Source of the DNA: a virus
Lineage: Duplodnaviria > Heunggongvirae > Uroviricota > Caudoviricetes
Virus record (IMG/VR): IMGVR_UViG_3300019755_000001
Reading direction: 5' to 3' (one strand)
Length of the DNA stretch: 43,713 nucleotides
In this document: piece by piece, positions 1-43,713 of the stretch
Numbering within the stretch: the stretch's first letter is position 1
Layout of the letters: each line of letters starts with the position of its first letter
Translations under genes and position numbers: made by a program
The notes under the pieces: generated by a model
What the model saw: the letters and a program-made list of their open reading frames with translations, nothing else
What the model was told of the DNA's origin: nothing
Database searches by the model: none

Positions 1-2
1 AC

Positions 3-1706
3 ATATTTAGGGATTATCACGTTACACCAATGAAGTATATCATTGATTTCTACGAAGCATTGTCTAACTTCGACATCACACTACCTTCACCGGAAATGAG
101 AGCACTTCGAACTGACAACACTGACTATGCATCTTGTATCATATTCAGAATGGGTGACAATATCCCATCTTGGCAAGAAGCCGACAAAGCACTGCTTGGT
201 CACACTGTAGCATCTGCTGGAGTTGGTATAGATATTGCGGATGTTGCTTCTATTGGGGACAATGTGAAGAAAGGGAGAATTGCCCATTCAGGTAAATTAC
301 CAATTCTTAAGTCAATTGACTCAACTATTCAAAAAGCATCACAGAACGGTAGGAGAGGTTCAGCCACTGGTTATGTTAACTTCTTCGACCCAGAAATCGA
401 GCAAATCTTCGCACTGAAGTCCCCTCGTATGCCTGTTGAGGATCGAATTAACGACCTATCTTATGGTATTAAGCTAAACCAACTTGTGTACGATAGAGCT
501 AAGCAGAACAAGCCAATCTCACTATTTTCAGTTAGAAACGCACCTAAACTGCTTGATTACTTCTACTCGGATGATGTGAGAGCATTTACTGAGTACTACG
601 AGTCATTGGAAGCACAGGGACTACACTCATCGCAGATTGATGCTAGAGAGCTCCTTAACAGGATACTTGCTGTCGAATCTACGGAAACATCGTCTTATTA
701 TGTACTTAATGTGGATGAAATGAACTCAAACTCGAACATCACTAGGCCTATTACTATGGCTAACATATGTATCGAATACATGACTGGTGTTGAGCCACTG
801 GACCCAGCTAAGCCTGATTCACCTGATATTGGTGTATGTGTACTTGGTAATGTTAACCAGGGAACTGTAGGAATCGACAGATTACCTCATGTGACTAATC
901 TATTGGTTAGGGCACAATCGCACATCATGACAAGACAAGTCCACCCAACATCTCAAGCAAACGCATTTGTTGCTATGTATAGGGATATTGGTATCGGACT
1001 ATCGAATCACGCATTTTGGTTAGCTAATCAGGGCCTACGATACGGTCAATCAGCTGCACTTGAGGCACATAACGAGTGGATGGAGCATTTTTCATTCGGT
1101 CTGCATGTTGCTTCTATGGAACTGGCATCTGAACTTGGTGCTGCACCTGGTTTCGAGTTCCACGATAAGCTTTTACCTTTATCTAGGTACAAGCGTACTG
1201 TCGACGAACTATGTACTTCAGTGCCGTATTGTGACTGGGACTGGCTTGAAAACCAAATCTTAATTCACGGTATGTACAATTGTGGTCTATCTATGGTACC
1301 TCCTGCAGAAACATCTGCGGGTCCATCGAACCAAACAACTGGTCTTGAGCCTATTAGGAACTTATTGACAATCAAGGACAAAGCTGGTACTAACTACAAG
1401 CAATTTGCACCGGATTGTATTAGGTTGGCTGATAAGTACGATTTTGTCTATGACACTTCTGATATTAACACTAGATTCTTGAAGAACGTAGCTGTTACAC
1501 AGAAGTGGATGGACAAAGGAATCTCAGCAAACACTTTTTACAACCCTGAGTGGCATAACGGAAAAGTGAAAGCCAAAGCAGTTGTATCTGACTTGATGTT
1601 AGCTAAGTACTATGGTGTGAAAGGTAGATACTACCAGAATACCAAACTACCTGATGAGGTAGAATTAACCACAGACGCTTGTGGATCAGGAGGATGTTCA
1701 GTATGA
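3..1706 (+). CDS. nrdA: Ribonucleoside-diphosphate reductase class Ia alpha subunit (5'-truncated by window edge)
   Basis: Frame is open from position 3 (IFRDYHVTPMKY...). Motifs: YASCIIF (C225-equivalent), ANICIEY (N437/C439/E441), VCVLGNVN (C462), RYYQNT (Y730/Y731), C-terminal CGSGGC redox pair. Confidence 0.96.
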   Translation: MFRDYHVTPMKYIIDFYEALSNFDITLPSPEMRALRTDNTDYASCIIFRMGDNIPSWQEADKALLGHTVASAGVGIDIADVASIGDNVKKGRIAHSGKLPILKSIDSTIQKASQNGRRGSATGYVNFFDPEIEQIFALKSPRMPVEDRINDLSYGIKLNQLVYDRAKQNKPISLFSVRNAPKLLDYFYSDDVRAFTEYYESLEAQGLHSSQIDARELLNRILAVESTETSSYYVLNVDEMNSNSNITRPITMANICIEYMTGVEPLDPAKPDSPDIGVCVLGNVNQGTVGIDRLPHVTNLLVRAQSHIMTRQVHPTSQANAFVAMYRDIGIGLSNHAFWLANQGLRYGQSAALEAHNEWMEHFSFGLHVASMELASELGAAPGFEFHDKLLPLSRYKRTVDELCTSVPYCDWDWLENQILIHGMYNCGLSMVPPAETSAGPSNQTTGLEPIRNLLTIKDKAGTNYKQFAPDCIRLADKYDFVYDTSDINTRFLKNVAVTQKWMDKGISANTFYNPEWHNGKVKAKAVVSDLMLAKYYGVKGRYYQNTKLPDEVELTTDACGSGGCSV

Positions 1707-1870
1707 TGGACTATGAAGATGATTTAGACTACGAGGATCTATGTAGGCTAATTAGAGAATACAACTACTATATACAGGATTTCGACTATACCAATTCAGG
1801 AGAACCTGTCTGTGTTAGCGAGTTCTATAATTATGAATACCAGCACATTATAGGAGCAAACGATGAGTAA
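1703..1870 (+). CDS. Small acidic Tyr-rich hypothetical protein
   Basis: ATG at 1703 with GGAGG SD 8 nt upstream; overlaps the nrdA stop and nrdB start. Confidence 0.6.
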   Translation: MMDYEDDLDYEDLCRLIREYNYYIQDFDYTNSGEPVCVSEFYNYEYQHIIGANDE

Positions 1871-2987
1871 TCACTTATTCAACAACGAACCAATCGACTT
1901 CACTAATCAGCCACTGTTTCTTGGTGCCGGTAGGAACATATCACGACTTGATTTATCAATCGAACCAACAATCAGCAAAAACACAGCAGATGCCATCGGT
2001 AAACTATGGTTCTCAGGTGACTTCAGTCCAAAGAAGGACGGTAAGGATCACTTAGCTTGTGGGACTGTACTGAATAACTTATTTATGGAGAATCTTAAAT
2101 TCCAAACTACGCTCGACTCAGTAGCAGCAAGGACAGTAGCTGAAGTATTTATACCAATCACTACTAATCCTCAACTGGAGTCTTGGTGGTATCAACATGC
2201 TTTCTTCGAGAACAACATTCACTCACAGTCTTATGCAGACATCCTGAAGGGTTTACCAGTTGACGCAAAGGCAATCTTTGACGATATCATGATCAACCCG
2301 GCAATCCAGGATCGAGCTAAATCGGTACTGGATTGTTTCGAAGATACTGTTCGATGGAACTGTAAGATGATCCTTAGCACAGAGTTTGATGACAATGGTG
2401 AGTTAATCAACGTTGGCTACGACAAAGCGAAGCACATGAAGTCAATCGTTATGTCATTATTTGCACTCAACATTCTGGAAGCAGTTCTGTTCAAGTCTTC
2501 ATTCCTTACTAGCTTTGCTTTCAAGGAAAACGGACTTTACTCAGTTACTGCTGACATTATTAGCAAAATTGCACAGGACGAAGCTGGGCATTACGCTATG
2601 TCGGTTAATTTACTTAATCGATTACGTAAAGACCCTGAGTGGGCCTACATCTTTGTTGAGTGTTCTGATGAGATTGACCAACTGTACAGAGATGCTATTG
2701 AAGCTGATTACATGTGGATTGACCACCTATTCAGAGACAATGCACGACTAATGGGTGTTAATGAAGCAATTATGAAGCAATTCGTAACTTCTAACTTACA
2801 CTCAGTTATGATGTCTGTACAGCAACCGCCAATCGTAGAGAAGCTGCCTAACCCATGTATTTGGGCTAGTAAGTACAGCAAACCATCGAACATACAAACT
2901 GCTCAGAAAGAGAAGACATCTGGTAATTATTTACTTGGTATCGTCGACACTGACATCTCGAATGAGGAATGGGAGTCTATGCTGTGA
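1863..2987 (+). CDS. nrdB: Ribonucleoside-diphosphate reductase class Ia beta subunit
   Basis: Diiron ligands TLDS (D84), FENNIHSQSY (E/H plus radical Tyr), ILEAVLF (E204), DEAGH (E238/H241); C-terminal GNYLLG (Y356); N-terminal QPLFLG. Confidence 0.95.
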   Translation: MSNHLFNNEPIDFTNQPLFLGAGRNISRLDLSIEPTISKNTADAIGKLWFSGDFSPKKDGKDHLACGTVLNNLFMENLKFQTTLDSVAARTVAEVFIPITTNPQLESWWYQHAFFENNIHSQSYADILKGLPVDAKAIFDDIMINPAIQDRAKSVLDCFEDTVRWNCKMILSTEFDDNGELINVGYDKAKHMKSIVMSLFALNILEAVLFKSSFLTSFAFKENGLYSVTADIISKIAQDEAGHYAMSVNLLNRLRKDPEWAYIFVECSDEIDQLYRDAIEADYMWIDHLFRDNARLMGVNEAIMKQFVTSNLHSVMMSVQQPPIVEKLPNPCIWASKYSKPSNIQTAQKEKTSGNYLLGIVDTDISNEEWESML

Positions 2988-3193
2988 CAACTACATTTTA
3001 TTTGTATGGTATCGAACCTGAACGTCTTATGCAACTCAACTACTTCGAAGCAATCACTCTTAAGCATGAACTTGCTAAAGATCTGATAGCCGAGTTGTAT
3101 GAGGAGCCAATGGACAGCAGAGATGAGGACAGGATTGCGAAGGTACACAAAGCAATCAAACATAACCAAGACGTACTTAAGGAGCTTAAATGA
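2984..3193 (+). CDS. Hypothetical protein
   Basis: GTG overlapping the nrdB stop with GGGAG SD; alternative ATG at 2969. Confidence 0.6.
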   Translation: MTTTFYLYGIEPERLMQLNYFEAITLKHELAKDLIAELYEEPMDSRDEDRIAKVHKAIKHNQDVLKELK

Positions 3194-3621
3194 CAGTAAT
3201 TGACCACAACGGAACACAACTAACCGGTCATGCAGCAACTGCATACCATGCCGAGCACACCGAACTAGTCGAGGTTACGCCTTTTTTGCACTACGTTCAT
3301 CCGAGCCAAATAGCAGCTGAGCCAACTGTTTCTATGTCGGAAATCCCAACTTCATTGTATGATCAGCTCAACTACTTAGGGCTTATCCCATCTGACGTGA
3401 GAGGCACTCATGTGGGGCAATCTGATTATTCTAGCAAGTTAATCCAACCTTGGACCATCTTCTTAGGCAACCCTGACCTAAATTACATGGAATGTGATGT
3501 TATTAAGCGTATTATTCGTACTAACACACGGGACTCACGTAAGCAGGACTTAACCAAATGCAAGCACATCATCGATGAGCTTATTCGTCAAATCGATGTA
3601 AAGGAACAACATGATAGTTAA
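3190..3621 (+). CDS. DUF3310/SaV-like protein (T7 gp1.7-type nucleotide kinase family)
   Basis: HVGQSDY...IQPW...NYMECDVIK...QDLTKCKHII matches the H(Y)...IQP...GNVIKY...DLxKA pattern. Confidence 0.7.
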   Translation: MTVIDHNGTQLTGHAATAYHAEHTELVEVTPFLHYVHPSQIAAEPTVSMSEIPTSLYDQLNYLGLIPSDVRGTHVGQSDYSSKLIQPWTIFLGNPDLNYMECDVIKRIIRTNTRDSRKQDLTKCKHIIDELIRQIDVKEQHDS

Positions 3622-3697
3622 TTTATTTGACAACATTTACGCAGCAACAGCAGTTATTTCGGCTTCAGCTGTATCAATCGTTTGGTTAGTGTCGTGA
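3611..3697 (+). CDS. 28-aa hydrophobic peptide
   Basis: [28 protein letters not shown]; AAGGA SD; stop overlaps the thyA GTG. Confidence 0.4.
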
Positions 3698-4545
3698 AGC
3701 AATATCTCGACTTGTGTAACCGAATTATCTCTGATGGTACTTGGGTTGATAACGAACGTACTGGCAAACGATGCCTTACGCTAATAAACGCAGATCTTGA
3801 ATATGATGTCGGGAGTAACAAGTTCCCACTACTAACTACTCGTAAGTCTTACTTCAAGTCAGCTATTGCAGAGTTTCTTGGGTACATCCGAGGCTACTCT
3901 AATGCAGCGGACTTCCGTAAACTTGGTACCAAGACATGGGACGCTAACGCAAACCTGAACCTCGACTGGCTTAACAACCCAGCTCGGCTTGGTACTGACG
4001 ATATGGGACGAGTGTATGGCATTCAAGCTAGGTCTTGGCGTAAGCCTGATGGATCTACTTTGGACCAATTACGTAAAGTAATTACTAACCTGTCTAATGG
4101 TATTGATGATCGTGGGGAGATAGTTACTTTCTACAACCCTGGGGAATTTGACATTGGTTGTTTACGACCTTGCATGCACACACATACGTTTTCACTAGTC
4201 GGTGATACACTTCACTTAACTAGCTATCAACGTAGTTGCGACGTGCCACTTGGACTGAACTTTAACCAGGTACAGGTATTCTTCTTTCTGGCTATTGTAG
4301 CACAGATTACTGGACACAAACCTGGTAAAGCTTATCACAAGATAGTGAACGCACACATCTACGAGGACCAACTGGAACTTATGCGTGATGTACAACTTAA
4401 ACGTGAACCATTTCCATTACCTAAGTTACATATTAACCCTGACATCAAGTCACTAGAGGACTTGGAGACTTGGGTAACTATGGATGACTTTCATGTCGAA
4501 GGGTACGAGTGCCATGAACCAATCAAATACTCATTTGCGGTATAA
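3694..4545 (+). CDS. thyA: Thymidylate synthase
   Basis: MKQYLDL start (GTG 3694), [14 protein letters not shown] (catalytic Cys), [22 protein letters not shown]. Confidence 0.97.
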
Positions 4546-4555
4546 AGGGGTAACT

Positions 4556-4792
4556 ATGGCACAACCAATCGAACAGTTGAGGATACCTAAGAAGTACTGT
4601 ACTTCTGACGGATCACCTCCTCCGAAGATGTATGGTAAACTTTTACCTAAACAGAGAGAATTCCCTATACTGGTTACTCCAGCAATCAAAGTGGGGGATG
4701 GCGGTATGAGTAATAACAAACGACTGTGTATTAACTGTGTATGGTTAGTCTGTGTTAGTACTAGCGGTCATGGAGGTACTTATTACCCTTGA
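4556..4792 (+). CDS. Hypothetical protein (possibly two in-frame units, second starting at 4706)
   Basis: AAAGGGG SD before ATG 4556; second GGGGG-preceded ATG at 4706. Confidence 0.5.
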   Translation: MAQPIEQLRIPKKYCTSDGSPPPKMYGKLLPKQREFPILVTPAIKVGDGGMSNNKRLCINCVWLVCVSTSGHGGTYYP

Positions 4793-4891
4793 ACGAACGA
4801 TAAAAGTGGTCAAATAGAACCGGCTAACGATCATGCATCACAATGTAATGAATTCTTACCGATAAAAAAAAGGGGCTCTAATGAAAATTAA
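4706..4891 (+). pseudogene. Small Cys-motif (CxxC...C...C) protein interrupted by an in-frame TGA at 4790-4792
   Basis: Reads MSNNKRLCINCVWLVCVSTSGHGGTYYP*TNDKSGQIEPANDHASQCNEFLPIKKRGSNEN; the frame stays open after the TGA to TAA 4889-4891. Confidence 0.45.
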
Positions 4892-4921
4892 CATAATCTC
4901 AACAATAGGACAGGAAGTAGT

Positions 4922-5221
4922 ATGAAATTTATAATTGACTTAAAAGAACAAATAAAGCCTGATGAAGAATACGGAGGATACACTATTCCAATTAAGCTAA
5001 AAAACTCAAAATGTAATTTTACGCAGGGTGATTGTTATGGCGACCTAATAGCAATAGACGTTGATTCTCAATCTCTTTGGTTTAGAGACGCTATTTATAG
5101 TGTTCTACAAGCCGGCTGGAAAGACGAAGAATATATAGAACTTTCTGAGTTTTTGACGTATAACTTTGGATCTGGTATGGATTCTGCTATTTGCGGAAAG
5201 CTTAGGAGACATTTCTTATGA
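4922..5221 (+). CDS. Hypothetical protein
   Basis: 99-aa ORF with AGGA SD; ATGA overlap into folA. Confidence 0.65.
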   Translation: MKFIIDLKEQIKPDEEYGGYTIPIKLKNSKCNFTQGDCYGDLIAIDVDSQSLWFRDAIYSVLQAGWKDEEYIELSEFLTYNFGSGMDSAICGKLRRHFL

Positions 5222-5721
5222 AAATATCAATTATTGCAGCAATCGGCAAGAACAACGAAATCGGTCTAAACAACCAACTACTGTGGAAGTCGGAGTCTGA
5301 CTTGGAGCACTTCAAGCAACTGACTTTAGGCAAACCAATCATCATGGGACGTAAGACATTCGAGTCATTACCCGGTATTTTACCTGGTAGACCTCACTAT
5401 GTCGTATCATCTAAACCAATTTACGATAACCGAGTTAATCGTGTACACTCCATTGAGGATGCCTTGTTAGGTACTCCTTCTGACGAAGTATTCATCATCG
5501 GTGGAGCCTCAATCTATGAGCAAGCTCTACCTTTAGCTGATGAACTTCATATTTCACACATGAATTGGACTGGTGAAGCTGACACATTCTTCCCGGAAAT
5601 CGGTGACGAGTGGACTGACGGTGGTATGCCAGTGTATACCAGACCGGACATCTCGCATCCATTTACTGATGGCGGTCCTAGTTGGACTTATCGCAAATAC
5701 ACAAGGAGCAAACATGCTTAG
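5218..5721 (+). CDS. folA: Dihydrofolate reductase
   Basis: ISIIAAIGKNNEIG, LLW...DLEHFKQLT, IMGRKTFES, LPGR, IIGGASIY. Confidence 0.96.
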   Translation: MKISIIAAIGKNNEIGLNNQLLWKSESDLEHFKQLTLGKPIIMGRKTFESLPGILPGRPHYVVSSKPIYDNRVNRVHSIEDALLGTPSDEVFIIGGASIYEQALPLADELHISHMNWTGEADTFFPEIGDEWTDGGMPVYTRPDISHPFTDGGPSWTYRKYTRSKHA

Positions 5722-6778
5722 CACACTATACAAACTCAGCCCCTCTAACGGCAAAGTCCAGCAATGGTCTGTGACGACTGATGGAGCTTTTGTTATCGCA
5801 ACCCAAGGTCAAGTTGGCGGCAAGTTAGTCGAGTACCGCACTGAGTCTTTTGGGAAGAACATTGGCAGATCAAACGAAACTACTGCAGCCGAACAAGCTG
5901 TACTGGAGGCCAAGTCGAAGCACGCAAAGAAGATGAAGTCTGGTTACACTACCGACCCATCTGGCGAACAATCAACCAAAACACCAATGAAGGTCAACGA
6001 TTATTGGAAACACAAGTCGAAGGTCAAGTTCCCTTGTTACGTGTCACGCAAGTTGAATGGTGTTAACGCAGAGGAACGTCTTGGCACCGAACTTACTTTA
6101 CTCAGTCGTGGTGGAGAGGAGTATCCTCGCATACCACACATTGAACAATCAGTTCGCAAGCTGATGTCAGACCTTGGCACTGACGCATTGAATGGTGAAC
6201 TTTATGTACACGGTACTTCCTTACAGAAGATCACCAGTTACGTGAAGAAGCCAAAACCTGAGTCGGGTTTACTTGAGTTCCATGTGTTTGACGCACCGAA
6301 CTTGGGTGGTACTTACGCACAACGAATTGCTCAGTTAATCAACACTGATTACCCTCATATTGTCCCAGCTGTTCTAGCAAACTCTCACGAGGAACTGCAG
6401 GAACTACACGACTTAGCGGTCGAACAGGGTTACGAGGGTATTATCATTCGTAATGCAGATTGTATCTACGAATATAACACCAGGTCCAATTCAGCTTTCA
6501 AGATGAAGGTAGCACTGGACAAGGAGTTCTTGGTTACTGGTTACAAGCTGGACAAGTATGGTCATCCAGTGTACACATGTGCATCTGATGGTGGTGACTT
6601 TTCAGTGAAGCGGAAGGGTACGGCATTTGAACGTCTTAAGGACGCAACCGTAGCTGTTCATAATATTGGCAAATGGCTAACTGTTGAGTTTGAATCTTAT
6701 TCGGACTCAGGGAAGCCCACAAAACCCGTAGGTCTCAACTTCAGAGACTGTGACACTGACGGCAATCCGTTAGTTTAG
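5714..6778 (+). CDS. ATP-dependent DNA ligase with N-terminal WGR-like domain
   Basis: ATG 5714 with AAGGAG SD; motif I KLNGVN, III LNGELY, IIIa FHVFD, IV EGIIIR, V FKMK; OB-fold end KPTKPVGLNFRD. Confidence 0.9.
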   Translation: MLSTLYKLSPSNGKVQQWSVTTDGAFVIATQGQVGGKLVEYRTESFGKNIGRSNETTAAEQAVLEAKSKHAKKMKSGYTTDPSGEQSTKTPMKVNDYWKHKSKVKFPCYVSRKLNGVNAEERLGTELTLLSRGGEEYPRIPHIEQSVRKLMSDLGTDALNGELYVHGTSLQKITSYVKKPKPESGLLEFHVFDAPNLGGTYAQRIAQLINTDYPHIVPAVLANSHEELQELHDLAVEQGYEGIIIRNADCIYEYNTRSNSAFKMKVALDKEFLVTGYKLDKYGHPVYTCASDGGDFSVKRKGTAFERLKDATVAVHNIGKWLTVEFESYSDSGKPTKPVGLNFRDCDTDGNPLV

Positions 6779-6886
6779 TCAATTCGCACATGTGGGTTAT
6801 GTTCTGTATCCCGGAACCGCTCAGCTTACGGTGGCTGCAGTCGAGCATGTGTATTAAATCCGATTAACCAAACACAAGGAAACAAT

Positions 6887-7621
6887 TTGAATATTTTTAC
6901 AATACAATCTGAACCAGGATCTGCTGCATTTGGTACGGAACTATCAGCAGCGTACACTAATGGTTTTGAGTACATCCAATGCACCGATACTAAGGAAGTT
7001 TGCTATATCACTGAGCATGATAACATGCTAGGTGCCACACCATTAAGTCCAGCGTGTGTGCTGGAAGTACTGGATGCTAACTACCCTGATGGTGTACCTG
7101 ATTCGGTCCTTAGTGACGAAGTGAAGCTGTTTTTAGTAGCAGAGACTAATCCAGTTGAGCCTACAACTATTAGTTCTTGGCAATCTAACATTAACTTTAA
7201 CACAGCCAATGAAGTTCTTGAAAGACAGTTTCATACACAAGCTTTTGCTGCATATTCATTAGGCTATACACACATAATTAGTGCTGATGGAAGATACTAT
7301 AAGATTACTAGTAGTGACGGAGATATTGTCAACCTTACTGACGCAGAAATGCAGTCTTTGGGTTTACCTTTACCTAAACCTCCTATTACTGAAGCAGATG
7401 CTATTGCGGATTTAGCGGGAGAGCCTAGACCAGACAATTCTTCAACGGATGCTGTAGAGCCAGTTGACCCAACGCCAACTTACTTAGAGATGGGAGCTGA
7501 TATTGCAACGAAGATCGACGGTATTATCCTGGACAGGCTGAACACTGATAAGCTAATCGACAACGAGTCTGCTAATGTTTTACTGAAGCTGAACCAAATT
7601 TCTTTATCTAGGAGAGTATAG
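6887..7621 (+). CDS. Hypothetical acidic protein
   Basis: TTG start with AAGGA SD; 244-aa ORF. Confidence 0.7.
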   Translation: MNIFTIQSEPGSAAFGTELSAAYTNGFEYIQCTDTKEVCYITEHDNMLGATPLSPACVLEVLDANYPDGVPDSVLSDEVKLFLVAETNPVEPTTISSWQSNINFNTANEVLERQFHTQAFAAYSLGYTHIISADGRYYKITSSDGDIVNLTDAEMQSLGLPLPKPPITEADAIADLAGEPRPDNSSTDAVEPVDPTPTYLEMGADIATKIDGIILDRLNTDKLIDNESANVLLKLNQISLSRRV

Positions 7622-8112
7622 TGTTACACAAAAAGCAACTTTACTCAATCTTTGAGGACATATGCAGACTAAATGACACGACATGGAATAACCCAGCAGG
7701 TTCTTACGACGCAAGCAAAGCAGCAGCATTAGTTATAGAAGAAGCACTGGAGAAGTTGCCTTTAGCAGATAAACTTGCTGATCAACTTGGTTGTGACAAC
7801 AATCCAAAGTCTTTGGCTAGGTGTATTGTTGGTTTAACTACTGGTAGCGATGTTGACGGATTTGTTAGAGGAGACGTATCACCAGTTGGTGCATTTGATT
7901 CTAGCCTAGACGCAATCTACATTGAAGTGGGTAATTTGCACATGCAAGGTATCTCATCTTCGCAGATTGTCGACGGATTGCAGGTAGTGCACACAGCTAA
8001 TTCGATGAAGGGTTCTGCTAAGGACTCCAACGGGAAGGTTATTAAGCCTGATCAGTGGGAGCAACTTTACGCACCTGAACCGAAGCTACAAGCTATCTTG
8101 GATGGTAAGTAG
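7621..8112 (+). CDS. MazG-like/PRA-PH-family nucleotide pyrophosphohydrolase (dUTPase-like)
   Basis: IEEALE...DSSLDAIY...VHTANSMK...DSNGKVIKP..W..PEPKL pattern typical of phage MazG-like proteins. Confidence 0.75.
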   Translation: MLHKKQLYSIFEDICRLNDTTWNNPAGSYDASKAAALVIEEALEKLPLADKLADQLGCDNNPKSLARCIVGLTTGSDVDGFVRGDVSPVGAFDSSLDAIYIEVGNLHMQGISSSQIVDGLQVVHTANSMKGSAKDSNGKVIKPDQWEQLYAPEPKLQAILDGK

Positions 8113-8168
8113 TAATCCTTTAATTAGTATATTATATACATAATTATTTGCAATTGCTTGTAAGCCCA

Positions 8169-8344
8169 GTGTTTATCGGCGATTGTAGGTAGTTACTGGT
8201 TGTTTACTGTGTAAACCTTATGGATTAATTGGTGTTTATGGTGTTAACTCTTAGGATTTTTTGGTTGTTTATTTTAAGTGACTTTTACTTATAAAGGTTT
8301 ACATTTTATAAACCCTTAAGCTAATATCTTGTATAATTAGTTTA
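8169..8344. repeat. Phased KTGTTTAY/GTTTA repeats in an AT-rich intergenic region (candidate iterons/operators)
   Basis: TGTTTA at 8170, 8201, 8233, 8266; GGTTTA at 8296; AGTTTA at 8339. Inverted repeats at 8202-8216 and 8296-8314. Confidence 0.55.
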
Positions 8345-8371
8345 TCAGAATAACAACACAAGGATATTAAA

Positions 8372-8917
8372 TTGGATACACGTAGTATAACAGCAATTAA
8401 CTTAGAGTCAGGTGAAACATTCAACACAGATCTTAAGTTCAAAGACAATAAATTTACAGTAAGAGGATATAAAATGTACAACGCAAGCATAGACGTACTC
8501 GTTGACGTACTAACTAAAGATGAATTAAAGGCAGCCCTAAAGTTATTTGGATCTGACACAATTGATTACCATAATCTTCTGATTGGGCCTTTCCACAAAT
8601 TGACCTCACAAATGAGTAAGTCAACACGTAGTAAGTTCAAGAAGAAATTATTTGATCATGGAATTATGGCAGAATGCCAAGGAAAGTTGATGCTTAACCC
8701 ATTCATATTTCTGCCTAAAGGCGATCGTAATATTCGTAATTCAGGCCATCTTACTCAACGTGTATGGAAGTACATGTTCGAGGACGCTAACTCAGCTGGT
8801 GAGGATGTGGTAGTTCATGCTGAACACATGTTTGGTAAGTCTGGTGTTGAGTCTAAGTATCTGTCTGTAGGATCTGGTGATTACCAAACTCTACTACCGA
8901 AGCCGGAGTCAACATGA
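8372..8917 (+). CDS. RepL-like winged-helix DNA-binding protein
   Basis: SKSTRSKFKKKLFDHGIM...LMLNPFIF resembles the recognition helix plus wing of RepL-type wHTH proteins. Confidence 0.55.
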   Translation: MDTRSITAINLESGETFNTDLKFKDNKFTVRGYKMYNASIDVLVDVLTKDELKAALKLFGSDTIDYHNLLIGPFHKLTSQMSKSTRSKFKKKLFDHGIMAECQGKLMLNPFIFLPKGDRNIRNSGHLTQRVWKYMFEDANSAGEDVVVHAEHMFGKSGVESKYLSVGSGDYQTLLPKPEST

Positions 8918-9105
8918 GTTGGAGACTTAAACAATTGTTTTATTTTGTCAGAGGTCTTTTACTTCTGCCTATAACATTAATGCTATCGTTTTGCGAATGG
9001 TACCATTTTAGTATATCTAACTGGTTAGTTGGTATACATAGAGACTATCGTGACTGGCTAAATAAAGATTACTGGCCTAATACCCAACCAAAGGAGTCAA
9101 CATGA
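8914..9105 (+). CDS. Hypothetical membrane protein
   Basis: 63 aa, one hydrophobic segment, GGAG SD. Confidence 0.65.
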   Translation: MSWRLKQLFYFVRGLLLLPITLMLSFCEWYHFSISNWLVGIHRDYRDWLNKDYWPNTQPKEST

Positions 9106-9452
9106 ATATCAAACAATTTAAACCCTTAATCGGGCAGTATATAGCAATTATCCCTGAAGGTAATGCTGTTGCTAAGGGAGTGCCTCTGGAGCAACAAATC
9201 AAGTCAGTCAAATTGCTGAAAGTAGGACGTAAAAATCTGCTTACTACTGAAGGGAGTTACGACATGACAGGAGATTTAAATAACCACAATTACGGTTATC
9301 AGCATTTTCTATCAATGGAAGACGCAGAAAATCACCTCCACAAGAATGTGTGGGAACGAGAGATCAGTGAACTATTTCGTTATGGTGAATCAAGTCTTAC
9401 TTACGAGCAAGTACGTAGTATTTACGGAATTGTTCATGAGGAGTCAACATGA
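9102..9452 (+). CDS. Hypothetical protein
   Basis: 116 aa, AAGGAG SD, ATGA coupling. Confidence 0.7.
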   Translation: MNIKQFKPLIGQYIAIIPEGNAVAKGVPLEQQIKSVKLLKVGRKNLLTTEGSYDMTGDLNNHNYGYQHFLSMEDAENHLHKNVWEREISELFRYGESSLTYEQVRSIYGIVHEEST

Positions 9453-9652
9453 AATTCGCACCACTGAACGTCTTTGACGTATTAGCATTCATTGCAGTAG
9501 CCTATTTTGGTTACTGTGCATCTACACTTACCCCATTTGGGGAGCTAACCGCCGAACAGGATTTATTTCAAGTCGTTCGGTTACTGTTTGTACAAACTTG
9601 GGCTTTTGTGTTCATCACAGGCTCAATCTTGTACTCACGTATCAAACGTTAA
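9449..9652 (+). CDS. Hypothetical 2-TM membrane protein
   Basis: Two hydrophobic stretches, GAGGAG SD. Confidence 0.65.
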   Translation: MKFAPLNVFDVLAFIAVAYFGYCASTLTPFGELTAEQDLFQVVRLLFVQTWAFVFITGSILYSRIKR

Positions 9653-9705
9653 TCTACCAGGCACTCACTGAGTGTCTTACTAAGTTAATCAACAAAGGAA
9701 CTAAT

Positions 9706-9921
9706 TTGAACAAACTACAAGCCGACTGGCTACTGAATAACCAACCATCTGTCACTATCGAACCAACTCCACCCAAGTCTATTGACGAAGTGGAGCAGTC
9801 GATCAAGGAACACAAACGACTATCTATTGAGCGTTCATTAACTACTTGGCCTGAAGCCACTAGGGAACGAGCTAAGTTCAAGGTGTCTGACGACTACACA
9901 ACTTTTAACTACGGAGACTAA
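9706..9921 (+). CDS. Hypothetical protein
   Basis: TTG start after AAAGGA SD inside track ORF 9598-9921. Confidence 0.55.
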   Translation: MNKLQADWLLNNQPSVTIEPTPPKSIDEVEQSIKEHKRLSIERSLTTWPEATRERAKFKVSDDYTTFNYGD

Positions 9922-9922
9922 C

Positions 9923-10147
9923 ATGAACCAATTTATCGAACAACTCGACCAAATGATCGAGGACAGCGCAGAATTTACTCAACAGCATGAGGATGAACTG
10001 CTTGAGCACATACTTGAACATTCTTGCTATACTAGCTTATCTGAGTTCGCTATGACTAACATCAGTTACGAGCAAGCACTGGAAATCGTGCAAACTGACG
10101 ACCAGTTCGACCAGGACGCACTTGACTGGGTGAATAACCGATCATGA
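9923..10147 (+). CDS. Hypothetical acidic protein
   Basis: GGAG SD, 74 aa. Confidence 0.65.
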   Translation: MNQFIEQLDQMIEDSAEFTQQHEDELLEHILEHSCYTSLSEFAMTNISYEQALEIVQTDDQFDQDALDWVNNRS

Positions 10148-10530
10148 CTCAGTTATCTAAGTTCATCGAACTGTTGAGTGTCTACGACGGCACTACTGCT
10201 TACTCTATTGGGGGTGGATATATCGAGGATTCACGTGTTGAGTCTGATGTGGTAACTCGCGTATCAATTTCTGACGAGGATGTGCCTGCTGGCAGTTTTG
10301 TCTCAGGGAGCCGTGACGACACTTTACTGGACTTCGTGCCACAATTGTCTGCCTACACCGACTTATCGCTCTCACAGCTCAAGTCTGGGCTGTCTAAATA
10401 CATTGCCACCAAATCTTCATTTGGTCGTAACCCTAAACAGTCTTTTGTTGTACTTTCTGTACTTAATTCTATCGTTCTCGATATGGAATCCGAACCAGCT
10501 ATTGTTGCTGCATTTGGATGGGAGGAGTAA
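10144..10530 (+). CDS. Hypothetical protein
   Basis: 128 aa, ATGA coupling. Confidence 0.65.
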   Translation: MTQLSKFIELLSVYDGTTAYSIGGGYIEDSRVESDVVTRVSISDEDVPAGSFVSGSRDDTLLDFVPQLSAYTDLSLSQLKSGLSKYIATKSSFGRNPKQSFVVLSVLNSIVLDMESEPAIVAAFGWEE

Positions 10531-10532
10531 TA

Positions 10533-10775
10533 ATGCCACTATCTGCTTTATCAATTATGGGTGTTGTCACATTTGCCAACTTTATTTTAATCTACATCAA
10601 GTTCAAATGTAAACGTATCGCTGATGCAACACTAGATTTGTGTATCTTTGGTGCTATTTGTATCATATTCTCATACGCTGGCCAAGCCGGCTTGTTTGTT
10701 GGTATGATTGCTTCATTTCTAGTATCTATTTTTCTGTGGTTCAGTCCACCAACCAAAGGAGGTGTCCGTGCGTGA
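10533..10775 (+). CDS. Hypothetical multi-pass membrane protein
   Basis: GGAGGAG SD; about three hydrophobic segments. Confidence 0.65.
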   Translation: MPLSALSIMGVVTFANFILIYIKFKCKRIADATLDLCIFGAICIIFSYAGQAGLFVGMIASFLVSIFLWFSPPTKGGVRA

Positions 10776-10920
10776 CTTAATTTTGTCAGCTCTTGCTGTC
10801 TTAGCTATTGTTGTCGGCTTTTATGCCTTCCAACTACTAGTCTTGTTCACTGTCGGTCTAGCCATTTATTGGTCAGCTCCATACATCCGCAAGATCAACA
10901 ATGCAATCAAGGGGAAGTGA
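10768..10920 (+). CDS. 50-aa membrane peptide
   Basis: GTG 10768 with AAGGAGG SD; MRDLILSALAVLAIVVGFYAFQLLVLFTVGLAIYWSAPYIRKINNAIKGK. Confidence 0.55.
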   Translation: MRDLILSALAVLAIVVGFYAFQLLVLFTVGLAIYWSAPYIRKINNAIKGK

Positions 10921-10988
10921 TGGAGTTTGTTCTATTATTTATCTTTGCTTGTATCATATTCGAACACCTCACCGGCCAGGCTACTTAG
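10920..10988 (+). CDS. 22-aa hydrophobic peptide
   Basis: ATG overlapping the previous TGA, AAGGGG SD; MEFVLLFIFACIIFEHLTGQAT. Confidence 0.35.
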   Translation: MEFVLLFIFACIIFEHLTGQAT

Positions 10989-13900
10989 CCACAGCTGGTG
11001 TTGTTATCATCTTCAGTATGTTGATTGGGTCTCCCCAACCACCTACTTTCCGTAGTATTGCATCTATTGGCGAGTAGTACTGATCCCATGGCGTTTCTGC
11101 GTCTATCCCGCTCACTCCTTGAGCACCTTCTGTTATGAACACTGTTCCTGCTTTTTTACCTAGCATCTTCATCATTGCTGGAAATACTCTGAAGAAGTAC
11201 TTTGTGAAGCTGAATATCAGCGTATCATTCGCATACTTTATCCCTCTATTATCCAAATAACCATAATTTACTGTTAACCCATCCACATAATTCAATACAT
11301 TTTGCTCTACTTGCTTAGCAGTAGCGTCTTTACCGCCCAACTTACCAGCAAACGTTTCATGCTGTTTATCTTTATCAGCACTATTGTAATCTGCCATCAA
11401 GTCTTGGTATATTATCATCTTTGTTATCACATCGGCATATGTCGTTAACTTCATTGTCGAATCATACAGTGGCGAGTCTTTTCGCACGTACAACGTATCT
11501 ATTACTTCTTTTATCCCAACTTTATCATTCTTTCTTTTCAGCTTGTCCAGTACAGCATCCAATTTACCCTCAATTATCCCTTTTTCATTCATCCATTCTG
11601 TGTTCAAATCTTCCAATATCGCAGTGTACTGCCCATCCTTCATCAACGGTTCAACTGGACTGTTTTTCATTCTGTTTTCTATGTTTTTCAACTCTTTTTC
11701 GTCTATTGTTTCACCAGCTTCTCTTCTGATTGCCAGCTTACTTGCCATTCTTCTATCGTCTTGGTATTTATTCATCTCCGACCACATGTCTGTGAATCTA
11801 CCCAAGTACTTCAGTGGGTCTTTACTCTTTGTGTGTTGCAGGGCAATTACCATATTCGACCCATTATTACCAATTATTGTCCCAGCTGTTTTTGCTACTA
11901 CTGCTTGTTTCCAGCCTTGTGTCAACTCCTGTACAATCTTCTCAGCCTTTCTCACCACCAACTGTCGTCTTTTACTGTTCTTTATCATCGGCAAGTTCAT
12001 TGCGCTCATGTCTTTGTATCCAAAGAAGTCTACTAACATACTTTCTTCTACCATCAATCTGCCACCCATTGTTTTATCAATCTGTGCTTTTAAGTAGTAC
12101 GGTATACTATCCCAGTATTCTTTTTCTTTGCCCTCTGAGTTTTCGCTTATCTCTACGAACTTATAATCTCTACTGCTCTCGTACTTTGTGTGGAACCGTT
12201 TGAAGTACGCTATTGCTTCCTTGTTACTTATCATTGCCTCTTGCTTGTGAGTCAAATCCGACACTGTACCACCAACTGTTGGTAATATGTCATCTTCTAT
12301 CTCCAAATACTTACTCTTAACCTCATGTGGTATTCTTACTCTGTAGTCATATATTTCATTCTTACCTGATCTTTCTGGTATTAACGCATTCTTTACTTTA
12401 GCTGTTTCTTTACTCATGTTATCTATTACTATCTCTGCTTCTACGTCTGTTAACTCGTTTACTTCCATTAGAATTCTTCTTAAGCTGTCACCTTCATTCT
12501 TCAGCTGTACCTTGCTCATTAGTCCTTCCGTATACCCAACTTCCATTGATTCGCCTACTACCAAGTACATATCTTTACCAACTGCTTCACTCAGTGCTTC
12601 CTGCTTACCCAAGTTACTCATTTTAGCTCTTTCCAAGCCCTTTAACTCTTTTTCTTCTACTATGTAGTATCTTTTGTTACCAATATACTCTTCTTGCTTT
12701 GCGCCTTTTATTTGGTACATAGAATCTCCACTATATGCATCTTCTAGTACTTTTGCTTCATTTGTTCTCATCAACTCCATTGCGTGGTCAAATCCTTTTG
12801 CCACATCCACTATTTTACCCTCTGGCGTTACCGACTCTTTTGTCAGTGCTTGTATTACCAAATCTTTATTTTCTTTTGCACTGTATCTTAATGCTATCAG
12901 CGACGCCATCTTGTCAATCTCTGCCACTGTCTTTTGGTTTTGTGTCTTTAGTAGTGCGTAACTGATCTGTGATGCATTCACATATCCATTTGCTGTGTCT
13001 GTGCTGTTATCTACTAGTAGTTTACCCAATTGTTCTGTTGCGTCCACTACCTGTTTACTATAGTTGTGTTTAAATATATTCAACTCAGCTGTTATTCTTC
13101 TCTCGTCTTGTAAGTACTTCAGTATTTGCTTACTACCGCCCAGCACTTTCGCATCTGTGTCTATCAGCACTCTCTTTGCTGCTCGTCTCTCACCTTTCGA
13201 TAGTCTACCCAATTCGTAATCTTTGTCCAGTACCTCAATCGTGAAGTGCTTTACTGGTGCTACTGCGTTCTCTACAAATGCTTTTGCGTGTCGGAACATT
13301 TGGTAGAACTTTGCCACATCTTTATTCGACATATCTCTTGTCACACTTGCGAATATGTTATTTTTCAATATGTAACTTTTTGCTTTTGCTATACCTCTTA
13401 TTTCCCATACCTTATCAATCGCTTTCTTCAGTCCACTTTTGTTCTCAGTTTGTCTGATGTAATCAGCGTACGACCTTTGTGCTTTCTTCTCTAGTGTTGT
13501 TAACTCCGCTACTTTACTATCAATCTTGTCTAATCTCTGTAGTAACCTCTCCGAGATAGTCATTTCTTCTTGTTTTCTGTTACTATGACCCAACTCCATT
13601 GCTTTATTTAACATGTCTATTGTTATTTCTCTGGCGTCCTTACCTTTGAACTTAGTGTTTCTGTACACTTGATTGATTATCTTAGCTATGTTGTTCCACA
13701 GCTTCTTCCATCTGCTTTTTGTACCTGGTTCTATCTTCATTGTACCCATTATTTGGTACTCTTCGAACTGATTTACTGTACCAAGTGCTTCTGCTAATTT
13801 CTCATTTGTTGTTGCTGCTGCCAGGAACTCACTTGCTTGGTCTGATGCTATCGGGTTTCTAAACACATATTCCCATCTCTCTTTAGCGAACGCCTTATCT

Positions 13901-14700
13901 TCTGCTGTCACATCACCATCTGGCAAGAATACTTCCCAGCTGATCTCTTTTGCTATTGCGTCTCTCATTCTCAGTATCTGTGATGTCAGTACTTTATCTC
14001 TTACCAGTACATTGTGTATTAGTATATGTTGTAATTCATGTGCTAGTATGTCTGAGTTGCTGTTGAATCTTGTGTTACCTTGTATTAACTTCAATTTACC
14101 ACTATCTACTGTAGCCTCACCTTTTGCGCCTTTATTGTCCAGGTCCTTGAACAGCTCTACGTCAATCTTCACGTCTTTACCAGCTTTCATCAGTACGTCT
14201 TTGTACATATTCATCACTCGCTTCAACTGCTCACTTACTGGCTTACCATCTGCTTCTGCAGCTACTGTTGCTAGTATGTCGATGTCATTTACTATCGTAC
14301 CACCCAATTGTCCCATGAACTCAGTATTTCTTTTACCCTTTTCACTACCCAGTGTGGCCATTGTTATTCCATCTGTCAGCATTCCTGTGTCTAGTTTCAG
14401 ATCATGTTCACCGTTTATTCTTACTTTGTTGTTCGACAACATCTCTGTAGTCTCAACCTTCACGTCAGCTTCTGTGTTAGTTTCCATGTCCTGTAGTGTC
14501 AGTGTCTTACCAACTAGCTCAGAGCCTCTATCGATGTACGGACTGACCCTTTTATCTGGGTCTGCATACATACCTTGCCGAGTAGCTCTGTTCACTCCTG
14601 CCTCAATCCGTCTTTTGTACTCAACTGCTTGTTTAGCAGTTTCTATTACTTCTCTAGCTTCATTTTCTTCGTTTATTAGTGTGTCTAGTTTACATCCCAT
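10981..14700 (-). CDS. Large virion/ejection protein equivalent to the C-terminal part of N4 vRNAP, with zincin-like HExxH domain
   Basis: LAHELQH (H221-H225) plus downstream SEFLA (E291); last gene of the late operon after the RNAP core; single Cys at position 3. Confidence 0.7.
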   Translation of the reverse strand: MGCKLDTLINEENEAREVIETAKQAVEYKRRIEAGVNRATRQGMYADPDKRVSPYIDRGSELVGKTLTLQDMETNTEADVKVETTEMLSNNKVRINGEHDLKLDTGMLTDGITMATLGSEKGKRNTEFMGQLGGTIVNDIDILATVAAEADGKPVSEQLKRVMNMYKDVLMKAGKDVKIDVELFKDLDNKGAKGEATVDSGKLKLIQGNTRFNSNSDILAHELQHILIHNVLVRDKVLTSQILRMRDAIAKEISWEVFLPDGDVTAEDKAFAKERWEYVFRNPIASDQASEFLAAATTNEKLAEALGTVNQFEEYQIMGTMKIEPGTKSRWKKLWNNIAKIINQVYRNTKFKGKDAREITIDMLNKAMELGHSNRKQEEMTISERLLQRLDKIDSKVAELTTLEKKAQRSYADYIRQTENKSGLKKAIDKVWEIRGIAKAKSYILKNNIFASVTRDMSNKDVAKFYQMFRHAKAFVENAVAPVKHFTIEVLDKDYELGRLSKGERRAAKRVLIDTDAKVLGGSKQILKYLQDERRITAELNIFKHNYSKQVVDATEQLGKLLVDNSTDTANGYVNASQISYALLKTQNQKTVAEIDKMASLIALRYSAKENKDLVIQALTKESVTPEGKIVDVAKGFDHAMELMRTNEAKVLEDAYSGDSMYQIKGAKQEEYIGNKRYYIVEEKELKGLERAKMSNLGKQEALSEAVGKDMYLVVGESMEVGYTEGLMSKVQLKNEGDSLRRILMEVNELTDVEAEIVIDNMSKETAKVKNALIPERSGKNEIYDYRVRIPHEVKSKYLEIEDDILPTVGGTVSDLTHKQEAMISNKEAIAYFKRFHTKYESSRDYKFVEISENSEGKEKEYWDSIPYYLKAQIDKTMGGRLMVEESMLVDFFGYKDMSAMNLPMIKNSKRRQLVVRKAEKIVQELTQGWKQAVVAKTAGTIIGNNGSNMVIALQHTKSKDPLKYLGRFTDMWSEMNKYQDDRRMASKLAIRREAGETIDEKELKNIENRMKNSPVEPLMKDGQYTAILEDLNTEWMNEKGIIEGKLDAVLDKLKRKNDKVGIKEVIDTLYVRKDSPLYDSTMKLTTYADVITKMIIYQDLMADYNSADKDKQHETFAGKLGGKDATAKQVEQNVLNYVDGLTVNYGYLDNRGIKYANDTLIFSFTKYFFRVFPAMMKMLGKKAGTVFITEGAQGVSGIDAETPWDQYYSPIDAILRKVGGWGDPINILKMITTPAVAK

Positions 14701-15340
14701 TCATACATTCCTTCAGTTCTTCGTGTCGATTATTCTTTTTATCTGTATCAGTTATGTTACCATCTTTTTGCTTAGTTTCTGCAACCGTTTTTACCTCTAC
14801 TTCACCATCGTCTAGCAGCATTTTGTGTCTCATTAGTGTATCTTCGAGCATCTTTGTTGTATCTTTACCCAACTTACTACCATCTGGATCTGCTGCATCA
14901 CCAATCACTATGTAACCTTTTGCCTTCATCAGTTCTTCCTTGAACTTAGGGTCATTTGCTACTACTTTAGTAACCAACTCTGCCATTAACTGCTTCTGCT
15001 CTAATACTGGTCTTGTTACTTTCTTTCCATTTACCTTCTTCGACTTCTGGAAATTGAACGCCTCAACCATGCTCTTATACCCTACCGTCTTGTTTGTTTT
15101 TGGGTATCTACTGTTCCACACATTCTGTAGGAACTGTACTTCGTTACTTAGTGTGTTGTTTGGGTGCATTACGTTAGTGCCATCAACTATTGTCACCTCT
15201 CCATCTGCTTTCAATTTAGTTATTTTCAGCCCTTGTAGTGCTTCATTCAGCTCTACTTGTCTGCCTGCTGTCTGATTGGCACCTACCTTAGCGTATCGCT
15301 CTGTAAGTGCTATCATTTCGTCTATTATACATTTGCTCAT
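14690..15340 (-). CDS. Middle fragment of split vRNAP locus, NADAR(YbiA)-like domain
   Basis: LSN...YKSMVEAFNFQK...LMAELVTKVVANDPKFKEELMK...D..D...LEDTLMRHK follows the NADAR consensus order; coupled by overlaps to both neighbours. Confidence 0.5.
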   Translation of the reverse strand: MSKCIIDEMIALTERYAKVGANQTAGRQVELNEALQGLKITKLKADGEVTIVDGTNVMHPNNTLSNEVQFLQNVWNSRYPKTNKTVGYKSMVEAFNFQKSKKVNGKKVTRPVLEQKQLMAELVTKVVANDPKFKEELMKAKGYIVIGDAADPDGSKLGKDTTKMLEDTLMRHKMLLDDGEVEVKTVAETKQKDGNITDTDKKNNRHEELKECMNGM

Positions 15341-18300
15341 TAGCAGTTCTCCTCTAGTCTTTGTGTCTGCATTTGGTCGAACTTAGTTTGCAGTACTTTT
15401 CTTAGTTTCTTATCTTCGATATTACCAAGTGTTTCATTTATTGATTGTAGTATACCATTTCTTCTATTTGAGTTACTTTGTTTCTTAGCTTTACTTCGCA
15501 AGTTTTGTGCGAATTGTCCAAGTACGTCGCCAAGCTCAGTTATTTGCTCATCTTTTGTATTTTCGTCGAACACAGCATTTACTGTCTCGTCACCCTTTGC
15601 TTCGTATGCTGGTGCAATGTCTGTAGCGTAGTATTGGTTCGATTTTACTTTCTTACCTCTCATTGCTACTCTGTTATCATGTATTTTATCAATCTCTGTT
15701 AACGGATCACCACTATTCAGTGCCTCAGCCACTTGGTTCACACTTTTCATGTCTGGATATACTCTCTTCATTGCACTCTCTGTCTCGTCGAAGTCAATCA
15801 ACTCTAGTGCTTGTTTGATGTTCAGTTTACCGTCTTTCTTTAGCTTCAGTAACTTCTGTACTGCATTACCAAGTATGCTGTGTCTCATGTTGATGTCCAG
15901 GAACGCTTTGTTCATTGCTTGTGCTTGTAGTATTCCTTTTTCACCATTTACTCCTAGCATCAATGCATCGTACACGTTCAGCACATCTTCTGTATTACCT
16001 TCAATCATTACTGTACCATCCACGTCATGGATTTGCACAACTCCAACGGCTCCAACGTTTGTTACTACATCTTTTACCTGGTTGCTTAGTGTTACTGCTG
16101 TACTTCCACTACCACTCTGGAACCCAGCATTTCTCACCTGTACTGACAGCTTACTTGTGTTTGCATCTGTTTTCTCCAGTTTTACTAATTCTTGTTGTCC
16201 ACCACTAGCATTGTTCGAGCTGTAGTATGTCCCTTCTTTCTGCATCTCAGCGTACACTTTGTCTAGTTGCTTTTGTGTTAACTGCGATATTCTCGTAGCA
16301 CCCAATTTAGCTAGTTTCTTATTCAGCTCTGTTCGGAACACCATGTAGTTCAGTTGCTCAATCAGCTTTACCGACTCTCTGAACTTCACTACTTCACCGA
16401 ACTCTGTTGTGAACGCATTTGCTAGTTGTTCACCAACTTGTTCATCTATTGCGTTGGTTAGTGTATTTACTGTCTCATCTTCCATATACCGTACTGTTGT
16501 GTCACCTTTAGCAACTCTGTCTGCTAGTTGTTTTTGTAACTTCGCTATTGGTTTTTTACTTGCTTCAGCTTCAGCCTTATCATCTGCCGCTTTTGCTAGT
16601 TTCTTAGTGTCTTTGTTGTACTTCAGCATCTTGTTTGCACTAGCAATCGTTTCATCGTACTTTGCTATCTCTTTTGCCAATTGTACTTCACTTTGTACTT
16701 TACCATTTTCTGGGTTGTATATCTTGTTCTCGTACTTAATCTCCAACTCAGCAGCTGTCTTACCTGTTAGTTTTTGCAGTGCATCTGTTGCACCTTTACT
16801 CATTCCTCCAGGGATGTAGCTATTACCAACTATCAGTGATCTTGCAGCAGCCTGACGGATGTTTGCCATTCCAGCACCGTATATGAATACCATTACTGGT
16901 CCCTTCATGAAGTTTCTCCACTTACCTCCTAGTACTTCTTCCATTGCTGCTAGTATCTCTGCTCCACCTTCTTGCTTCAGTATTCCCTCAACTACCATTG
17001 TTTCTGGTGTTTGGTATATATCTTTACCGCCTTGCTCTTTGTATTGTCCATGATTGTCGTACCGGTCGTAGTAATCATCAACGTACATCCCAGTTTTCGA
17101 TAAGTGCAGTTTTGTTGCTTCTGTGTACCCAATTTGCATTAGTGTCGCACTCATTCCGTTAGTAATCCCATCTATCTCTAGTGCCAAGTTAGTTGTTGCT
17201 ATACCGTGCTTTTCCAAGTCATTCAGCATTTGTACCAACTGTAGTGTGTGTAACTTCTCATCTATGCTATGTACTCCACCCCATTTGTTAACTGCTTCTA
17301 GCGTACCTTCTTTTACCATTTCTTCGAACTCTTTACTGCTGTATGTTACTTTTGCATTATCGTCGATAGTGAAGTATTTCTCACTCATCTTAGCTATTGA
17401 TGTAGCATCTTCCAACTTATCGATGTCCATGTCCAGTGCTTGTGCTGCACCAGCTCTTACGAACGCCATTGTCTCCTTGTCTACTTTACCAGTTTCTATT
17501 GTTGTTGTCATGTCTCCTGCACCTACCAGGAATCTACTGATCTTACTGTTTTGTGGGTTCATCATCATTGAGTCCATCATTGTTCTACCACTTTTTGTGT
17601 AGTCGTACGGGATGTAGAACTCACCAGCTCCTACCATCTCATACACTTCAATCATTCTCTCTATCTGCAACTCATCTGCTGTGTACTTAGCGTGCACCGA
17701 CTCAGCGTTCATTGTTGCTGTACTTGCCAGTATTGTGTCCAAGTCCCCCAGTATGTCCATTTTAAGCTTATCTACGTCAATTGTATCATCAGCTTTAGCA
17801 TATTGTCCCAGTACTTTGTGTGCCTGTTCACTGAACGTCCACGGTGTAGTACCCAATCTCTCTTGGTACTCAACTGCTGGATCACTCATCTCTGTGCTTG
17901 TCTTTCTTGCTTTCTTACCTTTCTTTGTGTGTATTGGTTCTGTGTCTATTGTTGGTGTTGTACTGCTTTGTGCGAACTCTAGTGTTGACCCAACTCTAGC
18001 GTATTCTGCCGGCACATCTTCCATCATCAGTACGCTGATTACTCCACCAGGTCTCTTGTCTTCACTTGGCTTCTCGAAGTCTATCATCCCGTGTTGCACG
18101 AACGCATTTTGTCTGTATACACCGTTCTTATGTGACGAGTGTGTTCTTAGCATGTTACTTAATACCATTGCTCCTAGTGAGTGCTCAATCGCGTTCTTAT
18201 CCTCAATTATTAGTGAATCGTCTAGCTTTATTCCCATCTCAGTCAGTAGTGTCTTACCTGCTGATTCATACAGGCTTGCTGCTGGTACTAACTCTCCTCG

Positions 18301-21300
18301 TTTTATCTTGCTTTCTAACATCTTCTTCGAACTATCTGGAACTATTCCTGTTGCTGGGAACAAGTTACCGAACGAACCATCTATCAAGTCGTGCATCTGG
18401 TCTCTGTTGTATGTCATCATTGCTTTTGCTTTACTGAACATTATCAGTGATGTTGTGTCCATTGCACCCTTTACCAACTCAGCATTTTCTGGGTCTGACA
18501 GTATGTCGTTCATTCCACTTTGTATCAGTATGTTCTTGTCGTTTAGCTCTAATTTTGCTAAGTTTGTTTGCTCTAGTACTGGTATGTTAGCTCTGTCTGT
18601 GCTGAACGTATTCAGTGTTTTCAATGCTGTTTTTACTCTCTCTACGCCTTTTTTACCAGCGTTTTGGATGATTCTTGGCATGATTTTCATCAATCCAGCT
18701 TCTTTATCTTTCATGTTCAATACTGTATGTGTAGTACTTACTCCGCCTGACTTCGACTTAGTTATTCCCTCAACTACCGGAATACCTAGTGCCTCAACCT
18801 TTACCATCTCCTGTGCTTTTTTCTTGATCTGAATGTCGGCTTTTACTGATTTTATCTTTTTGTCAACCTCTTTGATCTCTTCTTTAGCCAGTCTGATGTT
18901 CTCTTTTTGCTCTACTATTATCTTCTTCAATGAACCAATAACTTCTCTTGCTGTCTTGAACAACTTCCATACTCTTTGTACCAGTGTTTGTGGTGCTAAG
19001 TCTTTTTTGTTCTTAGCAGCTTTCAGCATCTTGCTAACCATTGTTAACCTGCTCTTGTGTTGGTCCATTCTACTTTGTATTGCTGCTTTGTCACTCTCTA
19101 GTTTACCAAGTTCTACTGTGTACTCATCTATGTCGTTTTGTACCTTCTCGATTATCTCATTTACCAACTCTGCGTCTAGCCTCTTACCAGCCTTCACTTG
19201 CACTATTTGCTCACCAACTTTCTTTACTGCTTCATCTATTGACTTCTCAGTCTTTTCTGTTGCTTCGGCCACTGTCTCTGCTGTTGTTTCTTTTGGCTTA
19301 GTAACTTCTCCGTCTTGCTTTGCTCGGATCTTCTCTGCTACTTCTACCTTTGTTTCTTGTGGTATTGTGCTATCGGCATCAACTTGTGCCATTGCTCTGT
19401 CCAAGTCACCCTCATTTTGCTCTATTACCTCATCTACGAATAGGTCTGGTGCACTCTCATCTGCTTGTGGTATGTTTGTGTCCTCGTACTTAGCTAATTC
19501 GGCTACTATTGTGTCCTGTTGTGCTGTATCAGCTGATTCTTTACTTAATAGCTCTGTGTACATCGATTTGTACTGTTTTAGCTCCAACTTCTCCTTGATA
19601 CTAGCAATCGCATCCATTTCACCATTCAGTGCTGTTTGTGCCTCTGTAATCTTCTCTAGTTGAGCCGGTGTCAAGTTACCAGATTCTATCGCAGCTTCTG
19701 CTATTTCTGCCATTCTGCTATTCTCTGCTTCTTGGCTCATTATGTAGTTGCTAATCTCTTGTGGTGTACGCAATCTCTTTACTTTTACTCGTTGCTTTTG
19801 ACCTTCAACTTTCTTCGATTGTGTTGTCACACCTTCCAGCTTACCAACTCTTGAGTGCATGAATGTTGTTAGTTCATTCACTACTCCACTTGCTGCATCT
19901 TCGTCTTTTGTTAGTGGGCTAACTATTGTCCCGACTACATCTGCTTCGTGCTGACGTAAACTCTTACCAACCGAGTTTCTTTTCACGAATCCCATAAACT
20001 CAATCTCATCTGCTACTTGTTGTGCTGTCTTTTTTGGTGATTTACCATCCTCATTTGCTTCACTACCAAGTTGTTTCTCATACAGTTCTAATCCATCTTC
20101 AACCTTGTTAGCATACTGTGTTACCGGCTCACTACCAAGCTTTCTCATGTCTTGTAGTACTGCTTTAACCTTCGCTAGTCCTTCAGCGTTTAATGGAGTA
20201 TTTTCGTTGATCTCAGCTTTCTGTTCATCTGTCATTGATTCAGTTAGTGTATCTATTTCTTCTGCTACTCTGTTGCTGTATATTTGCTCTATTTCTGACT
20301 GAGTAACCATCCCAACTTCTTGGTTTTTTATCATTTCACTCAGCATTGAGTCAACTTCAGCGTCTGTTGCAACTCTTACTTCGTCTTCACCTTTCGATGT
20401 CATGTGTCTTACAGCATCTCTTACCAATCCAGCATGCAGTACATCCATTGCTACTTTATCTGTTTTGTCTACACCATACACGTCTGCTATCTTTTCAGTA
20501 GCGTCTTTCATTGCATCAAGTGGTCTACCAGCATATCCTGACTTCTTCTGTATTTCCGGACTTGTCCATATCTCTGTAGCATATGCAGCAATATCATGTG
20601 CGTGTGCTTTTACTGCTTCTGGAGCAACTTCGTACCCTTCACTACCAACTGACTCCCATCTATTTTGTCTACCATCTCTTGTCTTTGACACATCAACATT
20701 TGTTGGGTCTGGTTGACTGTCTGTGATATTTACCAACTTCTCATTAGCTACTGTACCAACTGTTTTTGCCACGTCATACCCTACTTTTGGTGATGCTATT
20801 TGTGTACCCATTGCAGCACCTAGTACTCCTGCTACTTCAGCTTCTTTTATCTCGTCTTCTGTGAACCCTTTGTCGAATACTCTTGGTGTTTGTGCGGCTG
20901 TTTCAAGGAATGTTTGTCCTGCCTCAGTTAGTCCTTCTACTCCACCAGCAGCAGCAAGTCTTAACGGAGCTGACCCAATCTGTAGTATCCCTCTACCGTA
21001 TTGTTTAGCAAGGGTTCGTTTACCTGTTTGGCTCATGTTGTCTACTACTGTCTTTAGTGCTTTCTTAACTGGATTCATTCCGCTTAATGCTAGTTTATCA
21101 CCGAATCTATCCAAGTATGTACCAACAATACTTGACCCAGCACTTAGTACTTTCTCATTTGTTGTTAATTTTCTCTTTAATTTCGATTCTGCTATGTTAA
21201 TGTTATTATTTACGTTAGCTACGGCCATTGTACCAACACTTGCAGCTAGTGCAACCATTTCAGGTAAGCTCCCTGCAAGCACTTCAAGTGATCTTACATC

Positions 21301-22176
21301 CGTTACAGCTTTACCAAGTGCCGACATATATCCATCTGTTTCTATTGTGTCTTCTATCTCTTTACTCAGTTCTTGCACGTTTACTGCATTGTACCCAGTT
21401 ATCTTATCAGCAAACCCACTTTGTAGGAACTCTGTAGCAGCTTGTTGTATTGCTGTACCACTTTTCTCTACATCCTCAACCCCAATCAGTTGTCCAAGTG
21501 ACTCAATCCCCTCACCAACAAGTGAGCCTACTTTTACCCCTACATTGAACGAAGCACTACCAACTCCTCTTAGCGTGTTGTAATCTTCTACTGGTCTTAC
21601 TGTTTCTGTGCCACGTTTACTAGCAACTGATTCCATTTCTGCAGCGTACTCTGGGTCAGCCCATAGTCCTTTGCCTTGCTCTTTTGCTTGTAGCATCAGT
21701 TCTTGTGCTTCTGGTGTTTGATTATCGAATGCAGGTATTGCATACCCATCGGATACCATTTTATTCTGGTATGCCTTATTCTCTATCACGTCTCTACCAT
21801 GCACCCCAACTGTCGATGCTTCTGGTGTATTCTGATATACTGGTTGTTGTTTTGTATCGTCGAAGTGTGTTTCTTGGAAGCCCCCATCAATTCCACTGAA
21901 ATCCAGTGTACTGAACTCAGCCTCTAATTTAGCGGCTTCTCCAGCTGTTGCTTTACTTACGTGTCTACCAAGTTTACTTTCTCTTGCTTTGCTCAGTCTA
22001 TCAGCTTTTAGTGCAGCTTTTGGCATTTCTGGTGCATCAATTCCAGCTATTCTATATCCTTGTCCGTCTTGGTATACGGTATCAGCATCGTATATGTATG
22101 TATCTGTGTTGTATTTATTTGTTTGTGTAGTTGGTTCTGCGAACGCACTATCTAGTAATTCTTTTTGAGTTGGCAT
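15340..22176 (-). CDS. Virion-encapsidated single-subunit RNA polymerase (N4 vRNAP-like) with N-terminal SNase/thermonuclease domain
   Basis: Motif A LALEIDGITNG (~17154-17188), motif B WRNFMKGPVMVFIYG (~16876-16923), motif C NVYDAL (~15960-15979); SNase motifs YDADT, RIAGIDAPE, HGR, MVSDGYA, AKEQGKGLW in aa ~25-176. Confidence 0.9.
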   Translation of the reverse strand: MPTQKELLDSAFAEPTTQTNKYNTDTYIYDADTVYQDGQGYRIAGIDAPEMPKAALKADRLSKARESKLGRHVSKATAGEAAKLEAEFSTLDFSGIDGGFQETHFDDTKQQPVYQNTPEASTVGVHGRDVIENKAYQNKMVSDGYAIPAFDNQTPEAQELMLQAKEQGKGLWADPEYAAEMESVASKRGTETVRPVEDYNTLRGVGSASFNVGVKVGSLVGEGIESLGQLIGVEDVEKSGTAIQQAATEFLQSGFADKITGYNAVNVQELSKEIEDTIETDGYMSALGKAVTDVRSLEVLAGSLPEMVALAASVGTMAVANVNNNINIAESKLKRKLTTNEKVLSAGSSIVGTYLDRFGDKLALSGMNPVKKALKTVVDNMSQTGKRTLAKQYGRGILQIGSAPLRLAAAGGVEGLTEAGQTFLETAAQTPRVFDKGFTEDEIKEAEVAGVLGAAMGTQIASPKVGYDVAKTVGTVANEKLVNITDSQPDPTNVDVSKTRDGRQNRWESVGSEGYEVAPEAVKAHAHDIAAYATEIWTSPEIQKKSGYAGRPLDAMKDATEKIADVYGVDKTDKVAMDVLHAGLVRDAVRHMTSKGEDEVRVATDAEVDSMLSEMIKNQEVGMVTQSEIEQIYSNRVAEEIDTLTESMTDEQKAEINENTPLNAEGLAKVKAVLQDMRKLGSEPVTQYANKVEDGLELYEKQLGSEANEDGKSPKKTAQQVADEIEFMGFVKRNSVGKSLRQHEADVVGTIVSPLTKDEDAASGVVNELTTFMHSRVGKLEGVTTQSKKVEGQKQRVKVKRLRTPQEISNYIMSQEAENSRMAEIAEAAIESGNLTPAQLEKITEAQTALNGEMDAIASIKEKLELKQYKSMYTELLSKESADTAQQDTIVAELAKYEDTNIPQADESAPDLFVDEVIEQNEGDLDRAMAQVDADSTIPQETKVEVAEKIRAKQDGEVTKPKETTAETVAEATEKTEKSIDEAVKKVGEQIVQVKAGKRLDAELVNEIIEKVQNDIDEYTVELGKLESDKAAIQSRMDQHKSRLTMVSKMLKAAKNKKDLAPQTLVQRVWKLFKTAREVIGSLKKIIVEQKENIRLAKEEIKEVDKKIKSVKADIQIKKKAQEMVKVEALGIPVVEGITKSKSGGVSTTHTVLNMKDKEAGLMKIMPRIIQNAGKKGVERVKTALKTLNTFSTDRANIPVLEQTNLAKLELNDKNILIQSGMNDILSDPENAELVKGAMDTTSLIMFSKAKAMMTYNRDQMHDLIDGSFGNLFPATGIVPDSSKKMLESKIKRGELVPAASLYESAGKTLLTEMGIKLDDSLIIEDKNAIEHSLGAMVLSNMLRTHSSHKNGVYRQNAFVQHGMIDFEKPSEDKRPGGVISVLMMEDVPAEYARVGSTLEFAQSSTTPTIDTEPIHTKKGKKARKTSTEMSDPAVEYQERLGTTPWTFSEQAHKVLGQYAKADDTIDVDKLKMDILGDLDTILASTATMNAESVHAKYTADELQIERMIEVYEMVGAGEFYIPYDYTKSGRTMMDSMMMNPQNSKISRFLVGAGDMTTTIETGKVDKETMAFVRAGAAQALDMDIDKLEDATSIAKMSEKYFTIDDNAKVTYSSKEFEEMVKEGTLEAVNKWGGVHSIDEKLHTLQLVQMLNDLEKHGIATTNLALEIDGITNGMSATLMQIGYTEATKLHLSKTGMYVDDYYDRYDNHGQYKEQGGKDIYQTPETMVVEGILKQEGGAEILAAMEEVLGGKWRNFMKGPVMVFIYGAGMANIRQAAARSLIVGNSYIPGGMSKGATDALQKLTGKTAAELEIKYENKIYNPENGKVQSEVQLAKEIAKYDETIASANKMLKYNKDTKKLAKAADDKAEAEASKKPIAKLQKQLADRVAKGDTTVRYMEDETVNTLTNAIDEQVGEQLANAFTTEFGEVVKFRESVKLIEQLNYMVFRTELNKKLAKLGATRISQLTQKQLDKVYAEMQKEGTYYSSNNASGGQQELVKLEKTDANTSKLSVQVRNAGFQSGSGSTAVTLSNQVKDVVTNVGAVGVVQIHDVDGTVMIEGNTEDVLNVYDALMLGVNGEKGILQAQAMNKAFLDINMRHSILGNAVQKLLKLKKDGKLNIKQALELIDFDETESAMKRVYPDMKSVNQVAEALNSGDPLTEIDKIHDNRVAMRGKKVKSNQYYATDIAPAYEAKGDETVNAVFDENTKDEQITELGDVLGQFAQNLRSKAKKQSNSNRRNGILQSINETLGNIEDKKLRKVLQTKFDQMQTQRLEENC

Positions 22177-22219
22177 ATTGTGTCACCTTCAGTTTTTATT
22201 TTACTGAGTGTAGCACAAT
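22177..22219 (-). promoter_or_regulatory. Imperfect mRNA hairpin occluding the vRNAP Shine-Dalgarno
   Basis: AUUGUG CUACAC UCAGU [AAAAUAAAA] ACUGA AGGUGA CACAAU directly followed by the AUG. Confidence 0.55.
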
Positions 22220-22232
22220 TTGTCTTATGGTT

Positions 22233-23588
22233 TTATTTAGCGTTATCTTTTATGTATTTTACTACATCTTTAGTAACCTCTCCACTGAACCGAGGGGTCC
22301 AATCTTGAGTATTGAATGTTGTGATTATACTTGCCAAATCAGCGTCGCTCATCTTAACATCTTTTGCTGCTTTTGCTATTTTAGCTTGGTCTTTTTCGTC
22401 AATTGTGCCTAACCCACTATCGTACGCTTGTAGCGTTTTTGGCCCAGCCCCATATTTCTTTGGTGTCTTGAACGCATCCCCTCGGTTGGCATATTGTTTA
22501 GTGCCTTTTACGTAATCCAGTAGAGCAGTACCTGTTAACCCCTTTGGTATCTGAATGTTCAATGTTTTAGCTAAATTTGTACCGACTCTGTGGTCATCTT
22601 GTGTTTCTTTTTGCATCTTTTTAACCTTGAACAGCTGATCGAATGTAGGCCCTTTAACTTCTTTTTCAAGAGCTTTCTTTGCTGCTAATTTAGTGCTACC
22701 AGTCAAGTCTGTTCTATTCATTATAGAGTCTACTGACTTCTTTAACCACTCTGTTTGTGTCATATTACGTGTAACTGGTACTTGCTTAGTAACTGTCTCA
22801 ACTAGTTTTGGTACTGTTGGCACTTCTAATGTACCACGAACTCCACCTAGCCCTGATTCTCTCAGTGCAAGTGTATGTGCCTGTTCTGGAGTATACATTT
22901 GTTCACTTGGTTGTTTTTTACCTAACCATCTACCAAATACTGAATCTGCTTCTATATAGCTACCATCGGTATTTTTAGTGTACTGTGTACCAGGAACCCT
23001 AGGAGCAGCACCAACTTTTTGATTACTGTATTTATCGAACAGTTCAGCATATTTTGTAGAGCCTTCTTCTTGTTGTTGTAACCTTTTTGTATTTTTATCA
23101 ATAACTCGATTACGCAGGTTTTTAGCAAGTTCGACTTCTGCCTCATTGCCTTGTCTCGTTACTCTTTTCTCTGTACCAGTAATCGTTTTATCCTGATTTG
23201 CTTGTACCAATGCATCCCCAAGTAACTTATCTTGTTCTGCTTTATTTTCAGCTCTTGTGTTTGTGTTTATTGAGTTCTGCAACGTCACACCCTTAGCAAG
23301 TACACCAGCATCAACTCCAGCGAACTTCTTATCACTAACGTCCCCGCCAGCAATTACTGTTTTTAGGTACTCCGAGTTCAACTTGTCTTTAGCCTCAGCT
23401 TTGTTCCGTTGTTCTCTTTGTTCTGCTAATTCAACACCTTTTATCACTGTATTACCAAGTGTATTGAATACACCACGAGTTGCATCTGCACCGGCAATTG
23501 CTGCCTGTTGCGCTGACGCTGTTGCTCTATTAGCACCACTCAAGTAAGCATTTGCTTCTGCACTGTTATCATACCAACCTTTTGCCAT
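22233..23588 (-). CDS. Internal virion/ejection protein (N4 gp51 position)
   Basis: 451 aa, Cys-free, Ala/Gln-rich N-terminus, directly upstream of vRNAP. Confidence 0.6.
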   Translation of the reverse strand: MAKGWYDNSAEANAYLSGANRATASAQQAAIAGADATRGVFNTLGNTVIKGVELAEQREQRNKAEAKDKLNSEYLKTVIAGGDVSDKKFAGVDAGVLAKGVTLQNSINTNTRAENKAEQDKLLGDALVQANQDKTITGTEKRVTRQGNEAEVELAKNLRNRVIDKNTKRLQQQEEGSTKYAELFDKYSNQKVGAAPRVPGTQYTKNTDGSYIEADSVFGRWLGKKQPSEQMYTPEQAHTLALRESGLGGVRGTLEVPTVPKLVETVTKQVPVTRNMTQTEWLKKSVDSIMNRTDLTGSTKLAAKKALEKEVKGPTFDQLFKVKKMQKETQDDHRVGTNLAKTLNIQIPKGLTGTALLDYVKGTKQYANRGDAFKTPKKYGAGPKTLQAYDSGLGTIDEKDQAKIAKAAKDVKMSDADLASIITTFNTQDWTPRFSGEVTKDVVKYIKDNAK

Positions 23589-23592
23589 GCTG

Positions 23593-23940
23593 TTATCCTA
23601 CTTGTGGTATTGCAAACGGATTTTGTTGCGTGTTTTGTGCTTGTGGTATACCAGCCGCACCAGCTAACCCTGTTTGTACTGTTGTTTGTCCAGGTATCGG
23701 AGCAGCAGGCTTCTTGTTACCATACAAGCTGTTAGCTAACCCCATCTCCATCTCGTTTTGTGTGTTTTCCTTAGCTATATCTGCTTTACCGGCTAACTCT
23801 TTTGCGTAATTGAATTGGTCTCGTGCTAACTGATTCATCTTTGACTGTTGATCAGCCATCATTTTAGCACTCTTTACTCCACCATAGGCTTGTAACCCAC
23901 CACCTATTACTGATCCGGCTGCTTGTATCCATCCTGACAT
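23593..23940 (-). CDS. Small ejection/pilot protein (N4 gp52 position)
   Basis: Gly-rich amphipathic N-terminus MSGWIQAAGSVIGGGLQAYGG followed by a Gln-rich coil; Cys-free. Confidence 0.6.
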   Translation of the reverse strand: MSGWIQAAGSVIGGGLQAYGGVKSAKMMADQQSKMNQLARDQFNYAKELAGKADIAKENTQNEMEMGLANSLYGNKKPAAPIPGQTTVQTGLAGAAGIPQAQNTQQNPFAIPQVG

Positions 23941-24006
23941 ATCTATTCTCCTGTATTGGTTTTTGTTTTTATCTTACTACTAATTCACTTAATTTCAGCT
24001 TTGGGG

Positions 24007-25149
24007 CTATTTTTCCCATGGCTTCTTCCACACATTTTCCATTGATTTCCGTATATCTGTTAGCTCTTTTTCCATTCCACCTAAGCCAGCTTCAATTACA
24101 CTTAGCTGCTTCATTGTACTTTCATAGCTCTCTTTAGTTTTCATAGCGGAGGGCAAATCGTTGTAAGCATTTGCTATACTTTTGTACTGAGCAACTTTAT
24201 CATTGTATGTCTTTGTCTTGGTATTATACTGCTTAGTTAGCTTATTATAGTTTTGTAGGTTTCTCATTCTTATTGCTTCCTGTGGAGGCATTCCTCCACT
24301 GCTTTCACTCACATCTGTGTTTACAATATTCAAGTTGAATTTGTTTTCGAATAGCCCTCCTCCAGCTTGATCGGCATCTACGTGATTAATTAATTTATTT
24401 CCCTCACTTAACCCAAACTCACCACCAACACTTACTGCAAGTGAGTTCTTTTGGTCATATCCATACAAGTCACCACCTGAGTAGGTTTCGTTGTATATAA
24501 CTCCACCAGCCATCTTTTCAAACACCGTGCCATCCGCTACATCTATTAGGTTCTGATACCGTAGCCTAGCTTCTTGCTCTTGCGCCTGTATCAATTGTTG
24601 CATAGCAAACTGAATTGTTTTTGGGTTCATCAAGTGCGACAGTGCTCCATTTATTACACCACCTATTATTAATGAGATACCAAGACCAACAACTATCTCT
24701 GTTATGATTATCATTGACGCAGCAGCTACATAAGCTGCTCCACCGAGCCATGCACTGGCACCTGCAATAGCACCAGCAGACCAATCTGACATCGTTCCAG
24801 CAGAGAAGTAAGCTAGAGCTAGTGCTGCTACAATTACCCCAATGGCAGCAGTGCTGTACGCATCATCATAGAAAAAATCCTTTACTATTTTACCGAACCA
24901 ACTCCTGTCATCTAATCCAAGAGGTTTATACAAGCTTAAGTACTCCTGTTGTAGAAAGTCACCATGAGCGGTAACAACATCCGAACCGAATTCCTCAAAT
25001 GCACCTGACCAGCTATCTCCGCTAACAACACTACCAATAAACTTAGCAGGGGCTATAACATTCAACTGGAGAGACATCTTTATCTCAGCTACTACTAAAT
25101 CACCAACCTTCTCAAGTGCGGAGCCTACCTTTTTAGCTACCCCGCCCAT
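24007..25149 (-). CDS. Hydrophobic membrane-inserting virion/ejection protein (MGGVAKK... start)
   Basis: ATG 25149 with AAGAAGGG SD inside the 3' end of the GNAT gene; long multi-helix hydrophobic block in the N-terminal half; C-terminal coiled coil; Cys-free. Confidence 0.65.
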   Translation of the reverse strand: MGGVAKKVGSALEKVGDLVVAEIKMSLQLNVIAPAKFIGSVVSGDSWSGAFEEFGSDVVTAHGDFLQQEYLSLYKPLGLDDRSWFGKIVKDFFYDDAYSTAAIGVIVAALALAYFSAGTMSDWSAGAIAGASAWLGGAAYVAAASMIIITEIVVGLGISLIIGGVINGALSHLMNPKTIQFAMQQLIQAQEQEARLRYQNLIDVADGTVFEKMAGGVIYNETYSGGDLYGYDQKNSLAVSVGGEFGLSEGNKLINHVDADQAGGGLFENKFNLNIVNTDVSESSGGMPPQEAIRMRNLQNYNKLTKQYNTKTKTYNDKVAQYKSIANAYNDLPSAMKTKESYESTMKQLSVIEAGLGGMEKELTDIRKSMENVWKKPWEK

Positions 25150-25679
25150 TTTGACCAACCCTTCTTCCACTCGTATAGGTTCTCCCCAAGCTCTGACGGA
25201 ACTACACAGTTTTTGAACGTGTGTATATCTCTTGATTCTATCAGCATTGGTTTCTCCTTATTTAGTGATTTTATTATTGCTTTGAACATACTACCAACTA
25301 CTGGCTTACGTCTCAACTCTTCTTGCACATGGAAGAACGCAAACACGTTATAGCCTTCTGTTTCGAACGTTAATGCAACCCCAGCGTACTTTCTTGTTTT
25401 CTTATGTCTAATTATTGCACCATAGCCAAGAGCCACATAATTTTTCATCTCAGTCCTAGTTGGTAATTCCATCTCAACACCAGTATCTTTCAAGTATTTT
25501 AATACTTTTACTGTGTCTTTTGCACCCATCCTCATCAGCTCGTATTCATCATTACCAGTTGGCTCGAACTCAGGCTTGGCCTTTTGTTCTATCAATGGTT
25601 TTACCAACTTCTCAATCTCTTCAATTGTCGGTAGTGACTTTATTCGTTCTATGTTATTGTGTGCAATTGTATTTACCAT
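25137..25679 (-). CDS. GNAT-fold acyl/acetyltransferase
   Basis: YELMRMGAKDTVKVL (beta1-alpha1), YAGVAL, FFHVQEELRRKPVVGSMF (motif A-like VxxxxRxxxxGxxL). Confidence 0.65.
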   Translation of the reverse strand: MVNTIAHNNIERIKSLPTIEEIEKLVKPLIEQKAKPEFEPTGNDEYELMRMGAKDTVKVLKYLKDTGVEMELPTRTEMKNYVALGYGAIIRHKKTRKYAGVALTFETEGYNVFAFFHVQEELRRKPVVGSMFKAIIKSLNKEKPMLIESRDIHTFKNCVVPSELGENLYEWKKGWSKWAG

Positions 25680-25680
25680 A

Positions 25681-26547
25681 TTATACCTCTATTGTACAAC
25701 TTCCGTAGAAGTTCCCCAGTCCACTAGCATTTACCAAGTACTTGCCTGGCTCTTCTCTATCCAGGAGCATACACAGTTCTATTGCTGTGCTAACTCCTTG
25801 TGTGTGACCTATTTCTTTCTTGTACTCAATCAGCTCAACATCACCGTACATTTCTTCGATTGCAGTATACTCAGCCTCAGTGTTGTTTGGTGTCTGTGTA
25901 CCATGTGTTTTCACTGCTTTTATCTGCTCTTCGGCAAATGGTTTCATAGCCTTCATATATCCTTCTTTACTTACGAAGAACGGATTTTTGTCTGCATGGT
26001 ACACCCAATTCACTGTACTGATTTGTTCACCTCTTTGTAAGTGTAATATAGCAAACCCATCACTACAAGTTAGTGTTATCCCCATCTTCTCGAACAGCAG
26101 TCTTTGTGTTGGATCAGTCCAGTCTTCGGCATACACAATCACATCATCGAACTTATTGCTGTTTAGTAGCATCTCAGCTTCCTGTAGTGCGTGCATACTA
26201 GCCCCACAGGTATTGGCACATATACTCAAGTAGTCAGCACCGTATCGAGCAGCTACTTTACTTGCTATGAACCCAGCTTGACTTTGTACTGGCATTACTC
26301 CTTTTGGTATTGGTGCTGTATCTGTGAAATCCCTAGAGCAACTATGGTGTTCACTTGGACCAATTACGTACAACACAGCAGTTCTACCAGTTGGTTTGAT
26401 ACTGTTTACCTTGTCTTTATATGTCCGACTATTGTATGTGTTCATAAACGTTTTATCACGCTTCTCTAATGTTGATCCTATGTACATAGCCTTACCATCT
26501 TCACTTATTGTGTCTGGCAGTACGTAAACATAATTAACTACGTTCAT
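25681..26547 (-). CDS. Compact beta-ketoacyl-ACP synthase (FabF/FabB-like ketosynthase)
   Basis: Catalytic C114 (ANTCGAS), H215 (KTHGTQT), K243/H248 (YKKEIGHTQG), SDGFAIL, NNTEAE, NASGLGN, equivalent to FabF TACS, HGTST, KSMTGH, NSFGFGG. Confidence 0.88.
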   Translation of the reverse strand: MNVVNYVYVLPDTISEDGKAMYIGSTLEKRDKTFMNTYNSRTYKDKVNSIKPTGRTAVLYVIGPSEHHSCSRDFTDTAPIPKGVMPVQSQAGFIASKVAARYGADYLSICANTCGASMHALQEAEMLLNSNKFDDVIVYAEDWTDPTQRLLFEKMGITLTCSDGFAILHLQRGEQISTVNWVYHADKNPFFVSKEGYMKAMKPFAEEQIKAVKTHGTQTPNNTEAEYTAIEEMYGDVELIEYKKEIGHTQGVSTAIELCMLLDREEPGKYLVNASGLGNFYGSCTIEV

Positions 26548-26773
26548 GGTACTCTCTATACAAGTCTCTAATTGTGTATGTTTCGTAGTCTATACCATTA
26601 ACGTACTCATTGCCAAGTTCTACTACCTCGGACTCGAAGTAGGCCCAGAAGAATGCGTACGAGAACGAGTCCATTTCACTATTTATTAGCAAGTCGTCTA
26701 TATCCAGTATTTCAAGTCCATCCTGTTCTTCGATGAACTCATTTATCTGACTTAGGAATTGTTCTTCAGTCAT
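26534..26773 (-). CDS. Acyl carrier protein
   Basis: 79-aa very acidic helical protein (ATG 26773, AGGTGG SD); EMDSF with Ser36 at the phosphopantetheine position; C-terminal TIRDL (TVxDL motif). Confidence 0.8.
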   Translation of the reverse strand: MTEEQFLSQINEFIEEQDGLEILDIDDLLINSEMDSFSYAFFWAYFESEVVELGNEYVNGIDYETYTIRDLYREYHERS

Positions 26774-26782
26774 ACTAACCAC

Positions 26783-27307
26783 CTATGCCGCAGGTGATAA
26801 GTCTGGATTTAACGGAGCTGCCTCACCTGTTAATGCTGCGTTTAGGTTGAAGTACGTTGCCCACATTGTTGCTGTTGGTTTTAACCCTCCTGCTCCAACT
26901 GTACCAATCATATCACCCATACTATCCATTGCTTTAATTAATTTATTGTGCTCAACTTGCTCGATTAACTTCTCTTCTTGTGTCTCAACGTATGCAGTAT
27001 CTGCAACCATTTTGGCAATCTGTGAGTCTAGTATACCACCTTGTTTAGCGATGTTATCCACCTCTAGTTGGTATTTACCTTCTTTATCAGCTAATGCTAG
27101 TGCTGTTTGCATAGCCCCTGTTGTAATACTAGTTGTTATGTTTGCTATGAAGTTAGTAAGTAACTCAGCTTTTTCCTTCTCAGTAATGTTGAAGTTATTG
27201 AACTCATTCTGTACGAATGCTTTTGTTAAGTCATACGGACTGCCATCAGCTGTTGCTGCCGCCATTAGGTTTGTATATTTTACTAAATAGTCTTCTGTAA
27301 ATGCCAT
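26783..27307 (-). CDS. Virion structural protein (N4 gp54 position)
   Basis: 174 aa; synteny downstream of MCP/gp55-like genes. Confidence 0.5.
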   Translation of the reverse strand: MAFTEDYLVKYTNLMAAATADGSPYDLTKAFVQNEFNNFNITEKEKAELLTNFIANITTSITTGAMQTALALADKEGKYQLEVDNIAKQGGILDSQIAKMVADTAYVETQEEKLIEQVEHNKLIKAMDSMGDMIGTVGAGGLKPTATMWATYFNLNAALTGEAAPLNPDLSPAA

Positions 27308-27702
27308 TAATCTATTCCTTGTGTTGTTTTATTAGTTGTTGTAGTACCATTATCATCTACATACGTATGTGTATGTGCTGTATAAGCCTCAGTGTCTAAT
27401 GTACCATCTGGATTGAACGTCACTTCAAGTGCTATTGCTATTGCATCCATTTTATTGTTTAGTATAGCAAGTTCTGTATTAATTGTACCTGTATCGGTCT
27501 CAAGCGTATCCAGTCTATCATTTGTGTTGTTTGCTGATACTGCCGTGCCTGTGAAGTTAACACCAAGCGAAGTGGCCATTGAGAGAAATCTTAGTCTATC
27601 GTCTTCGTATTTACTATCTACGTCAATAACTATTGTGTTAGCTTTGGCTATACCAATCTTTCCGAACTTTTTACTTTTACCGTTTAGTATTGATGTACCC
27701 AT
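27307..27702 (-). CDS. Putative small fibre/spike protein with coiled coil and HxH motif
   Basis: Heptad segment LDTLETDTGTINTELAILNNKMDAI, then AHTHTY near the C-terminus. Confidence 0.45.
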   Translation of the reverse strand: MGTSILNGKSKKFGKIGIAKANTIVIDVDSKYEDDRLRFLSMATSLGVNFTGTAVSANNTNDRLDTLETDTGTINTELAILNNKMDAIAIALEVTFNPDGTLDTEAYTAHTHTYVDDNGTTTTNKTTQGID

Positions 27703-27755
27703 GTAGTCTCCTTGTAATCACACTTCAACCCACCAATTTGATGAGCTGAATCTAA

Positions 27756-28277
27756 TTACTTACCTTGTATTTCGGCTAGTTCTTCTGCTGTTAACGGAAT
27801 TTCTTGAATCATGAATGCTGGGGACATTTGATATGTAGTAATTTCTCTACCTTTTGAGCTTGTTCTTTTAACTTGCTGTAGTGATTTCTTTTCAGCTAAC
27901 ATATCTGTTATTACCTTGAACACTAATTGCTCTTTACCGAACTTAACTACTTGTTTCTTAGTACCAAATTTACCCATATGTGTAAACATATCAGAAGGGA
28001 TCTCTCTCATTCTTGGGTCTAATGCAGTAACTATTACTTTAACCATTTCAGTACTTGATCTCATACCACTAGCTTTGTTCTTTTCTGCTACAATCTTTTC
28101 ACTAACCTCTACTGAAGCTGTTTCAGCTTTACTTGCTTTTTCTTCAATCGCTTTATCAGCTGCTTCTTGTTCTGCTTCATCTACTAGTAATTGCAAATCT
28201 ACTGTACTCATGTTCTTCTTGAACTCTAATCCCATCTCGCCAGCTTTCGCTATTAGTTCTTCTCTTTCTGTTGCCAT
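27756..28277 (-). CDS. N4 gp55-like protein
   Basis: REELIAKAGEMGLEF small N-terminal domain; VKVIVTALDP...; directly after MCP. Confidence 0.65.
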   Translation of the reverse strand: MATEREELIAKAGEMGLEFKKNMSTVDLQLLVDEAEQEAADKAIEEKASKAETASVEVSEKIVAEKNKASGMRSSTEMVKVIVTALDPRMREIPSDMFTHMGKFGTKKQVVKFGKEQLVFKVITDMLAEKKSLQQVKRTSSKGREITTYQMSPAFMIQEIPLTAEELAEIQGK

Positions 28278-28338
28278 TTTGTTTTCCTGTTTTATCTTAT
28301 TTTTATTGTCATCGGTGATACCAGACGTTTGTTAACCA

Positions 28339-28354
28339 ACAGGGCGAACCCTGT
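28339..28354 (-). terminator. UUCG-tetraloop hairpin after major capsid gene (terminator or mRNA-stabilising)
   Basis: ACAGGG-TTCG-CCCTGT on the coding strand, with a weak U tail (UGGUU). Confidence 0.55.
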
Positions 28355-28371
28355 CAGCACCTAGCTTCTAA

Positions 28372-29613
28372 TTAGTATTTAGAAGCTGTTGAGTATACTG
28401 CTAAGTGATCAGGTCTATCAACCAGAACCCCATTCCAGAACTCGATTACAGTCATACCTGTTTTAGCGTACGGGTTCTCTTTAGTTCTTAACTCTTCTGG
28501 AGTTTTAGTAACTACGTTGAACTTACCTTTTGTACCAGCACCGTATTCGAATCCGATGTGTGTGAAACATTCTGAACCAACGATTAATGAAGCGTATGCT
28601 TCGAACTTAGTACCATCATTTCTGAACGCATCATTAGTTGCATTTGATGTCCATGCCGCACCAACTGCCGCACCAGCTGCATCTGAATATTTAACCATTT
28701 TAGGGTTAACTACGATTCTGAATGGACCAACTTTACCGATCTCACCGTGAATTGCATTTCTGTACTTACCGTCTTTGTCTGCATCTGCGTACTGTTCTAC
28801 TGGCACGAACGCCATTTTAGGGTTAGTAGCTGTTGAATCTAATGCTTCGATTGTCATGTAATCCATTTTTTGGTCTGGAGTAATGAAGATGTATCTAGCT
28901 GCCGCAACTGTTTTAGTATCAACTAATCTTGAACCTTTGATGATTTTAGTGTCTTTTGCACATTTGTTATTATCTAACTCTGTGTCTAAAGCGTATAAAT
29001 CTTTCAATGTTGGAACTGAAGTAGCATCAATTGTAGCTAATGTTGTAGCATCACCTGCGAACATATTAACACCAGCACCGTTAATTAACTCAATAGCAAG
29101 TACGTCTTCGTTAATTTGTGTAGCACCTTTTACTGCTTCTCTTGTTACGTGCTCTTTCCACTTAGGGTCTGAATCGAAGTTCACTTCGTCTTTTGTCCAC
29201 TCGAAGAAGAATCCTCTATTAACAATATTACCTCTAACTTCTTTTCTTGAGAAAGAAACTTTGTTCACTCTTTCAGCATCTTCTGACAATTCTGGTAGTT
29301 TACCTGAAATTACACCAGTACCTCTACTTGAACCGTATAAGTTACCATTTGCGTATGCTACACCAGCACTATCAAGCCCTAATCCTGCACCACCTGCATT
29401 TTCGTCGTCTAATAACGGAATGTATCTGTGTTTAACTACTTCTTTACCCATGTGTTTAGGTTGTGACATTGAACCTGACATTTGACCAAGGTACATCATA
29501 TCTTTTGATTCGATAATCGCTTTCTTGTTGTAGTAATGTTGGTTAAGTTGTACGTTACCTGCTGAGTTATCTATTGTAGATTCTCCACCTGTTTTTCCTG
29601 TATTATATCCCAT
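28372..29613 (-). CDS. Major capsid protein, N4-gp56 family
   Basis: HYYNKKA, MPK/QPKHMGK, YIPLLDD, GNLYGSSR, LPELSEDAERVNKVSF, EIGKVGPFRIV, NPYAKTG. Confidence 0.92.
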   Translation of the reverse strand: MGYNTGKTGGESTIDNSAGNVQLNQHYYNKKAIIESKDMMYLGQMSGSMSQPKHMGKEVVKHRYIPLLDDENAGGAGLGLDSAGVAYANGNLYGSSRGTGVISGKLPELSEDAERVNKVSFSRKEVRGNIVNRGFFFEWTKDEVNFDSDPKWKEHVTREAVKGATQINEDVLAIELINGAGVNMFAGDATTLATIDATSVPTLKDLYALDTELDNNKCAKDTKIIKGSRLVDTKTVAAARYIFITPDQKMDYMTIEALDSTATNPKMAFVPVEQYADADKDGKYRNAIHGEIGKVGPFRIVVNPKMVKYSDAAGAAVGAAWTSNATNDAFRNDGTKFEAYASLIVGSECFTHIGFEYGAGTKGKFNVVTKTPEELRTKENPYAKTGMTVIEFWNGVLVDRPDHLAVYSTASKY

Positions 29614-29618
29614 GTTTG

Positions 29619-30830
29619 TTATCCTATTTGTTTATCCATAAACTTCATAAACTCTTCATCTGACATGTTATCCATATCTAAGTAGTCTACTCCATTAGTA
29701 GTTCCACCAGCTCCTTGCGTTACTGCTGCTGCCTTTTTCTTCTCTGCCGCAATCTTAGCTTGCTCTGTAGCCACTTGTGCTGCTTTTGCGTCTGCAATTA
29801 CCTTCGCCTTAGCGTCAGCTTCTGCCTGCAATCTAACTGCCTCAAGTTTCTCTGCTTGCTCAGCTGCGACCTTTGCTTGAGCCATTCGTTCAAGTCTTTG
29901 TATACCTGCTTCTACGTAGTAATCTAGGTCTGATTTCTTAGCACCGTCTAATTGCTTTAACTTAAGCATTTCTGGAGCAACTTCATCGTATATCCCATTT
30001 TCCATGTCGTAGTGTAGGTTTTCAATCACTTCTTGAGTTCCCATCTTCGCACCATTTGGTAGTGTTAACCCTTCAACGATTTGGTCCCTAGATCTATCAT
30101 CCCATTCCGCACCTAGTACGTTAGTTGTTCTATCACCAGTTGGCGTACCTTTGATTGCACCGAATGCATCATCAATCTCTAGTTCTTTATCACTTTTACC
30201 GTGATGGTTAGGTGTGTAGTTCAGCTCTTGTTCAGTATCAATATCAAGTGCATCTATGCCTGCTTGTTTGATTACCGACGTTATCGCATCTTTATTACCT
30301 TTTGCTACATCAATCATTGTATTGAATTGTTCATCCGTCATGCCCAATTCTTCCATAGCACTAATCCTTTTTCTATGTTTGGCAACTGCTTGTGTCTTAC
30401 GTGTATAGTCCATCGCTTGTTTGTACACTTTGTCAAATGATTCAAGCTTCTCTTTATTTGTAAACGCAAACTCTTTACCAATAGCCTTAATTGTGCTAGT
30501 AGAGTTTAAATACTCTGCGAGTAGGTCATCTTTTGAGTCTTTTACTTCAGTCTCTTCTTCAGTTGATTTCCCGTCTTCTGTTGACTCGTCTGGATCGGCA
30601 TCCACTTTATCATCTTCTTTCGGATCTTCTTTAGTTTCGTCATCTGTATTTTCATCATCAGAAATATCACTGGAATCCGTAATAGGTTGTTCCGTAGTAT
30701 CTTCAGCTGTCTCAGTTGTTTCCACTTGCTCTTGTTCTTCACTTGATGTTTCAGTTAGTTGTTCATCGAACTCACCACTGTTCATCTTAGCTTCAAACTC
30801 TTCGTCTGTCATGTTGTTTAACTCATCCAT
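29619..30830 (-). CDS. N4 gp57-like protein (acidic; scaffold or 'tape measure' annotation)
   Basis: Acidic N-terminus, IKAIGKEF, AMDYTRKTQ, WDDRSR, MSDEEF end; upstream of MCP. Confidence 0.75.
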   Translation of the reverse strand: MDELNNMTDEEFEAKMNSGEFDEQLTETSSEEQEQVETTETAEDTTEQPITDSSDISDDENTDDETKEDPKEDDKVDADPDESTEDGKSTEEETEVKDSKDDLLAEYLNSTSTIKAIGKEFAFTNKEKLESFDKVYKQAMDYTRKTQAVAKHRKRISAMEELGMTDEQFNTMIDVAKGNKDAITSVIKQAGIDALDIDTEQELNYTPNHHGKSDKELEIDDAFGAIKGTPTGDRTTNVLGAEWDDRSRDQIVEGLTLPNGAKMGTQEVIENLHYDMENGIYDEVAPEMLKLKQLDGAKKSDLDYYVEAGIQRLERMAQAKVAAEQAEKLEAVRLQAEADAKAKVIADAKAAQVATEQAKIAAEKKKAAAVTQGAGGTTNGVDYLDMDNMSDEEFMKFMDKQIG

Positions 30831-31105
30831 TATTCATCTTCTCCCGCATTATCAGCAGTAGTTTGCATAACTTCTAGCTTTCTCTGTAAGTACTTAACAC
30901 TCATGATCTCTTCCATTGTCTGTTGTCTCAATGCAGGGTTCATATCGATTAAGTCTCCTGAATCTTCTAGTAACGTTTTCATCATGTACTCTTGTACGAT
31001 TACTAACTGGAAGTCTGGATTTGTTTTCAGTCTGGCTAATGCCTGACCCAACTCTATTTCTCTTTTTCTAATTTCTAAATCAGATTCTTGGGTATTTGCA
31101 CTCAT
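30830..31105 (-). CDS. N4 gp58-like protein
   Basis: IELGQALARLKTNPDFQLVIVQEY motif; position between portal and gp57-like gene. Confidence 0.65.
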   Translation of the reverse strand: MSANTQESDLEIRKREIELGQALARLKTNPDFQLVIVQEYMMKTLLEDSGDLIDMNPALRQQTMEEIMSVKYLQRKLEVMQTTADNAGEDE

Positions 31106-31161
31106 TGCAAGTCCTTCTGTTGTTTATTTATTAGTCAAGTTTTTAGTCATTACTTATGGAC

Positions 31162-31404
31162 TTACGCCATACCTTGTGCTGCTAATCCAGCTCTTGGTGG
31201 TTGTGACGCAATCTGTGCCTGTGGTTGTTGTGCTAATTCAGCTTCTAGCTCTTGTATTGCCAACATGATCACATCTTCTGGGATACCCATACCAATTAAT
31301 TCTTCTGGTGTAGCTCCTTGCATAAGCATTGCCTTAACTTCTTCTACAGCTTGTAATCCTTGCTGATTCACTGGTGCTCCAGCTCCTGCTAATCCATTTG
31401 CCAT
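31162..31404 (-). CDS. Hypothetical Ala/Gln-rich protein
   Basis: 80 aa, AAGGGAG SD. Confidence 0.6.
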   Translation of the reverse strand: MANGLAGAGAPVNQQGLQAVEEVKAMLMQGATPEELIGMGIPEDVIMLAIQELEAELAQQPQAQIASQPPRAGLAAQGMA

Positions 31405-31460
31405 ATGTACTCCCTTGTTGTGTCTTTTATTGCTCTAATTTTACTACACACTAGCTTAAC

Positions 31461-31832
31461 CTAACCTTGGAAGGCTAAACTTTGTGGATTAATCACACTC
31501 TTAAGTGCTTCATTCTCCATTTGTGTGTTCTCAATTATGTCTTTTAGTCTACCATACATAGCACCAATCTCCTGGTCCTTTGCTGATGCAACTTGTCCAG
31601 CTACTTGTTGATCTCTCATTGATTGCTTTGCTTGTTTACCTAACTCAGCATTACTCAACTTCTCACTGATTCCAGTACCATTATCTAGGTCGTACAGCTT
31701 ACTTCCGTTTATTGCACCAGTTTCTTTTTGTCTTTGGTCGAGTCTGTCGAAATACTCTTGTTCAGCAGCACCTTCTGTGTCTACTGCTCTCGTACTCTCA
31801 AATCCTTGTCCTATCATCCAATCATTAGCCAT
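31461..31832 (-). CDS. Hypothetical protein
   Basis: 123 aa, TAATG-coupled to portal. Confidence 0.65.
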   Translation of the reverse strand: MANDWMIGQGFESTRAVDTEGAAEQEYFDRLDQRQKETGAINGSKLYDLDNGTGISEKLSNAELGKQAKQSMRDQQVAGQVASAKDQEIGAMYGRLKDIIENTQMENEALKSVINPQSLAFQG

Positions 31833-33895
31833 TATTCTACCACTCCTATATTTTTATCACCTTGCTGAGCTTGATATCTCATCTGAATCAAGTTCACTCT
31901 AGCTTTCATTTGTTCTATCTCTTTCTTACCCGCAGCTTTTCTATCTTCTAACTCAAGCGCCTCTAAGTGACTAACCCCATTGTCATTTTTAAGGTAGGTA
32001 AGGGCTTCATTGTCAATCTTCTCGTCAAGTAGCTTAGCCTCTTTTAGTAACTTGTAGCGTTGAGCATCTAGTAATTTCGCTTTTGAATTTTTTTCAGCTT
32101 TATCTGCTATATCTTCTTCACCACTTGCTTTCATTTGCCTTATCTCAGCTTCTATTTTGTCATTTGCTAACTTAGCTGCTCTATATTCTTCTTGCTTCAT
32201 CATTTCGATCATTGGGTCTGGATTAGCCATCTGTTCTCTCAGTTGGTCTGCTCTGTCCCTCATTCTCTTAGCTTCTGTTGGCATTTTTGCTAACTCATAG
32301 TAATCTGCTGTCATCTCTGCTAGTAAGTCTGGCTCCATTGACGGTCCAAGTGTTTGTAGCATAAACGCAAGCTTTTCGGCTTTTAGTGCGTTATCTTCTA
32401 CTGTGCTTACCTCAATCTCTATGTCGATTGACGAGCCAACATCATCTGTACTTGGCTGTACATACTCTTCATTTGTTATTCTTGTTACTTCTTCAGGTGA
32501 CATGAACTCAGCGTTGTAACTAATCCATTTTCTAACTAATGGCTTAATCAAGTTCTCTGCGAGGTTTCTTACTGTGTTTAGTCTTCTTGTACTGATTGAA
32601 TCAAGTACTCCACCAGCACCTTTGGCACTACCACCAATTCCACCACTTAGTCCTTTTTCATTCATTCCCATAACACCAGTTATAGACTCAATGTCTCTAT
32701 CTGCTACATTCAGCATGTCGAACGCAGTGCCTGGCATTTGGTTGAACGAACCGTGTTGTATATCAGCAATTGATGTGTTTACTTCGAAGTGCTTACCAGC
32801 TTCCATACGTTTCTTGTTACGTGTGTCTAGTGCGCCTTTCTTAGTGATTATCTGCCCATTATTCGACTGAGCCATGTTGTTAATCATACCTCTGAACACA
32901 GCAGTTTTGATTTGTTGACTATCAGCAATTAACGCAGCATTTGCCTCACCGTACATTTCGAATGGTACACTATTAGCTGATGTGAATAGGAATGGTATTT
33001 GTTTGTCTGGGTATGGATTACCTTGTAGTCTGATTACTGTGTCATTTACCCAAGTACATACGATTGGTTCAGCAATCCCATCACCGTCTAAATCATAGTT
33101 ACCCCAGTACTCGTATACCAGCAACTCTTTTCTTGGGTCGTCCTCGAACTTGAATGATGACTCATCCTGTTCTTCATAATCCTCATCACTTTGTGGATCA
33201 GCGTCATCAGCGTGCTTTTTGATTCTATCTAAGTTCTTGTATCTACCATCTTGTTTAAGTCCACTCAGATTTGATTTATACCTTACCACGACGAACTGAC
33301 ATCTATCCATATCATCCTCACATGTAGGGTCAATAAACACATCTTCATTTCGTCTAACTACTGCTGTCGGGTTATTTACTTTTGTTACTTCTTGTGTAAC
33401 TGTTTCAATCCCGCCCAAGTACTCTTCGCCAGTTGTTTCATCTACCATCACGATAGCCTGCTCAACCTGGATCTTCTTACCTTTGTATTCCCAGCCACAT
33501 TGTACAGCAACCGTACCATCTCTGTCGTATATTTTTATTGCTTTCTGAAGGAAGTTGTATCTTGGGAATCGTCTAGTGAATTGTGTATTGATTACCAACT
33601 CAGTCTGTCTGGCAATTGCCTTATCTTCCCATGTTATTGGTTTACTCTTGATTATGTCCTGATCCATGAAGGGCGCCATCAAGCTTGCGTATAACCACTC
33701 CGACTGACGTCTTGAGTCCTTACTTACAATCTTTGACTTTCCTTCCTCTTCATTACCGTACAGGTCAGCATTGTACACACGTCTGTAGTCTTGTATCTTA
33801 TTCATCTGCGTGTCGTGCTGCGTCTTACTATTAGTGTAATCCTTCTTGAACTTGCTTAGTATGTCTTTTATTTTAGGTCTTTCCATCTGTACCAT
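31832..33895 (-). CDS. Portal protein (N4 gp59-like)
   Basis: SKIVSKDSRRQSEWLYASL, PITWED, FIDPTC, VYEYWGNYDLDGDGIAEPIV, NPYPD, YGEANA. Confidence 0.9.
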   Translation of the reverse strand: MVQMERPKIKDILSKFKKDYTNSKTQHDTQMNKIQDYRRVYNADLYGNEEEGKSKIVSKDSRRQSEWLYASLMAPFMDQDIIKSKPITWEDKAIARQTELVINTQFTRRFPRYNFLQKAIKIYDRDGTVAVQCGWEYKGKKIQVEQAIVMVDETTGEEYLGGIETVTQEVTKVNNPTAVVRRNEDVFIDPTCEDDMDRCQFVVVRYKSNLSGLKQDGRYKNLDRIKKHADDADPQSDEDYEEQDESSFKFEDDPRKELLVYEYWGNYDLDGDGIAEPIVCTWVNDTVIRLQGNPYPDKQIPFLFTSANSVPFEMYGEANAALIADSQQIKTAVFRGMINNMAQSNNGQIITKKGALDTRNKKRMEAGKHFEVNTSIADIQHGSFNQMPGTAFDMLNVADRDIESITGVMGMNEKGLSGGIGGSAKGAGGVLDSISTRRLNTVRNLAENLIKPLVRKWISYNAEFMSPEEVTRITNEEYVQPSTDDVGSSIDIEIEVSTVEDNALKAEKLAFMLQTLGPSMEPDLLAEMTADYYELAKMPTEAKRMRDRADQLREQMANPDPMIEMMKQEEYRAAKLANDKIEAEIRQMKASGEEDIADKAEKNSKAKLLDAQRYKLLKEAKLLDEKIDNEALTYLKNDNGVSHLEALELEDRKAAGKKEIEQMKARVNLIQMRYQAQQGDKNIGVVE

Positions 33896-33913
33896 CCATT
33901 TGTTATCTTCTCG

Positions 33914-33919
33914 ATTATA
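33914..33919 (-). promoter_or_regulatory. Candidate sigma70 -10 box (TATAAT) upstream of portal
   Basis: Perfect TATAAT in an AT-rich spacer; no good -35 (GCTACA). Confidence 0.4.
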
Positions 33920-33942
33920 GCTTACTATTTATTAATTGTAGC

Positions 33943-34293
33943 TTACCGTTTATCCCATCTTCGTGGTACACCGCTTTTAGTGTCGACATGTGTTCTGCCA
34001 ACATATCTACCAATCCCATACTTATTTGGGTACTTGTTGTGTAGGTACATAGCAACATCATCAGCATGCACATCTTTTACTCTGAAGTCGGCAGCTTGTC
34101 CTGTCTTGTGTACTGAGTTCTTAGCTCCACCAACCTTTGCATTATGTGCATCACATCTACATCCACTTGTTATTGTTACTGGCTTACCGAAGTGTTCTCT
34201 AACATCGTCTAGTACTTCTGCTAATTCGTAGTCAACCGTATCAAACCCGCAATTACACTTACATGCAAACTCTAATCTTTTAAAATATTTCAT
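33943..34293 (-). CDS. Peptidase M15A family endolysin (Zn peptidoglycan peptidase)
   Basis: EFACKCNCG, ITSGCRC, HNAKVGGAKNSVH, AADF, HVDT (H...D...H zinc ligands). Confidence 0.88.
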   Translation of the reverse strand: MKYFKRLEFACKCNCGFDTVDYELAEVLDDVREHFGKPVTITSGCRCDAHNAKVGGAKNSVHKTGQAADFRVKDVHADDVAMYLHNKYPNKYGIGRYVGRTHVDTKSGVPRRWDKR

Positions 34294-34295
34294 TC

Positions 34296-34685
34296 TTATC
34301 CTTTGTGTTTAGCTAACAGAACTTCATTGAGTTTTTCTGTTAGTATGTTTACTTCATTTTGAAGTCTTTTTGCTGCATCCGATTGTTCAACTCGCTCATT
34401 GTAGTACTTTTTCTTCTCCGGTTCACTGAAGCTTTTCACTGCATCCAAACCAAAGTTTAGTGCTAATGTTATTACGAATACAGCAATTGATACGTAAATT
34501 GTCTGCTTTGTCTTAATGTCACTGAACGCAACAGCTTGGTCGTTCATTGCTGCAACTATCTTACTATTGAAGTCAGCATTTTCTTCTCGTATCTTCTCAA
34601 TTAAGGCATCAGCATTATCTTGTCTGTTATGTACATCATCAATTCGTAAGTTTATTTGGCTTACAACCATTTCATCCATTCCCAT
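34296..34685 (-). CDS. Single-pass membrane protein, holin/antiholin-like
   Basis: Coiled coil, TM segment IYVSIAVFVITLALNFGL, coiled-coil tail; adjacent to endolysin. Confidence 0.5.
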   Translation of the reverse strand: MGMDEMVVSQINLRIDDVHNRQDNADALIEKIREENADFNSKIVAAMNDQAVAFSDIKTKQTIYVSIAVFVITLALNFGLDAVKSFSEPEKKKYYNERVEQSDAAKRLQNEVNILTEKLNEVLLAKHKG

Positions 34686-34691
34686 ACGTAT

Positions 34692-35390
34692 CTAATCCTT
34701 GAACTCGTATTTATTTGCTATCTTTTTCAAGAATTCTCTACCTTCTTTACCAAAACAAGCATTTGATGCATCTATTGCATCCATTAACTCATCATGCATC
34801 TCTGTTATGTCTCTACCAACACCACATATTGCATATAATGTACCTTCTAAGTTGTACACAGGGCTTTTGTGTACTTCCAACTTCATTTGTTTACCATTTA
34901 TATTACCTAACTCCAGGAACCTTCTGGCTTTCTCTGTGTCTCTTACTATTACGTCTGAGTTAGCACACTTCTCACCGAATGTATGGTTTTCATTACCAAC
35001 CTTTTCTTTGAATAGTTTAGCAATCTCTGTATCTGTCTTACCTTGTAACTGTTCCCATGACATATCATAACAGAAATTCTTCATGAATATGTTGTTTGCC
35101 ATGATATAACGACCTTCAACGTCTTTGGCCCACACCATGTCTGGTAAATGGTTGATAACCTGCATAAACATATTATCAGATTCTTGGTGTTGTTGCTTTA
35201 ACTCCCGTAGTTCTGCTTGGTACTTTGATAGCATGATGTCCTTACAAGCAACGCAGTCAGACAGTGTCTTTAACCCGTCTTCTGCTTTACTCATTGATTT
35301 GCCTAATCCAAGTACATCCATGAAGTCTAGTACTGCACTGATCCATTTGTTTACTACTTTCATACTTGGTGTACGACCTTTGGAACACAC
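34692..35390 (-). CDS. Stand-alone PAS (PAS_4-like) domain protein
   Basis: VINHLPDMVWAKDVEGRYIMAN...LQGKTDTEI...LEVHKSPVYNLEGTLYAICGVGRDITE; start uncertain (GTG 35390 or ATG 35363). Confidence 0.88.
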   Translation of the reverse strand: MCSKGRTPSMKVVNKWISAVLDFMDVLGLGKSMSKAEDGLKTLSDCVACKDIMLSKYQAELRELKQQHQESDNMFMQVINHLPDMVWAKDVEGRYIMANNIFMKNFCYDMSWEQLQGKTDTEIAKLFKEKVGNENHTFGEKCANSDVIVRDTEKARRFLELGNINGKQMKLEVHKSPVYNLEGTLYAICGVGRDITEMHDELMDAIDASNACFGKEGREFLKKIANKYEFKD

Positions 35391-35418
35391 GTCACGACTA
35401 TGTAATTATTTATCATAA

Positions 35419-35913
35419 CTACTTACCTTTAATCAGGATATCTTTGTCCTGACTACCTTTACTTGACCCGTAGAAGAAGTTGATTATCGTTGCTACGATT
35501 GTTCCTAGTAGAAACCCAAGTATTGTATCAGCGAATCTCTCATTGCCTTCTGGTATCGTGATGAACGTAATACCGAATATGAACACAATTGCAGCTATAC
35601 TCCACAACGAAGCGAAGTAGTACACAAACCTCTTACTGAACACATCATCTTGTGCCAGCGCCTCTGCTTGCATTGCTCGGGCATTAGCTGTATTCTCAGC
35701 ATGATACTTCAGTAACTCACTCTCATGTTCTCTTTGGAACTTCTTTAGCTCCGCAATTTCTTCTTTACTTACTGACCCTTTTGTCAGATCAATACCAGTC
35801 TTCTCACTTACTAGTTCAATTGCTTTGTCAGCTCCACCTTCTATGGCATTGCTAAGCAAATCAAGTCCTTTACCAGCTAACATACTAACTATAGGCGCTA
35901 ATATTGGTAACAT
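35419..35913 (-). CDS. Putative holin
   Basis: N-terminal amphipathic LAPIVSMLAGKGL, coil, two TM segments ending ILGFLLGTIVATIINFFYGSSKGS, a common phage holin ending. Confidence 0.65.
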   Translation of the reverse strand: MLPILAPIVSMLAGKGLDLLSNAIEGGADKAIELVSEKTGIDLTKGSVSKEEIAELKKFQREHESELLKYHAENTANARAMQAEALAQDDVFSKRFVYYFASLWSIAAIVFIFGITFITIPEGNERFADTILGFLLGTIVATIINFFYGSSKGSQDKDILIKGK

Positions 35914-35934
35914 ATCTTATCCTTTCATGAGTGG

Positions 35935-36570
35935 CTAGAACCACCCAAACTCTAATCTTCCATCTTTTGGTCGATTACCAAACCCAGTTCCACCTAGGAA
36001 ACTCACATCTATCCAGAACCATTCACTTCTTGGTTTATCCGTCTCAAACTGCACATACTTGAAGTTGTACGCAGTATTTCTTAATGTCCACCAGAAAGCA
36101 GGTCTTACACTAAAGCACGGCTCTAGTTCATCCCCAAGGTCAAACGAATTACCATCGTCGCTGGTAACAGGTATTTCATCTACCCAACTATACCCTTTTA
36201 TATCTTTGTACTCTCTGAAAAACTTCTTTGAGCAGTATGTATCATTTGTCGAGTCATCATCTAACCAACCCCACACAACCCAATACCAAAACAAGTATTG
36301 TGTCTTACTAACTTTTCTATAGGCTATGAAACCGTTTCTTGTAGTATGCCAAGGATACCCCGTCAATACCCAACCTTTTCTATCGTCGTCCCACTTAGGG
36401 CTACGTGATAGTAGTCTAGCTAAGTATATATCATTCTGTAGCACATAGTTATACACAACACTTCTAGCAGGCCCTCTAAGCCAAACGACAAACCAGTACC
36501 ATATCATGCCTACTACTTTTCTTATCAACGTCCATATCATTATACCTATGAACTCTATGTATTTATACAT
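35935..36570 (-). CDS. Trp-rich phage membrane protein
   Basis: WGWLDDDS and WWTLRNTAYNF motifs; hydrophobic N-terminus. Confidence 0.6.
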   Translation of the reverse strand: MYKYIEFIGIMIWTLIRKVVGMIWYWFVVWLRGPARSVVYNYVLQNDIYLARLLSRSPKWDDDRKGWVLTGYPWHTTRNGFIAYRKVSKTQYLFWYWVVWGWLDDDSTNDTYCSKKFFREYKDIKGYSWVDEIPVTSDDGNSFDLGDELEPCFSVRPAFWWTLRNTAYNFKYVQFETDKPRSEWFWIDVSFLGGTGFGNRPKDGRLEFGWF

Positions 36571-36831
36571 TTATTCCCCTAAACTTTCTTTGCAGTGATT
36601 GTTTTCCATCTTCTTGAGAGCACAACAGACCACCTTATCAAACCAATTCGCCTTACCTTCTGTGATACGTCTACCTACATGTGAGCTAATTGTTTCGTCA
36701 TGTGAGCCGTTCCATAGCAGTACATTGAACATCTGATCAAGAACGAGTAGAAACCTAAAGCCTCTACTTCTTTTTTTAACATCGTTCTCAAACTTACAAA
36801 TTAGTAGTCTAACTTCTTCCGGTGTTCGCAT
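36571..36831 (-). CDS. Conserved phage hypothetical protein (DQ..N...DETISS family)
   Basis: LDQMFNVLLWNGSHDETISSHVG...HCKES, a motif typical near tail/lysis genes. Confidence 0.65.
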   Translation of the reverse strand: MRTPEEVRLLICKFENDVKKRSRGFRFLLVLDQMFNVLLWNGSHDETISSHVGRRITEGKANWFDKVVCCALKKMENNHCKESLGE

Positions 36832-36832
36832 G

Positions 36833-37363
36833 CTACTGAGCTTTGTACTTGTCTAGCCATATTGGATCAAGTCCAACGATAGCTTCTACTTCTTCTACGC
36901 TTGCGCAGAACCACAACTTGCTCATAAGAACTCCAGCAGCTCTCATAGCTTTACCTAACTCAGTTTGTGTAACAACAGCCATGCTATTGTCATACAACCT
37001 CCAGTTAATCTCTTCGTCACCAACTAGTGTGGTGATAGCCTTCTGCATTCTAGTAGTAGCAGTCTCATCACCGTCATAACCTAGCCCATCAACTTCTACT
37101 CTCATAATAGCAATAGCCTTTTCGATAGCGGCTTTAGCCTCAGCTTTGTACTTAGCCAGTGAAGCCGAAGCAGAGGCCTCGTTGTCAACTACATACTTGC
37201 CATCAACAATCTCATCAAGATAGAACTCTTCGTATCTACCTTCACCTAATTTTGTATACTTATCGCCAGCAAGCAACCATACAGACTCGTTTACTTTTGT
37301 ACTATCTTTGAAGTTGTAGAACTCATGCCTACCATCTTCATGTACTCTCACTCTCAATACCAT
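36833..37363 (-). CDS. DUF4376-like tail-fibre assembly/accessory protein
   Basis: VDGLGYDGDETATTRM...INWRLYDNS...VTQTEL. Confidence 0.7.
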   Translation of the reverse strand: MVLRVRVHEDGRHEFYNFKDSTKVNESVWLLAGDKYTKLGEGRYEEFYLDEIVDGKYVVDNEASASASLAKYKAEAKAAIEKAIAIMRVEVDGLGYDGDETATTRMQKAITTLVGDEEINWRLYDNSMAVVTQTELGKAMRAAGVLMSKLWFCASVEEVEAIVGLDPIWLDKYKAQ

Positions 37364-37364
37364 A

Positions 37365-38738
37365 CTACACTCCTGAACTTATTTTCAATATTCCAGTATC
37401 ATTCCATACTGTACCTATGATCAAAGGATCTACGGTTTCTAATCCCTTCAGTACTATAGTGCCAGAACTCAGGCCGTTTAGGTTTACTTCGTTTAGCACC
37501 AAACTAGGAACTATCTCACCTTTATCAACCGCTACCAAGTCTCCATTAACCACCTCAAACTTAGCCAGAGTACCATCAGGATTCTCTAGGTATGATTGTT
37601 GAGGCAGTGCAGCACCTAGTGTAGGTTGAGTTTTATACACAGATATATTATCGACATAATCATAAGTAGTAGCAGCAGTAGCCATAGCAAAAACCACACT
37701 GGATGTTCCTGTAACACTAGCAGTGAAGTTAAATGTGTAAGTACCAGTTACTGATATGTTACCTAATGTAGCACCCTCTACAAGTACTCTCATATAACCC
37801 CTTGTACCTACTATGTAGCTAAGTGTAACTGAGTACTCTTCTCCTGCAATTGTACTAATAGCAGTACTTACACCATTATTTGATGCATCACTTGCAAGTG
37901 ATGTAATCTTCATCCTACCAGAATCAAAACTAGCTATACAATCAGTACCATTAATCCAACCGTCTACATTACTGTCAAAAGTACCATTGCTAATTAACTC
38001 ACCACCACTAGTACTATACCAATTGCCATCAACTAACACCTCTCGGTTATCGTCAACAAACTCTTTAGTATACATACCGAAACTTGGTTTATTATCTACT
38101 CTTACATACGTAGAAGGAGCACCATTTACCGACTTTATGTATTTAAAACCATCAGAACCAAACCCGTTCGATGGAGTTATATTCGTAGTTCCTGTCAATA
38201 TTTCATTAGTTTGGGTAAAACCTGCAGTAGTATCAAATGAACCATACATAACTACAACATCTGTAACAGAAAAGCTAGTGGTGTTAATCACAGATAGAAC
38301 AGTAGGAATAAACCTAGAAGATACAATTGGTGCAGAACCTGTAGGTATATTATTCGTAATTTCTTGCTGAACAAATGCCGTGCTTGCCACTTTAGTTGAA
38401 CTATCATCAGCCGCTTGTGTTGGAACCTCAACAGTGCCTGAGAATGTCTTATCCCCTGTAATTGTTTGTGTACCAGCTAATGTAACTACATCTGCTGCAT
38501 TTGCCTTTAAGTCAAGTTCAGCTTGTTGCGCTGTGCTTACTGGTTTATCTGCATCACTGGTGTTATCAATGTTATCAATCTCGTCTTTTCGTGCTATGGC
38601 AATGTCATCAGTACCGTCATTGTAATACATCCGTCCAGCATCTCCACCAGCAATATAATTGTCAATCGACAAGTCACCCAGTGTGTTTGGGTTTGTTATG
38701 ACACCATCAGTGTCAATTTTTGTAATCTTTGCTCCCAT
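37365..38738 (-). CDS. Tail fibre/receptor-binding protein with carbohydrate-binding-like domain
   Basis: NIDNTSDADKPVSTAQQAELDLKAN, VTLAGTQTITGDKTF, KVASTAFV fibre motifs; ELISNGTFDSNVDGW CBM4/9-like start. Confidence 0.8.
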   Translation of the reverse strand: MGAKITKIDTDGVITNPNTLGDLSIDNYIAGGDAGRMYYNDGTDDIAIARKDEIDNIDNTSDADKPVSTAQQAELDLKANAADVVTLAGTQTITGDKTFSGTVEVPTQAADDSSTKVASTAFVQQEITNNIPTGSAPIVSSRFIPTVLSVINTTSFSVTDVVVMYGSFDTTAGFTQTNEILTGTTNITPSNGFGSDGFKYIKSVNGAPSTYVRVDNKPSFGMYTKEFVDDNREVLVDGNWYSTSGGELISNGTFDSNVDGWINGTDCIASFDSGRMKITSLASDASNNGVSTAISTIAGEEYSVTLSYIVGTRGYMRVLVEGATLGNISVTGTYTFNFTASVTGTSSVVFAMATAATTYDYVDNISVYKTQPTLGAALPQQSYLENPDGTLAKFEVVNGDLVAVDKGEIVPSLVLNEVNLNGLSSGTIVLKGLETVDPLIIGTVWNDTGILKISSGV

Positions 38739-38791
38739 ATATATCCTTTATTTTTACCATTTTATCTTGTTATAACTTATGGTAGTATTAA

Positions 38792-39013
38792 CTACCACTC
38801 AGTTATTGTATTATTGAAGTCTGCTAGTGGTACAACCTTGTACACTCCACCATTTTCACTATCCTGCACTATCACGCTATCACTACTAACTGTAGCTGAC
38901 TTCGTTTCCAGTACATCTGTCACTATTTCGTAACCTACTCCGTTGTACGAGTACATCACGCCATCTAGTTCTATCTCCTCGCCCAGTGTTGGGTTTGTTG
39001 GTAAGTTTATCAT
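38792..39013 (-). CDS. Small tail-associated protein
   Basis: NLPTNPTLGEEIELDGVMYSYNG fibre-type motif. Confidence 0.55.
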   Translation of the reverse strand: MINLPTNPTLGEEIELDGVMYSYNGVGYEIVTDVLETKSATVSSDSVIVQDSENGGVYKVVPLADFNNTITEW

Positions 39014-40299
39014 TATTTCTCTACTCCTAATTTGATTGATGCACTAACGTTGTCCCCAACACCATTATTAGCTGCGTGGTATGTTAGTATATAGTAATCT
39101 CCATTAGTGGCCCATAAGTTATCATCCTTAAGGTCAACAGGTCTACCATGATCTTGCTCAACTCCCATGAAGTATAGCTCGTCCATTTCACTTGGCAGGA
39201 AGTTCGTCACTTGATTTGCAGCTCCGTTCAGTCCTACAGCAAACTCCACATCATCTGACCAATTTGGCACCCAAGTATTTGCAACAATTGCATTTGGGTT
39301 TCTTGTTCTATATAACGCAAAATCCCCTTCGTCATTTGCCTTTATATCAAGTCCTTTAATCTGTATATCTCTTGTGTTGTATGCTTGATATGTACCAACT
39401 GTGCCATTTACTGTCCTTGTCTCAGGTACCCTGAACGCCAGTACTGCAAACTCATCTGCTTCTTCTGTACTATTAGTCCCAGTATGTGTAGGGAATCTCT
39501 TCTGTACCACTGACCCGAGTGTTTGTGTCTCTCTATCTCCACCTTCACTAGTGATGTCACAACAACCCATATACAGAACTGCATCAGCGTCATCCGTGTA
39601 TTGATACTCTAACATGATTGCATTTTCTTCCGTACCGATACCTAACCTAACGGCTGAACCTACTCTAGCTAATCCGCCTAACGTGTGCCCACCTTTTATA
39701 GCCTCGTATCGCACTGGTAGCGATGGATTGCTAACTGACAGTCCGTTTAACGTACCGAGTACTTCGTTGTTATCAGCATCTTGTAAATTGATAAACGTCT
39801 CGAAGTTACCAACACCTCTCCACTGTATTTGGATGTCATGTACATTACCTTTAGTAATGTCATATGTTTGGCCATCCACAGTAAGTGTAGCACCAGTCAT
39901 TGTACCTATTTCAGTGAACCTCTCACTTACTGTACCATCAGTCATTGTTCTTACTACCAACCCAAACTTACCGTTATTTGCATTTGGTATCCAACTTGAA
40001 TCACTGAATAAGTGCCCTCTATTTGGTTGGTATCCTGGGTGTTGTAGTGACTGTAATGTATTTCTAGCACCTAAGATTGTTGATGTTACTTTAGTAGAGC
40101 CATTCTCATCTCTTATATATGTATCAAGACCGTTACCAACTACTTCATTACCATTTAATAACTTCTTCCATGATTCTTTCTGGATACCCATTGTATTAAT
40201 TCCGTGGAACAAGCTCTTGTCCAACACCGCTTTGTTTCTACCCCACGCATCAGTCCCAAGGCTATTTGCGTTATTGTCTACTCTTCTGAAATTACTCAT
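39013..40299 (-). CDS. Virion structural protein (beta-rich, lectin-like)
   Basis: DAWGRNK, GYQPNRGHLF, HDIQIQWRGVG; located in the tail module. Confidence 0.6.
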   Translation of the reverse strand: MSNFRRVDNNANSLGTDAWGRNKAVLDKSLFHGINTMGIQKESWKKLLNGNEVVGNGLDTYIRDENGSTKVTSTILGARNTLQSLQHPGYQPNRGHLFSDSSWIPNANNGKFGLVVRTMTDGTVSERFTEIGTMTGATLTVDGQTYDITKGNVHDIQIQWRGVGNFETFINLQDADNNEVLGTLNGLSVSNPSLPVRYEAIKGGHTLGGLARVGSAVRLGIGTEENAIMLEYQYTDDADAVLYMGCCDITSEGGDRETQTLGSVVQKRFPTHTGTNSTEEADEFAVLAFRVPETRTVNGTVGTYQAYNTRDIQIKGLDIKANDEGDFALYRTRNPNAIVANTWVPNWSDDVEFAVGLNGAANQVTNFLPSEMDELYFMGVEQDHGRPVDLKDDNLWATNGDYYILTYHAANNGVGDNVSASIKLGVEK

Positions 40300-42540
40300 C
40301 TATACTATCCTCCATTGTGTTCCATCACTTGCTAAATCAACTGTCTCACCATCTAGTAAACCTGATGGTACAATACCATCAACGTCAACCGAATTGCCAG
40401 AATTGTCTATTCTCGTTACGCTGAACTCGTTTATGTTGCCAACAGCACTTGGTAGTGTAATTAGCACATCACTGTTTGAGGCATCAACAAACACTCTCTT
40501 ATACTTCTGCTCAACAACGTAGTCACTTGTTACTGTAATTGGTCCTCTAGTAGCATTAGTGAATGTTGTTCCTGCACTCCCGTTGGTTTGTAGCCAAGCT
40601 GATGTTACACCGTCACTAACTCGTTTGTATAGTACTTCATTTGTTGTGTCTAACCACTCATCACCCACTTTACTACCGCCCGGCTCCGTTGCTGACTCGG
40701 TGTATGTGCCTCTAACAGACAATTGCTCTGTTAAGTCAGTTATTGCCTCAATTGGGTGACTATCTTCCCTGCTTCTGTCTCTTAGCTGGTCATGTCGTAA
40801 TGCAGCTGGTGTGTTTGTGTATGATGCACTACCATCACCAACTGTGTAGTTTACTATTTTATCACTGTTTGAGTCAGTGTTCGCAAATACTCTAATTCCA
40901 TATCGTGATAACGGATCAACTGTGAACGCCGTCTCAACTGTTTCGAACTCTCTATACACAGTCACATTATCAAGCTCTTTACTCTCTGATGTAAATAATG
41001 TAGTTTCGTCACCATTTGGAGCTCTCATGAACCCTTCATATCTTAACTTAGTTATTCCGTTGCTACTACTAACACCAGCATGGAACTTAGCTAACCAGCT
41101 ACCACCATCTATCTTATCAGTATCTATTGGCAGTTCGAACAAGTACACTTCACCTGCAGTTTCACCATTGTTACAAGTAATCTGCTTAACTGTTGGCGCA
41201 ACATCAGCTGTGTAGCTAAGTGTTTTATAGGCTGGATTTATCGTCGACTGTACGTCACTGAAATACAAGTTAGCTGCATACCCACCTGAACCTGCACTAA
41301 TTGTCAAGTCACCAGTACCTAGTACAGAATCGCCGTTTAGTGTTTTTATGTTTACTGTATCTACTAGTATATCTTGTTTTGTACTTAGTGCGTTAGCAAC
41401 TACTACTTCACTAGCTGCTGCATTAATCTCACTGATTCCTGCATTTGTTTCGCTTACACTAGAATTTGTCTCTGACACAGCTGCATTTGCAGCACTAGTT
41501 GCGGCCAGCCCAGCATCTATACTAGCTGAATTTTCACTAGCAAGTGCATTTGTCTCTGATAATCCTGCTACTGTCTCACTATCTTTTGCGTTATTCTCAC
41601 TCACTAGTGCATTCCCAGCACTAGTGTCAGCTGCATTGCTGTATGTTAGTGCGTTACCCTCACTTGCCGTAGCACTAATTGCTGCCGCACTAGCAATTCC
41701 AGCATCAGTATTTGCTGTTACTGCATCTGCTGCTGCTTTTATTGCATGGTGTTTTGCACTGAACTGCCCTAGTTCAACTTCAACGTCCTCATCTTCCTCT
41801 GCCCATTGTTCTGCTTTATCTCTAGCAGCTTCTGACTGTGTGATTGCAGTTGTTGCGGCTAGTACCAAATCATCTACCTGTCCAAGTAATGATATGAACT
41901 CTTCTCTAGTTCCTGTGAACCCACCTTCAACAGCATATGTGTATGCACTATCCCCATTCTGGATTACTATTTCACCAACATGTGTGTTTTCATCTTCATC
42001 AGCATATGCGGCATATGTATCTTTGTTCCCGCCTGTGCCAACTTCTGCTTCCTCTTCACCGAACTGACCGTACCCAACAGCAGGTACTATGTCACCATTT
42101 GGTAATTGGCTTGATATATGTACTATATGGTGTATGTTTCTACCATCAGCTCCTCTTATACTACTTGTTGTTGTGTATTCGAATCCATCACTGAACTCTA
42201 GTGTTAATGTGTAGTCAGGGTTCATTGTTATGTCTGTTACAGTCAACGCATCTGCATCTTGACCGTCGTTTCCATCTACTCCATTTGTTCCGTCTACCCC
42301 AGCAACTCCTCGCAAATCTTCAGTTGTGTGTGTTGATCCGTCACTGAACGTTAGTGTGAATGTACCATTACCATTGTTTACTGAGTTTGTTAGCGTTAGT
42401 GCAGCTCCATCTATTCCTATAGGCCCTTGTGGTCCTGTATCCCCTGGTACTGTACTCTTGAACACTTCAGCATTAGCTGCTATGTAGCTGTTTGACGCAT
42501 CTGCTATTAGCGTGTGTAAGTTTACTATATTTGTTGGCAT
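40300..42540 (-). CDS. Long tail fibre with collagen-like and Ala/Ser-rich repeats
   Basis: GDTGPQGPIG, GVDGTNGVDGNDG, duplicated LTL.FSDG..TT...RG units, (A/S)ETNA repeats, NIKTLNGDSVLGTGD, HPIEAITDL. Confidence 0.8.
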   Translation of the reverse strand: MPTNIVNLHTLIADASNSYIAANAEVFKSTVPGDTGPQGPIGIDGAALTLTNSVNNGNGTFTLTFSDGSTHTTEDLRGVAGVDGTNGVDGNDGQDADALTVTDITMNPDYTLTLEFSDGFEYTTTSSIRGADGRNIHHIVHISSQLPNGDIVPAVGYGQFGEEEAEVGTGGNKDTYAAYADEDENTHVGEIVIQNGDSAYTYAVEGGFTGTREEFISLLGQVDDLVLAATTAITQSEAARDKAEQWAEEDEDVEVELGQFSAKHHAIKAAADAVTANTDAGIASAAAISATASEGNALTYSNAADTSAGNALVSENNAKDSETVAGLSETNALASENSASIDAGLAATSAANAAVSETNSSVSETNAGISEINAAASEVVVANALSTKQDILVDTVNIKTLNGDSVLGTGDLTISAGSGGYAANLYFSDVQSTINPAYKTLSYTADVAPTVKQITCNNGETAGEVYLFELPIDTDKIDGGSWLAKFHAGVSSSNGITKLRYEGFMRAPNGDETTLFTSESKELDNVTVYREFETVETAFTVDPLSRYGIRVFANTDSNSDKIVNYTVGDGSASYTNTPAALRHDQLRDRSREDSHPIEAITDLTEQLSVRGTYTESATEPGGSKVGDEWLDTTNEVLYKRVSDGVTSAWLQTNGSAGTTFTNATRGPITVTSDYVVEQKYKRVFVDASNSDVLITLPSAVGNINEFSVTRIDNSGNSVDVDGIVPSGLLDGETVDLASDGTQWRIV

Positions 42541-43035
42541 CTACCACTCCTCATTTTCGTTTATTTCGGTGATTATATCATTTTTTAGTGCTTCTGTGTC
42601 AACATTACCAGTTACTACTACTGACGTGCCTGTATTAATATCACTGTACTCATTCACTTCAACCGTTAGCATACCGCTGACAGCATCGTAGGCAAACGTT
42701 GGTATTGGTGTTAATCCATTTAACCCATCAACCCCTTGAGGCAGTTTGAACTGTAGCTCACTACCAACTAATTCAACTTCTGGTGGTGTGCCAGCCGGAA
42801 GCGTCTCTACTATTGTTGCTGTTAGGTTCTCCAAATCTTCTATCTGTTCCTGTACTTCAGTCAGATCCAAGTCAGCTATTGCACTTATATCAGCTAACGT
42901 ATCCTCCTCAGCCAACGCAAGTATTGCAGGCAAGTTAGCATTTATATTAGTTACTGCATCTACTGTTGTGTTATCCACATTTCTATCGATTGCTACTTGT
43001 GGTTTGTTTAGTGATGTTACTCTAATCATACCCAA
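42541..43035 (-). CDS. Tail-associated protein
   Basis: TLPAGTPPEV...FKLPQGVDGLNG fibre-base motif; tail module position. Confidence 0.6.
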   Translation of the reverse strand: MGMIRVTSLNKPQVAIDRNVDNTTVDAVTNINANLPAILALAEEDTLADISAIADLDLTEVQEQIEDLENLTATIVETLPAGTPPEVELVGSELQFKLPQGVDGLNGLTPIPTFAYDAVSGMLTVEVNEYSDINTGTSVVVTGNVDTEALKNDIITEINENEEW

Positions 43036-43679
43036 CCTCCCCTTGTTACTGGTCTTGTGCTTAAGTTGTCTACTTCTACTAACCCCAACTTAACGGCCTC
43101 ATTACAACTGAACAGGAACTTTTGGTAGTGTGTTTGTGCATCTGCTTGTACCGAACTATCCATTGACCCATGTGCTCTGTAACCTATGTAATGTAGTAAT
43201 GGCTCTAGTAATTGTTTTGGTAATTGTACTGTCTTTTCTGTAGCTACGCCTTCACCAGCATCCTCGAACACTATTTCTTCTGGGTGTGCTTGGTATATAG
43301 CACTAACGAACGCGCCATCACCAGTTACTGGTATTTGTATTGAGTTGTACGTCGGTGTGAATATTGATCGTTCGTCATCTATTTCATTCAGCGGAACTCT
43401 ACCACCTTCATCATATGCATCCAGTATTGTTACTACCGAATCATCTGTTAGCGGATCTCCATTTACTGTTACTAGCGCACCATCTGTCCCATCTAAGTGG
43501 TACAGTGTTTTGCCGTCTTGTAATTCTATTAAGGCTTCTTCTACCTTCAGTAGGAATCGGCTATATAGTGCAATTAACCCCAAGTTGATGTAATCTACTA
43601 TCAACTCATCATTGTTTCTTGCTGCTATGTTTGACAACTCCCCTGACTTAGCTTGCCTAAGTATTGTTGATAACTTCAT
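43026..43679 (-). CDS. Head-tail adaptor, N4 gp67-like
   Basis: MKLSTIL...GELSN, INLGLIALYSRFLLK, LEPLLHYIGYRAH, C-terminal RGGW. Confidence 0.75.
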   Translation of the reverse strand: MKLSTILRQAKSGELSNIAARNNDELIVDYINLGLIALYSRFLLKVEEALIELQDGKTLYHLDGTDGALVTVNGDPLTDDSVVTILDAYDEGGRVPLNEIDDERSIFTPTYNSIQIPVTGDGAFVSAIYQAHPEEIVFEDAGEGVATEKTVQLPKQLLEPLLHYIGYRAHGSMDSSVQADAQTHYQKFLFSCNEAVKLGLVEVDNLSTRPVTRGGWV

Positions 43680-43713
43680 TTAGCTTATCCTTTGTGGACT
43701 AATTGATTAGCCA

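Follow-up and report, generated by a model that had tools for sequence, protein, structure and literature searches.

The phage studied here encodes an N4-type virion RNA polymerase (vRNAP) as three translationally coupled proteins, and the only four cysteines of these proteins lie at the termini that face each other across the two breaks in the chain. The comparative evidence suggests, with a probability of about 0.6, that head-to-tail disulfides join the proteins into a redox-cleavable chain for ejection.

The window, i.e., the whole analyzed stretch of 43,713 nucleotides, belongs to a phage whose complete genome is 107.7 kb. The phage with the split vRNAP is uncultured, marine, and N4-like. 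ORF computation confirmed the sizes that the sequence-only reading had given for the three parts (p1, p2, and p3; 3,733 aa in total), and the features are listed in Table 1. In profile searches, p1 residues 1299 to 2211 matched positions 1086 to 1925 of PHROG 2206 (virion RNA polymerase) with an E value of 5.8e-44, and p3 residues 155 to 1193 matched positions 2280 to 3359 with an E value of 1.1e-65. Neither p1 nor p3 matched the PDB by sequence. An HExxH motif is present at p3 residues 221 to 225 (positions 14026 to 14040), and a fold search with the model of the p3 N terminus gave weak matches (E ≥ 0.05), mostly to HExxH zincins. In the AF2 model, p3 residues 1 to 5 had a pLDDT below 50, indicating that this tip is probably flexible. 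The vRNAP genes are located downstream of three cysteine-free proteins and of virion genes that include an SU10-type portal. The three cysteine-free proteins matched nothing in PHROG or Pfam, so their ejection role is assigned by position. Packaging of the window vRNAP in the virion and its ejection are likewise putative and are based on gene position.

Table 1. Features of the split vRNAP locus in the window.
Feature	Position	Strand	Description or basis
p1, NTD and polymerase domain of vRNAP, 2278 aa	15340..22176	-	ORF call, PHROG 2206
p2, variable middle module, 216 aa	14690..15340	-	ORF call
p3, conserved C-terminal domain (CTD) of vRNAP, 1239 aa	10981..14700	-	ORF call, PHROG 2206
Three Cys-free proteins (451, 115, and 387 aa) directly upstream of p1	22233..25170	-	Position of N4 gp51/gp52-type ejection proteins
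Junction 1	15329..15354	-	SD-like GAGGAG (15349-15354), TGC Cys codon, TAATG, then AGC AAA TGT (Cys4)
Junction 2	14690..14713	-	SD-like AAGGA (14709-14713), p2 Cys212 TGT, p3 ATG (14698-14700), p3 Cys3 TGT
p1 C2278, last residue	TGC 15343-15345	-	Recount
p2 C4	Codon 15329-15331	-	Recount
p2 C212, then MNGM and stop	TGT 14705-14707	-	Recount
p3 C3	TGT 14692-14694	-	Recount

Both junctions have the overlapping geometry from which translational coupling had been proposed. At junction 1, the TAA stop of p1 (15340 to 15342) and the ATG of p2 (15338 to 15340) have one base in common in the TAATG motif. At junction 2, p2 and p3 overlap by 11 nt (14690 to 14700), the TGT codon of p3 Cys3 overlaps the TAA stop of p2 by one base, and a TGA is located directly 5' of the p3 ATG in the p3 reading frame. 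The stops are not assembly errors, since the three-gene layout is kept in a relative with 86% DNA identity (L009) and the split also occurs in relatives with as little as 27% protein identity. Three contigs that are 100% identical (L001 to L003) were not counted as independent because they may be reassemblies of one sample. In a survey of 25 junctions, every downstream piece had its own ATG, 1 to 3 codons before the cysteine, and a clear SD was present in 18, indicating that the pieces are separate proteins. In place of the single polypeptide of about 3,500 aa that characterizes an N4-type vRNAP, the phage has three ORFs with real stops, each having an ATG and an SD.

A computed recount gave the same four cysteines in the 3,733 aa as the earlier manual scan and, again in agreement with it, none in the upstream ejection-type proteins. 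The other proteins of the phage (the remaining crude proteome) average 1.5% cysteine, so about 58 cysteines would be expected in 3,733 aa; the probability of finding four or fewer is about 4e-20. The probability that each of the four facing termini would receive one of the four cysteines within 5 residues by chance is about 8e-11.

The junction survey covered 16 loci, with 62,405 aa and 25 chain breaks. At all 25 breaks, the upstream piece has a cysteine in its last 0 to 4 residues, which is the very last residue in 21 cases, and the downstream piece has a cysteine at position 3 to 5. Only 3 cysteines were found away from the breaks in the 62,405 aa. Counted piece by piece, the cysteines always follow a 1-2-1 or 1-1 pattern, which a linear chain requires. 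The conservation on which the sequence-only proposal depended extends to stand-alone CTD homologues (41 to 97% identity), as a cysteine was present at position 3 to 5 in 21 of 21, with no further cysteine in 19, and p3 C3 is invariant among 18 aligned homologues.

The breaks fall at about three sites, which map close to linkers 1 and 2 of N4 and within the beginning of the CTD, and no cysteine is found at a given site where the pieces are fused. The layout changes at least 6 times on the tree, and the junction tables show a cysteine pair at every break in each layout. One locus (L023) lacks the 661-aa module of its close relative (L012) and has one cysteine pair instead of two. Across the relatives compared, cysteine pairs come and go together with breaks. 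The cysteine codons are either TGT or TGC, and the relative with 86% DNA identity keeps the cysteine although its genes overlap differently at junction 2. The break sites were placed on N4 by PHROG coordinates and a MAFFT alignment, because a p1-based profile gave no match to N4; Cys-Cys scoring may bias this alignment, and the location of site B, at about N4 residues 2220 to 2450, is rough. No DNA relative of the junction region was detected in the phage collection, and no description of the facing-cysteine rule was found in the literature searched.

A vRNAP of two polypeptides (ORF127/ORF126) has been described for the cultured Alteromonas phages vB_AmaP_AD45-P1 to P4 (Garcia-Heredia et al. 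2013, PMC3821669). The split was confirmed by PCR and gels, and two polypeptides were seen; the gel conditions for AD45-P1 are unstated. In that study, cysteine was taken as a sign of a noninjected protein, and its location was not remarked on. Translation of AD45-P1 showed that the 2481-aa piece has one cysteine, at position 2479, and that the 1409-aa piece begins with MTIC (Cys4). As in the window, the vRNAP genes are adjacent and co-oriented, with a break before the CTD, but AD45 has two pieces and the window has three. AD45 is a podovirus with a genome of about 100 kb and terminal repeats. In the CTD tree, the window belongs to a 14-member clade, and AD45-P1 has a long branch and falls outside this clade.

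The N4 vRNAP is free of cysteine, as the sequence-only reading had stated: gp50 (3500 aa) contains none, nor do gp51 and gp52. The unsplit polymerases of N4, XC38, and Vibrio 1.238.A contain 0, 0, and 1 cysteine, respectively, and cysteine suppression in the vRNAP operon has already been published (PMC11445570). N4 gp50 matches PHROG 2206 end to end, and the clade CTD profile aligns to N4 residues 2477 to 3442. A tblastn search of the phage collection with a clade CTD protein (P0017) at E ≤ 1e-20 gave five matches, all to unsplit Schitoviridae at up to 22% identity; AD45-P1 was not among them. The Pol and CTD of the window are homologous to those of N4 gp50 and other Schitoviridae vRNAPs, such as gp71 of Pseudomonas phage DEV (tblastn, 20 to 23% identity). 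N4 gp50 and the window proteins share the NTD-Pol-CTD order, a cysteine-free interior, cysteine-free upstream neighbors, and an HExxH motif early in the CTD. In contrast, N4 has one 3500-aa chain with no cysteine, whereas the window has three chains with four terminal cysteines and an extra 216-aa module, and its phage genome of 107.7 kb compares with about 70 kb for N4-type phages. Published models show the N4 vRNAP as beads on a string, with residues 907 to 1007 and 2102 to 2123 as the flexible linkers, and the CTD is autoinhibitory for the polymerase (PMC13434306, PMC13492108). The N4 CTD is also required for encapsidation, according to work cited in PMC3821669.

The middle protein p2 does not correspond to a conserved part of the N4 chain; it is an additional, variable module inserted at the linker between Pol and the CTD. 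In the relatives, its place is occupied by middle pieces of 210 to 877 aa. Sequence searches of 5.8 billion proteins and of 1.84 billion representatives returned only p2 itself and one 80% relative. No match was obtained with Pfam or PHROG at normal thresholds, with a p2 profile against the PDB, or by tblastn against the phage collection. As a weak lead, p2 is a candidate NADAR-like protein, for which the middle pieces of its relatives L010 and L015 score better. The AF2 model of p2 had a mean pLDDT of 34 and was unusable, and a complex prediction of p2 with p3 residues 1 to 260 scored 0.00, which counts neither for nor against contact between them. Because the frame of p2 differs from that of the two pieces flanking it, which are in frame with each other, a homing endonuclease or intein in p2 was also considered; it was rejected, since no such domain was found and the pieces adjoin with no intein-sized extras.

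In the proposed mechanism, each break would be bridged by a cysteine pair made up of a residue at the C-terminal end of the upstream piece and a residue 2 to 3 positions from the N terminus of the downstream piece. In the oxidized, released virion, two disulfides, C2278-C4 and C212-C3, would form, and the three pieces would then make one almost unbranched thread of about 3,700 residues. The thread would leave the capsid in order through the 30- to 35-Å tail channel, as proposed for the single-chain N4 enzyme. The reducing cytoplasm would cut the links and the pieces would separate, freeing the polymerase from the CTD (autoinhibitory in N4) and releasing the middle module. A linear head-to-tail link is consistent with the 1-2-1 cysteine counts and with the position of the cysteines at the very ends, and from such patterns we infer the bond, its timing, the threading, and the reductive release. 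As a counterpoint to the disulfide reading, the cytoplasm in which the pieces are synthesized and packaged is reducing. A search of the complete 107.7-kb genome detected neither an Erv1/ALR oxidase nor a gene with a thioredoxin fold, a weak result in that the Erv1 control matched nothing anywhere; oxidation would thus have to be spontaneous in the virion. Because both junctions share the same chemistry, correct pairing, as opposed to p1-p3, p1-p1, or p2 self-closure, would need docking.

Two-chain AB toxins have one interchain disulfide, which is reduced after translocation. As in the proposed arrangement of the phage proteins, a single disulfide holds the chain through a narrow membrane path, and cytosolic reduction frees it. 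The chains of the toxins differ in that they come from a nicked precursor and the bond closes a loop, whereas those of the window are separate gene products that would be joined tip to tip.

Other explanations of the paired cysteines were weighed against this reading. The link may serve co-packaging or a fixed stoichiometry in the capsid, not threading and reductive release. The pairing rule fits this equally well, and only the CTD carries the encapsidation function in N4, so that a split would leave the NTD-Pol piece and the small module without a signal. This is nonetheless unlikely, since the cytoplasm, where packaging occurs, is reducing and offers the least chance for a disulfide to form, and since stubs of 0 to 4 residues are unneeded for a mere tether but expected if the joint passes a narrow channel. 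The paired thiols may also form a nondisulfide clasp, for example, with a metal ion shared with nearby carboxylates. Such a clasp could form in the reducing cytoplasm, and acidic residues often precede the C-terminal cysteine (EC, EEC, DC, and EGC). However, these acidic and glycine residues are accounted for by the SD that they encode (GAGGAG and AAGGA), each junction offers only two thiols with no conserved histidine or second cysteine, and a metal site with two thiols would hold poorly against the forces of ejection, which makes a metal clasp decidedly improbable.

A ribosome hop over the stop, of the T4 gene 60 type, would use the cysteine codons as take-off and landing sites and yield a fused chain with one cysteine per junction. 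Matched cysteine codons do flank the stop, as in programmed bypass: the first is directly 5' of the stop in 21 of the 25 junctions, and the second is located 11 to 32 nt downstream, often past an SD-like element, with one tRNA reading both. This explanation is very hard to reconcile with the start codons described above, since every downstream ORF has an ATG and 18 of 25 have a clear SD, whereas bypass calls for no start of its own. Several junctions also have tandem in-frame stops or a spacer carrying its own SD, the take-off cysteine at junction 2 of the window does not adjoin the stop, and two separate polypeptides are seen in AD45-P1 virions (PMC3821669). Moreover, any codon pair could serve, yet it is always cysteine, in proteins otherwise purged of it. 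Frameshifting as a general route to fusion was rejected on account of in-frame tandem stops in several relatives and the TGA directly before the p3 ATG in the window. The terminal cysteines had also been read as possible S-acylation sites for an ACP-KS-GNAT cassette, anchoring the pieces in a membrane. The cassette belongs to the same virion operon and lies 3 kb upstream, a match to Ketoacyl-synt_C (28.9 bits, above the cutoff) was obtained with its 288-aa protein, and MGC resembles a eukaryotic dual-acylation motif. Acylation leaves the facing pairs at the breaks and the C-terminal-most position unexplained. As a general cause it lacked support, because a search with the ketosynthase of the window was without a match in two complete genomes with cysteine junctions, the L014 record (terminal repeats, 100% complete) and AD45-P1; a ketosynthase was present in one of the five records searched. 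It is the least credible of the explanations considered.

A similar arrangement of cysteines was found in the crAss-like Cellulophaga phage phi14:2. Its gp67, gp66, and gp65 are three adjacent giant virion proteins that include the injected RNA polymerase gp66 (PDB 6VR4), and the cysteines, C1797 (last residue) in gp67, C3 and C2179 in gp66, and C3 in gp65, follow the 1-2-1 pattern of the window. The last of these proteins contains a zincin-like domain, and relatives with fused polyprotein forms exist. The phi14:2 polymerase has a two-barrel fold that is not T7-like and is unrelated to that of the window, and no sequence homology was detected between the phi14:2 and window proteins. If the cysteine arrangement in phi14:2 is the same device, it would be a parallel solution. 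More generally, phages that inject giant protein cargo may follow a "cysteine clasp" code, in which terminal disulfides link the ends of separately encoded proteins to give a redox-cleavable polyprotein. In this tentative scheme, which has somewhat less than even odds, N4-like and crAss-like phages would have evolved the clasp in parallel, and new modules, such as the 216-aa p2 (possibly a NADAR-type ADP-ribose hydrolase), would be spliced in via a cysteine at each end.

For the passage of a protein of at least 3,500 residues through a phage tail 30 to 35 Å wide, a beads-on-a-string chain has been proposed in two structural papers on N4 from 2026. A natural chain that is cut into separate proteins, with facing cysteines at every cut, suggests that chain continuity itself is under selection. 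A split polymerase joined by cysteines would give direct access to the order of ejection and to the step that frees the polymerase from its inhibitory domain. With terminal cysteines read as joints of an ejected chain, the 2013 reading of the AD45 cysteines as a mark of a noninjected protein would be overturned, and the rule that ejected proteins must be cysteine free would be qualified by terminal cysteine pairs. If true, the disulfide-linked chain would show a simple way, provided by nature, to add further proteins to the injected string.

The PHROG 2206 profile (N4-type virion RNA polymerase) matched residues 1299-2211 of part 1, which holds the NTD and Pol (profile positions 1086-1925), and residues 155-1193 of part 3, the CTD (positions 2280-3359). 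Part 2, the middle module, had no family match in PHROG and Pfam searches. The stop codon of part 1 and the ATG of part 2 have one base in common (TAATG), and the ORFs of parts 2 and 3 overlap by 11 nt. A computed recount gave four cysteines in the three pieces: C2278, the single Cys and final residue of part 1, C4 and C212 of part 2, and C3 of part 3. The proteins of 451, 115 and 387 aa encoded directly upstream of part 1 contain none. The ORF sizes, couplings, junction-only Cys and Cys-free upstream proteins described in the sequence-only reading were all borne out.

vRNAP ORFs of the window, and break sites and layouts of split vRNAPs (piece sizes in aa)
Feature	Position	Strand	Type, occurrence or sizes
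vRNAP part 1, 2278 aa	15340-22176	-	ORF
vRNAP part 2, 216 aa	14690-15340	-	ORF
vRNAP part 3, 1239 aa	10981-14700	-	ORF
Break site near N4 linker 1 (NTD/Pol)			L008, L024
Break site at Pol end, near N4 linker 2			Junction 1 of the window (part 1/part 2)
Break site ahead of conserved CTD			Junction 2 of the window (part 2/part 3)
Two-piece layouts			2498+1210, 2424+1212, 2477+1260, 3072+1261, 2600+1868
Three-piece layouts			2549+430+1245, 2507+661+1260, 2433+877+1255, 2550+210+1212, 2264+305+(partial), 1881+1093+1284, 1868+1023+1235

The Cys content of the remaining phage proteome was 1.5% (crude gene call, complete 107,713-bp genome), so about 58 Cys would be expected in the 3733 aa. The probability of four or fewer is ~4e-20; for four Cys to fall one to each of the four facing termini, within 5 residues of it, the probability is ~8e-11. 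Of 142 proteins elsewhere in the genome, 16 have Cys within the last five residues and 8 have Cys at positions 2-5. A search with part 3 found 237 Schitoviridae records (20-23% identity), in each of which the polymerase is a single gene. By count, N4 gp50 (3500 aa), gp51 and gp52 contain no Cys, in agreement with the earlier description of N4 vRNAP as one Cys-free chain. The vRNAPs of Acinetobacter phage XC38 and Vibrio phage 1.238.A have 0 and 1 Cys, against 7-12 in replication proteins of the three phages. Cys suppression has likewise been reported over 191 Schitoviridae (PMC11445570).

Sequence comparison indicates that the stops between the window's pieces are real rather than assembly errors. 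The relative L009 (86% DNA identity) keeps the same three-gene layout (2353+213+1244), which weighs more than the DNA-identical contigs present in JGI, ENA and Logan, as these may be re-assemblies of one sample. The 1369-bp contig L004, whose DNA is also 86% identical to that of the window, has its part 2 homologue split between two ORFs, of 48 and 163 aa, that differ in frame. This extra break carries no Cys and could be a low-coverage assembly error or a decaying module; the part 2 gene of the fuller relative L009 is intact (213 aa).

All 21 stand-alone part 3 homologues (41-97% identity, 1204-1284 aa) have Cys at position 3-5, and 19 have no further Cys. Breaks were surveyed in the loci of part 3 homologues and in additional viral and metagenomic contigs. 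The junction Cys were conserved on both sides of all 25 breaks in split homologues, the upstream Cys within the last 0-4 residues (the very last in 21) and the downstream Cys at position 3-5. Across 16 loci (62,405 aa), 49 Cys were at junctions versus 3 elsewhere, with one Cys in first pieces, two in middle pieces and one in last pieces. The first vRNAP piece of the relative L005 (2501-9997) begins MC, and its Cys2 is an orphan terminal Cys, as the 444-aa upstream protein has no partner Cys. The remaining exceptions are C47 in the L005 CTD piece, C1867 in locus L011 and C1227 in the homologue P0005.

Mapping onto N4 points to about three break sites, the pre-CTD site being located only roughly on a MAFFT map that may be biased by Cys-Cys scoring. 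The middle piece of the relative L008 (1093 aa) covers PHROG profile positions 1038-1980, or about residues 983-2108 scaled to N4. This is nearly the N4 mini-vRNAP/Pol domain, 1008-2104 (PMC13492108, PMC13434306). A variable module of 210-877 aa, part 2 in the window, fills the interval from the Pol-end site to the pre-CTD site; it is missing from some relatives, which show one Pol/CTD break. The CTD genes of L012 and L023 share 89% DNA identity; L012 has a 661-aa module that L023 lacks, and one more Cys pair along with it. The layout changes at least 6 times on the CTD tree, and the junction tables list a Cys pair for all breaks of each layout. In L016 (7847-9900), an extra N-terminal module is fused to the CTD. 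Its residues 55-258 match a Klebsiella phage Pylas region annotated as RNA polymerase (33% identity, 2e-21), and a crAss-like phage protein with a DprA-like annotation is a further match of the module. These sequences suggest that middle modules may be swappable cargo common to several phage groups.

The junctions look like ribosome hop sites in their order of Cys codon, stop, short gap and Cys codon. Against such a hop, each of the 25 downstream ORFs has an ATG 1-3 codons ahead of the Cys, and a clear SD precedes 18 of them, frequently formed by the Glu/Gly codons before the C-terminal Cys. Tandem in-frame stops, or a spacer carrying its own SD, occur at several junctions. In the window, four further codons follow the upstream Cys at junction 2, and a TGA lies immediately 5' of the ATG in the part 3 frame. 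In the cultured Alteromonas phage AD45-P1, PCR bore out the split and gels showed two polypeptides, of 270 and 175 kDa (PMC3821669). With their own ATGs, SDs and stops, and these polypeptides, the pieces are read as separate proteins with coupled synthesis.

The Cys rule, facing terminal Cys at every break, was tested on the window's clade, AD45-P1 and phi14:2. In our translation of AD45-P1 (KF005317), C2479 is the only Cys of the 2481-aa piece (...KHCKQ*), and the 1409-aa piece begins MTIC. The 2013 AD45 paper lists 1404 aa for ORF126 and two Cys for ORF127, versus 1409 aa and one Cys per piece here. It mentions Cys in ORF127, does not note their positions, and concludes that ORF127 is not injected (PMC3821669). 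GenBank KF005317 carries the vRNAP region (15624-27306) only as a misc_feature, 'potential frameshift', without a CDS. In the crAss-like Cellulophaga phage phi14:2, whose virion RNAP gp66 has a fold unrelated to the window's, the sole Cys of gp67 (1797 aa) is its last residue, gp66 has C3 and C2179 of 2180, and gp65 has C3 only. The gp66 preprint reports fused polyprotein forms and a zincin-like domain in gp65; it does not mention cysteine. Splitting of vRNAP is known from AD45 (2013). No description of the Cys rule was found in a full-text literature search, and it appears to be unpublished.

Placement at the extreme termini, counts of 1-2-1, a purge of Cys elsewhere and strict association with breaks point towards thiol chemistry by which consecutive pieces would be joined into a linear chain. 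S-acylation by the cassette noted in the sequence-only reading as ACP-KS-GNAT (25137-26782, minus strand) was the alternative offered. Its 288-aa protein matches Ketoacyl-synt_C (Pfam, 28.9 bits), and the flanking 82-aa and 180-aa ORFs have no Pfam match. The ketosynthase matched one of five records searched (that of L016, 40% identity) and neither of two complete Cys-junction genomes (L014's record and AD45-P1), so S-acylation by the cassette cannot account for the Cys in general. The simplest candidate link is a disulfide: facing Cys pairs would link the pieces into one chain, and cytoplasmic reduction would then separate them. Such a chain fits the current N4 ejection model, in which the polymerase passes a ~35 Å channel as a string of loosely folded beads, the NTD remains at the membrane, and inhibition of the polymerase by the CTD lasts until this domain is displaced (PMC13434306, PMC13492108). 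In the AF2 model of part 3 residues 1-320 (pLDDT 75), the tip at residues 1-5 is of low confidence, which would suit an accessible tether, and a long helix follows it. Against disulfides, assembly occurs in the reducing cytoplasm, and pairing specificity is left unaccounted for. No phage oxidase was found in a search of the phage genome for Erv1/ALR and thioredoxin-fold genes.

The CTD carries an HExxH motif, HELQH at part 3 residues 221-225 (14026-14040, minus strand). It occurs in most aligned CTD homologues, with E222, Q224 and H225 invariant and H221 in at least 90%. The N4 motif is HELVH at 2228, XC38 carries HExxH at 2052, and Vibrio 1.238.A contains it twice; the full motif of L006, L012 and L015 sits in the middle piece, not the CTD. 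Foldseek matches to the part 3 N-terminal model were weak (E>=0.05) and mostly zincin peptidases, and the HExxH-bearing CTD parallels the zincin-like gp65 of crAss-like phages. For part 2, sequence searches returned close relatives only, and structure prediction gave no usable model. Weak concordant leads came from the NADAR cluster (Atlas feature score 0.88; TM 0.46) and from sub-threshold NADAR Pfam matches of the homologous middle pieces in L010 (9275-9907, E=1.6e-4) and L015 (7367-10000, E=1.1e-5). A NADAR/T4 gp30.3-like domain, possibly degenerate, is thus a tentative assignment, plausible rather than probable. If it is true, an ADP-ribose hydrolase would be injected along with the polymerase.

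Follow-up and report, generated by a model that had tools for sequence, protein, structure and literature searches.

The window analysed here, the whole 43,713-nucleotide stretch, comes from the complete 108-kb genome, with direct terminal repeats, of an uncultured, marine-type phage. It carries an N4-type virion RNA polymerase (vRNAP) encoded in three pieces, within a structural module whose portal, coat and tail genes lie on the same strand. The features of the carrier protein and its surroundings are:

10981..14700, minus strand: C-terminal-domain (CTD) piece of the vRNAP, 1239 aa, with a zincin-type HELQH at residues 221–225
14690..15340, minus strand: middle piece of the vRNAP, 216 aa, its translation coupled to part 1 by a TAATG overlap
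15340..22176, minus strand: vRNAP part 1, 2278 aa, a single open frame
15544..18282, minus strand: N4-type single-subunit RNA polymerase domain, residues 1299–2211 of part 1
21604..22107, minus strand: staphylococcal-nuclease (SNase)/thermonuclease-fold domain, residues 24–191 of the 2278-aa protein, matched by a family HMM
22184..22190, minus strand: Shine-Dalgarno-like GAAGGTG, 7 nt upstream of the vRNAP ATG
22233..23588, minus strand: upstream 451-aa gene, in the position occupied by gp51 in N4

The order within part 1 is SNase head, N-terminal domain (NTD), Lys/Glu-rich linker and polymerase domain, and the start ATG at 22176 is backed both by GAAGGTG and by co-linear N-termini in 15 homologues. 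Residues 1299–2211 matched PHROG 2206, 'virion RNA polymerase' (E 5.8e-44). TxxGR (YDYTKSGR), motif A (EIDGITNG) and motif B (RNFMKGPVMVFIYGAG) aligned with N4 gp50 in pairwise BLAST; the pairwise alignment covered these three motifs, and motif C falls within the PHROG 2206 profile match. A phmmer search of PDB sequences with the polymerase region gave no match. The 1239-aa piece matched PHROG 2206 positions 2280–3359 (E 1.1e-65) and aligned to residues 2357–3374 of an unsplit 3382-aa homologue (P0021, E 2e-113); no HExxH motif was found in the 2278-aa part. Instead of a single giant NTD-polymerase-CTD chain, the locus thus encodes 2278 + 216 + 1239 aa in genes whose stop and start codons overlap. 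The sole cysteine of the 2278-aa part is its last residue, the 216-aa piece has cysteines at positions 4 and 212 only, and the 1239-aa piece has one at position 3 only. The vRNAP is split in the same way in two other phages (L004 and L017) and in Alteromonas phage AD45-P1, and the middle piece is 93% identical in L017 and 83% in L004. The first-pass annotation had described an SNase domain fused to the N-terminus of the virion RNA polymerase. The N4-type identity of the polymerase held (PHROG 2206, motifs), and the fusion partner proved to be the NTD-plus-polymerase part only.

That annotation had placed the SNase domain at 21649–22104 on the minus strand, which corresponds to residues 25–176, and every motif it quoted is present in the translation: YIYDADT (27–33), YRIAGIDAPE (41–50), GVHGRDV (124–130), NKMVSDGYA (138–146) and QAKEQGKGLW (163–172). 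The Pfam search it had proposed as a check gave a borderline result for the window protein and a clear one for its homologues. With residues 1–200 as query, SNase PF00565 scored 21.1 bits (cut-off 21, E 4.5e-4), the match covering only the C-terminal half, and with the whole 2278-aa protein it scored 12.3 bits, under the cut-off. The match is partial because two insertions interrupt the alignment, the loop of insertion 2 being what breaks it; homologues lacking insertion 2 (P0012, P0013 and P0014) scored 25–30 bits over PF00565 positions 3–107, that is, the whole profile. A profile built from the head family (n = 29 heads) recovered 116 short proteins, all but three of which contain PF00565, the PF00565 proteins being recovered down to E 1e-13; the other three are fragments of the head family itself. 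Neither phmmer of residues 1–200 nor a 16-sequence profile matched any PDB sequence, and the S. aureus nuclease register in PDB sequences was found only with a deeper alignment.

These borderline and sub-threshold Pfam scores are what could be cited for a chance motif resemblance, or for a separate small gene misjoined to the polymerase. The open frame is continuous, though, the same architecture recurs in 26 large proteins (at least 22 of these 26 SNase-headed homologues also contain the polymerase), and profile, fold and residue evidence are concordant. Open frame, recurring architecture, family profile and structural alignment effectively refute this explanation, which we regard as vanishingly improbable. 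Residues 24–191 of the virion RNA polymerase are a true member of the SNase/thermonuclease family with two lineage-specific insertions, and the domain assignment is confirmed by Pfam, family profile, fold and residue conservation alike.

The head was modelled with AlphaFold2 (AF2) from an alignment of 100 rows, 73 of them stand-alone thermonucleases, and the resulting model was confident (pLDDT 84.6, pTM 0.79); the 16 fused homologues alone gave an unusable model (pLDDT 48). When the AF2 model was searched with Foldseek, S. aureus nuclease made up all of the best 50 of 210 matches with E ≤ 0.001 (E 2e-5, probability 1.0, TM 0.55–0.57 on the target). VIA-align superposed 107–109 of ~130 residues (Z 11.1, rmsd 3.0 Å), pairing model residues 3–154 with SNase 13–143, so that the structurally aligned core of the head is residues 24–175. 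By all three methods the predicted fold is a five-stranded OB-type barrel with three helices, the same fold at Z 11 as in the SNase family (PF00565; PDB 1STN and 1SNC; B. subtilis YncB-type), and the first-pass reading, which hinged on an SNase OB-fold, withstood this comparison. Relative to the family, the head has a helical insert in place of the omega loop and a second loop of ~30 residues:

21946..22026, minus strand: insertion 1, residues 51–77, helical, replacing the short SNase omega loop
21811..21903, minus strand: insertion 2, residues 92–122, a loop present in some relatives only

Insertion 1 differs in length among relatives and runs into an invariant SKATAGEAAKLEAE helix. AF2 placed helices near it at residues 54–66 and 78–89, and S74, A76–E80, A82, E85 and A86 are invariant in the homologue alignment. 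Insertion 2 is a gap in 11 of 16 homologues, and model confidence is lower there (pLDDT 66–71).

The residues that define the active site fall into two blocks:

22027..22092, minus strand: catalytic block 1, residues 29–50, with D30, D32, T33, R42, D47, P49 and E50
21793..21807, minus strand: catalytic block 2, GVHGR, residues 124–128, with G124, V125, H126 and R128

In the 100-sequence alignment (73 stand-alone nucleases plus 27 fused heads), D30, D32, R42 and D47 occupy the columns of SNase D19, D21, R35 and D40, and P49, E50, R128 and W172 those of P42, E43, R87 and W140. Equivalents of D19, D21, R35, D40, E43 and R87 are therefore present, as had been proposed, and the D83 position is indeed glycine (G124). 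The catalytic set of the family (D21, D40, E43, R35 and R87, plus W140) is shared by the head. Among 16 homologues with 42–78% identity, D30, D32, T33, R42, D47, P49, E50 and R128 do not vary; the block 1 catalytic residues are ≥90% conserved in the alignment with stand-alone thermonucleases; and the catalytic set is invariant or nearly so in the 27 fused heads, at identities down to 24%. The Ca2+-ligand positions D32 and D47 are each kept in 26/27 fused heads (73/73 and 68/73 stand-alone enzymes, respectively), E50, R42 and R128 each in 27/27 fused heads, and R128 in all 100 aligned sequences. In SNase, T41, the neighbour of D40, adds to Ca2+ binding through its backbone. As judged from the alignment, the catalytic set is complete: predicted Ca2+ ligands D32/D47, general base E50 and phosphate-binding R42/R128.

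The nucleotide-contacting residues (K84, Y85, Y113 and Y115 in SNase) are only partly kept, and we count this against an active nuclease. The D83/K84/Y85 positions read G/V/H in the head (G124, V125 and H126); F150 may stand for Y113, and no clear Y115 equivalent was found, the loop alignment being uncertain. Among stand-alone and fused sequences, respectively, the D83 column holds D in 67/73 and 19/27, and the Y85 column holds Y in 63/73 and 21/27. Such differences from S. aureus nuclease would suit a nuclease-derived module that binds or anchors nucleic acid, holding the genome by its leading end, or single-stranded promoter DNA, at the ejectosome without cutting. OB folds commonly bind nucleic acids, a non-cutting module would pose no threat to the DNA packed beside it, and genome injection by N4 requires the NTD (PMC3821669; PMC13492108). 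Nevertheless, at 24–30% identity the heads keep the two Ca2+ ligands together with the general base and the arginine pair, and binding alone needs none of them. In Tudor-SN and other SN domains known to be non-catalytic, these residues have been lost. We consider a purely binding role unlikely.

The head does not travel with the polymerase. It is part of a larger N-terminal unit:

20767..22176, minus strand: exchangeable N-terminal cassette, residues 1–470 (about 460 aa)

The cassette comprises the SNase head and, over the next ~270 residues, a Gly/Ala-rich, weakly hydrophobic region with segments at 202–220, 299–317 and 448–466 in a hydropathy scan. One homologue, P0149, is 88–93% identical from residue 454 on and has an unrelated 562-aa N-terminus; the DNA breakpoint of the cassette lies at 20766/20767, and a 6.9-kb block is replaced in a phage that is otherwise 90–93% identical. 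Conversely, P0002 and P0004 are 81% and 67% identical over residues 1–470, their polymerase regions being only 24% identical. The exchange extends into the upstream gene: the C-terminal 176 residues of the 451-aa protein travel with the SNase cassette, and in a distant phage (L003), whose coat and polymerase are 27% and 25% identical, the C-terminal part of the upstream protein is 50% and vRNAP residues 1–476 are 67% identical. The upstream protein showed no sequence similarity to N4 gp51, and a complex prediction of residues 1–480 with its C-terminus returned a score of 0.00, 'no answer'. From these sequence comparisons, the head is part of an exchangeable N-terminal cassette tied to the ejection genes, not to the polymerase. 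That head and membrane segment swap as a unit with ejection genes suggests that, in function, the N-terminal region is part of the envelope-crossing machinery.

In other phages, heads of unrelated sequence hold the same N-terminal position. The types observed comprise SNase, a variant derived from SNase and at least one head of another, uncharacterised type. For this type-2 head, nothing was found by Pfam, PDB profile search, hhalign against SNase or the protein atlas; it may perhaps resemble T5orf172/GIY-YIG domains. The diversity of heads bears on two further explanations. In one, the head is purely structural, a plug or docking knob in the ejectosome whose catalytic residues are kept for folding or metal-dependent stability. 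Its co-transfer with the C-terminus of the upstream gene fits this, as does the inserted SKATAGEAAKLEAE helix, which is highly conserved and absent from free thermonucleases. Unrelated heads in the same position, however, fit interchangeable cargo better than a fixed part, and the catalytic constellation is kept exactly as in active enzymes; we give a structural role little credence. In the other, the nuclease trims or nicks the phage's own incoming genome end, or processes DNA during packaging. The head is attached to the first protein to contact the entering genome, and N4-type genomes have terminal repeats and special ends; direct terminal repeats are present here too. Against this, relatives with 90–93% identical polymerase, CTD and flanks carry another head and no SNase, so genome processing in this lineage cannot depend on the head. 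SNase is likewise absent from N4 and AD45-P1, and nicks would relax the supercoiling needed by N4-type promoters (PMC11445570). Action on the phage's own DNA appears just as improbable as a structural role.

Known systems share parts of this arrangement. Unlike the secreted stand-alone enzymes of the SNase family, the head forms the N-terminus of a 2278-aa putative virion protein and has no signal peptide. N4 gp50 (Schitoviridae) has a homologous polymerase domain and a CTD with a zincin HExxH; its gene likewise lies beside ejection and structural genes, and its NTD is likewise Gly/Ala-rich, although the similarity of NTD residues 180–760 to the N4 NTD was not significant (E 0.34). N4 gp50 is one 3500-aa chain without SNase or cysteine, in contrast to the three pieces, junction cysteines and nuclease head found here. 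The closest cultured relatives are Alteromonas phages vB_AmaP_AD45-P1 to P4 (portal 48% identical), marine podoviruses of 100–104 kb in which two genes encode the vRNAP (Garcia-Heredia et al. 2013, PMC3821669). They resemble this phage in genome size, split vRNAP and the same junction cysteines, but the polymerase part of AD45-P1 starts with the uncharacterised type-2 head (HMM E 2.5e-52) and has no SNase. Polyvalent proteins are giant proteins delivered with DNA in which effector domains accompany an N4-like polymerase plus a zincin peptidase (Iyer, Burroughs, Anand, de Souza, Aravind 2017, PMC5512222); here SNase and polymerase lie on one chain and the zincin HELQH on a coupled, separate polypeptide. 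That survey pairs effector domains (ART, lysozyme and the PBECR1 RNase) with N4-like polymerases, and an SNase head is not among them (PMC5512222). The gene 0066 product of the cultured Aeromonas phage phiA008 (OL774570) is a 2050-aa virion protein with an N-terminal SNase (Pfam 30–34 bits), the remainder of which matches 'virion structural protein' PHROGs, not vRNAP. Its SNase is 40% identical to this head over 45 residues only. The N-terminal domain of T7 gp16 is a lytic transglycosylase. This protein, the largest one ejected and a part of the inner-membrane ejectosome (PMC13434306), likewise starts with an enzymatic domain, but gp16 is without polymerase and its enzyme acts on peptidoglycan, not nucleic acid.

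With the catalytic residues all kept, the phage probably delivers a ready-made nuclease at infection. Our preferred reading, to which we assign a probability of about 0.6, is that the head is a competent, metal-dependent, sequence-nonspecific nuclease that is packaged in the capsid, expelled with the ejection proteins and cuts host or competing nucleic acid near the site of entry. Homology and gene position suggest that the SNase-vRNAP is packaged in the virion and ejected. Inside the capsid the nuclease would sit at the N-terminus of the polymerase, and at the start of infection it would be expelled with the ejection proteins to reach either the envelope or the cytoplasm of the host. In N4, the NTD inserts into nanodiscs and has been proposed to form an inner-membrane complex with the C-terminus of gp51 (PMC13434306); by analogy with the gp50 NTD and gp51 C-terminus, the nuclease may sit at the membrane end of the ejectosome.

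Two further points weigh against an active nuclease. Free Ca2+ in the bacterial cytoplasm is sub-micromolar, so a canonical SNase would be nearly inactive there. According to work cited in PMC7697877, engineered SNase packed in T4 heads shreds the encapsidated DNA, which implies that a packaged active nuclease needs a safety catch, especially in seawater. A Ca2+ requirement may provide it: we propose that it keeps the enzyme silent during synthesis and packing, beside replicating phage DNA and packed DNA. The nuclease would then become active only in places that offer Ca2+, the periplasm or a leak around the entry channel, and its likely job would be the cutting of host or competing nucleic acid close by.

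More tentatively, and with rather less than even odds, the N-terminus of the ejected polymerase may be an arms-race slot, a horizontally exchanged ejectosome cassette bearing interchangeable enzymatic heads, of which the SNase version would be Ca2+-gated and directed against host or competing nucleic acids. The cassette would then consist of the upstream ejection-protein C-terminus, a membrane-associating segment and an enzymatic head, and the gated SNase would work from the inner-membrane complex, its activity confined to the time and site at which DNA enters.

Deposited phages yielded no Megablast match to the gene, and tblastn with three different heads found no SNase-vRNAP among them, the matches being the non-polymerase protein of phiA008 and a weak one in a Staphylococcus jumbo phage only. 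In the literature, we found no paper describing an SNase-vRNAP fusion. The predicted nuclease cargo on an injected polymerase has thus probably not been described for this phage group, and the membership of the SNase head in an exchangeable cassette, as sequence comparison indicates, is a new point.

N4-type virion polymerases are a model for megadalton proteins that are stored with DNA and pushed through a 30–35 Å tail channel. If active, the nuclease may represent a compact enzyme that tolerates unfolding and refolding. Its presence raises the question of how a nuclease stays harmless beside packed and replicating phage DNA, and where it is switched on. Swapping of the cassette between phages whose polymerases are 24% identical suggests diversifying pressure, as on tail fibres, and a conserved, apparently active nonspecific nuclease, as predicted here, would be a new class of pre-made cargo for the N4-type group.

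The SNase-like sequence lies at the start of the first piece of a split N4-like virion RNA polymerase (vRNAP), where 21649-22104 encodes residues 25-176 of a 2278-aa reading frame. The motifs quoted in the first-pass annotation, which had claimed an SNase domain there, were all found in the translation of this region, and the start position is the same in 15 large homologues.

15340-22176, minus strand: vRNAP part 1, 2278 aa (ORF translation)
7 nt upstream of the start codon at 22176, minus strand: Shine-Dalgarno GAAGGTG (read from sequence)
14026-14040, minus strand: zincin HELQH motif, residues 221-225 of the separate 1239-aa CTD protein

Residues 1299-2211 match PHROG 2206 'virion RNA polymerase' (E 5.8e-44), and TxxGR, motif A (EIDGITNG) and motif B (RNFMKGPVMVFIYGAG) align by BLAST with N4 gp50, which itself lacks an SNase. 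The vRNAP gene belongs to the structural module, whose portal, coat and tail genes share its strand; the virus record is complete at 107.7 kb and has direct terminal repeats. Near 10.5 kb the coding strand switches, with a strong change of GC and AT skew (1-10000 plus, 10000-43713 minus); the plus-strand part holds ribonucleotide reductase, thymidylate synthase and DNA ligase genes, ordinary for the phage group. The nearest cultured relatives by portal (48%) are the marine Alteromonas podoviruses AD45-P1 to P4 (100-104 kb), in which the vRNAP is likewise split (PMC3821669). In the window a 216-aa ORF follows part 1 with a TAATG overlap, and after it comes a 1239-aa ORF with a match to the C-terminal portion of PHROG 2206 (E 1e-65). 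Its HELQH motif corresponds to the metallopeptidase proposed by Iyer et al. to cut polyvalent proteins into units (PMC5512222); the AD45-P1 CTD piece, unlike that of the window, has no HExxH motif. The AD45 stop codon was confirmed by PCR in the original paper (PMC3821669), RefSeq marks the AD45-P1 vRNAP (L015 2624-14306, NC_021532) with a misc_feature 'potential frameshift' rather than two genes, and the split recurs in many metagenomic relatives. An unsplit 3382-aa homologue, P0021, bears the same SNase head.

The 2278 + 216 + 1239 aa vRNAP (10981-22176, minus strand) has no cysteines except at its junctions, where part 1 ends in C2278, the middle piece has C4 and C212, and the CTD piece has C3. 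A single Cys among the final five residues is shared by nearly all of ~60 split relatives, pieces split at both ends have another at position 2-4, and AD45-P1 and the related locus L003 have the same pairs as the window, while the unsplit N4 gp50, P0021 and P0185 have none. This pattern suggests that disulfides stitch the pieces together in the virion and release them in the reducing cytoplasm.

Pfam PF00565 reached 21.1 bits (cut-off 21) on residues 1-200, with only the C-terminal half aligned; the match is partial because of two insertions, a helical one replacing the omega loop (residues 51-77) and a loop absent from most relatives (92-122). Relatives without the second insertion matched the entire profile at 25-30 bits. 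A profile of 29 heads (N-terminal domains) retrieved 116 short proteins, many named thermonuclease, YncB or micrococcal nuclease at source; PF00565 was found in all except three, which are fragments of the head family. In a joint 100-sequence alignment the shared columns (window/SNase) are D30/D19, D32/D21, R42/R35, D47/D40, P49/P42, E50/E43, R128/R87 and W172/W140, which bears out the catalytic equivalents named from the sequence; G124 occupies the D83 column, as had been noted, and K84 and Y85 are replaced by V125 and H126. AlphaFold2 failed with the 16 fused proteins only (pLDDT 48) and gave pLDDT 84.6 and pTM 0.79 with a deeper alignment that is rich in genuine thermonucleases. The best 50 Foldseek matches listed were all S. 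aureus nuclease (probability 1.0), and VIA-align superposed 107-109 of ~130 residues on SNase 13-143 (Z 11.1, rmsd 3.0 Å); the predicted fold is therefore that of SNase. The observation of an SNase domain on the vRNAP N-terminus is confirmed and its interpretation supported.

The head could instead be a module that merely binds nucleic acid. Of 27 fused heads, at least 26 retain each of D30, D32, R42, D47, E50 and R128, and because this catalytic set is invariant we favour an enzyme: an active nuclease injected with the polymerase is the probable reading (about 0.6). Candidate targets are host DNA or RNA, the DNA of competitors, and defence RNAs.

The cassette carrying the head has been exchanged between phages. 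Residues 1-470 are 81% and 67% identical in the homologues P0002 and P0004, whose polymerases are only 24% identical. Conversely, P0149 keeps 88-93% identity from residue 454 onward and has an unrelated N-terminus of 562 aa. L017, the phage encoding P0149, matches the window DNA at 90-93% identity to either side of a replaced 6.9-kb block.

20767-27688 (window) versus L017 940-7940: replaced block covering vRNAP residues 1-453 together with eight upstream genes, ejection-type genes among them (DNA comparison)

Of the proteins encoded in the block, only the upstream 451-aa one has a distant counterpart in L017 (31% identity). L003 is divergent in coat (27% identity) and polymerase (25%), yet retains 67% identity over vRNAP residues 1-476 and 50% over the final 176 residues of this 451-aa protein. 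From these uneven identities we take the moving unit to be the C-terminus of the upstream gene, the SNase and the Gly/Ala-rich, weakly hydrophobic segment that follows it; judged by these comparisons, the SNase head travels within a mobile cassette. The nuclease is unlikely to process the genome of its own phage, since near-identical phages lack the SNase domain.

Two of 42 polymerase-domain relatives carry the present head. An uncharacterised type-2 head occurs in 15 (alignment A5: P0149, P0152-P0154, P0156-P0160, P0167, P0171, P0174, P0178, P0179, P0187), and likewise in AD45-P1 (L015 6861-14348); its invariant residues are Y112, K122, G124, R136, Y137, E172 and H176, nothing in Pfam, PDB or the atlas matched it, and hhalign found no relation to SNase. 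About 20 have a third head (A4: P0151, P0155, P0161-P0164, P0166, P0168-P0170, P0172, P0173, P0175, P0177, P0181, P0182, P0184-P0186, P0188) with invariant D-x-D, D-x-x-E-x-x-H and a later G-R. Its first 26 columns alone align to the SNase DGDT...R...DAPE block (hhalign, probability 87%, E 4e-6), and this head may represent an SNase that has diverged strongly and carries large inserts. The N-termini of the other five resemble none of the three. SNase-like motifs also begin three giant proteins in which the vRNAP signature was not found.

L001 8998-15150: Aeromonas phage phiA008 gene 0066, 2050 aa
L009 6370-14598: giant phage protein, 2742 aa
L011 8744-17905: giant phage protein, 3053 aa

The head is therefore not confined to vRNAP, and by its motifs is also present on other presumed internal virion proteins.

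Enzymes of the SNase type depend on Ca2+ and usually work outside the cytoplasm. The SNase-vRNAP would be synthesised among abundant phage DNA in the cytoplasm and afterwards stored with DNA, and engineered SNase packaged in T4 heads shreds encapsidated DNA (work cited in PMC7697877). The simplest safety catch would be the Ca2+ requirement, perhaps with unfolded storage or occlusion by the inserted helix; with such a catch the nuclease would be active solely in the periplasm or at the site of entry.

Iyer et al. (2017; PMC5512222) placed N4-like polymerases among the polyvalent proteins, with ART, lysozyme, PBECR RNase and zincin domains as fusion partners; their survey does not mention SNase, the domain borne by the window vRNAP. 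We found no SNase-vRNAP fusion described in the literature searched, nor any among the deposited phages searched; phiA008 has an N-terminal SNase on a giant virion protein, but not on a polymerase. The SNase-vRNAP would belong with the effector-bearing ejected polymerases.

Follow-up and report, generated by a model that had tools for sequence, protein, structure and literature searches.

Among animal viruses, lipid-modified virion proteins are a classic means of cell entry. In rhizobia, the special acyl chain of the NodF/NodE system is N-linked to an amine acceptor, a transfer performed by NodA, which is not a GNAT. A small acyl-ACP-dependent acyltransferase of the HlyC/ApxC kind is encoded beside the membrane-inserting RTX toxin that it activates, and GdvG reportedly joins its chain to a peptide N-terminus. 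GdvG is listed among the acyl-carrier-protein (ACP)-dependent GNATs, and degenerate P-loops have been reported for two carrier-protein-dependent GNATs, SbzI and FeeM (PMC11685415). In podoviruses, namely SIO1 (pc40) and the cobaviruses, a GNAT gene adjoining those of the internal virion proteins has already been described, and was compared with T7 gp13 (PMC6775973). Structural work is actively addressing how the plug and ejection proteins of short-tailed phages enter the outer membrane (PMC13434306, PMC8954989). Our literature search found no paper on a phage virion cassette of an ACP and a ketosynthase (KS), in agreement with the initial annotation of the DNA studied here, which had named no characterised equivalent in tailed phages; nor did it find a description of lipid modification of virion proteins in tailed phages.

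Here we examine a window of 43,713 nucleotides from an uncultured N4-like phage (IMG/VR record IMGVR_UViG_3300019755_000001). Within this window, three coupled ORFs on the minus strand encode, in order, a carrier protein, a KS and a GNAT-fold protein.

Layout and conservation of the cassette

The cassette and its neighbours are as follows, in the direction of transcription.

26783..27307, minus strand: N4 gp54-like tail-tube protein, 174 aa, immediately 5' of the cassette (gp54-family HMM; phrog_34316)
26534..26773, minus strand: acyl-carrier-protein-like gene, 79 aa, with Asp35-Ser36 as putative phosphopantetheine site (NodF profile match, D35-S36, start context)
25681..26547, minus strand: minimal KAS I/II-type beta-ketoacyl synthase, 288 aa (PF02801, catalytic residues, AF2, fold matches)
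25137..25679, minus strand: GNAT-fold acyltransferase-like protein, 180 aa (AF2, GNAT-only fold matches, profile A7 against the PDB, degenerate P-loop)
24007..25149, minus strand: next gene, 380 aa, from ATG 25149, occupying the slot of gp53, the N4 tail plug (start context; homologue in locus L019 by jackhmmer)
23593..23940, minus strand: Gly-rich protein, 115 aa, with a weak likeness to gp52, the ejection protein of N4 that forms the outer-membrane pore (gp52-family HMM, E 0.004; position)
22233..23588, minus strand: 451-aa protein where N4 has gp51, the periplasmic tunnel (position only, from gene order relative to N4)
15340..22176, minus strand: first and largest piece of the split virion RNA polymerase, 2278 aa, at the end of the ejection module (gene order)

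The carrier-protein gene starts at ATG 26773, which is preceded by AGGTGG, and ends with the stop at 26536-26534; GTG 26782 is an alternative but less likely start. The KS gene begins at ATG 26547, giving a 14-nt overlap with the carrier-protein gene, and a single base separates its stop (25683-25681) from the GNAT start at ATG 25679. The start of the next gene, ATG 25149, is preceded by AAGAAGGG and lies 13 nt inside the GNAT gene. The three ORFs, their places on the minus strand and their overlapping, 1-nt and nested junctions are all as the initial annotation had given them. Its placement of the trio between a gp54-like gene and the ejection genes also held, with the upstream 174-aa protein belonging to the N4 gp54 family (E 7e-32) and the downstream genes reaching the virion RNA polymerase, the third piece of which (10981-14700) matches phrog_2206 virion RNA polymerase (1.1e-65). 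Neither the 380-aa nor the 451-aa protein has a Pfam or PHROG family match, and the N4-locus HMMs gave no match to the latter. A promoter and terminator scan, the result of which was at chance level, gave no terminator-like site on the minus strand from the capsid gene to the RNA polymerase.

The ACP-KS-GNAT order, with overlapping stops and starts, was found in 34 of 37 informative IMG/VR loci, and also in ENA contigs, in a Halarcobacter anaerophilus prophage and in MW202545. Since the arrangement recurs in approximately 40 independent contigs, it is not a product of chance. In one locus (L014) the carrier protein and KS are fused into a single in-frame protein of 363 aa. Given the common order, the overlapping genes and this fusion, ACP, KS and GNAT are predicted to be functionally linked. 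Three loci (L025, L038 and L047) keep ACP and KS with no detectable GNAT gene, which is a point against a pathway that involves all three proteins. A 161-aa ORF lying 5' of the carrier-protein gene in L025 had a by-eye likeness to the GNAT and was rejected at hhalign probabilities of 2.5% and 0.4%.

The slot of the cassette is constant: a gp54 tail-tube homologue, the cassette, a gp53-like plug and then a gp52-like pore protein. HMMs built from the locus homologues matched N4 gp53 (1.4e-27), N4 gp52 (9e-13) and N4 gp54 (2e-17, the gp54 HMM deriving from 30 locus homologues). The survey of synteny that the initial annotation had suggested found the cassette to stay linked to plug/ejection genes in relatives across at least three podovirus lineages, and in three lineages the GNAT and plug genes show translational coupling. 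Such a fixed slot between structural modules could also be a permissive insertion site, which is a further point against a dedicated pathway. In the cassette-less controls, seven GenBank schitoviruses, no GNAT occupies the slot, and thus ACP, KS and GNAT are present or absent together in the N4-like lineage.

A comparison with 50,697 phage records detected no DNA similarity and no cultured phage with the cassette; tblastn searches of the same records with two versions of the KS, and with the carrier protein and the gp54-like protein, returned only the metagenomic MW202545. The cassette is carried by temperate elements or prophages of Campylobacterota, with copies in Halarcobacter and Aliarcobacter genomes, and the species-representative bacterial genomes gave a single match, a Sulfurospirillum MAG. 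Because the phage collection searched holds no cultured phage with the cassette, the Halarcobacter and Aliarcobacter copies provide a route to experiments.

Family, fold and active-site residues of the three proteins

The 79-aa carrier protein has the length of the ACP family (approximately 80 aa) and a D-S-(L/F/M) motif where helix II begins. A profile built from 32 orthologues (A4) matched approximately 60 solved ACPs in the PDB, including many of AcpP and DltC, with NodF as the best solved match (E 1.3e-5). Asp35-Ser36 is invariant in the 32 orthologues and is aligned on the DSL phosphopantetheine serine of NodF and other ACPs, with Ser36 corresponding to Ser36 in AcpP of E. coli. The profile match and the invariant Asp-Ser bear out the initial annotation, which had described an ACP with a DSF motif at Ser36. 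PF00550 was matched by eight of the 32 orthologues (best E 1.8e-4) and not by the window protein alone. The phosphopantetheine motif reads DSFS in the window, DSFG in most homologues and DSLD in AcpP, and the protein diverges from AcpP in helix II. Host enzymes may not accept so divergent a carrier protein, and this too is a point against the pathway. Neither a phosphopantetheinyl transferase nor a malonyl transferase (FabD) nor an acyl-ACP synthetase is encoded in the 107.7-kb phage genome. Phosphopantetheinylation of the carrier protein would therefore need a host enzyme and, as all three enzymes are missing, the phage would depend on its host and not fully make its own acyl donor, contrary to what the initial annotation had proposed.

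In Pfam scans, the KS matched PF02801 (28.9 bits against a cutoff of 20.8) and the N-terminal KS domain (PF00109) was not detected in the window protein. At 288 aa (273-307 in the family, compared with 390-420 in solved KSs), it is approximately 110-120 residues shorter than any solved ketosynthase aligned, the shortening being spread along the chain. The phage KS can therefore be described as a shortened variant, on the basis of its length and of the detection of PF02801 only. Its AF2 model (pLDDT 90.5, pTM 0.90) has the two-half thiolase fold and aligns end to end with KAS I/II and PKS ketosynthases over 270-281 of the 288 residues (Z 27-28; Foldseek E approximately 1e-12). The C114-H215-K243-H248 set, which the initial annotation had judged to be intact, is invariant in 28 homologues and aligns with the FabF catalytic residues Cys163, His303, Lys335 and His340. 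Thr219, Asn222 and Glu226 are likewise invariant, and the residues aligned with FabF Thr305, Thr307 and Glu314 are also kept across the family. Retention of the full decarboxylative-condensation set in a family with 32-72% identity to the window protein argues that the phage KS is probably an active enzyme. The gate loop, GFGG in FabF, reads GLGN in the phage KS.

The third ORF alone has no Pfam match, and its relatives were found only by exhaustive profile search, a word-based homologue search returning only the query. The AF2 model (pLDDT 87.7) has a fold core at residues 43-177, a two-helix N-terminal extension and the GNAT fold, a fold defined by a mixed beta-sheet with the beta4/beta5 V and by alpha3/alpha4, and all of the best 50 PDB matches listed are GNATs (Foldseek E approximately 1e-4, Z 12-13). 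An ESM Atlas lead agrees with this fold. The 59-member profile A7 matched GNAT structures (3bln, 4.8e-5; a RimI-type enzyme, 2.7e-4); in profile searches of the PDB, only A7 reached GNATs, the smaller alignments A5 and A6 yielding no useful match. The nearest fold neighbours among the matches listed are mostly protein N-terminal acetyltransferases (NatA, Ard1, NatC and RimI; Z 12-13, rmsd 2.5-3.3 Å over 119-139 residues, identity 7-15%), a ranking that is affected by the over-representation of these enzymes in the PDB and by the closeness of the best 50 Z values, which lie within approximately 2 units.

The initial annotation had recognized the third protein by a GNAT motif A. The GNAT fold stands, as indicated by the AF2 model and profile A7, but the canonical motif does not: the loop Q/R-x-x-G-x-G/A is present in 0/59 family members, Gly at +3 in 1/59, and the window protein reads R-R-K-P-V-V. 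Arg123, the only near-invariant residue of the family, is the sole remnant of the CoA-binding loop in the window, and the large subfamily A6 lacks even this motif-A arginine in the alignment. No His or Thr is invariant; 61% of members have His at position 81, where the window protein has Tyr. The family has an altered P-loop, as has been reported for carrier-protein-dependent GNATs (PMC11685415), and the adjacency and co-occurrence of the carrier protein suggest the phage GNAT as a putative ACP user. A complex prediction for the GNAT and carrier-protein families scored 0.15 against a mark of 0.32, which has no bearing either way.

A candidate acyl-transfer pathway and its alternatives

The three proteins probably attach a fatty chain to some candidate target, and it is likely that they form an acyl-transfer pathway with a link to the ejection module. 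Belief and doubt are evenly balanced for the fuller proposal that the trio forms a private carrier-protein-dependent acyl-transfer pathway, expressed with the late virion genes and having the next-encoded plug/ejection protein as candidate acceptor. The chemical steps, host-enzyme dependence and acceptor that we infer for this pathway are as follows. A host phosphopantetheinyl transferase would convert the phage carrier protein to its holo form, and the minimal KS would load Cys114 with an acyl chain drawn from the host pool. This chain could be condensed with malonyl-carrier protein, to yield a beta-ketoacyl chain two carbons longer, or simply be handed to the phage carrier protein. The GNAT-fold enzyme, with its degenerate CoA-binding loop, would then transfer the carrier-protein-bound acyl group to an amine, with the plug/ejection protein as the leading candidate through its N-terminus (Gly, Ser or Ala after Met removal) or a lysine.

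The next protein begins MGGVAKKVGS..., contains a long hydrophobic block and has a coiled coil at the C-terminus. A Met-Gly start occurs in 18 of 31 distinct N-termini of this protein, against a background of 6%, and M-[G/S/A] in 27 of the 31. The gp53 proteins of all seven cassette-less N4-like phages read also begin with Met-Gly; because Gly2 is conserved in these phages it provides no link between plug and cassette, and the Met-Gly start was rejected as specific evidence for N-terminal acylation. Position and translational coupling make the 380-aa protein a candidate, if unproven, acceptor. It is rather unlikely, in our estimate, that the phage performs long-chain N-acylation of a virion protein, in which a fatty or 3-oxo-fatty chain on the Gly/Ser/Ala N-terminus or a lysine of the plug/ejection protein would provide a lipid anchor for the host outer membrane. 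The lipidation reading of the initial annotation is thus supported in its family assignments, KS residues, gene coupling and ejection linkage, with an ejection protein as no more than a candidate acceptor, for which Met-Gly is not discriminating.

Other products of the same three genes have to be considered. The trio may make a small molecule, such as a signal or a membrane-active lipid freed late in infection, with its place in the virion operon being incidental (a moron). FeeM-type N-acyl amino acid synthases are GNAT-fold users of ACPs with altered P-loops (PMC11685415), a KS without reductase or dehydratase would give a 3-oxoacyl chain, and one member of the GNAT family weakly matches the AHL synthase model, at the chance level of E 0.061. 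We nevertheless consider a small molecule improbable, as the FeeM/NAS and LuxI families of Pfam were not matched with useful E-values, the nearest folds are N-terminal acetyltransferases of proteins, and the slot is constant with translational coupling to the plug gene in three podovirus lineages. Alternatively, the GNAT could be a malonyl-carrier-protein decarboxylase (CurA/GphF-like) that primes the KS with acetyl, so that the trio would produce acetoacetyl-carrier protein or a short polyketide, or boost host fatty-acid synthesis as an auxiliary metabolic gene. ACP, KS and GNAT are the domain content of such loading/condensing regions, GNAT-like decarboxylases act on carrier-protein substrates (PMC11685415), and an ACP from another schitovirus has been classed as an auxiliary metabolic gene (PMC11705849). 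However, no conserved His/Thr pair is apparent in the family, only Arg123 being near-invariant and position 81 being Tyr in the window, and the phage KS is not of the KSQ decarboxylase type because its active-site Cys is kept. Moreover, the divergence of helix II from AcpP does not suggest feeding of host FAS enzymes, and for a metabolic booster a fixed place beside the plug gene would be unnecessary, which leaves this explanation very unlikely.

A different target for the acyl group would be the host envelope (a lipid A/LPS amine, phosphatidylethanolamine or peptidoglycan), modified late for lysis timing, superinfection exclusion or release while the virion proteins are left unmodified. ACP-dependent acyltransferases acting on bacterial envelope lipids do exist, and the cassette also occurs in temperate elements of Campylobacterota, but the linkage is to plug/ejection genes and not to lysis genes, and none of the three proteins has a signal peptide or membrane anchor by eye; the chance of an envelope target appears slim. 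It is also highly improbable that the GNAT is a non-catalytic assembly factor for internal proteins, in the manner proposed for T7 gp13 in morphogenesis, with the carrier protein and KS travelling along as an unrelated accessory pair. This explanation draws on the podovirus GNAT gene that lies beside internal virion protein genes and was likened to T7 gp13 (PMC6775973), and on the very few residues conserved in the GNAT family, with subfamily A6 devoid of the motif-A arginine. It conflicts with the presence of ACP and KS alongside the GNAT in the same order nearly everywhere, with the invariance of their catalytic residues, and with the empty GNAT slot of cassette-less N4-like phages. Comparison of A7 and A6 with T7 gp13 by hhalign gave a probability below 1% (0.2-0.3%), for a single target sequence that allows for very distant kinship, and Pfam scans of the window protein and its relatives gave no match to PF11090, the T7 gp13 family.

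The cassette offers a testable handle on the entry of plug and ejection proteins, as it is conserved, phage-specific, intact in its catalytic residues and always ahead of plug/ejection genes. Should the acceptor be a virion protein, the cassette would reveal a new principle by which phages enter cells, as well as a new class of protein lipidation encoded by viruses; if N-acylation were true, bacterial viruses would have a counterpart to the myristoylated penetration proteins known from animal viruses, together with a virus-encoded donor pathway. Even if the product is a small molecule, enzymologists and engineers would have an interest in a 288-aa KS that is shorter than every solved KS aligned here and comes with an orthogonal carrier protein to match.

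Comparison with known systems

The phage pair resembles NodF/NodE of rhizobia in that the carrier protein and the KAS I/II-type KS are both private and lie apart from housekeeping fatty-acid synthesis, with host enzymes used for the rest. NodE is, however, a full-length protein of approximately 400 aa, compared with 288 aa for the phage KS, and NodF/NodE are bacterial and symbiosis-related whereas the phage cassette is viral. FabF and FabB (KAS II and KAS I) and the KS domains of PKSs share the whole core fold and the Cys-His-His-Lys set with the phage KS, but have chains of 390-410 aa.

The phage GNAT shares with FeeM (with FeeL), GdvG (goadvionin) and SbzI (with SbzG) the GNAT fold, an adjacent dedicated carrier protein and the loss of Q/R-x-x-G-x-G/A, but these proteins come from bacterial natural-product clusters and have no detectable sequence relationship to it. 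RimI, Ard1/Naa10, Naa30 and Naa50 have the closest folds, and the Met-Gly/Ser/Ala start of the next protein is of the kind accepted after Met removal; these N-terminal acetyltransferases are acyl-CoA users with a canonical P-loop, in contrast to the degenerate loop of the phage GNAT. Eukaryotic N-myristoyltransferase has a duplicated GNAT fold, unlike the phage protein. The proposed logic is similar to that of HlyC/ApxC in that an acyltransferase gene adjoins the gene of a membrane-inserting protein. The Pfam family of toxin-activating lysine acyltransferases (HlyC family) matched neither the window protein (E up to 1) nor its 59 + 18 relatives, and HlyC uses host acyl-ACP without a private ACP or KS, both of which the phage cassette has. 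Finally, the slot is of the same kind as that of SIO1 and the cobaviruses, with a small GNAT-fold gene directly ahead of the internal/ejection protein genes, but here the GNAT is accompanied by its own carrier protein and KS.

Cassette and its virion-gene neighbourhood

The window belongs to a viral record of 107.7 kb that has direct terminal repeats and comes from an N4-like (schitovirus-like) phage. The portal is of the SU10/N4 type (PF23899, E 1e-111) and the phage also encodes a major head protein (phrog_1357) and gp57-like and gp55-like proteins. The cassette lies on the minus strand together with the portal, head, gp57-/gp55-like and virion RNA polymerase genes, and no terminator-like sites were found on this strand from the capsid gene to the RNA polymerase gene. 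The positions given for the three ORFs in the initial annotation were confirmed, and the junctions were read directly from the sequence.

Genes of the cassette and the gene that follows
26773 to 26534, minus strand: carrier-protein gene (ACP), most likely start ATG 26773, with AGGTGG eight bases upstream of the ATG
ATG 26547, stop 25683-25681, minus strand: ketosynthase (KS) gene, overlapping the carrier-protein gene by 14 nt
ATG 25679, minus strand: third gene (GNAT fold), starting 1 base after the KS stop
ATG 25149, minus strand: gene after the cassette, with AAGAAGGG upstream of the ATG, starting 13 nt inside the third gene

Two other features of this strand were recorded. The virion RNA polymerase (10981-22176, minus strand) is encoded in three pieces, coupled ORFs of 2278, 216 and 1239 aa; the final piece aligns with positions 2280-3359 of the phrog_2206 virion RNA polymerase profile, which has 3406 positions. 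A 131-aa ORF between the gp55-like and gp54-like genes (27307-27702, minus strand) matched neither Pfam nor PHROG, and clusters by BLAST with larger proteins that occupy this position in some other loci, few in number (family F24).

Conservation and predicted structure of the three proteins

The window carrier protein alone had no match in Pfam. Its orthologues in related loci make up a single family of 32 distinct sequences, eight of which reach PF00550. Asp35-Ser36 is invariant and Gly38 nearly invariant in this family. The family profile matches carrier proteins of known structure and hardly anything besides (NodF at 1.3e-5, followed by AcpP, AcpM, DltC and mitochondrial ACPs), with the phosphopantetheine site of these proteins aligned to the phage Asp-Ser. 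Ser36 occupies the same position as Ser36 of Escherichia coli AcpP, whereas helix II reads DSFSYAFFW in the phage protein and DSLDTVELV in AcpP.

The window KS matches PF02801 above the cutoff and has 69 homologues of 175-307 aa (273-307 aa when full-length) in a large protein collection, nearly all of them metagenomic. Across 28 homologues with 32-72% identity to the window KS, Cys114, His215, Lys243, His248, Thr219, Asn222, Glu226 and a C-terminal GLG are invariant, and the invariant residues align with FabF Cys163, His303/Thr305/Thr307/Glu314 and Lys335/His340. In an AF2 model (pLDDT 90.5, pTM 0.90), 270-281 of the 288 residues superpose on KAS I, KAS II and PKS ketosynthases (Z 27-28; Foldseek E about 1e-12). 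This superposition runs end to end along the full-length solved enzymes, which have 390-420 residues, so the phage protein is a complete ketosynthase core shortened by the loss of roughly 110-120 residues of insertions and not a fragment.

The third protein alone had no sequence match in Pfam, PHROG or the PDB, and a word-based homologue search returned only the protein itself. An exhaustive profile search recovered 71 cluster representatives, mostly of 128-150 aa. An AF2 model built with 59 relatives (pLDDT 87.7) matches GNAT structures only (Foldseek E about 1e-4, probability 1.00; Z 12-13.2, rmsd 2.5-3.3 A over 119-139 residues), with N-terminal acetyltransferases as the dominant matches. 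The 59-member profile also reaches GNAT structures by sequence (3bln at 4.8e-5 and a RimI-type enzyme at 2.7e-4), and nine of the 59 members weakly match PF00583. The form found in most N4-like loci is homologous to this family (hhalign probability 96%). Residues 1-42 of the window protein (25554-25679, minus strand) form a two-helix extension with pLDDT 55-81 that is absent from most of the 128-150-aa relatives.

The initial annotation had assigned a GNAT motif A to this protein. Of this motif only the arginine, Arg123, is conserved (98% of the family); the full Q/R-x-x-G-x-G/A occurs in none of the 59 members, and the subfamily of most N4-like loci is without even the arginine in the alignment. 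In GNATs that use CoA this loop binds the CoA diphosphate and adenine, and it is replaced in the carrier-protein-dependent enzymes SbzI and FeeM (PMC11685415). The degenerate loop of the phage proteins would thus fit, without proving, a donor presented on a carrier protein.

Gene order among relatives

We compared 40 IMG/VR loci that encode a KS homologue, contigs from ENA, Logan and NCBI, and GenBank MW202545, assigning neighbouring genes by HMM searches of all ORFs. The carrier-protein gene lies directly upstream of the KS gene in all but a few loci, one of which is cut at its 5' end. In IMGVR_UViG_3300032212_000021 (5713-6804) the two are joined in a single in-frame protein of 363 aa that retains the DS motif as well as the catalytic residues of the KS. 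The GNAT gene is directly downstream of the KS gene in 34 of the 37 loci with sufficient sequence; HMM searches detected none in L025, L038 and L047, and in the last two its place is taken by an unrelated protein of 99-103 aa (L038:6854-7153 and L047:6771-7082) while ACP and KS are kept.

The order in N4-like loci is gp57, capsid, gp55, gp54, ACP, KS, GNAT, large protein, small protein, gp51-sized protein, vRNAP. HMMs identify the upstream protein with N4 gp54 (2e-17) and the window's 174-aa protein (7e-32), the large protein with N4 gp53 (1.4e-27) and the small one with N4 gp52 (9e-13). In N4 the tail tube is gp54 and the tail plug is gp53; gp52 forms the outer-membrane pore, gp51 makes up the periplasmic tunnel and gp50 is the polymerase that is ejected (PMC13434306). 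Nothing lies between gp54 and gp53 in N4 and six other schitoviruses; the trio is therefore either wholly present or wholly absent in this lineage.

Outside this lineage, the trio precedes putative ejection proteins in the unrelated podovirus MW202545, and in prophage-like regions of Halarcobacter anaerophilus it stands before a short protein that starts Met-Gly-Gly and a gp52-like one; homologues also occur in Aliarcobacter and Sulfurospirillum. One H. anaerophilus region (CP041070.1, 1534875-1551744) encodes an SU10-type adaptor alongside the trio and, a few genes downstream, carries the signature of a diversity-generating retroelement (bAvd plus RVT_1). Presence of the trio in a named bacterial genome offers a possible experimental handle. 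For other podoviruses, a positional analogy of the GNAT gene to T7 gp13 has been published (PMC6775973); hhalign detected no similarity between the third-protein family and gp13.

Candidate acceptors and alternative functions

The initial annotation proposed that the cassette lipidates ejection proteins. Among 31 distinct proteins encoded after the GNAT gene, 18 begin with Met-Gly (11 of these Met-Gly-Gly), seven with Met-Ser and two each with Met-Ala and Met-Pro, against a background of 6% for Gly at position 2 among 369 other ORFs from these loci; Met-Asn starts the next protein in the two loci where GNAT is replaced. This pattern would be consistent with an enzyme that acylates N-termini. 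Otherwise unrelated downstream proteins share an acidic, amphipathic N-terminal segment some 45 residues long, whose compositional bias makes its E-values soft, and N4 gp53 aligns to the large-protein family only from residue 90. We rejected the Met-Gly start as a cassette-specific sign, since all seven gp53 proteins of phages without the cassette (N4, Piffle, phiEaP-8, RHph_X2_28B, RPP1, R7L and Ebordelon) begin with MG[LMIF]F[SG]S[KR]K or something very near it, which makes Gly2 a feature of the plug family. The gp53 pattern (Gly2, Ser6, Lys7/8) resembles the eukaryotic N-myristoylation consensus. The first 28 residues of N4 gp53 fall outside the segments described for the cryo-EM model in PMC13434306, where acylation is never mentioned and the uses of 'lipid' that were read refer to bilayer experiments. 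On position alone, the plug protein is the leading candidate acceptor, while a virion protein as the acceptor at all seems to us rather unlikely.

The cassette is real and conserved, and enzymatically plausible. Most likely it serves as an acyl-transfer pathway that depends on the carrier protein and is linked to the plug/ejection module, a statement that, taken whole, has about an even chance of being correct; we hold the acyl-transfer part with greater confidence. Alternatively, the trio may yield a small-molecule product, serve as a decarboxylase-primed initiation module or modify the envelope, or it may have a non-catalytic role in assembly. Searches of the phage genome for a PPTase, an AMP-binding enzyme and a malonyl transferase found none.

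Our literature search found no papers joining phage, acyl carrier protein, ketosynthase and virion; one schitovirus ACP has been annotated as an auxiliary metabolic gene (PMC11705849), and the phage collection held no cultured schitovirus matches to the KS or carrier protein. Each component of the trio comes from a known family. A shortened ketosynthase, a GNAT that lacks the P-loop and a constant setting in viral genomes make the system a variation on known ones and not categorically new.

Follow-up and report, generated by a model that had tools for sequence, protein, structure and literature searches.

The window analysed here, a stretch of 43,713 nucleotides, is part of a complete virus record of 107,713 bp with direct terminal repeats. 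The source virus is an uncultured marine N4-like phage of the lytic type, whose closest cultured relatives are the Alteromonas podophages AD45-P1 to P4 (100-104 kb; 48% portal identity). On the minus strand, the gene order reads tail fibre, three small genes, 35419-35913, 34692-35390, 34296-34685, 33943-34293 and portal. The middle four had been described in a first-pass annotation as a holin-like gene, a PAS gene, a gene for a protein with one transmembrane (TM) segment and an M15 endolysin gene, and all of them are present on this strand as described there. The features of the locus are as follows.

31832-33895, minus strand: portal protein of the SU10/N4 gp59 type, which marks the position of the cassette
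33943-34293, minus strand: endolysin of the Peptidase_M15_3 family, 116 aa, assigned with Pfam and PHROGs
34296-34685, minus strand: 129-aa single-TM protein, the partner of the PAS protein, starting 6 nt after the PAS stop codon
34440-34502, minus strand: TM segment of the partner (residues ~62-82), from a hydropathy scan
34692-35390, minus strand: stand-alone PAS protein with a PAS_4 match; open reading frame from GTG at 35390, stop codon TAG at 34692-34694
34695-34793, minus strand: C-terminal helical extension of the PAS protein, from the structural model and alignments
34794-35153, minus strand: PAS core, residues 80-199 of the 232-aa open reading frame, with the NHTFGExC..SD signature and Lys175
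35154-35363, minus strand: N-terminal part of the PAS protein, from AlphaFold2 helices and alignments
35419-35913, minus strand: TeaA-type holin, 164 aa, with full-length homology to ICP1 TeaA

The four-gene lysis cassette is real, as follows from the TeaA-homologous holin, the M15 endolysin and a position between tail genes and portal that resembles that of N4 gp60-63. The product of 35419-35913 consists of a soluble N-terminal domain of ~95 residues followed by two predicted C-terminal TM helices, and it shares 36% identity with ICP1 ORF137 over 173 residues, i.e. over its full length (E 5.7e-32). ORF137 corresponds to teaA according to the table and primers of the ICP1 study, in which TeaA is an experimentally tested holin (PMC7182436). 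Collapse of the proton motive force and triggering by energy poisons were demonstrated for the ICP1 protein only (PMC7182436). The TeaA family is also found in phage VP882, where gp71 (L077, 36835-37947), which adjoins the endolysin gp70, is a TeaA homologue; the carrier of VqmA(Phage) thus also uses this holin family. The endolysin of the window is well supported by both Peptidase_M15_3 (E 8e-28, 97.1 bits versus a cut-off of 23.2) and the PHROGs endolysin family phrog_894 (E 2e-40). It has neither a signal nor a SAR segment and hence needs a large-hole holin. Scans for promoters and terminators inside the cassette gave no signal above chance. A lipobox scan of the cassette (window 33800-37400) and of the whole genome returned off-frame noise and no credible spanin candidate, and the same 33800-37400 region contains no gene for an N-terminally anchored periplasmic coiled-coil protein. 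Outer-membrane disruption by this phage is thus left without a recognisable spanin to account for it.

Directly beyond the holin, 35935-36570 on the minus strand encodes a 211-aa Trp-rich protein (phrog_9573) with 38% identity to ICP1 ORF91. Within this gene, at ~36238-36301, lies a stretch of 53-64 nt that is common to 82 ICP1-type records at 81-89% DNA identity. In several loci, a relative of the Trp-rich protein is encoded immediately before the PAS gene.

The PAS gene is the only one of its kind in the genome according to a whole-genome scan. Its translation more likely starts at ATG 35363, giving a protein of 223 aa, than at GTG 35390 (232 aa), since both the existing gene call on the record and the homologues start there. 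PAS_4 (PF08448) matches residues 80-199 with E 9.4e-9 and 35.9 bits (curated cut-off 23.1; 37.1 bits in the whole-genome scan) and is covered from position 2 to 109 of its 110 positions. An AlphaFold2 model built from an 83-sequence alignment (mean pLDDT 89.4) displays a helix at 2-17, a long helix at 20-71, the PAS core at 76-185 and two C-terminal helices. In this model, the core strands 76-81, 86-89, 147-155, 158-170 and 176-185 form a five-stranded antiparallel sheet. Foldseek searches with the model retrieve solved PAS domains such as those of DosP, NifL, BvgS, LOV proteins and VqmA with similar scores (E ~1e-8, probability 1.00). No kinase, GGDEF, EAL, DNA-binding or other output domain was found with Pfam and related profiles in the protein itself or in ~225 homologues of similar length. 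Hence, the initial description as a stand-alone PAS protein without kinase or DNA-binding output is borne out by Pfam, AlphaFold2 and Foldseek alike.

The regions flanking the core carry family features of their own. The N-terminus begins with a short helix harboring a W..YNPFDI-like family motif (here LDFMDVLGL), and the ensuing helix of ~50 residues could, judging from the model, act as a coiled coil or dimer stalk; its amphipathic character is a by-eye judgement only. In the C-terminal extension, one Cys is nearly invariant and the K(Y)xF end is conserved. A CVAC (CxxC) motif that had been highlighted initially did not hold up as a family feature, as it is confined to the closest relatives in the alignments. 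A role of CxxC as redox site was rejected for this lack of conservation.

About 24 positions are invariant across 83 PAS sequences. The core of this signature is composed of NHTFGExC..SD at the start of the F-alpha helix, including His136 and Cys142, Lys175 on a beta strand and GxGRDxT (residue numbers refer to the 232-aa open reading frame). When all solved chains were searched with the family profile, only VqmA proteins were recovered, and these weakly (E 0.004-0.08). A direct hhalign comparison with VP882 VqmA (gp56) gave a probability of 86% and E 5.6e-6 across the whole PAS domain. In this alignment, the invariant Lys coincides with K101 of VqmA, a ligand contact that forms a hydrogen bond to the autoinducer DPO. 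Of the two residues that stack in the DPO pocket, F99 is matched by an invariant Val and F67, by count through the VP882 sequence, by an invariant Cys. Binding of DPO as in VqmA was therefore rejected as unlikely, given that two of the three key residues (F67 and F99) differ and only the Lys is kept. Thus, of the comparison with VqmA drawn at the outset, the PAS domain is confirmed by profile search and hhalign, while the helix-turn-helix (HTH) domain and the DPO pocket are both missing. The alignment suggests that the phage PAS proteins probably use a pocket position like that of VqmA, though not for DPO.

The same signature recurs in cellular proteins. PAS modules of bacterial histidine kinases and of PAS-GGDEF(-EAL) proteins carry it, and their identity to the phage PAS reaches 38-44% with the flanking helices included. 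Its presence in bacterial signaling proteins argues for a true ligand or cofactor site within the PAS core. Two metagenome proteins, P0121 and P0156, are membrane histidine kinases with the HATPase domain first and a PAS of this type at the very C-terminus; together with its C-terminal helices, this module is 44% identical to the phage members. A fusion of the PAS to a membrane segment was found neither among the longer proteins nor among representatives at 50% identity, and the long relatives are kinases and GGDEF/EAL proteins.

The gene following the PAS gene encodes a protein that is predicted to form one continuous helix throughout, with an acidic N-terminal coiled coil, a KTK motif just before the TM segment and a C-terminal coiled coil of 47 residues. 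TM helices were called here and in the relatives by a simple hydropathy window. Shared across the family are an N-terminal coiled coil with a YRxxxLE-like pattern and, immediately ahead of the TM segment, a K/T-rich motif; two forms occur. Proteins of the first are tail-anchored and extend merely 2-12 residues past the TM segment, those of the second bear a tail of 43-59 residues with an EPEKxxYYExR motif. As the short partners have so few residues past the TM segment, their acidic coiled coil of 40-70 residues must be cytoplasmic, from which we infer that the N-terminal coiled coil of the partner resides in the same compartment as the PAS protein. No function is assigned to the partner in PHROGs. 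It lacks detectable homology to N4 gp63 (hhalign probability 4.8%; BLASTP E > 0.1), and neither the partner nor the PAS protein is similar to ICP1 ArrA or gp139. Based on these hhalign and BLASTP comparisons, the partner was rejected as a homologue of N4 gp63, ArrA or ICP1 gp139. A read-through fusion of the PAS protein and its partner was likewise discarded, because the two genes are in frame in the window only and overlap in another frame in relatives.

Stand-alone PAS proteins of this family, 164-253 aa in length and matching at E < 1e-50, form more than 225 clusters in metagenomes when grouped at 90% identity, several of them on contigs of ~100 kb. The stand-alone members lie on phage or phage-like contigs. 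Three matches came from prokaryote genome bins, of which two are located on contigs (100 kb and 8 kb) that resemble mis-binned phage and one is a distant multidomain protein. With the PAS protein as query, tblastn yielded no match in 50,697 phage records; no deposited phage genome carries this PAS. For the analysis of gene neighborhoods, 24 viral and 45 metagenome loci were collected, with gene calls from our own selection of open reading frames, and pairing was counted for those distinct PAS genes, 52 in number, whose downstream sequence spans 200 nt or more. In 51 of these 52, a one-TM open reading frame of 63-138 aa directly follows on the same strand, at -35 to +21 nt from the PAS stop codon. 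The two genes overlap in 29 of the 51 pairs, which implies coupled translation. The single PAS gene without a partner is an extra copy on a contig with two PAS genes. One record (IMGVR_UViG_3300001336_000015; L013 / L154) contains two PAS paralogues and, upstream of the full portal gene, a partial extra portal copy, which points to a duplication at this locus or else to a chimeric assembly.

The pair is accompanied by an endolysin and by a holin that is either TeaA-like or of PF11351. These genes almost invariably share the strand of the pair, and in most loci the holin is no more than a few genes away. The holin gene is located upstream in the clade of the window and downstream in most others. 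The endolysin slot next to the pair is filled by five unrelated families, namely M15_3, M15_4, GH108 with PG_binding_3, T4-type lysozyme and DUF5675; even the closest relative of the window, whose PAS is 88% identical, harbors a T4-type lysozyme in this slot. On a PAS tree of 47 sequences, the partner form switches ~2 times and the endolysin family at least 10 times, even among near-identical PAS genes. Taken together, the partner form is stable, whereas the endolysin is swapped and the gene order varies, so that the stable unit consists of the PAS protein and its partner, with the lysis cassette as its usual home. The linkage of the PAS gene to lysis genes, which had been noticed in this one phage, thus recurs in most of ~50 distinct loci, with five endolysin types and with portals of 29-67% identity. 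A lack of such linkage in other phages, which the first-pass annotation had named as grounds against its idea, is not what these loci show. Yet, where a holin had been envisaged as the binding partner, the constant companion is the one-TM protein encoded directly downstream (51 of 52) and not the TeaA-like holin. Five distinct loci of a single clade (that of L012, L062 and L064-L066) depart from this pattern: the pair lies outside any recognisable lysis cassette, on the strand opposite to its neighbors, which encode a DnaB-type helicase, a Nudix hydrolase and a Thg1-like protein.

Further small genes accompany the pair. In many loci, a conserved 41-codon open reading frame is found just after the partner or one small open reading frame further (L017:6802-6927, L020:6668-6793, L021:6937-7062, L022:6761-6886 and L053:1016-1141). 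Its product is a helical peptide ending in TY(K/R/Q)xxC, and the module of those lineages may include it as a third component. The gene immediately before the PAS gene often encodes a multi-TM protein of 82-230 aa or an 81-aa three-TM protein (L006, L009, L020, L038 and others). These proteins, which have no Pfam or PHROGs match, occupy the place that the TeaA-like holin has in the window.

The distribution of the pair was assessed among relatives defined by their portal protein. A search with the single portal protein returned only one distant locus, while retrieval with a portal profile gave 80 loci with 45-67% portal identity, 44 of which extend 3 kb or more past the portal on its upstream side. 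The PAS gene lies near the portal in eight of the 44, each time with the partner; none is present within 5 kb of the portal in the second closest relative (64% portal identity). TeaA-like holins exist without the PAS gene, and PAS pairs exist without a TeaA-like holin. The 5-6 kb upstream of the portal are hypervariable (loci L079-L157), and the scaffold-like and major capsid genes downstream are conserved. Hence, the PAS-partner pair is an accessory, optional module. Such a distribution is more in keeping with a regulator than with a core function in lysis, and it identifies the region upstream of the portal as a hot spot of gene exchange. Part of the association between PAS and lysis genes could accordingly stem from shared residence in an accessory-gene hot spot.

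A plausible role for the PAS gene and the one-TM gene, to which we assign an even chance, is that of a two-gene accessory lysis-control module, in which the PAS sensor acts on its membrane partner and thereby tunes holin triggering. The sequence data establish what the domains are, how the genes are ordered and coupled, that the pair is inherited together and that it is optional; contact between the two proteins, a ligand, and the direction and size of any effect on lysis are proposed on top of this. The PAS protein would be a soluble cytoplasmic sensor, probably a dimer held together by the long N-terminal helix, that may bind a small ligand or cofactor at the site common to the PAS domains of bacterial kinases and GGDEF proteins. 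The partner would sit in the inner membrane and expose its coiled coil to the cytoplasm, where the PAS protein could dock on it. Conceivably, the ligand state of the PAS domain then alters the ease with which the partner oligomerizes or depolarizes the membrane. Depolarization by the partner may in turn trigger the TeaA-type holin, and the soluble M15 endolysin would be released earlier or later as a result. In a broader form, which we hold tentatively and with a little less than even confidence, the pair would constitute a portable two-gene input to the lysis clock of several marine and aquatic N4-like lineages, with a small-molecule or redox sensor of the PAS type acting post-translationally on a tail-anchored holin-like protein.

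The pair might instead be a membrane-tethered accessory module with a non-lysis role that is merely housed in the same variable region as the lysis genes, an explanation we regard as unlikely but worth weighing. Superinfection exclusion, sensing of the host state for another purpose, and a membrane toxin with its regulator were considered as such roles. Two observations speak for this explanation: in the clade of L012, L062 and L064-L066, the pair is surrounded by genes of replication and nucleotide metabolism, and the portal-upstream region is plastic, with most relatives lacking the pair; it would also suit a partner without homology to any tested holin or antiholin. It is at odds with ~45 loci in which the pair lies between or beside holin and endolysin on the same strand and with tiny gaps, as this placement persists across portals that are 29-67% identical and despite repeated replacement of the endolysin. 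Moreover, the predicted layout of the partner is of the holin or pinholin type.

Other explanations concern the PAS domain itself. PAS domains commonly dimerize through their flanking helices, and many serve as protein-interaction modules. The PAS protein may hence be a non-sensing dimerization or scaffold domain that aids assembly of the partner and makes the pair a constitutive lysis accessory. That no cofactor motif can be assigned would be in line with this role, which we nevertheless deem improbable: ~24 invariant positions in 83 sequences cluster on the F-alpha helix, include the Lys aligned with K101 and are common to cellular sensors, a pattern that a conserved ligand site fits better than a scaffold. 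The kinship with bacterial PAS modules of histidine kinases and GGDEF/EAL proteins (38-44% identity, again with the flanking helices) could also indicate a decoy that heterodimerizes with host sensor kinases or c-di-GMP enzymes of the same PAS type and disturbs host signaling. We consider this quite improbable, since it leaves both the invariant coupling to the one-TM gene and the placement among late lysis genes unexplained, and since the bacterial relatives come from metagenomic organisms with no established link to the host of this phage.

The timing of lysis is the main life-history decision of a lytic phage. Known lysis controls comprise clocks that are intrinsic to the holin and a few antiholins, which answer to superinfection in T4 and ICP1 or, in N4, are yet to be defined. 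To our knowledge, no studied phage times the bursting of its host by a signal inside the cell. With a sensor wired into the cassette, the chemical or energetic state inside the cell would become an input of a new kind, and the engineering of ligand-controlled lysis would gain a handle. If the proposal is correct, an infected cell would lyse at a time governed by its metabolic or chemical state, and no other dedicated sensor inside the cell would so far be known to exert a direct action on the lysis machinery of a phage. Among the papers that were searched, none deals with PAS proteins in phage lysis cassettes. The new element is a PAS gene that is constantly coupled to a one-TM gene (51 of 52 loci) while the endolysin is swapped. 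Its absence from all deposited phage genomes explains why this family has escaped study.

Several known systems share individual traits with the module. VqmA(Phage) of VP882 and VqmA of Vibrio cholerae (PDB 7DWM, 6UGL, 6IDE) are the nearest solved relatives of the phage PAS. Like VqmA(Phage), the window protein is a phage-borne PAS sensor that would be tied to a lysis decision, a tie that for the window PAS is a proposal. VqmA, however, acts on transcription through a C-terminal HTH, whereas the window PAS ends ~30 residues past the PAS core, with no HTH in Pfam or in the model, and resides without a DNA-binding domain in the lysis cassette of a lytic-type phage. In terms of build, the short bacterial PAS/LOV proteins PpSB1-LOV and PF5-LOV, which are among the best fold matches in Foldseek, are equivalent, as they also consist of a PAS core with N- and C-terminal helices and no effector domain. 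In contrast to the window PAS, they bind flavin via a conserved motif, which the latter lacks, and have no linkage to a membrane partner or to genes for lysis.

Among lysis systems, ICP1 provides the homologue of the window holin, TeaA, and a precedent for a second membrane gene beside the holin that regulates timing (PMC7182436). This regulator, ArrA, differs in being a multi-TM protein dissimilar to both genes of the pair, and ICP1 has no PAS protein. In the lysis inhibition of T4, the holin T is controlled by the antiholins RI in the periplasm and RIII in the cytoplasm. The likeness to T4 is one of concept, in that a soluble cytoplasmic protein sets timing through the cytoplasmic portion of a lysis protein in the membrane; RIII is small and has no sensor fold, and T4 responds to superinfection, which is perceived in the periplasm.

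The best functional parallel is offered by N4 itself, whose lysis cassette gp63-gp60 lies between the tail genes gp64/65 and the portal gene gp59 (bioRxiv 10.1101/2025.11.12.688109). There, the tail-anchored pinholin gp63, with a regulatory stretch beside its TM segment, sets the onset of lysis, and the holin gp62 makes large holes (bioRxiv 10.1101/2025.11.12.688109). Both phages place two known or putative membrane lysis proteins between tail genes and portal. They differ in that N4 employs a SAR endolysin and spanins and has no PAS protein, in place of the soluble M15 endolysin and TeaA-type holin of the window, which is without a recognisable spanin. The tail anchor, the cytoplasmic coiled coil and the regulatory stretch before the TM segment of gp63 are mirrored in the predicted layout of the PAS partner family. 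By their predicted topology, the short partners fit the gp63 arrangement of a cytoplasmic N-terminal coiled coil and a single TM segment near the C-terminus, and the window protein has 47 further residues. By analogy, the partner would resemble gp63 in layout rather than by family membership.
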